In this document: piece by piece, positions 1-64,000 of the stretch
How the letters are laid out: every line of letters begins with the position of its first letter
Numbering within the stretch: position 1 is the stretch's first letter
NCBI GenBank assembly: GCA_964016885.1
Contig: OZ024743.1
Location: forward strand, 67,828,001-67,892,000
Direction: 5' to 3'
Length of the DNA: 64,000 bases
DNA from: Eledone cirrhosa
Taxonomy: Eukaryota
Position numbers and translations under genes: made by a program
The notes under the pieces: model-generated
Seen by the model: the letters and a program-made list of their open reading frames with translations, nothing else
Databases searched by the model: none
What the model was told of the DNA's origin: nothing

Positions 1-482
1 GTGAAAAGGAGAATATTTATGCAGAACTGATGAGAAATCTGCAGATACTCCACCCTGATTACACCTTCAGATTTATGCCTGTGATTATTGGGGCACTGGG
101 ATATGTTAGTAACTGCCTCAATACAAATTTTGAGAAGCTAGGCTTCACAGGAACAGAAAGAACACAACTAGCTAGGAAACTACAAGTACAATCCATTAAT
201 GGAACAGTAAAAATATGTAAAACATTCCAAAAATGTTGCATCTAATAACTGCATATACACATGTACAGATACAAAGCATATGCACATGCACACATACAAC
301 TCAAAACATCCACATCCACACATACAATAACATCCATATCTACACATGCATGCGTGCAGACATACATACATATCTACCTAGTTGATGTTGTGTAAATTCC
401 AATGTGAGAGTCTTGTATCTATGTTAGAAACCGACTCTCTCTCTATTGGTAAAACTTTGTGAAATTATAAAACCAGAAGAAC
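1..482 (+). mobile_element. 3' end of a non-LTR retrotransposon with restriction-like endonuclease (R4/Dong-like) plus 3' UTR
   Basis: Frame reads EKENIYAELMRNLQILHPDYTFRFMPVIIGALGY...KLQVQSINGTVKICKTF, matching the K..Y..L...PVIIGALG C-terminus of RLE-type LINEs; followed by a UTR ending at a TA tract. Confidence 0.65.
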
Positions 483-561
483 ATACATATATATATATAT
501 ATATGTTTGTTTGTTAAATATGTTTGGAGAGAGTGAGAGTGTGTAGGCTAAAGGGTGAGAA

Positions 562-601
562 ATGAGAGAGAAAGTGAGAGAGGGAGAGAGAGAGAGAGAG
601 G

Positions 602-660
<59 letters not shown>
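562..660. repeat. (GA)n microsatellite; representative of dozens of (TA)n, (CA)n, (GA)n and (CTT)n tracts across the window
   Basis: Direct reading. Confidence 0.95.
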
Positions 661-661
<1 letters not shown>

Positions 662-1250
662 AAGAAAGAGTACGAGATAAAGAAGGCAAGGAGAGGAAAA
701 CGAACTGTTTGACATTGACAGTTCTGACACTAATTCACGTTTACATTTTTTTTGATTTTTAGACTTTAGGTTAAATACAGACAAGAGAATTTTAAAGTGG
801 AAGTACTTAGATCTAGTAATACCAAACTTTAAATAATAAGAATAAAAAAATGTTAACATGAAGGTGAAAAAAGAGCACCAAAACAATCGCGGTATCACAG
901 GGAAAAAGAAAAGGAAAAGAAATGTAGATCAAAAGCTGCTGCGAAGACATGATATATTTTACATTTGATATTTCCCCTACTCAACACAATATGCCAAAAT
1001 AACATTTATAGGGGCTTTTATTTTGAAGTAACTTCTTTTTACATTACTGAAGAATTATAGGTACGTTAAAATCACGTTTTGTCGTTTCACGAAGTTTCAT
1101 AGATTCATACGTTAAACTATTGAATAACATTCTCGAACATGACGGATGCCATTTCTTCATTATTCGATGATTATATACGTATATATAAATATATTTATAC
1201 ACACACAGACACACACACGCACACACACATACACACTATCAATCTCACAT

Positions 1251-1281
<31 letters not shown>

Positions 1282-1289
1282 AATATATA

Positions 1290-1549
1290 TATAGTAATAA
1301 TAATAAATTTGAAGACTAAAATCCAAAGAGGGCTCGATATAGTAGTAATAATAAATACGAAGACTAAAAACCAAAGAAGGCTCGATAAGGATAAATATAT
1401 ATCAAATATATAAAGAGCCTCGAGCAAATATTTATTAAAATGACAGATTAAAGTTTAAGCAAAGAATCGCTGCTTTCACACTTAACGAGTTTCAGAAGAT
1501 CCCGTTAAGGGTGAAATCAGCGGTCCTTTGCTTAAACTTTAATCTGTTA

Positions 1550-1556
<7 letters not shown>
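1290..1556. mobile_element. ORF-less fold-back PLE end remnant (family X) with decayed HHR at 1488-1538
   Basis: 1434-1487 is the inverted repeat of 1503-1555; agttt-CAGAAGA-tccc/gggt-GAAA...tt-aaact; related copies at 15020-15205, 53390-53473 and 56980-57045; TA tracts on both sides. Confidence 0.65.
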
Positions 1557-1615
<59 letters not shown>

Positions 1616-1739
1616 GGAGGTGAGTTTTATTGTAGTACAATAAAGCAATGCAGATATCGGACAAGAAGCACTCTACAGTTTGTAGGACTGGAGTATACAT
1701 AATATATAAGAACAAAAGATGGTTAAAAGAGTTCCATGT

Positions 1740-1808
1740 ATTTTATTATGCGCATTTCAAAAACAAATATCATCATGCAATAATATTTGTGTTTTCATCA
1801 GATAAAAC
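1740..1808 (-). ncRNA. Type I hammerhead ribozyme (family B, inverted arm)
   Basis: Reverse complement of 3247-3315. Confidence 0.8.
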
Positions 1809-1921
1809 AGGAAGATATGATATGAAGGTTAAAAAACACTTGTGGATAGTTCAGTTTTAAATCAACATATGAGAAGTAGTTTTAGATTGATGTGTGATAT
1901 TGGGAAAAATATTTTATTTAT

Positions 1922-2300
1922 TTGTCTTGATAAAAACTTAATTTACGAATGTAAAGTTATAACTGACTTCACCTATTTTGGCTCCACTTCCACCTCTTTT
2001 AAAGCTCGTCTTTATAACCATCATTCGTCTTTTAAATACAAACTTAAAAGAACCAACACGGCTCTCTCAGAACTCATGTGGTCCTTGAAAGACAAAAATA
2101 TTAAATATAGCATCTTTTGGAAGAAGGTTTCTTCTGCGTCTCCATACTTGAACAGTTCTCTATCCAAAATTTGCAATCTCTGTCTAAATGAAAAATGTAC
2201 CATTATTTCTAATTTAGATTCTATAATAAATAGACGCACTGACTTGTTTTCTATCTGCTTGAATAAATTCCATAAAACATTTTACAAAGTATACAGCTAA
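1922..2300 (+). pseudogene. GIY-YIG endonuclease fragment of a Naiad-type PLE
   Basis: LIY..YFG motif, R and E catalytic positions, CxLC near the C-terminus. Confidence 0.85.
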
Positions 2301-2714
2301 TATTCAATTCTTTATCAATTTAGAATCTTTTTCTCAAAGGCACATATATATATACACTTCTTTTAAAAATATACCCATCTTTCTACCTTATTTCAAAGGT
2401 TATTATACATTCTATAATACTTGTTACTCATTCTACATCGCTCCTATTTATCACTTCCCTTTCTTCTCTTCTCTTTTAATGTCTAACCCCTAATCTGTAC
2501 CTTTTCTCACTCTTGCCTAACATAGAATCAATTATTACATGATACAATACATTCTTACTCTATATCACCTTGTAAAAATCCTTCGTAAACATATATACTT
2601 TTTTGACGTTAGATTATTCATCCTCAATTCATTATTCTTTTCTCCCTTTCATCTAACTCATTCATGGTCATCTCACAATATTTCCTTACTTAAATAACCT
2701 GTTGTTCCTTTTAA

Positions 2715-2890
2715 TAATACATATCAACATTTTCTTAACATCGCACATATTATTTAACCCTTAAATATTATTCTTAATACATATTAACATTTTCTTTCCA
2801 TCGCACATATTATTAAACCCCTAAATATTATTCTCAATACATATTAACATTTTCTTTTTCATCGCACATATTATCAAACCCCTCAATATA
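2715..2890. repeat. About 3 copies of a ~60-bp tandem repeat inside the family B pLTR
   Basis: taatacatattaacattttctttccatcgcacatattattaaaccc repeated; also at 46958-47125 and 49998-50165. Confidence 0.85.
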
Positions 2891-3246
2891 CAAACCTTGA
2901 CTTTACATTATTTTTTCTCTTCGTTAATTTTCAAATTCTTTTAATTTATACATTATCTTCCAACGGTTTTCAACCTCCCTATGTAAAACAATATATCTTT
3001 CTCAGTTATAAAAGCTATCTCTCTCTCTCTATCACCCATCTCTCCTATCTCATCCTTCCTCATTATACTCCTCGCTCTCCACTTTTTACTCTCATCTCCT
3101 CCTCTTTTTCATCCTTTCCTCCCCCCCCCCTCTCTAAATAAAATATGTTTCCCAATATCACACATCAATCTAAAACTACTTCTCATATGTTGATTTAAAA
3201 CTGGACTATCCACAAGTGTTTTTTAACCTTCATATCATATCTTCCT

Positions 3247-3315
3247 GTTTTATCTGATGAAAACACAAATATTATTGCATGATGATATTTGTTTTTGAAA
3301 TGCGCATAATAAAAT
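3247..3315 (+). ncRNA. Type I hammerhead ribozyme (family B)
   Basis: GUUUUAU-CUGAUGA-[long stem II AAACACAAAUAUUAU..GAUAUUUGUUUUU]-GAAA-UGCGCA-UA^AUAAAAU; stem I pairs, stem III is palindromic. Confidence 0.82.
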
Positions 3316-3355
3316 ACATGGAACTCTTTTAACCATCTTTTGTTCTTATATATTA

Positions 3356-3395
<40 letters not shown>

Positions 3396-3556
3396 AAATT
3401 AATTAAAAGGATTTGAAGCGATGAATTTTCATAAATTATGGGATTCTCATCGCGACAGGAAGCTGTGAACACCTGATTACAATATGTATAATAAAATGTC
3501 GGGTTAAGATATAACCTCATATTGAGTGCAGGTATGGAGAGAGGGAGAGGGAGAGG

Positions 3557-3643
<87 letters not shown>

Positions 3644-3789
3644 AGTGAGAGAGAGATTGTCTAAGGTATGATATCAGAAATGCGAGGGGTATATAGAGAG
3701 AGAAGAGATGAGAAGAAGAGAAAGTCGAGGCTAGAAGGAAGCAGATATATATCTTATACAATTTTATGTCATTATGTAAGTTTGTCGCA

Positions 3790-3926
3790 TAGTTACGTCC
3801 CTTTACGATCTGAGTTCAAATCCCGCCGAGGTTGACTTTGCCTTTCATCCTTACAGGGTCGATAAAATAAAGTACCAGTAATACACTGGGTAATTGCTGG
3901 CCTTGTGCCTAAAAGTAGAAACAATT
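3790..3926 (+). mobile_element. tRNA-like SINE (family S1)
   Basis: B-box-like gagttcaaatccc followed by gccgaggttgactttgcctttcatcc..gtcgataaaataaagtaccag; copies at 4795, 6700 and 17200. Confidence 0.8.
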
Positions 3927-4099
3927 ATGTAAGTTTGTCGCCTAATTTCCTTGTGAATGCATGTTATTTTATGGGATAAAATATTATATATCTGCTCGGC
4001 AATTCTCAGACCTTAGTGTTTTCAAATAACTGATTAGTCATACAATTTATATATTCACAGACACACAGACACCCACAAACATACACGCACACACACACT

Positions 4100-4133
<34 letters not shown>

Positions 4134-4164
4134 TGTGTGTGAGTGTGCCTATGTATATATATAA

Positions 4165-4213
<49 letters not shown>

Positions 4214-4215
4214 TG

Positions 4216-4420
4216 CCAGAGATGTCAACATGATCGGACCTGTTATTTTTATCTAAATACATTTTTTCCGTCCCCTCAATCTATCTTATTTCTCATTCTT
4301 TCTTGTGATGAATGACTAGCGTCCGAAACGTTAAGACCCTCTTCCTGCTATATCAAGCGTTAACCTAATATATTCTGTCCATATTCAGTACCAACTGTGT
4401 TATTTCTGTTTACCTTTTAC
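4216..4420 (+). mobile_element. PLE 3' end remnant with decayed minimal HHR (4301-4336)
   Basis: tctt-GTGATGA-atgactagcgtcc-GAAA-cg-tt-aaga; paralogue at 22990-23225. Confidence 0.6.
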
Positions 4421-4433
4421 ACACACACACACG

Positions 4434-4467
<34 letters not shown>

Positions 4468-4524
4468 CATATATATTTACACATATATATACATAGATAT
4501 ATACGTAGATAGATAGATAGATAC

Positions 4525-4561
<37 letters not shown>

Positions 4562-4794
4562 AAGAGTGAGAGGTTGTGTGTGTGTGTGTGAGAGAGGAAG
4601 AGAGAGACCGAGAGAGAGAGAGAGACAGCGAGAGTGAGAGAGAGATATAGAGAGAGAGGGAGAGAGAGATATAGATAGAGAGAGAGAGCCTAATATTTCC
4701 TTGCAGTACAAACATTCCTAATGCAGCATTTAAACATCAGTTGATTTGAGAGCTGGATGGACAGGCTGCTGCTGATAAGTAACACGTAAATGAA

Positions 4795-4975
4795 AATAAT
4801 TGTTTCTACTTTTTGGCACAAGGCCAGGAAATACATTACTGGTACTTTATTTTATCAACACCGCATGGATGAAAGGCAAAGTTAACCTCAATGGGATTTG
4901 AACTCAGACCGTAAAGGGATGTAACTATGCTAGAAAGCATGGCGTCCAACCCTCTACCAATACTGCCAATTCACC
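4795..4975 (-). mobile_element. SINE family S1
   Basis: Reverse complement of 3790-3926 plus 5' head. Confidence 0.8.
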
Positions 4976-5115
4976 GATTCATTAGTAGTCTACATTGGTA
5001 CGATTGTCATTAATGTGTTTCGGACCTCCGTCTTTTCTGAAGACGAATTATTTAACCAAGGTATCAACCTTCTGTATTACATTCCTGTATTACATTCCTC
5101 CCAAAGTATAACAAC

Positions 5116-5218
<103 letters not shown>

Positions 5219-6233
5219 TGTGTGTATAACAATTTAAAGTTATTTGCCCAAACACTTAGACATCTCAATGAAAGTATAAAATATACTAATAAATTCTCAA
5301 CTCAGAGAAGTAATTAACCATAAGACAAACTCTCAATTCTGATATATGTTAATCTCTCTAGCTTATATCACGTCCATAAAATGAGATTTTGGCTTAAGTG
5401 TATATATATATATATATATATAGTATGTCCACACCTTTCGAACATACTACTTACGAATTTCCGCAAACAACCAACAGTCTCACGAAGAAAAAACAATTGT
5501 GTCTGTGTTTGAAAATGATGTTTTTGTGGGTTCTTTCGGGTCCTGGGATTCTTATATTGCAGCGTAGAAACAACCCTACGGTATCGCATACCATTCTGCT
5601 TTCGCAGAAATGAAGAAGTTCATTTTCTTTAACAATTTATTGTCATTAGATTTACATTATATAAATTTATTATTGAATGCTATACATAAATTTAGAAAAT
5701 GTATATATATATATATATATATATATATTTTAGTTATGTAATAAACAACGTAAGATAATTATTTTATTTACCAGTGGTTTCTTGAAGAGAGATGTTGTGT
5801 CTGTCTTTAGTCGTCAGAATGAATAAAAAAACATGGTGTATTTATTAAATATGGATTTGAAAACAGAATTTAGGAAATAAGAAAGTGAGGCCGAAAATAA
5901 CGGGCGAAAAGGAAATAGGGGAAAAAATAAAAATTATATATATAAAAATATGAATATCCAGAACGTAAACATACACACACTCAACTACGCGCATATACTA
6001 AAAAGTACGTAGACGTATACTTTCTCACATAAGCGTATTTGCGTCTACATAGAAATACGGACAGGAACATAAATTCATACACATACATATACACAGATAT
6101 ATACATAAATGCATACGCATACATATACACAGATATATATGCACTCACAAATGTACACACAGATACGGGCAGTAGTTAGGAAGCAGGAATAAATAAATAA
6201 ATAAATAAATAAGAACAAAAAATACAAAAAATA

Positions 6234-6281
<48 letters not shown>

Positions 6282-6413
6282 AAAGTAAAAATGAAAATCA
6301 AAATCAAAATAAAGTAAAAAAAGGGGGACGTGTTGACAACGATAGGTGTGAGTGTGTGTGGGGGGAGGGGGAATGAATAAAAACACCTTAAATATAAAGA
6401 AACACACAAGATA

Positions 6414-6451
<38 letters not shown>

Positions 6452-6574
6452 CACATATACACATATACATGCATATATACCTATACACACATGCAAACAC
6501 ACACACGTATATATGCTATATATGTCTATATATATATATAAAATAAACATACGTACACATACACATACATGTGC

Positions 6575-6613
<39 letters not shown>

Positions 6614-6699
6614 TACACACATATATATATACACACATACATACATCCACATACACACACATCCACATGCATACACATACAAAAGAAATACAATACTAT

Positions 6700-6885
6700 T
6701 AATAATTGTTTCTACTTTTGGCACAAGGCCACCAATTATCCCAATGCATTACTGGTACTTTATTCTATCGACCCCGTAAGGATGAAATGCAAAGTTGAAC
6801 TCAGACCATAAAGGGGCGTAACTCTATGCTGCAAAGCATGGCGTCCGACTCTCTACCGATACTGCCATTGCACCGCCCTTACAAT
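6700..6885 (-). mobile_element. SINE family S1
   Basis: Aligns by eye to 4795-4975. Confidence 0.8.
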
Positions 6886-7257
6886 ACTATTACTAATGAA
6901 GCTAAAGCCCTAGCTAGTACTTTAAGAATAGACAACCGGATTGAAAGCCTAGCTAAACGTAAAGTATATATTACCCTTAAAGACCATAAATTAGACTTTA
7001 CTAATCGACTTAGTTGTAGACTAATCAACCCTGCTAAATCTGAAATTGGCCTTGCGAGTAAAAAATCTTAAGAAAAATAATACTTCAAATAAGAACTATG
7101 ACTGACTTATCTCAATGGTTAAATACATCCTCTGTTATTTCTTGGTTTAATAACATACAAGGAAGAAATAAGTGTAGATTTACCGAATTTGATATTGTTG
7201 ATTTCTACCCCTCTATCACTGAATCCTTATTAACTAAAGCCTTAGATTTTGCTAGAC
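6886..7257 (+). pseudogene. Naiad-type PLE reverse transcriptase fragment (frameshifted)
   Basis: YITLKDHKLDF..CRLINPAKSEIG..SK, QWLNTSSVISWF, FDIVDFYPSITESLLTKALDFA. Confidence 0.85.
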
Positions 7258-8059
7258 TTTTATATCTGTCGGAACGGCCGGAGCTCAGCCATTGGGGTCC
7301 TGAATGTTTTCATATATATATATATATCACTCATATGAAAACCTACAGTATCAATTTAACATATATGGGCTCACTAGTACGGACTGATGGAGACGGTTAA
7401 TTTGCGAACAAATCAACTAACGGCCTCTTGGAACATAACTCGTAAGTTGCAGACTTACTGTATATACACGTAATTTAAAACGTTCTGACAACATGCTGCG
7501 TATAGTGTTGGCTTAACTCTTCGATCCCGAGAGATATAAAAGTATTCTGTAAAGTATACTCTATTGGATCTTTATTCAAACACGAAATTCCGCTGATATT
7601 TATTCGAGTCTCCTGTAGCTTTGCCAGAATCGATAGTTAGTGATCGATGATCGATTGCTTAGACTGGTTTTAGTTATGGCTTTCTAATCATGAAATGGTA
7701 CCATAATGAAAGAAGAATGTTCAACGTTCGTATTTTCCTAAATATTATATGCTTTATATATTTACAAAATACTATGTCTTTCTCGAACGATATATGTCTT
7801 TTTCTCTATACATAGAGATATCTTTAAAATAAATCTTATATAAATATATATAATGTATAACAATTATTGTGGCACGCATGATTAATCTCCTACGATTATT
7901 CAGAAACCTTCATGAAATTCTGCATAACAACGAATACATAAGATGAGATAGCATTGTATTTTAAGTAATTTATATGAAAAAAAACCTTCACACACGAGTT
8001 CCATGAGATTTGAACCCAGAATGTCAACCTCCCAGGAAGAACTCCAGGTACGTGGAAGA

Positions 8060-8262
8060 TCAGCTATCGACAGCTATCGACCAGTCTCCTTTTTCCACAA
8101 CACCGATGTTGCCCTATGGGAAAGGTTAAGCCAACACAACTTGGCACCAGTTTTGATACAACTTATTTCCACAGCTGAGTGAAATGGAACAATGTGAAAA
8201 TAAAGTATTTTGCTCAAAAACACAACTAATAGTACATTCAGGGAATCGTACTCACAACGTCA
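8060..8262 (-). mobile_element. SINE family S2 remnant
   Basis: agctgagtg..caatgtgaaaataaagt..ttgctcaa..cagggaatcg.actcacaac; paralogue at 51290-51378. Confidence 0.6.
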
Positions 8263-8427
8263 ATATATATATATAAGTAAAATTAGGTTGGAGGGTTTGT
8301 GGCTAGTCTCGAGACAAACCTTACACCTTCCATCTCAATTATATTTTAAAAACATAAGAATTTTGACACCGGCAAAATGAATAGGTAAATATCCTTAATA
8401 TACTCCAGTCGCATTTTCGATTACCTT

Positions 8428-8558
<131 letters not shown>

Positions 8559-8723
8559 AATTTAAAACGATATACATAAAAACTCTCCTTCATATATCCA
8601 GTTGATAAACAACTCGTACCAAGTTCATATATGAAAATGTATATATATGTGTATGTGTGTATATATATGTATATATATATATATATATATAAATATGTAT
8701 GTATGTGTGTATGTGTGTATATA

Positions 8724-8829
<106 letters not shown>

Positions 8830-8959
8830 AAAGTTTTATTTAAGATTGTTGGGTTACAACGAGTAAATATTTCATAACTGATATAAAAGCACTCAACAGT
8901 TTCTGGAGTAGGTTTACGATATTAAACAAATGGAAACTATATTTATAAAACCATATTTA

Positions 8960-9021
8960 TTTCGTTATATATATTTCTGGGATATCATATTAAAAATATG
9001 GTATGCCTTCCTCAGACAAAA
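8960..9021 (-). ncRNA. Type I hammerhead ribozyme (family A, inverted pLTR)
   Basis: Reverse complement of 14881-14942, CUGAGGA core. Confidence 0.75.
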
Positions 9022-11210
9022 TACAATACATAAGCTGTTTTATAAATAATTAGTGACATACCTTGTGATAATGCAACTTCCTTTTAAAAAGTTGATTTGG
9101 TAGTGAAACTGTTATGATAGTTATATAGAAAGAAAACGAAGATGAGAAGAAGAAGATGAGGAGATGTATGCAAATAAAAATAGAAGAAGATGAAGAGATG
9201 TATGCAAAGAAAAACAACGGAGCGAGATAGAGAGACAAGGAGAGAGAGAAATACATTGGTGGTGAAAAACATAGTAGGCTGCTTTTTGACAGATGATCAT
9301 CGTATATGTGAGAGGTTAAGGGAAGGGATACAGTTAAACTAGTGTATAGGAGAAAAAGAAAGAAAGATGATATATTTAAAATATATTAAAAATATATTAT
9401 GTCTCATCCATTTGAATTATCAATTTTTATGAATTAGGTATTATAATGTAAATATCAGTATTCATGAATGAGACACATATCCATAATGTGTGAAAAAAAT
9501 GACCACATGCTCAGTTAAAAATTCTTAGGTCTATAAGCAAAATCTGAGATAAAACTTCAAACATAAGTGCATTCTCGTGAAAAAAGAGAAAAGAGAAGTT
9601 TATCTCAAATTCAAGTTGATAAATATAGACGCACATGTGAACCTACGTGATACGCTGCACTGATTCTTATATTTCATGAACAACTTCAATGCGTTAGAAA
9701 AGATTCCACCCTACATACATTTACATACATATATACATATATATAGACACAAAACATATAAGATATACATTAACATCTAAAATAACATTCCAGCCTCACT
9801 TGCATGATCATCGATCAAGCATAGAGTAGACAACAGATATCAATATTAAAATTAAAAACGCCAAGAATATCTTCGTCACTCCACAGAGTATCTAGGGACG
9901 CAAGAGAACATAGTATGCCACGCATATCGGTCATAGAATCAGAGTCAAAAGCAAACAAAACCAAAATATAAATATAAATATAAATATAAATTTAAAATGT
10001 AATATAAAATGTAGTATATTTACTTAAGGTATTTGACTATTTGTGATATTTGGCGATAAATCTTTCGATTCCTTAAATTTTTTAAAAACCTTTCTGCATG
10101 AATATATAATTAATGAGATTAAATAAACTACCTTATAATTGGCGTTGTCCCCAATCTTTTGAATACATTTTTAAGCTGGATAAACTTCTATAATAAATAT
10201 AAGAGCATTTGTAGAATAAATTTTGAATGATTTCTGCTAAATAAGGCTTGGTGAACAATTTTGGTTTTGTTTGCTTTTGACTCTGATTCTATGACCGATA
10301 TGCGTGGCATACTATGTTCTCTTGCGTCCCTAGATACTCTGTGGAGTGACGAAGATATTCTTGGCGTTTTTAATTTTAATATTGATATCTGTTGTCTACT
10401 CTATGCTTGATCGATGATCATGCAAGTGAGGCTGGAATGTTATTTTAGATGTTAATGTATATCTTATATGTTTTGTGTCTATATATATGTATATATGTAT
10501 GTAAATGTATGTAGGGTGGAATCTTTTCTACCGCATTGGAGTTTTTCATGAAATATAAGAATCAGTGCAGCGTATCACGTAGGTTCACATGTGCGTCTAT
10601 ATTTATCAACTTGAATTTGAGATAACCTTCTCTTTTCTCTTTTTTCACGAGAATGCATATATACTTATGTTTGAAGTTTTATCTCAGATTTTGCTTATAG
10701 ACCTAAGAATTTTTAACTGAGCATGTGGTCATTTTTTTCACACATTATGGATATGTGTCTCATTCATGAATACTGATATTTACATTATAATACCTAATTC
10801 ATAAAAATTGATAATTCAAATGGATGAGACATAATATATTTTTAATATATTTTAAATATATCATCTTTCTTTCTTTTTCTCCTATACACTTAATTAACTG
10901 TATCCCTTCCCTTAACCTCTCACATATACGATGATCATCTGTCAAAAAGCAGCCTACTATGTTTTTCACCATCAATGTATTTCTCTCTCTCCTTGTCTCT
11001 CTATCTCGCTCCGTTGTTTTTCTTTGAATACATCTCTTCATCTTCTTCTATTTTTTATTTGCATACATCTCTTCATCTTCTTCTTCTCATCTTCGTTTTC
11101 TTTCTATATAACTATCATAACAGTTTCACTACCAAATCAACTTTTTAAAAGGAAGTTGCATTATCACAGGGTATGTCACTAATTATTTATAAAACAGCTT
11201 ATGTATTGTA

Positions 11211-11272
11211 TTTTGTCTGAGAAAGGCATACCATATTTTTAATATGATATCCCAGAAATATATATAACGAAA
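11211..11272 (+). ncRNA. Hammerhead ribozyme copy with G8>A core change (family A, 5' pLTR)
   Basis: CUGAGAA instead of CUGAGGA; otherwise identical to 14881-14942. Confidence 0.65.
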
Positions 11273-11322
11273 TAAATATGGTTTTATAAATATAGTTTCC
11301 ATTTGTTTAATATCGTAAACCT

Positions 11323-11345
11323 ACTCCAGAAACTGTTGAGTGCTT
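11323..11345 (+). promoter_or_regulatory. Conserved bulged hairpin, copy 1 (candidate RT priming signal)
   Basis: ACUC-CAG-AAA-CUG-UU-GAGU-GCUU, 5 nt downstream of the position where the 3' pLTR stops. Confidence 0.55.
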
Positions 11346-11414
11346 TTATATCAGTTATAAAATATTTACTCGTTGTAACCCAACAATCTTAAATAAAACT
11401 TTTGCATATATTTT

Positions 11415-11436
11415 GCTCCAATACCGTTGAGCGCTT
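11415..11436 (+). promoter_or_regulatory. Conserved bulged hairpin, copy 2 (candidate RT priming signal)
   Basis: GCUC-C-AAUACC-G-UU-GAGC-GCUU, 4 nt downstream of the position where the inverted pLTR stops. Confidence 0.5.
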
Positions 11437-11454
11437 TATATTATAACTGAAAAA

Positions 11455-13673
11455 ATGGAATTCTTTAAGATCTCTTCTTCTCTAAAAGACATACCTCTAC
11501 CTAGATACAAGGACTTTATTAAACAACTAATAGATAAATCAGACTCCTTTATAAGGAGAATCAGGTGGCGTGCATTCCACTTTGATAAATCTAAATCTAA
11601 CGTAAACGAAAATGCCTCAGACCTAGACAGAGTCTTCAAACCTAAAAAAAATCCACCCCCCAACAAACTTTTGAATGATTTTGAAAACGATATAATTTCT
11701 ATCATACAAGGAGTCAGATTCAAGAGAAACTTCAATGGCCAGGAATATCTGAAAAGCATTAAGGATAATATTGCGAGCTTAGAGAGAGCAGAGAAGATCT
11801 TGGTGAAATCGGACAAAACCAACAACCTCTATGGAGTGGAAAAAGACATGTATAATGGCCTCATACTGAAAGAACTAAGGAAAAAGTACAAGGTAGCAGA
11901 TAAGGCTGAACTTGAGAAAATGAATGTTGAGGCATCATGTATAATGCATGAGTTGGAAATTGAGAACAAAACACAACCTTTCGTGCCTAGGAAACCCAAG
12001 ATCAATATGAAAGATCACAAGAGAAATTTTGAAAATGACTTGCCAGTCAGGTTGATTGCACCATCAAATTCTGACCTGGGTAAACTTAGCAAGAACATTC
12101 TAGACAGAGTGATACAGCAAATTAAGGACTTGAATTGTTTACCTGGCTTGACCTTGTGGAAGGGAACTGGGGAGGTCATTGAGTGGTTTAATGAAATTAA
12201 ATATAACAATAATAATAAATTTATTCAACTAGATATTGCTAACTACTATTCATCCATTACCCCTAATCTACTTAATAAGGCACTAAATTACGCATTCAAA
12301 CATACAGACCTAACTAGCAATGAAATGCAAATTATATTATCGGCAAGGAAAACTTTGATAGAATTTAATAACCAACTATGGACTAGGGCAGATAGAGATA
12401 ATAATGTTGACATTACTATGGGATCATCAGACTCAGCTCAGGTAACGGACCTTGTGGGCCTATTTATGATTAATTCGCTGCATAGGAAAATACCCGGTGT
12501 TACCGGAGGTTTATATAGAGATGACATGCTTTTACTTATTGAAAATAATAACTCTGAACTAAATAAGAAAAGAAAACAAATTATACAATTATTTAATTAC
12601 CTTAATCTAAAAATAGAAATTGAGAATAACCATAGAATAGTCAATTTCCTAACATTTAATCTCAACACATGTCTTCACTATCCATTTCACAAGTTAAATG
12701 AAAACTTGAATTATGTCAATTTTAGCTCCAATCACCCCAGATCTGTCAAAAATACTATAGTGAACTCTGTTCAAAAACGTATCTCTAGAATCTCTTCCAA
12801 TAAAATATTTTTGACGAAAAAGCCCAGTATTATAATGAAGCTTTAGCTAGAGCAGGATATAGTGATAAAATTATGTACATCGATAATAGACAAACTAACC
12901 AAAATAACAACAATTTTAATTACAGTAACAACTTTAACAACTATAATAGAAAGCACTACAATCATTTCAAAAACCAGAAAAGAAATAGAACTAGAAATAT
13001 AATATGGTTTGCCCCCCCTTTCTCACTAAACATTAAAACCCACATCGCTAAACTATTTTTTAATGCTCTTGACAAACGCTTCCCTAGAACACATAAGTAT
13101 CACTCAATTTTTAATAGACATACTATAAAATTAACGTACTCGTCCACCAAAAATTTAGCACAAAATATTAATAGAATAAATAATAGGAATCTAAAACCTA
13201 GCCAAAATACCGAAAATAGCCTAAACAATATTCAACTAAAAAACTGTAACTGTAGAGATAGATCTAAATGTCCGCTAAATAACAATTGCTTAGTTAAAAA
13301 TATAATATACAACTGTAATGTTAGAACTGATTTAAATTCTTTTAATTATGTTGGTTCCACCTCGACAGAATTTAAACTTCGCTATAATAATCACAAAAAT
13401 TCTTTCACGGATCCAAATAAAAAATCCTCAACATCGCTGTCAGGGTTACTCAGGCAACTTAAGCATGATAAAGTTGGATATTCGATGGTTTGGAATATAG
13501 TCTCAAAAGGGATTCCTTTTAATTCCTCTTCTGAGACTTGTGACCTCTGCGCGGAGGAGATATTCTTTATATTAAAATCTAAAAATTCCCTTAATTTACG
13601 AACCAATTTATTCAGCTGTTGCAGACATAGATTGAACTCAACATTTAAATATAAATACAAATTTAAAATGTAA
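11455..13673 (+). pseudogene. Naiad-type PLE polyprotein (RT plus GIY-YIG), split by one frameshift near 12805
   Basis: R.RWRAF, VKSDKTNNLY, KDHK, DIANYYSSI, ITMGSSDSAQVTDLVGLF, GLYRDD, SNHP; then IIWFAPPF, CNC..CPL..C, NIIY..YVG, RYNNH, CDLC.EE. The shifted frame restores IFDEKAQYYNEALARAGY; the usual FLD motif reads FLT (apparent 6-nt deletion). Confidence 0.93.
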
Positions 13674-14880
13674 TATAAAATGTAGTATATTTACTTAAGG
13701 TATTTGACTATTTGTGATACTTGGTGATAAATCTTTCGATTCCTTAAATTTTTTTTAAAACATTTCTGCATGAATATATAATTAATGAGATTAAATAAAC
13801 TACCCTATAATTGGCGTTGTCCCCAATCTTTTGAATAAATGTTTAAGTTGGATAAACTTCTATAATAAATATAAGAGCATTTGTAGAATAAGTTTTGAAT
13901 GATTTCTGCTAGATAAGGCTTGGTGAACAATTTTGGTTTTGTTTGCTTTTGACTCTGATTCTATGACCGATATGCGTGGCATACTATGTTCTCTTGCGTC
14001 CCTAGATACTCTGTGGAGTGACGAAGATATTCTTGGCGTTTTTAATTTTAATATTGATATCTGTTGTCTACTCTATGCTTGATCGATGATCATGCAAGTG
14101 AGGCTGGAATGTTATTTTAGATGTTAATGTATATCTTATATGTTTTGTGTCTATATATATGTATATATGTATGTAAATGTATGTAGGGTGGAATCTTTTC
14201 TAACGCATTGAAGTTGTTCATGAAATATAAGAATCAGTGCAGCGTATCACGTAGGTTCACATGTGCGTCTATATTTATCAACTTGAATTTGAGATAACCT
14301 TCTCTTTTCTCTTTTTTCACGAGAATGCATATATACTTATATTTGAAGTTTTATCTCAGATTTTGCTTATAGACCTAAGAATTTTTAACTGAGCATGTGG
14401 TCATTTTTTTCACACATTATGGATATGTGTCTCATTCATGAATACTGATATTTACATTATAATACCTAATTCATAAAAATTGATAATTCAAATGGATGAG
14501 ACATAATATATTTTTAATATATTTTAAATATATCATCTTTCTTTCTTTTTCTCCTATACACTAGTTTAACTGTATCCCTTCCCTTAACCTCTCACATATA
14601 CGATGATCATCTGTCAAAAAGTAGCCTACTATGTTTTCACCATCAATGTATTTCTCTCTCTCCTTGTCTCTCTATCTCGCTCCGTTGTTTTTCTTTGCAT
14701 ACATCTCTTCATCTTCTTCTATTTTTATTTGCATACATCTCCTCATCTTCTTCTTCTCATCTTCGTTTTCTTTCTATATAACTATCATAACAGTTTCACT
14801 ACCAAATCAACTTTTTAAAAGGAAGTTGCATTATCACAAGGTATGTCACTAATTATTTATAAAACAGCTTATATATTGTA

Positions 14881-14942
14881 TTTTGTCTGAGGAAGGCATA
14901 CCATATTTTTAATATGATATCCCAGAAATATATATAACGAAA
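14881..14942 (+). ncRNA. Type I hammerhead ribozyme (family A, 3' pLTR)
   Basis: UUUUGU-CUGAGGA-[AGGCAUACCAUAUU..AAUAUGAUAUCCCA]-GAAA-UAUAUA-UA^ACGAAA. Confidence 0.75.
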
Positions 14943-14985
14943 TAAATATGGTTTTATAAATATACTTTCCATTTGTTTAATATCG

Positions 14986-15018
<33 letters not shown>

Positions 15019-15019
15019 T

Positions 15020-15200
15020 TATTAAAATAACAGATTAAAGTTGAATCGCTGCTTAACGTTAAAGGGTGAAAGCAGCGATTCTTTGCTTAAAGTTTAATCT
15101 GTTATTTTAATAAATATTTGCTCTACGGTTCTTATATATCTGATATATATTTATCCTCATCGAGCCCTTTTGGGATTTTAGTCTTCAAATTTATCATTAT

Positions 15201-15205
<5 letters not shown>
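15020..15205. mobile_element. Fold-back PLE end remnant (family X)
   Basis: attaaaataacagattaaa...tttaatctgttattttaat inverted repeat, plus the tail shared with 1290-1433. Confidence 0.65.
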
Positions 15206-15259
<54 letters not shown>

Positions 15260-15535
15260 AAGTTAATTTATTTAAATTAAATTAAGGGAGTCATCTCCGA
15301 GACATGCGCCATATCCACCGTAGAATAAGCTCAAAGATTCCAATGAATAGATCCGAGCATTTTATATCAACTAGAAATTGATTGTCATATATATATATAT
15401 ATATTTAAAATAAACACATATATTTTAAACAATCACAGGGGATAATTTGTAAAGTGTGTAATCACACACAGCTAGGTAACTAATTAAAGTTTAAGTAGAG
15501 CTTCAAATATTCCCTTTTAAAAAATGATTTATCTT

Positions 15536-15616
15536 CCTTGTATATATTTCATTAAAGAAATATATTTCACCAATAATCTGTCAAGTCACAGCAGTCAAAT
15601 CGGATCTTCAGCAAGG
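15536..15616 (-). ncRNA. Type I hammerhead ribozyme with full stem III, no linked ORF
   Basis: CCUUG-CUGAAGA-U-CCGAU..AUUGG-U-GAAA-UAUAUUUC-UUUAAU-GAAAUAUA-UA^CAAGG; 5-bp stem I and 8-bp stem III. Confidence 0.8.
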
Positions 15617-15858
15617 GGGAAGATTTAACTATCTGTGTTTACACATCAAATGCAAATCTGCGAGTGACCCATCGCACGTGTTGCAATTCTAAAATTACTA
15701 ACAACATGCTAGCGTCATCCCAGTGGTGTGAATAGGGTGATCGACATCTATAAATAGCTGCCGAGCCCTTTCAACCGATTTAGCTCTACAATTAAGAAGC
15801 CGTGTATATAGTATATAATATATATATAAATATATATACACTTACATATATATATATA

Positions 15859-15921
<63 letters not shown>

Positions 15922-15981
15922 GTAAGTGTATATATATTCATATATATGTGTATATGTTACGTGTATGAACAAGTGTTTTCT

Positions 15982-16012
<31 letters not shown>

Positions 16013-16639
16013 CATATATATGTGTGTGTGTATAATGGAAAAAAGAGAGAGTGGAAAAATCATGTCTATAGATAAATTATTATGAATCTTTTGTTGTACT
16101 TCTATAGAATCTATATATGACAGTCATGATTTTACAGACGAAACGTGAGTAAAATGAGTTTTTCACAATGCTAAAATATTACTGCATTAAAATAACCAAA
16201 AGCTAGTATTCGATGTTTTTTCATATATAATACATGTTTACATTTATAGTAAGCGTTTATGGCGATATGAGAAATAACTCACAAAAAAAAAGTGTCAGTA
16301 CAATTTTTAGTTCCTATTCGAAATATGTCGATACATCAAAAATATGTTAAGATAATCCGATATTTAACGGTAAATGTAAACGAGAGTGGGTGGTGTATTT
16401 TGAAGAAGGAAGCAAATATATAGTGTTATTAATATTTGTTTTTATTCCATCATTAAATCTTCTTCTTCTTCTTCTTCTTCTTCTTCTCCACCTCCTCCTT
16501 CTCCTCTTCCTCCTCCCCCTCTTTCTTCTTCTTCTTCTTCTTCTTCTTCTTCTTCTTCTTCTTCTTCTTCTTCTTCTTCTTCTTCTTCTTCTTCACGCAC
16601 ATAGGGGAAGAGTCCTCAAATACTCCTTCCAGCCATGAT

Positions 16640-17180
16640 CATGGTCGTTATTCACCCATCTTGCTCGGGGCATTTACCCGTAAAATCTGCCAGTTGGATT
16701 TTCCCGTAAAATCTGACAAGCACTTCTCTCCTGAGACGTTCTAAACAAATGCCTATAATATCTGAACTGTGATCTTTCAATTCAGAATAGGGTCTCTCCA
16801 GAGAGCGACTCTCTGATCTCTGAGCTACGCATTCTATGAAGTAAAGTTACGCCAGACACCTTCCGGGGGAACCCCATTTCGGGCGTTGGTATTCGTGACC
16901 GTATTCATTCGGTCATTCGAATTAAAGATAGCGTGTTTGGCATTTACACTTACTTCCCTTCTGATTACCGAATGAGGAAGCTGGTGCATTACTGCAGCAG
17001 CTCCTGCAATTCTTACACTTAATTCAGCCTCCTAATTCAGTCATTGTGCATACGGTCTCGAGATACTTGAATTTCTCCACCTGCTTCTGTGTAACTCCAT
17101 TGACAGGCTTCCTTGTGAGAAGCCATACAGTAGATCTAACAGAACATATTCCACTTTCACAGAGAATCTTCTTTTTAACC
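16640..17180 (-). mobile_element. Decayed RTE-like LINE fragment
   Basis: Minus strand reads NGVTQKQVEKFKYL, typical of the post-RT region of RTE LINEs. Confidence 0.55.
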
Positions 17181-17199
17181 AACTATTATTTAAACTACA

Positions 17200-17420
17200 C
17201 GAGGGCGGTGGATTGACAGTATCAGTAAAGGGTCGGACGTCATGATTTGCAGCATAGAGTTACATCCTTTTATGATCTGAGTTCAAATCCCACCGAGGTT
17301 AACTTTGTCCTTCATCCTTACAGGGTCGATAAAATAAATTACCAGTCACGCATTGGGGTCGATTTAATCGACTTCCTCTCCCCCAAATTGCTGACTTTGT
17401 GCCTATATAAGAAACCATTA
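17200..17420 (+). mobile_element. SINE family S1
   Basis: gagttcaaatcccaccgaggttaactttgtccttcatccttacagggtcgataaaata. Confidence 0.8.
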
Positions 17421-18449
17421 TCTAATCTACATCACGTGGTACCATCAAGTGGTATTCTTTCATATATATATATCGGAAGTCAGACGAATTAGTTTTTCCA
17501 TTACAGTTATGTTCTACATTCAGCTATCCAGGTTCATCTGTAGACAGAATTACAGAGTTACTTATATACTGATGTGTAGATCATAATCTATAAATGTGTA
17601 AAGATAGTCTCGTATATGATTGTACTTAGAGATAGAATTGTAGATTATGAGTGCACACATGTATTGTTTTTTTCACGGGGAGTCTTCTAATTATATATTT
17701 AAAGAAACACATTTAAATACACGTTGCCTTCTACACAAATACTGATTGTTTATTAACATATGTGTTTCACAAAAGACCACTACCTTTTTTCTAAATCTAG
17801 ATTATTCAAGGCGTTCCTTTTTTAAACAAGACAGTGCGTAATTTCCAGATGTTGGAACACCGAAAGAAATATTCTCGAATCTGTGGATATTAAATTCACG
17901 TCGCAAATAGATGGACACGTTTTCTACTCCATTAGACATTAAACATATATGGTAGTGAGAATATTAAAACAAAATCTATAAATCTCCACCAACTGCCTCA
18001 ACACCAAGACCGATACTTTAAACGTTCCCCTCAAGTCAGTAAAGTCATTTCTAAACAATAGAAATTCCCACACGTTAAGCATATCGTTCACATACGATTC
18101 TTTCCTCTCTACGAGCAATCATGCATAACAATCGGGAGACGCAAAGATTTATCTCCAAATTTAACACCGACACAGGCTGCTTATAATACACCAAGATTGT
18201 ACTCCCGTTTTTCCACTAAAATACTTCGAGTATAATTTATTTTATCTTTCAGACCACCTCACTAACGTTAAACATAATATACTACTGTCTTCATATATAT
18301 ATATATATATATAATACTCCATTTGTCTTCATAGTATTCAATATTATCATATGAACCATTTCAGACCAGTATCTGCATTTGAGTGTATATATCTGTTTTT
18401 CTTATACACACACATACACAATTTTACATATATATATATATATGCATAT

Positions 18450-18537
<88 letters not shown>

Positions 18538-18577
18538 CACAGTTGAAAATTGCAAACTTGATTGCCACCACAGAATA

Positions 18578-18616
18578 TGAACCTGAAGATTGCGAAAGCA
18601 TGAGATTTCTTGTTCA
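18578..18616 (+). ncRNA. Decayed minimal hammerhead motif
   Basis: UGAAC-CUGAAGA-U-UGC-GAAA-GCA-U-GAGA-UUUC-UU-GUUCA; the GAAA core reads GAGA. Confidence 0.45.
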
Positions 18617-18772
18617 ATTAACACTTAACATTTAATATTCTACCATACTATTTCATTCTAATACCATTATATATTTTAAAGGATTGTAAATAAAACGAGT
18701 AAATCAAACAAAGTTGGAATTCCTTTTATTAATATAATCTTCTATACACAATCATACACACCCGTGTATATT

Positions 18773-18814
<42 letters not shown>

Positions 18815-19400
18815 GAGATAGATAGAAAGATGGAGAGAGAGAGAGAGAGAAAGAGAGGGAGAGAGAAATAGAGGGAGAGAAATAGAGAGAGAGAAAGAGA
18901 TAGAGATAGAGAGAGAGGGAGAGAGAGAGAGATCATGGTAATCGGTTTTCGTTAGTTGAAACCGAAAATTGTGTCAAAATGCATTGGTGTTTGACTCAAC
19001 ATATGAATCTCTTAACATATTGGTTCCGTGGTGATCAACCGAAGGAACAATGAAGGTATTCGCTCAATGACTAATTTGTTATTTTGCGTCTCTCCGTTAT
19101 TCTATCCTACACTATCATGGCAAACACATTGATATATTACAATGAAGTATTAGTCAATGATTTAGAATTTATCTCATTTATTTGATGCACAATCGTTGTC
19201 ATACGTATTTTGACGGCACCAGTTATGTAACAGTTACGACCGCATTAAACAGCTATTCTGTTCTCATAACATAGTGACTCCAATTTCGTTTTCAAAGCAA
19301 CACTTCGGAGTACACATACCTACATGTATACTCGTCGAGTGCAGTACCCAGCGCATTCTATAGCCGGTTAAAATAACTGACGCAGAATATACTAGTTATA

Positions 19401-21563
<2,163 letters not shown>

Positions 21564-21636
21564 ATATATATAATATTAGAAAGTGAGGATTTTTTACAAA
21601 TTGAAAAATAACCGATGTGTCCTACACGAGTGAAAG

Positions 21637-21698
21637 TATAAAGAAAAAGAGGTGAAATCGAAAATGCAACTGTTGCATTTTCGATTTCATCTCTTTTT

Positions 21699-21705
<7 letters not shown>
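21637..21705. repeat. Near-perfect 2 x ~33 bp palindrome next to (TA)n
   Basis: aaagaaaaagaggtgaaatcgaaaatgcaac-t-gttgcattttcgatttcatctctttttcttt; one arm recurs at 56823-56852. Confidence 0.85.
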
Positions 21706-21740
<35 letters not shown>

Positions 21741-21742
<2 letters not shown>

Positions 21743-22181
21743 GAAAATCCGCCTCTTCATTGCTGTAATGGAGTCTGTGCTGCTGTACGGGTCTGAGTCT
21801 TGGACACTGACCAAGAAACTCACTCAGATGGTGGTTGGGTGCTACACGAGAATGCTGAGGGTGGCTCTGAACATTAATCAGTATACACTGAGGATGAAAA
21901 ACTCAGAGCTCTATGGGGGCCTCCCAAAACTCAGCTCAAACGCGACACAGAGGAGACTGAGGTTAGCTGGACATGCTCACCGACATCCAGAGTTGGCATT
22001 GCACTCAGTGCTCCTGTGGGAGCCCCTACATGGACACACTGGAAGAGGAAGTCTAAGGTTAACGTATGTTGATACCCTAAGGACAGACACTGGTCTGTTG
22101 GAGACTTAGGACATGGCAGCGATAATGAGGGACAGAGACCGATGGAGAGAACTCGTCTATGGATCTCGGGAATTTTACCCG

Positions 22182-22185
<4 letters not shown>
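21741..22185 (+). mobile_element. RTE-clade LINE 3' fragment
   Basis: KIRLF..ESVLLYGSESWTLTK..YTRMLRVALNI..RRLRLAGH..R..W..DRDRWR. Confidence 0.85.
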
Positions 22186-22987
<802 letters not shown>

Positions 22988-22989
22988 AG

Positions 22990-23225
22990 CATCAACAGTT
23001 TTCCAAGAGATGTCAACATTAATGGAGCTGGTATGTTTATCCAAAGACATTTTTTCGAATTCCAACCCAACCGTCCCATCAAACTATCCTATTTCTCATT
23101 CTTTCTTCAGATGAAGTACTAACGTCCGAAACGTTAAGACCGTCTTCCTGCTATTTTAAGCGTTAATCTATTATATTCCTTCCATATACTGTACCGATTG
23201 CGTTGTTATTTCTGTTTGCCTTTTA
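22990..23225 (+). mobile_element. PLE 3' end remnant with decayed minimal HHR (23104-23139)
   Basis: tctt-CAGATGA-agtactaacgtcc-GAAA-cg-tt-aaga; paralogue of 4216-4420. Confidence 0.6.
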
Positions 23226-23751
23226 TTTATTTATTTATATATATATTTATAGTATTAAGGATACTATTTATGGTTATGTATATACTAAAACTTTTTATAG
23301 TTATATATATTTTAAACCCTAAACAGAGAAAGACAGTAATTTATTACTACCTTATTACCAGTAAGATAAATAGCTCAATGTAATAACATCAGTTGTTCTA
23401 CAGAGCAGTTATATAGAAATCACAACTATCCCCTTGCATTATCTTCGTAAACTGCCGATGTTGTATTTTAACTTTAATTTTGTTTTAATTTTGTTTTAAT
23501 ATGATTTTAATTTTTGAATTTAAGTTGCCATGCAAAAATATTATAATGGATGTCACCCCACTGTGCATCGATATATACATATGTTTCTGTATGTCTCTTG
23601 TGTTGTAAAGGAGGTCATGTATGTAAACAATCATTGAAAGATTGCCCCGAAGACCCCAAACCTCGGTTTGGACGAAACAATTTAAAACTAATAAATGGTT
23701 TGAACAGAAGTTTGATTCATGTGATTTCTATATATATATTTATATATATAT

Positions 23752-23900
23752 AAGTTTATCCCTGGTTCAATCAGGGGTAACCACACTAAGTAAGGTACAC
23801 AATACAAAGCAGAGTATAAGTATTTAATATAGAAAATGCTTCTACAGGAGTAGAACTGTTTCATTCGGGAGAAAGCTTTTCTGTAGAAGCTTTTCTATAT

Positions 23901-23905
<5 letters not shown>
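23752..23905. mobile_element. Small fold-back PLE end remnant
   Basis: tatttaatatagaaaatgcttctacag / ctgtagaagcttttctatattaaata; minus strand keeps the HHR 3' half GAAACAG..CUGUA and the ACUC hairpin (23797-23815). Confidence 0.55.
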
Positions 23906-23960
<55 letters not shown>

Positions 23961-23964
<4 letters not shown>

Positions 23965-24299
23965 CAAAATGGATATTTAATTTGTTGGTAATTCAACAAA
24001 TATTAATATTTATACTTGATTCAAAGCACTCGACAGCTTTTCTGGAGTATAATATTGAATGATATTAAATAAATGGAAACTATATTTATAAAACCATATT
24101 TATTCTATTAAATATATTTCAAGGGTACCAAAACTCATCATATAAAATGCAAAGTTTGTTTCATAAATATTTATAAATATTTATAAAACAAACTTTGTAT
24201 TTTATCTGATGAGTGCGTACTAAAGTGTTGGTACCCCTGAAATATTTATAATAGAATAAATATGGTTTTATAAATAGAGTTTCCATTTATTTAATATCA

Positions 24300-24302
<3 letters not shown>
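23961..24302. mobile_element. Fold-back PLE end, related to family A, with HHR at 24200-24256 (+)
   Basis: UUUUAU-CUGAUGA-..GUACUA..UGGUAC..-GAAA-UAUUUA-UA^AUAGAA; symmetric about ~24172; tail homologous to 11318-11410. Confidence 0.8.
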
Positions 24303-24392
<90 letters not shown>

Positions 24393-24396
24393 TGTA

Positions 24397-24431
<35 letters not shown>

Positions 24432-24849
24432 CACCCGCACTAAGAGTTAGAAATGAAATTTCGTTTCATTATTTTCCATACATATATATACATGTATACA
24501 TATATATATACACATACGTATGCATATATATATACATATATTTGTGTGTGTGTATGTGCGTGTGTGTGTGTGCCTGTGTATGGTCATATATGTTTATCGT
24601 TGATAAACACCACATATCGTTACCATATTTCTCGCTCACTCAGTGGTAACACCATTAACAACATTATCACAATCACCATCATCATCATCACCATTAATAT
24701 CAGAAACAACAACAGTAAATATAACAAGAAGAACATTAGCCATGCTTCAGTTCTACAAACTTCCTACCATTTCCCAAATATTACATTGTACATTCTGTTT
24801 CCTACTTTCTGTGAATGGTAACAACTGGAATAGATTCTTGCTATCTAAA

Positions 24850-27800
24850 CAGACCCAACACATACATATACATACTTACATAGACACAACACATATACAT
24901 ACATACATATACATACTTACATAGACACAACACATATACATACAAACATATACATACTTACATAGACACAACACATATACATACATACATATACATACTT
25001 ACATAGACACAACACATATACATACAAACATATACATAGTTACATAGACACAACACATATACATACATACATATACATAGTTACATAGACACAACACATA
25101 TACATACATATACATAGTTACATAGACACAGCACATACATATACATACTTACATTGACACACACATACATACATACATATACATACTTACATAGACACAA
25201 CACATATACATACATACATATACATAGTTACATAGACACAGCACATACATATACATAGTTACATAGACACAACACATATACATACATACATATACATAGT
25301 TACATAGACACAACACATATACATACATATACACAGTTACATAGACACAGCACATACATATACATAGTTACATAGACACAACACATACATACATACATAC
25401 ATATACATAGTTACATAGACACAACACATACATATACATAGTTACATAGACACAACACATACATACATACATATACATAGTTACATAGACACAGCACATA
25501 CATATACATAGTTACATAGACACAACGCATATACATACATACATATACATAGTTACATAGACACAACACATATACATACATATACATAGTTACATAGACA
25601 CAACACATACATATACATACTTACATAGACACAACACATATACATACATACATATACATACTTACATAGACACAACACATATACATACAAACATATACAT
25701 ACTTACATAGACACAACACATATACATACATACATATACATACTTACATAGACACAACACATATACATACAAACATATACATAGTTACATAGACACAACA
25801 CATATACATACATACATATACATAGTTACATAGACACAACACATATACATACATATACATAGTTACATAGACACAGCACATACATATACATACTTACATT
25901 GACACACACATACATACATATACATACTTACATAGACACAACACATATACATACATACATATACATAGTTACATAGACACAACACATATACATACATATA
26001 CATAGTTACATAGACACAGCACATACATATACATACTTACATTGACACACACATACATACATACATATACATACTTACATAGACACAACACATATACATA
26101 CATACATATACATAGTTACATAGACACAGCACATACATATACATAGTTACATAGACACAACACATATACATACATACATATACATAGTTACATAGACACA
26201 ACACATATACATACATATACACAGTTACATAGACACAGCACATACATATACATAGTTACATAGACACAACACATACATACATACATACATATACATAGTT
26301 ACATAGACACAACACATACATATACATAGTTACATAGACACAACACATACATACATACATATACATAGTTACATAGACACAGCACATACATATACATAGT
26401 TACATAGACACAACGCATATACATACATACATATACATAGTTACATAGACACAACACATATACATACATATACATAGTTACATAGACACAACACATACAT
26501 ATACATAGTTACATAGACACAACACATACATACATACATATACATAGTTACATAGACACAGCACATATATACATACATATACATGGTTCCATAGACACAG
26601 CACATACACATACATAGTTACATAGACACAACACATACATATACATACTTACATAGACACAACACATATACATACATACATATACATAGTTACATAGACA
26701 CAACACATATACATACATATACATAGTTACATAGACACAGCACATACATATACATACTTACATAGACACAACACATATACATACATACATATACATACTT
26801 ACATAGACACAACACATATACATACATACATATACATAGTTACATAGACACAGCACATACATATACATACTTACATAGACACAACACATATACATACAAA
26901 CATATACATACTTACATAGACACAACACATATACATACATACATATACATAGTTACATAGACACAACACATATACATACATATACATAGTTACATAGACA
27001 CAACACATATACATACATATACACAGTTACATAGACACAGCACATACATATACATAGTTACATAGACACAACACATACATACATACATACATATACATGG
27101 TTACATAGACACAGCACATACATATACATAGTTACATAGACACAGCACATATACATACATACATATACATAGTTACATAGACACAGCATATACATACATA
27201 CATATACATAGTTACATAGACACAGCACATACATATACATAGTTACATTGACACACACATACATACATACATATACATACTTACATAGACACAACACATA
27301 TACATACATACATATACATAGTTACATAGACACAGCACATACATATACATACTTACATAGACACAACACATATACATACATATACATAGTTACATAGACA
27401 CAGCACATATACATACATACATATACATAGTTACATAGACACAGCACATACATATACATAGTTACATAGACACAGCACATACATATACATAGTAACATAG
27501 ACACAACACATACATATGCATAGTTACATAGACACAGCACATACATATGCATAGTTGCATAGACACAGCACATACATACATACATATACATAGTTACATA
27601 GACACAGCATATACATACATACATATACATAGTTACATAGACACAACACATACATACATATACATAGTTACATAGACACAGCACATACATATACATATAC
27701 ATATACATAGTTACATAGACACATCACATACATATACATACTTACATAGACCCAACACATATACATACATACATATACATAGTTACATAGACACAGCACA

Positions 27801-28120
27801 TACATATACATAGTTGCATAGACACAGCACATACATACATACATATACATAGTTACATAGACACAGCACATACATATATATCGTTACATAGACACAACAC
27901 ATACATATACATAGTTACATAGACACAACACCTACATATACATAGTTACATCGACACAGCACATACATATACATAGTTACATAGACACAACACATACGTA
28001 CACATATTTACAAGGGCATAACACATACGTATATATAGTTTCATAGACACTACACATATGTACACATCTTTTGACACGCACACAACACATACGTACACAT
28101 AGTTACACATAGACATATGC
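24850..28120. repeat. Minisatellite, 30-42 bp units (atacatagttacatagacacaacacat + variable ATAC), with an 888-bp higher-order duplication
   Basis: Direct reading; identical spurious ORFs at 25149/26037 and 25411/26299. Confidence 0.95.
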
Positions 28121-29003
28121 ATATAATTGCATAAACAAATACGTACTTAAAAACATAAGCTTTCACACACACACATGGAAACCTTCACATACATACTGTT
28201 GCACACACACAAAAACTAACGCACATTCTCAAACACATCCTTGCACGGAAACACATGTACATATATATATATACACACGAATACATATCATTTAAAGATA
28301 TTTTCCTTTCTCTCGTGAAGATCATTTACTGATAATAAAAGTGATTTGCGTGTTGTTATTACTGTTGTTATTGCTGTTGTTATTTTACTAGTCGCTATAG
28401 TGTGTTGTTGTAGGAGGGGGGGGGGGTCTTTTATGTTATTTACAAGAAGAAAGATGTAAGATGGCTGAGGCTAAAGGGAGATAAGTAAGACTTTAGCTTA
28501 ACACAATAACAGAAGTTGTTATCGTAGGTATGTGAGGTGGGTGGTGGGTGTATGGTGTTGGCGGCGTAACGTGGAATGGAGGAGTTGGTGATTACAATGG
28601 CAGGAGGGAGGACTGGCAGGTGGTAGAAGAGCATCAAGTTAATTAAATTGATATCATATGATGCGCAACTATCTCTTATATATATATATATATAAATGAA
28701 AGGTATAGAAAACATTGTAGCGAAAAGCAAACAGTATTCCATAATATATATATATATATATATATATGTGTATGTGTGTGTGTATATATATGTGCGTGTA
28801 TGGGTGTTTTAGGTGTATGCAAATGTATCTGTGTATTTGTATATTTGTATATTTATATCTATTTCTCTATTTCTCACTCAAGCACTCTCTCTCTCTTTTT
28901 ATCTACCTATCTATCTATCTGTCCATATTTCCATTTATTTTTTTCTATTTATCTATCTATCCATCTATCTGTTTATTTATATCTGTCTCTCTATCTCTCT
29001 AGC

Positions 29004-29111
<108 letters not shown>

Positions 29112-29192
29112 TGTGCTCCTATACATATAATTCATGCACGCACAAGTATAAACAGGCAAGGTTTATGATGAACTACACATTGTTTGTATGTA

Positions 29193-29265
<73 letters not shown>

Positions 29266-29416
29266 ACACACACAAGTATGCATCTGTGTATGTATGTGTA
29301 TATATAGTTAATTGTCTATATAATTGTATATGATTCTCTATGATGCTACTTCAGAAGTTCATATTCTTGGAAATGTCAATAATCGTGTACATATCTTAAC
29401 ATCATTTGACTTCTAT

Positions 29417-30140
<724 letters not shown>

Positions 30141-30419
30141 ATAAATTGTATTTGTGTTTCTCACGGATTCCATTTTGTTATATTGTTTGGGATATAGATT
30201 TTAGTGTTCGATGCATTTGTTGTTGTTGTACTTGTTGTTGTTGTATCTGTTGTTGTTGTATATACATATATACATATACATATATATATATATACTTATA
30301 TATAAATATATATGTATATCAATATGTAGAGACATATACGTACATACACCCCCACATATATATTAAATGAAAGCGAGAGAAAGAGAGAGAATTTATATAT
30401 ATATATATACATATATATA

Positions 30420-33345
30420 TATCTTTAAGTCGTTTGGAAGCCTCGACAATGCAAATGGGTAAATTTCCGAGTAACAAGATCCGGTGGTGGAGAGAGAGAT
30501 GTAAGTGGGTGTACGTTGAGATGCGTGGTGTGTATAAGATGTGTAGAAGAATGAAGGAAAGAGTATAAAGAATAACATAAAATAACAACACGAGAGAGAG
30601 TTGCCTTGGGAGAGATTTAATTGTCCCTAAATATTTCGGATTCACATCCATCAATTGGGGTTTTTTTCCGGGGTGGGGGAAAGGTTGTCTGTCGGAAAGG
30701 TGCGAAACGCGTTCTCCGCTGTTTGTTGTTTTGAATATCTGAGGTATTCAGCAGAGCGCGCGTGTGCGTGAAATGGGGTCGGTCGGGCAGAGGTCAGCGG
30801 CCGAATGAGGGAGTGGGGTGGCGCTAGCTGTCAGTCCATGTTCTGCCTGTTTGTTAAATGTTACTGTGTGTGTGTTGTTGTCTCGCTTGTGTGTGTGTAT
30901 GTGTGCGTGTGTTGTTGCCTTGTTCCTCTGTATTGGCAGTGTAGTATGTTCGTATGGTGGAATGCTACTGTGTGTGTGTGCGTGTGTGTGTGTGTAGTTT
31001 TCCCGTTTGTGTGTGTGTGTGTGCGTGTGTTGTTGCGTCGTTTGTTAACTTAAACCAGCCATCTCATCTCGCTTCTCTTGGATTGATTGTTTATTTGCGG
31101 TTGCAGGGGTTTGATAAAAAGCGCTTCCTTGATACGTAACGTGCCGACGTTTCTTTCAGTCGCTAGAATTGTGACAATGGGCCTTCCGTCTTTGTTTCCG
31201 CATTTGTCAATGTGTTTCCGGAAATACGAGGCCCTGGTTTTAGTGCGTTCCTTGATCCGGATGTGCAAAGGTCGGATTGTGCTACCTATGTAGTATTGGT
31301 TGCACCGGTCACATTCTATCTTACATTCTATCTTTGTGTGAAAACACACAAACAGGGACCCGACTTGAAGATCAGGCCCATCGTATCGAGCGTGGAGGGA
31401 CCACTCTACGAAATTCCATGGCTCCTTGCCAGAATACTCAAATCCATCTTAGACACCTTGCCGGGACACGTTAACAGCTCCGAGGAGGTGTTGAAGCGCC
31501 TGCATCAAATGGATCCCGACACCAGAAGGAATAACAGATATGCCTTCAGCCTTGACGTAGTCGCTCTCTCCTCCTCGGTCCCGGCACTCCCGGCCGTCAA
31601 TATACTGATGGAACGCATCTAATCCACCGACCTACACTGCTTCGGGCTCACCACCACTGACATCCACCAACTCCTATCCATCGTCGTCGACAACACCTAC
31701 TTCGGATTCCTTGACCAAACATACCAACAAACCTCGGGATTGCCCATGGGATCAAGCCTGTCGGGTGTGCTAGCGATCTCTTACATGGACAACCTCGAGC
31801 GCAAGGCACTCAACGCCTGCCACCCCAACGCCGTAGCCTTTTTCTCAAGGTACGTGGACGATATCCTCATCCTCACATCTTCCCAAGACACGGCGAACAG
31901 AATCTATGAGACGTTCAACAACACGGACGAGAACATTGACTTCAGTGTTGAACACCCCAACGAAGACGGATCACTTGCCCCCCTCGACTTCCGAATCAAC
32001 ATCACGGAACAGGGAAGGATCCACTGCAACTTCTATCAAAAGGCAGCCTGCAGGGGCCTGTTCGTTCAGTACAAATCCGCCCTCCCTAACAGTGCCAAAA
32101 GCGATTCCTCGAGGTGCTGGAAACGAACGGGTACCCTACCTCGCTCACAGACAGAATAGGAGATACCAGACACAAGAGACAGAGAGGCACCAAAGGCAAG
32201 TGCTTTCTTAAAATGCCACACCTGTGCGAGAATACTACCAACGCTATCCGCAAGGCTATACGGCGGGAGGGCCTCGACATCCACCTGGCCCACTCGGGCC
32301 CCTCCCTGCGAAGATGCCTCTCCAGGAAACCCGGGAAATCTACTTACGCATGCTCCCTCAGAGACTGCCCGATACGCCATGCGAACTGCTGCCTACGCAC
32401 ATACGTTGTGTATAAGATAGAATGTGACAGGTGCAACCAATACTACATAGGTAGCACAATCCGACCTTTGCACATCCGGATCAAGGAACACACTAAAACC
32501 AGGGCCTCGTCTTTCCGGAAACACATAGACAAATGCGGATACAAAGACAGAAGGCCCATTGGCACAATTCTAGCGACTGAAAGATACGTCGGCACATTAC
32601 GTATCAAGGAAGCGCTTTTTATCAAACGCCTGCAACCGCAAATAAACAATCGATCCGAGAGAAGCGAGATGAGATGGCTGGTTTAAGTTAACAAACGATG
32701 CAGCAACAGACGCACACACACACACACACACACACACAAACGAGACAACTACACATACACACGCACACACACACAGTAGCATTCCACCATACGAACATAC
32801 TACACTGCCAATACAGAGGAACAAGGCAACAACACACGCACACACACACACAGTAACATTTAACAAACAGGCAGAGAATGGACTGACAGCTAGCGCCACC
32901 CACTCCCTCATTCGGCCGCTGACCTCTGCCCGACCGACCCCATTTCACGCGCACGCGCGCTCTGCTGAATACCTCAGATATTCAAAACAACAAACAGCGG
33001 AGGACGCGTTTCGCACCTTTCCGACAGACAACCTTTCCCCCACCCCGGAAAAAACCCCAATTGATGGATCTGAATCCGAAATATATAGGGACAATTAAAT
33101 CTCTCCCAAGGCAACTCTCACTCGTGTTGTTATTTTTATTTTACCCTTTATAATCTTTCCTTCATTCTTCTACACATCTTATACACACCACGCATCTCAA
33201 CGTACACTCACTTACATCTCTCTCTCCACCAACGGATCTTGTTACCCGGTGAGTTACCCATTTGCATTGTCGAGGCTTCCAAACGACTTAAATATATTTA
33301 CTTATTATTCCACAATGCTTCAAGCAAACTTCAATACTCTCATAT
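30420..33345 (+). mobile_element. 5'-truncated Penelope/Poseidon-type PLE with inverted arm 30420-31322
   Basis: KTHK..IRPIVS, FSLDVVAL, GLPMGSSLS, RYVDD, VVYKIECDRC..YIGSTIRPLHIRIKEH, EALFI..QPQIN; 30420-31322 is the reverse complement of 32414-33298. Confidence 0.93.
31336..32686 (+). pseudogene. Penelope/Poseidon RT-GIY-YIG remnant with a stop, deletion and frameshift
   Basis: ORF fragments 31212-31622, 31740-32159 and 32114-32686. Confidence 0.88.
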
Positions 33346-33353
33346 ATATATAT

Positions 33354-33425
<72 letters not shown>

Positions 33426-33492
33426 CCAGCGTGAATCGCATTTCGGCGGGTAGAAAAAGCGAAACGTAACGCAAATATATATATATATATAT

Positions 33493-33950
33493 ACAATATT
33501 AAATAAATGGAAAACTATATTTATAAAACCATATTTATTTCATTATATATATTTCGGGGATATCATATTAACAATATGCTATGCCTTCGTCAGACAAAAT
33601 ACAATATAAACAGTTTTATAGATAAATATATTCGACATACCGTAATAAACATCAACTTCATTCGAAGAGGTTTACTGCTAGCGTAAACCTCTTCAAATGA
33701 AGTTGATGTTTATTACGGTATGTCGAATATATTTATCTATAAAACTGTTTATATTGTATTTTGTCTGATGAAGGCATAGCATATTGTTAATATGATATCC
33801 CCGAAATATATATAATGAAATAAATATGGTTTTATAAATATAGTTTTCCATTTATTTAATATTGTAAATATACTCCAAATATTTGTCGAGTGCTTTTATA
33901 TCAGTTATAAATATTTACTAGTTGTAACCCAACAATTTTAAATATAACTT

Positions 33951-33957
<7 letters not shown>
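33493..33957. mobile_element. Near-perfect fold-back PLE end, related to family A, with two intact HHR cores (33538-33599 minus, 33759-33820 plus)
   Basis: ~185-bp arms around a centre at ~33679; UUUUGU-CUGAYGA-AGG..CCC-GAAA-UAUAUA-UA^AUGAAA; ~90-nt tail on the right arm only. Confidence 0.88.
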
Positions 33958-34005
<48 letters not shown>

Positions 34006-34415
34006 TGAAACGTTCGTTAGTAACACGAAGTCTTTATTCATCAGATCAGACGCCATATTGGCTGTTATGGAGCGATACGTTTGATCCAAGATTCAGATTG
34101 CACAAAAAATAGCTCTACTTTCGATACTTTTAGTATTTTCTCTGAAAATATTCAAGACATTGAACCTCTGATCTGCCTATTGAAGCTTTGAAAAGTTCCA
34201 GTAAATACTGACCAGTGGTTTCTCTAGTGGGGAGATAGATCACATATAAATTATTCCCCCCCCCCCCCCCCCCAGGACACGAAACCTTTTTTACATGGCC
34301 ACCAACCCCATGATTAGAGGAGGTCAAATTTGTGAAAATTTATCACGACTCACTTTTTGTTCATTTTATGTGTTTCTGTGAGAGACAGTGTTATATAAAA
34401 CAGCCCCACATCTCA

Positions 34416-34416
<1 letters not shown>

Positions 34417-34482
<66 letters not shown>

Positions 34483-37400
34483 CGGTGGTGGTGGTGATGG
34501 TAGTAGTAGAAGTATTAGTAGTAGTAGTAGTGGTGGTGGTGGTTGCGGTAGTAGTAGTAGTAGTGGTGGTGGTGGTGGTGGTGGTACTATTAGTAGTAGT
34601 AGTGGTGGTGGTGGTGCTGGAAGTGTTAGTAGTAGTAGTAGTAGTTTTAGTAGTAGTAGCAGTAGCGGTGGTGGTGGTGGTGGTGGTAGTGGAAGTGGTA
34701 GTAGTAGTAGTGGTGGTGGAAGTGGTAGTAGTAGTAGTAGTAGTAGTGAAGTTGTTGCTGGTGTTGTTGTTGGTGATGTTGTCGGTGTTGTTGGTGTTGT
34801 TGTTGGTGACATTGTTGGTATTGTTGTTGGTGATGTTGGGGTTGTTTTCGGTGTTGTTGGTGGTGTTGTTGTTGCTGTTGTTGTTGGTGTTGTTGTTGGT
34901 GTTGTTGTTGGTGTTGTTGTTGGTGTTGTTGGTGTTGTTGTTGGTGACGTTGTTGGTATTGTTGTTTGTGATGTTGTTGGTGTTGTTGTTGGTGTCGTTG
35001 GTGATGTTGGTGGTGTTGTTGTTGGTATTGTTGTTGGTGTTGTTGTTGGTGATATTGTTGGTGATGTGGTTGGTGTTGTTGTTGGTGATGTTGGTGTTGT
35101 TGTTGGTGTTGTTGTTGGTGTTGTTTTTGGTGTTGTTGGTGTTGTTGTTGGTGACGTTGTTGGTATTGTTGTTTGTGTTGTTGTTGGTGTTGTTGTTTGT
35201 GTTGCTGTTGGTGTTGTTGTTGGTGTCGTTGGTGTTGTTCTTGGTGTTGTTGTTGGTATTGTTGTTGGTGTTGTTGCTGGTGATGTTGCTGGTGATGTTG
35301 TTGTCGTTGTTGTTGTTGTTGTTGGTGCTGTTGGTGTTGTTGTTGGTGTTGTTGTTGGTGTTGTTGTTGGTGTTGTTGTTGGTGTTGTTGGTGGTGTTGT
35401 TGGTGATGATGTTGTCGTTGTTGTTGTTGTTGTTGGTGTTGTTGGTGTTGTTGTTGGTGTTGTTGTTGGTGTTGTTGGTGATGTTGTTGTCGTTGTTGTT
35501 GTTGTTGTTGGTGTTGTTGGTGTTGTTGTTGGTGTTGTTGTTGGTGTTGTTGTTGGTGTTGTTGTTGGTATGGTTGTTGGTGTTGTTGGTGGTGTTGTTG
35601 GTGATGATGTTGTCGTTGTTGTTGTTGTTGTTGGTGTTGTTGGTGTTGTTGTTGGTGTTGTTGTTGGTGTTGTTGGTGGTGTTGTTGGTGATGTTGTTGT
35701 CGTTGTTGTTGTTGTTGTTGGTGTTGTTGGTGTTGTTGTTGGTGTTGTTGTTGGTGTTGTTGTTGGTGTTGTTGTTGGTATGGTTGTTGGTGTTGTTGTT
35801 GGTGTTTTTGTTGGTGTTGTTGGTGATGTTGTTGGTGATGACGTTGGTGTTGTTCTTTGTGTTATTGTTGGTTTTGTTGGTATTGTTGTTGCTGTTGTTG
35901 TTGGTGTTGGTGTTTCTGTTGTTGTTGGTGGTGTTGTTAATGTTGTTGTTGGTGTTGTTGTTTGGGTTGTTGTTGGTGTTGCAGTTGGTGGTGTTGTAGG
36001 TGTTGTTGGTGTTGTTGTTGGTAATGTTGTTGGTGTTATTGTTGGTGTTGTTGTTGGTGGTATTGTTGGTGTTGTTGTTGGTGATGTTGTTGGTGTTGTT
36101 GTTGGGGATGTTGGTGACGTTGTTGGTATTGTTGTTGGTGTTGTTGTTTGTGTTGTTGTTGGTGTTGCTGTTTGTGGTGTTGTAGGTGTTGTTGGTGATG
36201 TTGTTGGTGATGTTGTTGGTGTTATTGTTGGTGTTTTTGTTGGTGTTGGTGTTGTTGTTGGTGTTGTTGGTGGCGTTGTTTTTGCTGTTGTTGTTGGTGT
36301 TGTTGTTGGTGTTGTTGTTGGTGATGTTGTTGGTGTTGGTGTTGTTGTTGTTGTTGTTGGTAGTGATGTTGTTGGTGTTGTTGTTGGTGTTGTTGTCGGT
36401 GTTGTTGATGTTGCTGTTGGTGATGTTTTTGGTGTTGTTGTTGGTGTTGTTGTTGGTGTTGTTCTTGGTGTTGTTGTTGCTGATGTTGTTGGTGATGTTA
36501 GTGTTTATTTGGTGTTGTTGTTGGAGTTGTTGTTGGTGTTGTTGGTGTTATTGTTCTTGTTGTTGTTATAGGTGATGTTGGTGTTATTGTTCGTGTTGTT
36601 GTTGGTGTTGTTGTTGGTGTTGTTGTTGGTGTTGTTGGTGTTGTTGTTGGTGACGTTGTTGGTGATGTTTTAGGTGTTGTAGTTGGTGTTTTTAGTGTTG
36701 TTGTTGGAGTTGTTGTTGGTGTTGTTGTTGGTGATGTTGTTGGTGTTGTTGTTGGTGATGTTGTTGGTGTTGTTGTTGGTGTTTTTGTTGGTGTTGTTGT
36801 TGGTGTTGTTGGAGTTGTTGGTGTTGTTGTTGGATATGTTGTTGGTGTTGTTGTTGGTGATGTTGCTGGTGTTGTTTTTGGTGATGTTTGTGTTGTTGGA
36901 GATGTTGTTGGTGTTGTTGTTGGTGATGTTGTTAGTGTTGTTGTTGGTGTTGTTGTTGGTGTTCTTGTTGGTGTTTTGGGTGTTGTTGTTGGTGATGTTG
37001 TTGGTGATGTTGTTGGTGATGTTGGTGTTCTTGTTGGTGTATGTTGGAGATGTTATTGGTGTTGTTGCTGGTGTTGTTGTTGGTGTTGTTGTTGGAATTG
37101 TTGTTGGTGATGTTGCTGTTTTTGTTTTTGGTGGTGTAGGTGTTGTTGCTGGTGTTGTTGGTGATGTTGTTTTTGGTGATGCTGTTGCTGTTGTAGGTGA
37201 TGTTGCTAGTGTTGTTGGTGATGTTGTTGTTATTGTTGTTGGTGTTGTTGTTGGTGATGTTGATGGTGATGTTGGTGTTTAGTTGGTGTTGTTGTTGGTG
37301 TTCTTGTTGGTGTTCTTCGTGTTGTTGTTGGTGATGTTGTTGTTGGTGCTGCTGTTGATGTTGTAGGTGATGTTGTTGGTGCTGTTGTCGTGTTGTTGTT

Positions 37401-37830
37401 GGTGATGTTGGTGTTTTGTTGTTGTTGGTGTTGTTGGTGTTGTTGTTGGTGTCACTAACAACATCACCAACAACAACACCCCAAACACCTACAACAACAC
37501 CAACAACATCACCAACAACACCAACAACATTATCTACAACATCAACAGCTTCACCAACAACAACTTCACCAACAATAACACCAACAACAGCACCAACATC
37601 CTCACCATCACCACCGACAACAACAACACCAATAACAACAACAACATCAACACCAACAAGAACACCAACAAAACACCGACGTCACCAACAACATCACCAA
37701 CAACAACACCCAAAACACCAACAACAACACCAACAATATCATCAACGACACCAACAACATGATCTACAACATCAACAGCTTCACCAACAACAACATCACC
37801 AACATCAACACCCAAAACTGAAACAACAAC

Positions 37831-37862
<32 letters not shown>

Positions 37863-40519
37863 GAACACCAACAAAATACCAACTTCACCAACAACATCAC
37901 CAACAACATCACCAACAACAACACCCAAAACACCAATAACAACACCAACAATATCATCAACAACAGCAACAACATCATCTACAACTATTTTTTTAGTGTT
38001 GTTTTTGTTGTTGGCGGTGATCTTGCCGGTGTTATTTTTGGTGATGTTGTTGGTGTTGTTGTTGGGGTTGTTGTTGGTGATGTTGTTGTTGGTGGTTGTG
38101 TTGCTGTTGGAGTTTTGGGTGTTGTTGTTGGTGATGTTGTTGTTGCTGAAGCTGTTGATGTTGTAGATGATGTTGTTGGTGTTGTTGATGGTTATTGTTG
38201 GTGTTGTTGCTGGTGTTTTGGGTGTTGTTGTTTGCGATGTTGTTGGTGATGTTGTTGGTGATGTTGGTGTGTTGTTGGTGTTTCATGTTGGTGTTGATGT
38301 TGTTGTTGTTATTGGTGTTGTTGTTGTTGGTTGTGGTGGTGGTGATAATGTTGGTGCTGTTGTTGGTGAAGTTGTTGTTGGTGAATCTGTTGATGTTGCT
38401 GTTTAGTTGTTGTTGTTGTTGTTGTTGTTGTTGGTGATGTTGTTGTTGGTGATGCTGTTGATGTTGTAGGTGATGTTGCTGGTTTTGTTAGTGATGTTGT
38501 TGGTGTTGTTGTTGGTGTTGATGTTGGTGATGTTGTTGGTGTTGTTGTTGGTGTTGTTGTTGGTGATGTTGATGGTGATGTTGGTGTTTAGTTGGTGTGT
38601 TGTTGGTGTTCTTGTTGGTGTTCTTTGTGTTGTTGTTGGGAATGCTGTTGATGTTGTAGGTGATGTTGTTGGTGCTGTTGCTGGGTTTGTTGGTGTTATT
38701 GTTGGTGTTGTTGTTGGTGATGTTGTTGGTGATGTTGGTGTTTAGTTGGTGTTGTTGTTGGTGTTGTTGGTATTGTTGTTGGTGTTGTTGTTGTTGTTGT
38801 TGGTGGTGATGTTGTGGGTGATGTTGTTGGTGGTGTTGGTGTTGTTGCTGGTGTTATTGTTGGTGAGGTTGGTGATGTTGCTGGTGTTGTTATTTGTGAT
38901 GTTGTTGGTGTTGTTGGAGTTGTTGTTGGTGATGTTGGTATTGTTGTTGGTGTTGTTGTTGGTATTGTTGTTGGTGATGTTCCTGTTGTTGCTGTTGTTG
39001 GTGTTTTTGTTGGTTTTGTTGCTGGTGTTATTGGTGTTGCTGTTAGGGTTGTTTTTGGTGTTGTTGCTGTTGCTGTTGGTAACGTTGTTGGTGACGTTGT
39101 TGATGCTGTTGTTGCAGTTGTTGTTGGTGTTGTTGTTGGTGGTATTGTTGGTGTTGTAGTTGGTGATGTTGTTGGTGTGTTTGTTGGTGATGATGGTGAC
39201 GTTGTTGGTATTGTTGTTGGTGTTGTTGTTTGTGTTGTTGTTAGTGTTGTTGTTGGGGTTATTGTTGGTGAAGTTGTTGTTGGTGAAGCTGTTGATGTAG
39301 ATGATGTAGGTATTGTTAGTGATGTTGTTGGTGTTGTTGTTGGTGTTGCTGGTGATGTTGTTGGTGATGTTGTTGGTGGTGTTGCAGGTGTTGTTGTTGA
39401 TGTTGTTGGTATTGTTGTCGTGTCGTTGTTGGTGATGTTGGTGTTTTGTTGGTGTTGTTGTTGGTGTTGTTGGTGTTGTTGTTGGTGATGTTGTGGGTGA
39501 TGTTGTTGGTGGTGTAGGTGTTGTTTTGGTGTTGTTGTTGGTGATGTTGGTGATGTTGTTGGTGTTGTTGTTTGTATTGTTGTTGGTGTTGTTGTTGGTG
39601 TTGTTGTTGGTGTTGTTGAAGTTGTTCTTGGTGATGTTGTTGGTGTTATTGTTGGTGTTGTTGCTGGTGTTGTTGTTGGTGTTGTTGTTGGTATAGTTGT
39701 TGGTGTTGTTGTTGGTGGTGTTGTTGGTGATGATCTTGTTGTTGTTGTTGGTGATTTTGTTGGTTGTGTTGTTGGTGTTATTGGTGTTGCTGTTGCTATT
39801 GTTGTTGGTGTTGTTGTTGGTGTTGTTGTTGGTAATGTTGTTGGTGACGTTGTTGATGCTGTTGTTGCTGTTGTAGTTGGTGATGTTGTTGGTGTTTTTG
39901 TTGGTGATGTTGTTGGTGTTTTTGTTGGTGATGTTGTTGGTGGTGTTGTAGGTGTTTTGGTGTTGTTGATGGTGATGTTGTTGGTGTTGTTGTTGGTGTT
40001 GTTGTTGGTGTTGTTGTTGGTGATGTTGTTGGTGTTGTTGTTGGTGTTGTTTTTGGTTTTGTTGTTGGAGATGTTGTTGGTGCTGTTGTTGGTGATGTTG
40101 TTGGTGTTGTTGTTGGTGTTGTTGTTGGTGTTGTTGTTTGTGATGTTGTTGGTCTTGTTGGTGTTGTTGTGGGTGATGTTGTTGGTGTTGTTGTTGGTGA
40201 TTTTGTTAGTGTTGTTTTTGTTGTTGGTGGTGATGTTGCCGGTGTTGTTTTAGGTGATGTTGTTGGTGTTGTTGTTGGGGTTGTTGTTGGTGGTGATGTT
40301 GTTGTTGGTGGTGGTGTTGTTGTTGGAGTTTTGTGTGTTGTTGTTGGTGATGTTGTTGTTGGTGAAGCTGTTGATGGTGTAGATGATGTTGTTGGTGTTG
40401 TTGATGATATTGTTGGTGTTGTTGATGGTGTTTTGGGTGTTGTTGTTGGCGATGTTGTTGGTGATGTTGGTGTTTTGATGGTGTTCTTGTTGGTGTTGAT
40501 GTTGTTGTTGTTATTGGCG

Positions 40520-40551
<32 letters not shown>

Positions 40552-41100
40552 GATGATGATGGTGCTGTTGTTGGTGAAGTTGTTGTTGGTGAATCTGTTG
40601 ATGTAGATGATGTTGGTGTTTTTGGTAATGTTGTTGGTGTTGTTGTTGGTGTTTTGGGTGTTGTTGTTGGTGATGTTGCTGGTGATGTTTTTGGTGATGT
40701 TGGTGTTTTGTTTGTGTTCTTGTTGGTGTTGTTGTTGGAGATATTGTTGGTGTTGTTGCTGGTGTTGTTATTGGTGTTGTTGGTGTTGTTGTTGGTGTTG
40801 TTGACGGTGATGTTGCTGTTTAGTTGTTGTTGTTGTTGTTGGTGATGTTGTTCATTTTGTAGGTGATGTTGCTGGATTTGTTGGCGATGTTGTTGGTGTT
40901 GTTGTTGGTGTTGTTGTTGGTGATGTTGATGGTGATGTTGATGGTGATGTTGGTGTTTAGTTGGAGTTGTTGTTGATGTTCTTGCTGGTTTGGTGATGTT
41001 GTTTTTGATGTTGTCGGTGATGTTGGTGTTGTTGTTGGTTTTGCTGGTGTTGTTGTTAGTGATGTTGTTGGTGTTGTTGTTGGTGAGCTTGGTGATGTTG
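34417..41100. repeat. Degenerate (GTT/GGT/GAT)n triplet satellite with an internal inverted block at 37453-37986
   Basis: Direct reading; strand bias flips to AAC/ACC within the block. Confidence 0.95.
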
Positions 41101-41406
41101 CTTATTATACCATTTTCTTTGGAGAAATGTTGGCAACGACGAGATTGTACGATAAGAGCCTATTGACGAGATAAAGTATGGAGAAAGAAAGAAGGTAGAA
41201 TACGGGAGAATAGTACATATATGTGTGTGTCCGTGTGTGTGATTGTGTGTGTGTTTGTTTGTATGTGCGTGGGTGTGTGTGGGTGTGTGTGTGTGTGTGT
41301 TTATGCTTGTATGTGTGAGAGTGTAGTGAGGTGACGTGTACCAAGGAGCTTTAGCTTGCATTTATATATACATGCGTAAACACATATATATATATATACC
41401 TACATA

Positions 41407-41442
<36 letters not shown>

Positions 41443-41795
41443 TGTATTTTTGTATGTATATGTGAATGTATGCATGTATGTACGTCTGTATGTGCGTATG
41501 CAGTATGTGTGTGTATGTATTATGTGTGTGTATGTATGTATGTATTTATGACGTAAAGATTCTTGACACACCACAGAGTATATGAATTAAAGTAACGTAT
41601 CTCGATGTAAACGTTTGATCTGCTGTTGATATTTTTAAAAAATGTAATAAGTATATATATATATATATATATATATACATACATATATATATATAGAGAG
41701 AGAGACATACGTACATAGATATATGTGTGTTTCTGTATACATATGCATACATACACGCATATATATATATGCATGTATACACACACACACACACA

Positions 41796-41898
<103 letters not shown>

Positions 41899-42439
41899 GT
41901 GTATATATATATGTGTGTGTGTGTTTGTATGTATGTTTTTAATTATATATATATATGTATATATACAAATATAACTATATGTATTAAACACATAAAACAT
42001 ATGTTTATATAAATACGTGTATGAGTGTTGTTTGTATGACTGTGACTATGTGTGTGTGCGTGCGTGTGTGTGTGTGTGCGTATGTGTGTCTGTGTGTGTT
42101 TGCGTGTGCTTTTTTACATAGCTGTGTATAAACCTTAATGTGGAAAGAATACACACAATTTTACTCAGGAAAAGTTCACGGAGTAGGACGCATCGGATAT
42201 TTGAGATAGAGGAATAGAAAGTTAATTATTTAAAGCTAAGAAGAGCAACTGTTCAATGTTTAACTGACAGTCACAGTGTTAAATTCATGCTATTTATTAT
42301 ACATCAAATATCTACAGCGTTAGGCAGAAATAATTAATGAAATTTCCATCTCCTTTCTTCCTTCCATAAGAGTTACTGGTCACTCGGTGAACATCTCGCC
42401 ATTTCAACACTTTCCTACATTCCCTACATAAAACTATAT

Positions 42440-42519
<80 letters not shown>

Positions 42520-42676
42520 GCATATATATGTATTATATATATATATATAAGTATATATGTATATATATATATATATATACATAAATATATATATATATAC
42601 ATATATATATATGTATATAATATATATATATATATATAGTAAATATGTATCTATGTATACATATATACATACATAC

Positions 42677-42723
<47 letters not shown>

Positions 42724-42976
42724 ATAATAACAAATATATTAACAAGTAGTTCATTCAAGCTTACATGACAAAACACTTCTGTATTTATTAATTATTTTGT
42801 GATGAGTTCAGAAAATTAGTTAAAGCTATTTATTATGCATTGCGAAAAGCACAATACACCATAACACTTGTCTTGTTTGAGGTCAGGTGAAGATAGATTC
42901 TGTTATGAATGGGGTTTTGTTTCTTTTTTAGAACGTACCGTCACACATATCTAATAATACCCACATACACATACAT

Positions 42977-43010
<34 letters not shown>

Positions 43011-43022
43011 ACATATACATAC

Positions 43023-45272
43023 ATGCCAGCCATTTCATCCGCAGAGGTTCCCCCCGCCTCGTCCACTCCGCCCTCACTCGCGCCCGTGCTGTCCACCGCT
43101 CCACCACCGTCATCCCACGCCACCGCACACCCACCCACAGTCTCCCCTTCCACATCACCTACTACCCATCCACCCTACCCATCCACCGCACCATCCTCCG
43201 CCTCTTCCGACGCCTCCAGTCCGACTCCTCCACCTCCCAAATTTTCCCAGCCCCATCACTCCCCTCCTTCAAACGCGCACGCAATCCTCGTCCGCAGCTC
43301 CCTACCCACAACCCACGCTCTCTTCCCCCGCCGTTCTCTTCCCTGTTCCAGGCCTAGTTGCAACACCTGTCCCCACATAACCAACACCACCACCTTCCAG
43401 GGTCCCAACGGCCACTCTCTCTCTCTGTCCGGCACGCCTTCCGTTGCACCTCCTCCAACCTAGTCTATGGACTTCGCTGCACGGATTGTAGCGCAACCTA
43501 CTTCGGACAGACTGGACGTCGCCTGGCGGACCGTTTCACCGAACACCTCCGGGATATTCGTCTCGGCGGAAGTTCCCCCATCGCCCGCCACTTTGGCTCC
43601 ACTGGACATTCCGCGCCCCACCTCACAGTCTGTTGCCTACTCCAATGCCACGGAACAACCGCCACGCTCCTCAGGGTCGAACAACGCACCATCTTTACCC
43701 TATAGACCCTCACTCCTCACCCCTATTCATTTAGCCTTCGATCGCCCCCCCCCCCCCCGCCCCGCCCACAACATGTTCCCCACTAACACCACTAATACAC
43801 TCATCTATTTCACCGCCCACCCCACAACTAACAATACTAACACACCCACCGCCGACGACCCTCCCCCAAATAACAATACTAATATCCTTTTCTCCCTATC
43901 ACGCACAAACCCACCGGTACTACCACCACTAACTCTCACCCACACATCCACTCCCATCACCCCACAAATAATACCACTAACATTCCCCCGACACCTCGCA
44001 CACGACCCCCCCCCCACACACACATACACCCACTTATACCGCCCACTCTACACACCCTACCACCACTGACCCCCACTAACACACCCGCATTCAACCCTTT
44101 CCCCACCACCAGTATACTAACACCCACTAACACCCCCTTCTCCACACACACACACCAATACACTACACTCCCTCCACCGTCCCCCACACCTTTCTCTCCC
44201 TCTCCCCGCTCCACCTACACCCCTTCACACACACACACACACATCCCACTAACACCTCTACTAATACACCCCCCTCCCGCCGCACGACCCCCTCTCACTC
44301 CACCTTTCACACCTACCCATCCTTTCCCCTCTCCACCGTACCTCCGCACACACTGACACACCGACTTTCTCCACCTGCCATTCTCCTCTACTGCTGCTAT
44401 TCCTTGACCCTCTGACCACCTCTCCACACACACAGACACACAGACCTCTCCACCTGTCCTTCTCCTCTACCCTCCCTCTGCCTTGACCCTCTGACCATTT
44501 CCTGTTGCGCACGCACCCCACATTTCCCCTCTTCCGACCAACCCAACCACTGATTACACACATTGGACATCGCTCCCACGAATCAACTCCATCACAAGGA
44601 AAATATCCGGCACTCACCACACCCTCTACGGAACTACCTTAGGAACTTACCCACGTACATACACTCACAAACATATTTTTTCCCACACGCCACCTACATC
44701 CACAATACGTATAAACGCCACACACACACGTGCGTACCACCACATATTTACACACTCAGCCTCCAGAATCCCCTATATCTGACCCCTCCCCATCCACACG
44801 CGCACAGCCACACCGACCTACACCCCACCCCACACACATACCATTTCCTGAACATGGAACTTCGTTCTTCCCCCAACTCTCACATTCACATACACACACA
44901 CGTACACCTGCACACATACACCACCTTCAGCCCTCCCCGCTCGGACACCCCGCCTCCCTCTCCCCACTCCACCCGCCACCCCTAGACGCCCCACACCCTT
45001 CCACCACTTGTTTATCTTCATGTTTATTTTTATTTATATTATTTTTTATATTTATTTCCATTTGTACCTCTTCCACCGTTTCCTCTCGCCCCCTTTTTTC
45101 TAAATGTCTCTCCCCCACTCCCCTACAGACCCTTGGAACTCTCTTCCCACTTTTCGCCTGAAGAAGGGCTTATGCCCGAAACGTCGTTCCCCCTACACAC
45201 TCGCAAGAGCGTGAAACTAATAAACCTTTGCTTGTACTGCCTCTCTGTTTTGTTCCGGTTCCATTTTTTACT
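43023..45272 (+). mobile_element. 5'-truncated Neptune-type PLE (EN remnant ~43280-43705, long C/A-rich 3' UTR)
   Basis: LVRSSL..PCSRPSCNTCPHI zinc linker, then FRCTSSNLVYGLRC..C...YFGQTGRRLADRFTEH..PIARHF; HHR and AATAAA at the 3' end. Confidence 0.85.
45155..45188 (+). ncRNA. Minimal type I hammerhead ribozyme
   Basis: CUGAAGA-A-GGGC-UUAU-GCCC-GAAA-CG-UC; stem I is weak. Confidence 0.75.
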
Positions 45273-45282
45273 ATATATACAC

Positions 45283-45335
<53 letters not shown>

Positions 45336-45356
45336 TATACATATATATATATATAC

Positions 45357-45509
<153 letters not shown>

Positions 45510-45510
45510 T

Positions 45511-46075
45511 ATAATCAAGGTTTAGCAATAAGAAAAAGTTTGAAAATAAATTTCCAAAAATTCACTGTACTTACTATGGTTACCTTTACCGAATCGGTTT
45601 CGAGTCTCAAATATAAATGGACAGTCCTTACGGGCTTCCATTTAAAATTACGAACTGGCGCTATTCAAAATTGTTCCCGAGATAAGAATGAATGATGTGG
45701 AAGCAATTCTGTCCAGTGCCGTGTGCAAAGATAGAAGCAGAGGCAGGGAGGTCAATCTACTACCACTATGAATAGAAGCAGTCAAAACGACCACATTTTT
45801 TTCTCGACCAAGAGGAGTAAATAATAATAAATATATATCCCTACTAGCAAAAAGCGTATAGGGACACATGTATTGTCCAACCATATGCCAATGTGGTTCA
45901 ATGGCAGGTTAATAAATTAACGAGCCAGAACATATATAATCAAGGTTTAGCAAATAAGAAAAAGTTTCAAAATAAATTTCCAAAAATTCACTGTACTTAC
46001 TGTGGTCACCTTTACCGAATCGGTTTCGAGTCTCAAACATATATGGACAGTCCCTACGGGCTTCCATTGAAAAGA
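45511..46075 (-). mobile_element. Partial tandem element: ~135-bp direct repeats 425 bp apart, each with an HHR-like 3' half
   Basis: 45511-45645 matches 45936-46072; minus strand reads C-GAAA-CCGA-U-UCGG-UA-AAGGU; no CUGANGA found. Confidence 0.5.
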
Positions 46076-46309
46076 TAAACTCTCTCTCTCTATATATATA
46101 TATATTGACTTGTACATAATATATATAATATATAATATCCTATTTTATGAATGTGTTTAAAACTATGTGTGTGTGCCCGCATGTGAGTTTATGTGTATGC
46201 ACACCCACATACACACACATATATATTTCTTCTATATACTGTATGGTTTGTGTTGTTACTTCTGTTTACCTTCTACATATATAAATAAGCATATATATAT
46301 ATTTATAAT

Positions 46310-46458
<149 letters not shown>

Positions 46459-46459
46459 A

Positions 46460-46495
<36 letters not shown>

Positions 46496-46524
46496 ATCAA
46501 AAGATGGTTAAAAGAGTTCCATGT

Positions 46525-46593
46525 ATTTTATTATGCGCATTTCAAAAACAAATATCATCATGCAATAACATTTGTGTTTTCATCAGATACAAT
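46525..46593 (-). ncRNA. Type I hammerhead ribozyme (family B)
   Basis: Same fold as 3247-3315. Confidence 0.75.
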
Positions 46594-47556
46594 AGGAAGA
46601 CATGATCAGAAGATTAAAACACTTGTGGATAGTGCAGTTTTAAATCAACATATGAAAAGTAGTTTAAGATTGATGTGTGATATTGCGGAAACATTTTTTT
46701 AGGGGGGGGGTGGAAAGGATGAACAAGAGGAGGAGATGAGAGTAAAAAGTGGAGGGGGAATAGTATAATGAGGAAGGATGAGATAGGAGGAGAGATGCGT
46801 GATAGAGAGAGAGAGAGAGATATAGCTTTTATAACTGAGAAAAATATATTGTTTTACATAGAGAGGTTGAAAAACCGTTGGAAGATAATGTTTAAATTAA
46901 AAGAATTTGAAAATTAACGAAGAGAAAAATAATGTAAAGTTAAGGTTTGTATATTGAAGGGTTTAATAATATGTGCGATGAAAAGAAATTGTTAATATGT
47001 ATTAAGAATAATATTTAAGGGTTTAATAATATGTGCGATGGAAAGAAAATGTTAATTATGTATTAAGAATAATATTTAAGGGTTTAATAATATGTGCGAT
47101 CGAAAGAAAATGTTGATATGTATTATTAAAAAAAACAAAAGTAATGTAAGTAAGGATATATTGTGAGATGAGCATGAATAAGTTAGATGAAAGTGAGAAA
47201 AAAATAATGAATAGAGGATGAATAATCTAACGTAAAAAAAAATGTTTATGTTTACGAAGGATTTTTTTCAAGGTGATATAAAGTAAGAACATATTGTATT
47301 GTGTAATAATTGTTTCTATGTTAGGCACAGTGAGAAAAGGTACAGATTAGGGGTTAGAAATTAAAAGAAAAAGAAAGGAAAAGGAAAAGGAAGAAAGGGA
47401 AGTGATAAATAGGAGTGATATAGAATGTGTAATACGTATTATATAATGTATAATAAATAACTTTGAAATAAGGTAGAAAGATGGGTATATTTTTAAAGAA
47501 GTATATATATATATGTGCCTTTGAGAAAAGGATTCTGAATTGATAAAGTTGAGGAT

Positions 47557-49740
47557 ATTAGCGGTATACTTTATGGAAAGTTCTGTGGAATGTATGCAAG
47601 CAGAGAGAAACAAGTCAGTGCGTCTATTTATTATAGAATCTAAATTAGATATAATGGTAAATTGTTCATTTAGACAGAGATTGCAAGTCTTGGATAGAGA
47701 ACTGTTCAAGTATGAGGATGCAGAATAAACCTTTTTCCAAGAGATGTCATATTTAATATTTTTGTCTTTCAAGGACCATATGAGTTCTGAGAGAGCTGTG
47801 ATGGTTCTTTTAAGTTGGTATTTAAAAGACGAATGATGATTATAAAGACGAGCTTTAAAGGAGGTGGAAGTGGAGCCAAAATAGGTGAAGGAAATGGTGT
47901 CAGTTATAACTTTACGTTCGTAGATTAAGTTTTTATCAAGACAATGGTTGTTGAGAGGACATTTAATTTTAGCAGGGCAATTGCAATTGCGATTAGAGAG
48001 ATTATTAACGAGTGACCTAGTGTTATCTATAGAAGGAATTGGATTGGAATAATAGTTTCTTGATGTAGAATGGGATTAAGAACATTTACCGAAGTTGTGT
48101 TTGACGTTGTATTAGAGTTTGCAGAAATTAGCTAGAGTTTACAATGACGTCGGGAGTACTATTACTATTATTATGATATTCAGTGTTGGAAGGAAGAGAT
48201 TTAGTATTTAGTATTTTATTGTTGTGTTTAGAGATAATGTTGGAAATGTTGGAGGATGTCGAATAGGAACATTTTATAGTGTGTTTGTTAAATATTTTAC
48301 TATAGATATGTAAGGGAGGGAAGCATTTATTTAAGGCACTAAAGAATAATTTAGGAATATTATTATTAATAGAGATGGAGAAAGGAGCATTATACCAGAT
48401 TATGTTTTTGTATCTAGGTCTTTTATTAATGTTATTGGAATGATCATGATTAATTATTCTACTGTAAGATCTTCTAGAATTTGTTTCTTTATTATATTTG
48501 ATTTTATCAGGATAGCCGGCTTTAGAAAGCGCGTTATTATAGTAATTGGCGTTCGCATCAAATATGTTTTATTAGAAGAGAGGTTAATATTCTTTTTCCA
48601 ATATTACTAACTATAGCATTCTTAATATTAGTAGGGTGGTTAGATTTAAAATTAACATAATTTAGGTTCTCATTGTTTTTATGGTAAGGGTAATATAGGC
48701 CAGTTTCAAGATTAAGAGATACATCCAAGAAATTAGCTAGTTTGATGCTGTTATCAAATTCAATTTTTAGGTTATGTTGGTTAAAGAGATTACGTATATT
48801 GTTCTTAATAATATTAAGGTTAACTATGTTGCAATTTAAGATAGTAAAGAGTCCATCGTCACGATAAATTCCACCGCGAAGTTGAGGAATTTTCCGACTC
48901 AAAGAGTTCAAAATAAAGATACCAATTAAATCTGTCAATTGGGATGAATCGGATGCTCCCATTGTGATGTCGAAGTTGTTAGAGGTATCAGCTCTGGTCC
49001 AATATTCATTGTTGAACTCAAGGATAGTGTTACGTGCGGTGAGAATGATGTGAAGTTCATCTGTGGTGATGTCAGAATATTTAAATGCGAAAGATAGAGC
49101 ATTGTTGAGAAGTGAAGGCGAAATAGAAGAACAGTAGCTGGCAATATCAAATTGAACAAATTTTAGTTTGTTTTTATTATTCAATTTGTTGAACCAGCCA
49201 ATCACTTCAGAAGTACCAAACCATAAATTTAATTTCAAAGAAGAGCAATTAGAACGAACCTGTGGGATAATTCTATTCAAGATGGCTTTACTAACAACCC
49301 CCAGATCTGATTTAGAGGGGGCGATTAATCTAACAGGTAGTTCAGTGCGAAAATTGTTTTTGTGATCCTTGAGATTTATCCTCGGAGTTCTTGGGAGGAA
49401 TGGTTCGGTCTTTTTTCCGATGCCAAGTTTTGACATAATCTCAGAGGCTTCAAAGTTTATGGATTCTAAATTATCATGGTTGGTTTTACGATATTTTTTC
49501 ATAAGTTCCTTTAGGATAAGGTTGTTATAATTATGTTTTGTCAGAGTGGACTAAAACATATTTTGAGGAATTTAGGTTTGAAATTGTGTTCTTGAGATTT
49601 ACAAGGTGCGCTTGTCCTTTGTATGGGTATCTCTTGAATTTAAGATTTTTTTATAATATTTGTTAACTCTTCCTCGAATTGCACTAGATTTTTGTTGGAA
49701 GGAGGATTTCTTCTAGAATTAAATAGATGATCGAGGAAGT
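47557..49740 (-). pseudogene. Degraded Naiad-type RT-GIY-YIG ORF
   Basis: Motifs as listed for the element, with several frameshifts and deletions. Confidence 0.88.
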
Positions 49741-50297
49741 TATGTTCTTTTCTTTTTCTTTTAATTTCTAACCCCTAATCTGTACCTTTTCTCACTGTGC
49801 CTAACATAGAAACAATTATTACACAATACAATATGTTCTTACTTTATATCACCTTGAAAAAAATCCTTCGTAAACATAAACATTTTTTTGACGTTAGATT
49901 ATTCATCCTCTATTCATTATTTTTTTCTCACTTTCATCTAACTTATTCATGCTCATCTCACAATATATCCTTACTGACATTACTTTTCTTTTTATTAATA
50001 ATACATATCAACATTTTCTTTCCATCGCACATATTATTAAACCCTTAAATATTATTCTTAATACATATTAACATTTTCTTTCCATCGCACATATTATTAA
50101 ACCCTTAAATATTATTCTTAATACATATTAACAATTTCTTTTCATCGCACATATTATTAAACCCTTCAATATACAAACCTTAACTTTACATTATTTTTCT
50201 CTTCGTTAATTTTCAAATTCTTTTAATTTATACATTATCTTCCAACGGTTTTTCAACCTCTCTATGTAAAACAATATATTTTTCTCAGTTATAAAAG

Positions 50298-50335
<38 letters not shown>

Positions 50336-50549
50336 CGCATCTCTCCTCCTATCTCATCCTTCCTCATTATACTATTCCCCCTCCACTTTTTACTCTCATC
50401 TCCTCCTCATTTTCATCCTTTCCACCCCCCACCCCCCTCTCACAAATGTTTTTCCCCCAATATCACACATCAATCTAAAACTACTTTTCATATGTTGATT
50501 TAAAACTGCACTATCCACAAGTGTTTTAATCCTCTTATCATGTCTTCCT

Positions 50550-50618
50550 ATTTTATCTGATGAAAACACAAATGTTATTGCATGATGATATTTGTTTTTG
50601 AAATGCGCATAATAAAAT
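50550..50618 (+). ncRNA. Type I hammerhead ribozyme (family B, inverted arm)
   Basis: AUUUUAU-CUGAUGA..GAAA-UGCGCA-UA^AUAAAAU. Confidence 0.8.
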
Positions 50619-51032
50619 ACATGGAACTCTTTTAACCATCTTTTGATCCTATATATTATGTATACTCCAGTCCTACAAACTGTAGAGTTCTTCTTATCCG
50701 ATATCTGCATTGCTTTATTGTACTACAATAAAAGTCACCTCCTACATATATATATATATATAAATATGCACTCTGTTAAATATAAGATGAAATTTGTTAT
50801 CACTTTGAGCTCTTAATCCAGCACTTCACTCAGTAATGTGATATATAGGAAATAATTCATCAATGGAGGTAACTGTATTTGCTAGTGATTATGAATGTCT
50901 ATTTCGCCTTTAGTTCTGGATTGAATTTTTATTTTTTGTAAAATGTTGAATATATCTTTCTATGTTCTTTCTATGTCTCACTGATGCCCTCTTTTTCTCT
51001 CTCGCCGTCAGTCACTATTACAAGCGAATCTC

Positions 51033-51537
51033 CTTCATTTTTGGTCTGAGAGGCATTCGGCATTTTAATGGGAGTTGGCAATACCGCCGCTCCCGGTTAG
51101 TACCGGGTACCACAGCTGTGTTTGACTGTGTGTGTATATATCATATGTGTGTGACAGTGTGCAAACATTCGGTATATATATATATATATCGACAGTCGAT
51201 CGACTTTCGTCAAATCGTACCGAGGAAACAATGTTTCCATTGGTCTTTCCAATTGCTAATATTTTTTATCGGTCGCAACTCCAGGTAGAAAGAGCAACAT
51301 GAAGTAAAGTGTCTTGCCCAAGGACATAACGCATCGCCAGGTCAGGGAATCGAACTCACAACCTCACGATTGAGAGTTCAATATTTGTTTGTATTATTGT
51401 TTCGTAAATGAAATTGTCTTCGCTTTCGATTATCTTTCCTATATTTTGATTTCATTTTTGGTCTGAGAGGCATTCGGCATGTTAATGGGAGCTGGGAATA
51501 CCCCCGCTCCCGGGTAGTAACGGGTACCTCAGCTAGT
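51033..51537 (+). mobile_element. Two copies of a Helitron-like 3' end (51033-51116, 51450-51537) with a SINE S2 fragment between them
   Basis: Subterminal hairpin cccg-ggtagtaa-cggg followed ~10 nt later by CTAG|T; direct repeat of ~85 bp. Confidence 0.55.
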
Positions 51538-51571
51538 ATATATATATATATATAAATATATATATATAGGA

Positions 51572-51722
51572 AAAAGTCAGGACCCCGACAGCTGTCGAAA
51601 CAGTCTGAGCTCAGCCGTCGGTGTCTTGACTCTATTGCTATTACCGACGCTACTACCCTAAGTATCGTGTACTCTGGTGCGTTATAGCCTACCTGGTATC
51701 TTACCACACCTTCTTTACTTTA
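51572..51722 (+). mobile_element. Small fold-back remnant of the family C PLE end
   Basis: gtcgaaacagtctgagctcagccgtcgg plus tail match the reverse complement of 53500-53620; short inverted arm agtcaggaccccgac. Confidence 0.7.
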
Positions 51723-51725
51723 TAC

Positions 51726-51764
<39 letters not shown>

Positions 51765-52149
51765 AGTTAATGCTCCAAGTCAAATTTAGGTCTATTATTC
51801 TCATTCTCTCTGTTTTCTCTCTTTCTCTGTCTCTATACCTCTTTCATGATTCAACATATGATTTACACTCGATTGCAAAAGTTCACTTCCTCAATCTCTC
51901 TATCTGTTTCTGCTTCTCAGACCATTCTGAATGTCCCTCTGTTTATAAGAGCTTATATTTCAATCCAACCACAAGCTATTCACAATAGCATATGGGTGTT
52001 TTACAGCCATTTCCATGCTTCAGATTCCTACAAGTTTATGATAATGCTTACACAATTATTTCTCCAATTTATTCCTTGTCATGTTTACATGGTGACTGCC
52101 AACTCGTTTTCGAGTACGGCCAATATTTTATATCCATGTATTAGAACAC

Positions 52150-52240
52150 CTACAGATGCGCTGAACGAGTGTGACATTTTAGTCCAACCAGCGACTTGAA
52201 AACTCTGGTACAAACACTACACTTGTGACAATTATTGCTG
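52150..52240 (-). mobile_element. Possible RTE-like LINE C-terminal C2H2 finger remnant
   Basis: CSVCTRVFKSLVGLKCHTRSAH*. Confidence 0.4.
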
Positions 52241-52319
52241 GGCCCATGGTACCATGTGACGACAATTGCAGAGAGATCTCCACATATAAAGAAATGCCTG
52301 TGCCATGAAGCTTTTATAG

Positions 52320-53232
52320 TGAGCAAAGGCACTGCACAAAGCCAGTCCCACTCTCTTAACCAAGATGATATTTACCAAAAAGAAGAACAAGTCAACATCA
52401 TTGGATACCATCAGGTTTGCAGGTGTTATATCAGAGTTTTCTTTCTCCTAGAATTCTGCTTTGACAAAGGCTAAGGGGTCATCTCTCCCGGTGATTTTGG
52501 ATGGCCATTGACTCTTAAGAGCTCCCTTTCCTTTTGACAGGTTTTGTTTTTAGTCCTGCAGGATGTCCAAAGTCACCCTCCTCACCAAGAAACCTTGGTG
52601 GGGTTTCCAGTTTAGTCGCCAAGAGACAAGTTGTACTGGGATACATGTTACCAGTAGCACCAGTTTAGACCATGAGACAAGTTGTACTGGGATACATGTT
52701 ACCAGTAGCACCAACTGGTGACCTGACATATGCATGTTTACATACATACATATATACATGATGGCTGTCCCCTCGTTATCGAGTTGGCCATTGCACGATA
52801 TGTCATTATTAATCATTATTAATTAATTCAATCGTGCAATGCCTTTGCATGAAGATATTTTTTAAAGTGAGGAAATGCTGTGCACTGAGCCAAGCCCACT
52901 CTCTGAGCGACAGTAGCTATAACCCGAAAAGAAGAAAAGATCAACATCATCGGTAACTATTGAGCCGTAGGTTTTATATAAGAGTTATCCCAGATTCCTG
53001 AGTTGCCTTCTCCTAGAAGAATTCCCTGACAAATGCTAGGGCTCCTTCAGTCCAAGTGGTTTAACCGCGCGGTACATATATATATACATATTTACACACT
53101 TTCGGATGTTCGTTGACTCTTATGAGTTATTCCACCCTTAGTCATGTTTTGTTTTTTTCATGCAGGGTCTCCAGAATCACCCTCCTCACCAAGTAAAGAT
53201 GGTTGGGTTGCCGGTTTAGTCGCCGACGACCC
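52320..53232. repeat. Two diverged ~300-bp direct copies of an unclassified interspersed repeat
   Basis: Shared blocks gcactg..cccactctct..aaaagaagaa..tcaacatcat..ctcctagaa..ttgactctta.gag..tcaccctcctcaccaag..gtttagtcgcc. Confidence 0.6.
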
Positions 53233-53591
53233 GACCATGCGACAGGTTGTACTGGGTTACATACATACATAATACATACATACATACAAACATACATATA
53301 TATATGCCCTAAGTATCGAGTCCTCTGGTGCGTTATGGTCCACCTGGTTTCTTACTACACTTTCTTTGTTATATATATATATATATATATCTACGGTTCT
53401 TATATATTTGATATATATTTATCCTTATCGAGCCCTCTTTTGATTTAAGTCTTCAAATTTATTATTATTACTGTATATATATATATATATATATATATAA
53501 CGAAGGAAATGTGGTAAGGAACCAGGTGGACCATAACGCACCAGAGGACTCAATACTTAGGGTAGTAGAGTGGGTAATAGGAACGAGTAGG

Positions 53592-53687
53592 ACCCCGACG
53601 GCTGAGCTCAAGCCGTTTCGACGGCTAATTCTGGACTAAATGAAAATTGTTATCATGGTATATGAATAGCCGAGCTTCTCAGGGGGT
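53592..53687 (-). ncRNA. Hammerhead ribozyme variant (family C)
   Basis: Reverse complement of 56323-56418. Confidence 0.65.
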
Positions 53688-56322
53688 AATCCCATATATG
53701 GTAAAAGTGATTGTCACAAGGATTGGTCAAAAGTCTGTTGTTGAGACACATAATTCTATCATGGCAATTTGTGGAAGGAAGGAGTAGCTGAACGTGCCAG
53801 TACAAGAAAGAGGGAGAGGGGTTGGAGGTAACTCAGTCGTGCGTTGATAGTGCCAACTACAGCAGGGCATGAGGTCAAGGAAGTATACTAGGGAGGGGGA
53901 GGGGGAAGAGTCGAAAGAAAAAGTAAAACAATATGGGGTAAAAATATGGAAGAATACTGAGAATGTTAAAAAAAAAACAATTAAGTATAAAAAAAACAAA
54001 AACAATTACTGGTTACTATTCCCCAACGACAGCCATGAAGTCTCTCACTGGTACTGTTAGACTATAGAAAGGTTTACTAGGTGGGACGGAATTATAATAA
54101 GACCCTTTTAAGAGGTCGTAGTAATCAACCGAGTATATCTAACGGTGACGGGTCAACAAGTGTGTGGGGGGGGGGCAAAATACTAAAGAAACTACCACGA
54201 AATAATACGAAATAATTGTTTCTACCCTAGGCACAAGGCCAGCAACCACCCAGTGTAAAAAATAAACTAATACGAAATAATAAATCAGAATCCCGAAAAA
54301 GAATACTAATACTATCTCTAAGGGTGCCGCCACGATACAAAAATTCTAGTGCAAACTACATAAATGCTCGTACGAAGTATATGAAAAATTTGATACGGAA
54401 AATTAATTCAGAATATCCCCCCCCCCCAAAAAAAAAATACTGATATACGAGAAATTAAAGCAAAAATACCACTAAGAAATGTAGAAAGCACGGAAAAGGG
54501 GCGGCCATCGGATAAGAAAGCGTTTATCCGGGGTCTATCACATCTGCTATAAAAAGTGGAGTCGGCCAATTCTATCATAGAATAGGGGAATGGGGGGGGG
54601 GGTACTGAGGCTACAAAAGACCGAGGGGCTGCCTCGGGTGGGCGAGAAAGTGAAAAGGACGACGACAAAGAAAGAGGACTGGGGTGGAAGGACTAGGAAG
54701 GGATGGGGGAAGAGGCAAATATAGCGGAAGCGATAAAAAGCTATAAAAGAAGATCTTACGTCTACCTTTGCAAGCAGGGGTTACCCATTACAAAGTTGGC
54801 AAGTGGGGTGTTACAGCCCCTGTCTACCCCCCCCCCCCCCCGGGGCATTATGGGGTTTGAGGGCGAGGTAAATCCTACGCAATCTGTGTTTGCATGCAGT
54901 TACCAGTTGGTCCTTCTTGTTTAGGAGTTGGTCCGTCGAAAACAGCATTTGTAAAGATTCCTCCGAGCAAAAATTGCACGGACGGTGTCCTCCCGTGTAA
55001 GAGTTGGCTCTGGACAGTAAGCTCCAAGTGAGATCATAGGTAATATTGTTATCCTTGAGGTCCCAGATGTGGCCCGATAGTGTGGTGGCGTGGCGCGGGG
55101 CCGGGTTTCGGAAGGTATGACTGTGTTGGTATAGCCGTGTCTTGAAGTCACATGATGTTAATCCTATATAAGCTTTGTTGGAGGTGTCCGTCCTCACGTT
55201 GCACTGGTATATCACATTACGATCTCTGCATCTGTTGTCGAGGGGGCAAATGGATCCATCAGGACAGTTGCACCTCCTGGTAGGCTCTCCACTGCTATTT
55301 AAGTTATTTCTTCCATAGGGGTTGAGTTTTTTGTTGTTAGAGGAGACGATGTTTTGTGCAAAGTTTGGTGTGGTGCTGTAGGAGAGTTTCATGGTATTTT
55401 TGTTAATTATGTTGGGGTAGCGGTGTTGTAGTGGGCAGTGTTTTTCGTGAGCCTAAAGAAGATTTTCCCGATAGGAGTTGTCACCTCGGCGTTGTGGGGA
55501 GGATTGAACCATGTTACATTGCATGAGCGGCGGTGTCGCATGCTGGTTCCGCTAATGGAAGCTGGACAGTAGGATATTTCCTCCCGGAAACCACTCCGCT
55601 TGAGGGCCTGGTTGTAATAATGCGCATGTTCCTCGAATATCTGCTCATTAGCAGACAAACGAGATGTGCGGAGGGAGATGTTTTTAACCAGGTTATTGGT
55701 GATGTTCCTAGGATGGTTTGACCGGCGGTGGATGTATTGTAGGTTGTCGTTGGGTTTCCTGCATGGGTAGTACAGATCATTATCGAGGTCAAGGGTAACG
55801 TCCAGGAAGTTTACTCGGGTCAGGGACGTTTGTAGGGTTATTTTAAATCCCCAGTCGCGGAAGAAGCTGATTAATTGTTTACACGCCCGGTCTGTACTAC
55901 TGCCGTTGTACCCTTTAAGGGTAAGGAGCCCATCATCACGGCACAATCCACCGCCGAATGAAGGAAACATATCGGTGAGTTTAACTAGTAGGAATAATCC
56001 TATAAGATCCGTGACCTCAGCCGAATCCGTCGCGCCTATGCTGACGTCGAAAGGTGAGTCGGGAGCTCTTTTTATCCATTTGGAGTTGTCGAAGAGTAGG
56101 ACAGTCTTCCTGGCGTGGAGGATGATGTTTCTTTCCTGGTCGGTTATGGGCGCAAATGTTTCGGCAAAGTCCAAGGCAGCCGTAAGTAGCGGTAAGGTAA
56201 TTGAAGCATAGTAACTCTCTATGTCAAACTGGATGAATTTTGTGTCTCGTTTGTTCTCCATATTGCTGAACCATGACTTTTGACCAATCCTTGTGACAAT
56301 CACTTTTACCATATATGGAATT

Positions 56323-56418
56323 ACCCCCTGAGAAGCTCGGCTATTCATATAACAGGATAAAAATGTTCATTTAGTCCAGAATTAGCCGTCGAAACGGCTT
56401 GAGCTCAGCCGTCGGGGT
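56323..56418 (+). ncRNA. Hammerhead ribozyme variant (family C) with stable stem III and CUGAGAA core
   Basis: ACCCC-CUGAGAA-G..CGGCUA..UAGCCG.C-GAAA-CGGCU-UGAGCUC-AGCCG-UC^GGGGU. Confidence 0.65.
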
Positions 56419-56428
56419 CATACCCGTT

Positions 56429-56475
<47 letters not shown>

Positions 56476-56788
56476 TGCAGAGCTCTACTGGGGAAAGATT
56501 CCTACCGTGACTAATACCACTGAAAATCTTCGTGAAATAGTCTTTTTAAAACATTTGAAGTTTTTCCAAATTGAAGGATGAGTATTTAAATTTATTTTAT
56601 TCTGAATTAAGATCCTATTGGGTTTTTCCCTGGATTTCCCAAAATCTGTGGATAAAATGTCTTGATTTTTTTGAATTGAGTTTGAATTATTTTCCCATAT
56701 CTTACGTTAATTATTTTCCATTTTGACATTATAGTCAGTTATATATTATGAAATACTGTTGGCTTCTTGCTCACATTATTTTATATAT

Positions 56789-56826
<38 letters not shown>

Positions 56827-56895
56827 AAAAAGAGATGAAATCGAAAATGCAACCGAAGACTTATTTTTAAAAAAAATATATATATATATTTGGTT

Positions 56896-56933
56896 CCTTT
56901 ACCGGTTTCGCAGTTCTTCTGCTTTTCAAAAGG
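56896..56933 (-). ncRNA. Minimal hammerhead ribozyme, U3-A8 compensatory variant
   Basis: CCUU-UUGAAAA-GCAG-AAGAA-CUGC-GAAA-CCGG-UA^AAGG. Confidence 0.75.
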
Positions 56934-56993
56934 TGAGTTGAGATGGAGGGTCTGTGGTTTTTCTCACATATATATATATTAAGAACAGATTTC

Positions 56994-57043
56994 AGTTTAA
57001 GCAAATAATCGCTGCTTTCCCCTTAACCGGATCTTCAGAAACT
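56994..57043 (-). ncRNA. Type I hammerhead ribozyme (family X)
   Basis: AGUUU-CUGAAGA-UCC-GGUUAA-GGG-GAAA-GCA..UGC-UU^AAACU. Confidence 0.75.
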
Positions 57044-57301
57044 GAAAAAAAATCTATGTGTAGACGCAGAAGTAGATATTTCAAAAAACGTTACTGAGAG
57101 AAAACAGGAAGAGAGTACTTTGGTTCGTGAAGATATTCTCTGGAGATAGATGAAACATATGAGAGGATAATTATGTTGATATATTGAGTGTGAAGAACAA
57201 TTTCTTCAAAGCCCAAAACCCGTTTATGGTATAAAAGAAGTCATCAGACTAATGATTTTATAGCATGTATATATTTATAGCATATATATATATATATATA
57301 T

Positions 57302-57386
57302 ATCACATAAGAAACGGAGAATCAGTGGTGCGACGAATAAAATTTAGTATTCGTCGCACCACTGTTTCTCAGTTTCTTATGGGATA
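57302..57386. repeat. Imperfect palindrome inserted in (TA)n
   Basis: cataagaaac.gagaa.cagtggtgcgacgaata / tattcgtcgcaccactg.ttctc.gtttcttatg. Confidence 0.8.
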
Positions 57387-57523
57387 TATATATATATATA
57401 TATAAGTTGAAAAAAAAAAAAATGAAAACGAAATTTCATTTCTCACTCTTAGTATGGTACTTACTTAAATGTAAGTATGTATGTATACGTACATACATAT
57501 ATGTATACGTACGCACAGTAGCA

Positions 57524-57619
<96 letters not shown>

Positions 57620-58119
57620 CATACAGGTACACATACATATATGCACGCATCAGTTGAGCGGACGCTTATTATAACGCCGCTTTGTTCGTTTGTAAACAAA
57701 ACTGAACAGCCTGAATTTATGCCATACGGTGTTAAGGCAACCACGTCACCTTTTTGTTCAACACTGACACAGGAACGATGTACCAGGTTCAAGCTTGTTA
57801 GCTATCATCAGCACCGTTTACCCATCTGCCAGATAGTTGAACGTTCGAAAGTATATACTTTCCTTATGAAAATTAACGGCTGAGCAGCCTAATTTGCATG
57901 ATGAGTGAGTTAAATCGGTCAGGCATACCGAAAACGATAAGTTGAAAAAAAAAAAAAAATGAAAACGAAATTTCATTTCTCACTCTTAGTGATATATATA
58001 TATATATGAACCTAAGAGTTTCCCGGGGTCAGGAATAAGCAGAAGAGAGATATTGAGCGGGTCTAAATGCTTATAAACGCACGTGTGGAAGTATATCTAT
58101 ATAACTCTGGGTATATCTC

Positions 58120-61100
58120 TGATATTTATGGTCGATAATGTAGTTGTGATGGTAGTGATGGCCGTGTTAGTTGTGATATTTGTGGTGGATAATGTAGTTG
58201 TGATGGTAGTTGTGGCCGTGTTAGTTGTGATATTTGTGGTGGATAATGTAGTTGTGATAGAAGTCGTGGCCGTGTTAGTTGTGATATTTGTGGTGGATAA
58301 TGTAGTTGTGATGGTAGTGGTGGCCGTGTTAGTTGTGATATTTGTGGTGGATAATGTAGTTGTGATGGTAGTGGTGGACGTGTTAGTTGTGATATTTGTG
58401 GTGGATAATGTAGTTGTGATTGTTGTGGTGGCCGTGTTAGTTGTGATATTTGTGGTGGATAATGTAGTTGTAATGTTAGTGGTGGCCGTGTTAGTTGTGA
58501 TATTTGTGGTGGATAATGTAGTTGTGATGGTTGTGGTGGATAATGTAGTTGTGATGGTAGTGATGGACGTGTTAGTTGTGATATTTGTGGTGGATAATGT
58601 AGTTGTAATGGTTGTGGTGGATAATGTAGTTGTGATGGTAGTGGTGGACGTGTTAGTTGTGATATTTTTGGTGGATAATGTAGTTGTGATTGTTGTGGTG
58701 GCCGTGTTAGTTGTGATATTTGTGGTGGATAATGTAGTTGTGATATTTGTGGTGGATAATGTAGTTGTAATGTTAGTGGTGGCCGTGTTAGTTGTGATAT
58801 TTGTGGTGGATAATGTAGTTGTGATGGTTGTGGTGGATAATGTAGTTGTGATGGTAGTGGTGGACTTGTTAGTTGTGATATTTGTGGTGGATAATGTAGT
58901 TGTGATTGTAGTGGTGGCCGTGTTAGTTGTGATATTTGTGGTGGATAATGTAGTTGTAATCTTAGTGGTGGCCGTGTTAGTTGTGATATTTGTGGTGGAT
59001 AATGTAGTTGTGATGGTAGTGGTGGCTGTGTTAGTTGTGATATTTGTGGTGGATAATGTAGTTGTGATGGTAGTGGTGGCCGTGTTAGTTGTGATATTTG
59101 TGGTGGATAATGTAGTTGTGATGTTAGTGGTGGCCGTGTTAGTTGTGATATTTGTGGTGGATAATGTAGTTGTGATGGTAGTGGTGGATAATGTAGTTGT
59201 GATGGTAGTGGTGGCCGTGTTAGTTGTGATATTTGTGGTGGATAATGTAGTTGTGATGGTAGTGGTGGACGTGTTAGTTATGATATTTGTGGTGGATAAT
59301 GTAGTTGTGATGGTAGTGGTGGCGTGTTAGTTGTGATATTTGTGGTGGATAATGTAGTTGTGATAGTTGTGGTGGATAATGTAGTTGTGATGGTAGTGGT
59401 GGATAATGTAGTTGTGATGGTTGTGGTGGATAATTTAGTTGTGATGGTTGTGGTGGATAATGTAGTTGTGATGGTTGTGGTGGCCGTGTTAGTTGTGATA
59501 TTTGTGGTGGATAATGTAGTTGTGATGGTTGTGGTGGATAATGTAGTTGTGATGGTAGTAGTGGCTGTGTTAGTTGTGATATTTGTGGTGAATAATGTAG
59601 TTGTGATGGTTGTGGTGGCCGTGTTAGTTGTGATATTTGTGGTGGATAATGTAGTTGTGATGGTAGTGGTTGCTGTGTTAGTTGTGATATTTGTGGTGGA
59701 TAATATAGTTGTGATGGTAGTGGTGGCTGTGTTAGTTGTGATATTTGTGGTGGATAATGTAGTTGTGATGGTTGTGGTGGATAATGTAGTTGTGATGGTA
59801 GTGGTGGATAATGTAGTTGTGATGGTTGTGGTGGATAATTTAGTTGTGATGGTTGTGGTGGATAATGTAGTTGTGATGGTTGTGGTGGCCGTGTTAGTTG
59901 TGATATTTGTGGTGGATAATGTTGTTGTGATGGTTGTGGTGGATAATGTAGTTGTGATGGTAGTGGTGGCTGTGTTAGTTGTGATATTTGTGGTGGATAA
60001 TGTAGTTGTGTTGGTTGTGGTGGCCGTGTTAGTTGTGATATTTGTGGTGGATAATGTAGTTGTGATGGTAGTGGATGCTGTGTTAGTTGTGATATTTGTG
60101 GTGGATAATGTAGTTGTGATGGTAGTGGTGGCTGTGTTAGTTCTGATATTTGTGGTGGATAATGTAGTTGTGATGGTAGTGGTGGACGTGTTAGTTGTGA
60201 TATTTGTGGTGGAAAATGTAGTTGTGATGGTAGTGGTGGACGTGTTAGTTGTGATATTTGTGGTGGATAATGTAGTTGTGATGGTTGTGGTGGATAATGT
60301 AGTTGTGATGGTAGTGGTGGACGTGTTATTTGTGATATTTGTGGTGGATAATGTACTTGTGATGGTAGTGGTGGCCGTGTTAGTTGTGATATTTGTGGTG
60401 GATAATCTAGTTGTGATGGTAGTCGTGGCCGTGTTAGTTGTGATATTTGTGGTGGATAATGTAGTTGTGATGGTTGTGGTGGATAATGTAGTTGTGATGG
60501 TAGTGGTGGCCCTGTTAGTTGTGATATTTGTGGTGGATAATGTAGTTGTGATGGTTGTGGTGGCCGTGTTATTTGTGATATTTGTTGTGGATAATGTAGT
60601 TGTGATGGCTGTGGTGGATAATGTAGTTGTGATGGTAGTGGTGGACGTGTTAGTTGTGATATTTGTGGTGGATAATGTAGTTGTGATTGTTGTGGTGGCC
60701 TTGTTAGTTGTGATATTTGTGGTGGATAATGTAGTTGTGATGGTTGTGGTGGATAATGTAGTTGTGATGTTAGTGGTGGCCGTGTTAGTTGTGATATTTG
60801 TGGTGGATAATGTAGTTGTAATGGTAGTGGTGGCCGCGTTAGTTGTGATATTTGTGGTGGATAATGTAGTTGTGATGGTAGTGGTGGACGTGTTAGTTGT
60901 GATATTTGTGGTGGATTATGTAGTTGTGATTGTTGTGGTGGCCGTGTTAGTTGTGATATTTGTGGTGGATAATGTAGTTGTAATGTTAGTGGTGGCCGTG
61001 TTAGTTGTGATATTTGTGGTGGATAATGTAGTTGTGATGGTTGTGGTGGATAATGTAGTTGTGATGGTAGTGGTGGACGTGTTAGTTGTGATATTTGTGG

Positions 61101-64000
61101 TGGATAATGTAGTTGTGATGGTTGTGGTGGTTAATGTAGTTGTGATGGTAGTGGTGAACGTGTTAGTTGTGATATTTGTGGTGGATAATGTAGTTGTGAT
61201 GGTAGTGGTGGCGTGTTAGTTGTGATATTTGTGGTGGATAATGTAGTTGTGATGGTTGTGGTGGATAATGTAGTTGTGATGGTAGTGGTGGATAATGTAG
61301 TTGTGATGGTTGTGGTGGCCGTGTTAGTTGTGATATTTGTGGTGGATAATGTAGTTGTGATGGTTGTGCTGGATAATGTAGTTGTGATGGTAGTGGTGGA
61401 CGTGTTAGTTGTGATATTTGTGGTGGATAATGTAGTTGTGATGTTTGTGGTGGCCGTGTTAGTTGTGATATTTGTGGTGGATAAGGTTGTTGTGATGGTT
61501 GTCGTGGATAATGTAGTTGTGATGGTAGTGGTGGCTGTGTTAGTTGTGATATTTGTGGTGAATAATGTAGTTGTGATGGTTGTGGTTGCTGTGTTAGTTG
61601 TGATATTTGTGGTGGATAATATAGTTGTGATGGTAGTGGTGGCTCTGTTAGTTGTGATATTTGTGGTGGATAATGTAGTTGTGATGGTAGTGGTGGACGT
61701 GTTAGTTGTGATATTTGTGGTGGATAATGTTGTTGTGATGGTTGTGGTGGATAATGTAGTTGTGATGGTAGTGGTGGACGTGTTAGCTGTGATATTTGTT
61801 GTGGATAATGTAGTTGTAATGGTAGTGCTGGCCGTGTTAGTTGTGATATTTGTGGTGGATAATGTTGTTGTGATGGTTGTGGTGGATAATGTAGTTGTGA
61901 TGGTAGTGGTGGCTGTGTTATTTGTGATATTTGTGGTGGATAATGTAGTTGTGATGGTAGAGGTGGTGGACGTGTTAGTTGTGATATTTGTGGTGGATAA
62001 TGTTGTTGTGACGGTAGTGGTGGCTGTGTTAGTTGTGATATTTGTGGTGGATAATGTAGTTGTGATGTTTGTGGTGGCCGTGTTAGTTGTGATATTTGTG
62101 GTGGATAATGTAGTTGTGATGGTAGTGGTGGCTGTGTTAGTTGTGATATTTGTGGTGGATAATGTAGTTGTGATGGTAGTGGTGGCTGTGTTAGTTGTGA
62201 TATTTGTGGTGGATAATGCAGTTGTGTTGGTAGTGGTGGACGTGTTAGTTGTGATATTTGTGGTGTATAATGTAGTTGTGATGGTTGTGGTGGATAATGT
62301 AGTTGTTATGGTAGTGGTGGACGTGTTATTTGTGATATTTGTGGTGGATAATGTAGTTGTGATGGAAGTGGTGGCCGTGTTAGTTGTGATATTTGTGGTG
62401 GATAATGTAGTTGTGATGGTAGTCGTGGCCGTGTTAGTTGTGATATTTGTGGAGGATAATGTAGTTGTGATGGTTGTGGTGGATAATGTAGTTGTGATGG
62501 TAGTGGTGGACGTGTTATTTGTGATATTTGTGGTGGATAATATAGTTGTGATGGTAGTGGTGGCCGTGTTAGTTGTGATATTTGTGGTGGATAATGTAGT
62601 TGTGATGGTAGTCGTGGCCGTGTTAGTTGTGATATTTGTGGTGGATAATGTAGTTGTGATGGTTGTGGTGGCCGTGTTATTTGTGATATTTGTGGTGGAT
62701 AATGTAGTCGTGATGGTTGTGGTGGATAATGTAGTTGTGATGGTAGTGGTGGACGTGTTAGTTGTGATATTTGTGGTGGATAATGTAGTTGTGATTGTTG
62801 TGGTGGCCTTGTTAGTTGTGATATTTGTGGTGGAAAATGTAGTTGTAATGTTAGTGATGGCCGTGTTAGTTGTGATATTTGTGGTGGATAATGTAGTTGT
62901 GATGGTTGTGGTGGCTGTGTTAGTTGTGATATTTGTGGTGAATAATGTAGTTGTGATGGTTGTGGTGGCCGTGTTAGTTGGGATATTTGTGGTGGATAAT
63001 GTAGTTGTGATGGTAGTGGTTGCTGTGTTAGTTGTGATATTTGTGGATAATATAGTTGTGATGGTAGTGGTGGCTGTGTTAGTTGTGATATTTGTGGTGG
63101 ATAATGTAGTTGTGATGGTAGTGGTGGACGTGTTAGTTGTGATATTTGTGGTGGATAATGTTGTTGTGATGGTTGTGGTGGATAATGTAGCTGTGATGGT
63201 AGTGGCGGCTGTGTTAGTTGTGATATTTGTGGTGGATAATGTAGTTGTGATGGTTGTGGTGGCCGTGTTAGTTGTGATATTTGTGGTGGATAATGTAGTT
63301 GTGATGGTAGTGGATGCTGTGTTAGTTGTGATATTTGTGGTGGATAATGTAGTTGTGATGGTAGTGGTGGCTGTGTTAGTTCTGATATTTGTGGTGGATA
63401 ATGTAGTTGTGATGGTAGTGGTGGACGTGTTAGTTGTGATATTTGTGGTAGACAATGTAGTTGTGATGGTAGTGGTGGACGTGATAGTTGTGATATTTGT
63501 GGTGGATAATGTAGTTGTGATGGTTGTGGTGGATAATGTAGTTGTGATGGTAGTGGCGGCTGTGTTATTTGTGATATTTGTGGTGGATAATGTAGTTGTG
63601 ATGGTAGTGGTGGCCGTGTTAGTTGTGATATTTGTGGTGGATAATGTAGTTGTGATGGTTGTGGTGGATAATGTAGTTGTGATGTTAGTGGTGGCCCTGT
63701 TAGTTGTGATATTTGTTGTGGATAATGTAGTTGTGATGGTTGTGGTGGCCGTGTTATTTGTGATATTTGTGGTGGATAATGTAGTTGTGATGGCTGTGGT
63801 GGATAATGTAGTTGTGATGGTAGTGGTGGACGTGTTAGTTGAGATATTTGTGGTGGATAATGTAGTTGTGATTGTTGTGGTGGCCTTGTTAGTTGTGATA
63901 TTTGTGGTGGATAATGTAGTTGTAATGTTAGTGGTGGCCGTGTTAGTTGTGATATTTGTGGTGGATAATGTAGTTGTGATGGTAGTGGTGGCCGTGTTAG
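58120..64000. repeat. Minisatellite of 45-bp and 24-bp units, running off the window end
   Basis: gtggtggataatgtagttgtgatggtagtggtggccgtgttagttgtgatattt core; the same 1-nt deletion at ~59323 and ~61212 indicates a ~1.9-kb higher-order repeat. Confidence 0.95.

Follow-up and report, generated by a model that had tools for sequence, protein, structure and literature searches.

Duplicated bulged hairpins adjoin the two end sites of Hydra-type PLE insertions in Eledone cirrhosa and may position twin priming

The twin ends of Hydra-type PLE insertions in Eledone cirrhosa, each lying just before one of two copies of a small bulged hairpin, are real and general for the Hydra-type elements examined. 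A preliminary description of the 64,000-nt stretch of DNA analysed here (the window, to which coordinates refer) had tied two fixed end points to two hairpin copies, and this association was found to hold across the families examined. We favor the reading, with a probability of roughly 70%, that the two hairpins are RNA signals positioning the RT for twin priming on one transcript. The choice of start site in PLEs, together with the inversion and the one-sided tail of their insertions, is a long-standing question, and the sole biochemical study, on the element PAc, located two start sites and, in the part of the article available, no signal (PMC11167929). A doubled, covarying motif of 22-30 nt, present across several animal phyla, makes a direct mutational test possible. 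It also allows the boundaries of elements to be predicted for annotation and accounts for the many short, inverted copies without an ORF that lie in (TA)n.

Results

Identity and layout of the family A element

Family A has a unit of about 3.7 kb with a long pLTR, and two A units lie 3,715 nt apart. Self-comparison of the window resolved two repeats in the insertion: 8821-9967 is an inverted arm corresponding to 11411-10258, and 9972-11317 recurs in direct orientation at 13643-14987. The parts are as follows:

8821 to 9967, minus strand: inverted, 5'-truncated arm ending at the long site, with antisense motif 1 at 8887-8909
11455 to 13673, plus strand: RT-GIY-YIG ORF of family A, with one frameshift near 12804-12846 in the window copy
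13643 to 14987, plus strand: 3' pLTR, which ends at the short site and joins (TA)n

In families A, B and C the ORF places the RT at the N-terminus and a GIY-YIG-type domain at the C-terminus, and alignment of natural intact or near-intact copies gave identities to the A protein of 53% for B and 39% for C. Among intact copies, open frames reach 742-750 codons. This C-terminal domain, aligned for A-C and set beside the description available in PMC8557442, is without CCHH and carries CxxC and CxH beside the E and N residues. DKT is present in all three families, and the CxCx5C linker was found, its last Cys being altered in one aligned C copy and kept in the C copy of the window. The N-terminal RWK position reads RWR in A, RWI in B and RWR in C; RWK itself occurs in L250, a marine contig described below. 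A hammerhead core is present in the pLTR of families A-D, where both core and stems of the putative ribozyme were recognized, and the insertion target of these elements is (TA)n. Pfam gave no match for the divergent ORFs of A-C, and Rfam, run over 8800-15100, gave no family, left the hammerhead unscored and returned one chance snoRNA match (E 0.64). By domain order, DKT, CxCx5C and hammerhead, the element is assigned to the Hydra-type PLEs. Naiads are described as having an N-terminal EN, DKA and no canonical hammerhead (PMC8557442, as far as available). The label of Naiad PLE given in the preliminary description had to be rejected, being contradicted by the RT-first domain order, by DKT instead of DKA and by the hammerhead core in A-D.

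The window also holds a PLE-like remnant at 42909-45200, with a compact canonical hammerhead at 45158, and a broken RT element on the minus strand at 20387-21515, PLE-like by its motifs. Minisatellite arrays at 24851-28107, 34751-41085 and 58129-63991 (units of 41/109 nt, 9/12 nt and 27 nt) give rise to spurious long ORFs.

Insertions stop at two sites, each shortly before a hairpin

The junction between pLTR and ORF of family A contains these features:

11316 to 11317, plus strand: short end site, TA common to the target, 5 nt before motif 1
11323 to 11345, plus strand: hairpin motif 1, ACTC-CAG-loop-CTG-TT-GAGT-GCTT, kept in 33 aligned read-through copies
11318 to 11411, plus strand: tail of 94 nt between the end sites, with motif 1 inside it and an AATAAA that precedes the long end by 20 nt
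11406 to 11411, plus strand: long end site, ATATAT common to the target, 3 nt before motif 2
11415 to 11436, plus strand: hairpin motif 2, GCTC-C-loop-G-TT-GAGC-GCTT, 19 nt before the ATG

Both motif copies thus stand where they had been claimed, at 11323-11345 and 11415-11436, and as they had been written. The right end of the insertion was likewise confirmed at 14987, equivalent to 11317 and 5 nt before motif 1. The left, inverted end does lie near motif 2; its proposed position (8822, equivalent to 11410, with a gap of 4 nt) is corrected to 8821, equivalent to 11411, with a gap of 3 nt. Both ends join (TA)n, as described.

With a query placed upstream of both end sites, 30 family A loci yielded 48 ends, 26 of them at 11313-11317, 20 at 11411 and two at 11265. 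Across families A-D, after de-duplication, 162 of 170 non-read-through ends lay no more than 12 nt from the start of a motif (50/50 in A, 56/59 in B, 16/16 in C and 40/45 in D). The loci were taken from the top of the score ranking (25-30 of 40 matches in each search) and not at random, and the first B query favored long ends. The termini are therefore not scattered relative to the motif, in agreement with the initial proposal. The exact gaps between end and motif are 5 and 3 nt in A, 4 and 6 or 4 nt in B, 5 and 3 nt in C, and 4 and 6 nt in D; that is, ends in these families occur at two sites 3-6 nt before a hairpin, joined to (TA)n. The spacing between the motifs ranges from 78 to 92 nt and the end sites lie 78-94 nt apart, and other TA tracts in these AT-rich leaders are unused as ends.

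In the other families of the window the corresponding features are:

50665 to 50693, plus strand: motif 1 of family B within a long inverted arm whose long end is at 50747; the short end of the same insertion is near 46493, minus strand
53544 to 53571, minus strand: family C motif 1; the short-end site 53577, in use at 56433, precedes it by 5 nt, and the long end is near 53497

A second hairpin past the long end in B and C, which the preliminary description had left as a prediction, is present in read-through copies directly after the long end, and the same holds for family D, which was found later by the twin-motif pattern.

All eight mapped ends have 2-6 nt in common with (TA)n, for which the chance expectation is 0.16-0.29 per site; the product for the eight ends is about 6e-6, a hand-computed value for families that are not independent, and a few D long ends have only 1 nt in common. 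This shared TA fits a short annealing, but earlier self-insertion could also have left it there.

One short and one long end per insertion

Exact family A junctions counted genome-wide numbered 2,589 short and 2,679 long, with none in reversed controls. The arms, 5'-truncated to varying extents, are joined head to head, and the pairs so formed combined a short with a long end in 15 of 16 cases in A and 12 of 14 in D (the other two being short plus unclassified), the queries for both families lying upstream of both sites; B gave 15 short plus long, one long plus long and one long plus other. The same rule was seen among outward-facing A neighbors at most 8 kb apart in the first 147 Mb of contig C1 (97 short and 100 long places), where 53 of 56 pairs were short plus long, three short plus short and none long plus long (binomial p 4e-13 versus free choice). 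Thirty-two of those 53 pairs span 600 nt or less. An ORF-less insertion of this kind lies in the window:

33492 to 33963, no strand assigned: mini-insertion of an A subfamily, made of an inverted short arm and a long arm, with motif 1 at 33872-33895

The ORF-bearing arm may take either end, since full pLTR arms at A loci ended four times at the long and once at the short site; in the window it is the short one.

These results bear on the possibility that the motif marks RNA 3'-end formation, with cleavage or polyadenylation just upstream, and that the RT simply starts at RNA ends. In A and B an AATAAA does precede the long end by 20-21 nt, and polyadenylation had been named at the outset as a possible cause of the long ends. 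However, six of the eight ends, those at the long sites of C and D among them, have no AATAAA within 45 nt, no poly(A) run was present at any of the 162 A-D junctions, no Rfam family matched, and separate RNA species would not yield short plus long ends in 53 of 56 pairs. Polyadenylation does not account for the termini, and we regard RNA 3'-end formation as an improbable role for the motif.

Fold and covariation of the hairpin

The motif has the general form RCTC-stem-loop-TW-GAGY-RCT. A regular expression run over both strands of the window gave four matches, every one at such junctions, and a twin-motif pattern gave 60 matches genome-wide against none in the reversed control, which indicates more than chance occurrence. 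The spacing of the twin pattern leaves out A, B and most of C, and part of the 60 matches look chance-made or rearranged; many of the ORF-less ones consist of one real motif with a chance or inverted upstream half. The whole 261-nt junction folded no better than its shuffles (z -1.08); the signal is a small local hairpin and not a junction-wide fold. Predicted hairpin energies are weak (-2.7 to -11 kcal/mol), and the upper stem of motif 2 of A comprises one pair only.

Covariation was followed in 16 instances from 10 families, in which upper-stem pairs 1, 2 and 3, not demanded by any search, are paired in 15/16, 15/16 and 12/16, against 4-6/16 in slid controls; pair 1 exchanges C-G for T-A and pair 2 occurs in all four Watson-Crick types. 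Shuffling gave p values of 0.0015, 0/20,000 and 0.002, which are not strict probabilities, the families being related and the set hand-chosen. The nearest-5'-arm rule chose the wrong arm for instances I and H, and both stay counted. Moreover, 36 of 55 pattern rows, many of them copies of the same family, have at least two upper pairs beyond what the pattern demands. As judged from these comparisons, the upper stem covaries across families, and outside the motifs and the hammerhead the junction DNA of A-D barely aligns. G-U pairs outnumber A-C pairs by six to two, with sense folds not uniformly better, a difference that weakly suggests the sense strand, and RNA over DNA, as the functional form.

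In family A, a 9-bp inverted repeat (11353-11361 and 11441-11449) encloses the long site and motif 2 in the predicted fold. Pairing of the two motifs through their near-palindromic 3' halves, as a strand-swap duplex, was also considered and was dropped, as the central bases of such a duplex mismatch in C and L250.

Hammerhead, arm 5' ends and template

Upstream of motif 1 the pLTR of family A contains:

11105 to 11139, plus strand: TATA-like and Inr-like sequence, with 15 of 41 A arm 5' ends at 11124-11139
11210 to 11274, plus strand: putative type I hammerhead ribozyme-like motif (core 11217, GAAA 11255-11258, palindromic TATATA helix III), its stems drawn by eye

In A-D, about 105 nt separate the hammerhead core from motif 1 downstream. 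In the 5' pLTR of the window its core (11217-11223) carries a G-to-A change, absent from the copies at 14887 (3' pLTR) and 9015. About 70-90 nt upstream of the hammerhead, arm 5' ends accumulate at a TCA resembling an Inr (15/41 in A, 13/76 in B and 21/46 in D), and 11124-11139 is a candidate transcription start. Family C gave no arm 5'-end peak with a longer reference; a seeming peak was an artefact of a short one. Given the 5'-end peak and the short spans (600 nt or less), most insertions have the appearance of run-off products of an mRNA leader left uncleaved. For the ORF-bearing arms, a template in which the ORF precedes both motifs would be needed, either a tandem read-through or a circle such as has been proposed (PMC4209133, in the part available).

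The motif could instead be read as DNA: the GIY-YIG EN would bind the cDNA, or the near-palindrome GAGYRCTY, cut the TA tract a few bases upstream and so resolve a longer intermediate at two places. The tail has indeed been ascribed to EN-mediated resolution (PMC8557442, available part), the Penelope EN needed the tail in a plasmid, as recounted in the accessible text of PMC11167929, the 3' half of the motif is near-palindromic in the sequences at hand, and the G-U excess is small. Yet it is the 5' arm and upper stem that covary, as a fold-back would, while the central pair of the palindrome does not; the arm 5' ends pile up at the Inr-like site, as run-off cDNA would; and the tail boundaries of PAc coincide with RT start sites in vitro (same article, as far as seen in its text). 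A role at the DNA level thus appears unlikely, though with somewhat better prospects than RNA 3'-end formation.

Other families and relatives beyond this genome

In family F, the ends of which come from a handful of loci, a second hairpin likewise lies past the long end; its loop is enlarged to about 55 nt, and subfamilies differ in it by compensatory changes. A 183-nt tandem repeat of both F motifs plus leader (L200-L204, G000:C2:169702762-169703562), in which no hammerhead core was found, is possibly a rolling or template-jumping product. Two loci (L221 and L243) are perfect fold-back insertions centred just before F motif 1, joined tail to tail and not head to head.

Beyond this genome, a protein-only search found the marine contig L250, in which a hammerhead core and both motifs precede the ATG, motif 1 having a long upper stem with its outer base unpaired. 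This was the one locus among 357 candidates of a metagenome scan with protein alignment; protein-based scans of viral and prokaryote contigs gave no relative. In the six Hydra consensus sequences of File S7 of PMC8557442, as far as available and inspected by eye, the motif is clear in Hydra-2_Amil, Hydra-1_Ajap and Hydra-2_Ajap, with two copies at the start of the Hydra-1_Ajap consensus; Hydra-1_Crog has a near match and a compensatory variant, and Hydra-1_Amil and Hydra-1_Obim have weak or degenerate copies. The hosts of the motif-bearing published consensi, by the same inspection, are a coral, a sea cucumber and a copepod. Six 9-mers of the motif 3' half occur six times in the portion of that supplement available, where line breaks can hide matches, three times in Hydra termini and three in Naiad or Chlamys sequence without a full hairpin.

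Family N (30416-33340) is a non-Hydra PLE with RVT_1 and GIY-YIG matches and a CCHH-type EN. Its two fixed ends are separated by about 40 nt, and 10 of 10 pairs, scored by eye, are short plus long; the Hydra-type motif is absent. Its main short end has no base in common with (TA)n, and its ends often share none. By eye, and in this one family, each end is followed by a repeated TTAT-NN-TT(C/A)CAC and a 4-bp hairpin with a 3-nt loop, read in the read-through copies L312, L317, L318, L320, L327, L333, L338 and L339.

A further possibility is that the hairpins serve the leader in another way, such as RNP assembly or translation control, and that TA tracts nearby, left by old self-insertions, fix the ends. 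In its favor, the ATG follows motif 2 by 14-70 nt, the twin ends of family N come without the motif, and PAc nicks AT-rich DNA in its own pLTR (PMC11167929, available text). Against this, both ends keep their 3-6 nt to the motif in A-D although the spacing of the motifs varies from 78 to 92 nt, and the remaining TA tracts of the AT-rich leaders go unused. We give a leader function of this kind little chance of explaining the ends.

Discussion

Proposed mechanism

Our findings point to hairpins that act as positioning signals for the RT in twin priming. Each of two internal start sites would have a hairpin immediately on its 3' side, and each hairpin would be bound by the element's protein, for which the predicted dimer of the PAc protein offers a model. 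The endonuclease would cut both strands within (TA)n, and each 3'-OH would be placed on the UA tract 3-6 nt upstream of a hairpin, where it may pair with 2-6 nt. As the pairing of ends suggests, both cut strands would then prime cDNA on the same transcript in one event; the two cDNAs would run toward the RNA 5' end and be joined, which would produce the inversion, and the tail would correspond to the distance between the two start sites. Lying downstream of its own start, a hairpin would not be copied from that site, which would be why short arms have no hairpin and long arms one, and why both occur together only at the pLTR-ORF junction; on this view, the majority of insertions would be dead ends, copied from the mRNA leader.

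A more far-reaching model, which we offer tentatively and hold to be clearly less probable than the positioning role itself, is that the two copies form an RNA "ruler" that loads two RT-EN protomers, that a staggered (TA)n cut anneals both ends to internal UA templates, and that concerted twin priming proceeds without a conventional second-strand step. Other PLE clades would follow the same logic with duplicated signals of their own, as in family N, and the trait might be ancestral and shared with telomerase; PLE RTs are the sister group of telomerase RT. Since family N has twin ends without the motif and a short end without a shared base, neither the motif nor annealing would be needed for twin ends in general.

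Comparison with known systems

RNA structures that position an RT at a fixed distance are found in the 3' stem-loops of stringent LINEs and SINEs, the R2 3' UTR and telomerase RNA elements. Those structures are single, and the LINE stem-loop lies upstream of the start and is copied. By analogy, the hairpin described here would differ in being doubled, internal and downstream of each start.

Among PLEs, the Hydra clade (Craig et al., 2021, PMC8557442) is described, in the part available, as C-terminal EN+ with (TA)n targets, a hammerhead and a tail ascribed to the EN. The elements studied here resemble it in domain order, DKT, CxCx5C, lack of CCHH, hammerhead, (TA)n target and inverted 5'-truncated arm with a tail; they are set apart from the published descriptions, as available, by the unit of about 3.7 kb, the long pLTR and the 78-94 nt tail, and the word "hairpin" has no occurrence in the text of PMC8557442 that could be obtained. 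With Naiads, as described in the same portion, they share the (TA)n preference and the inverted and tandem structure.

The closest functional counterpart is PAc, a Poseidon PLE of Anolis, for which extension of both target strands from two internal RNA sites bounding the tail was obtained in vitro, the start site not being homologous to the target (Frangieh et al., 2024, PMC11167929, as far as available). In both systems two start or end sites set the tail length, the target is AT-rich and a hammerhead lies upstream of the sites. In PAc, according to the same text, the sites are inside the ORF, 30-40 nt apart, with an AC-rich stem-loop and no duplicated signal described; inspection of PAc by eye gave no duplicated hairpin. 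Here, in contrast, the sites are in the 5' leader, 78-94 nt apart, on UA tracts each followed by the same bulged hairpin; 2-6 nt are common to (TA)n at all eight ends, whereas PAc acts without homology; and the pairing of one end of each kind was seen genome-wide, the start sites being deduced from genomic ends alone.

The preliminary description had presented the signal as not previously described. This stands for the duplicated hairpin and the one-of-each rule, and not for twin internal starts and the tail, which were known from PAc (PMC11167929, available part). The openly readable literature searched, including PMC3846280, PMC4209133, PMC13282606 and bioRxiv 10.64898/2026.07.22.740005 as far as available, gave no description of the motif, the 3-6 nt distance or the one-of-each rule. 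With respect to the sources available, therefore, twin internal starts and the tail are already known, and what is new is the duplicated covarying hairpin, its fixed distance to the ends and their strict pairing.
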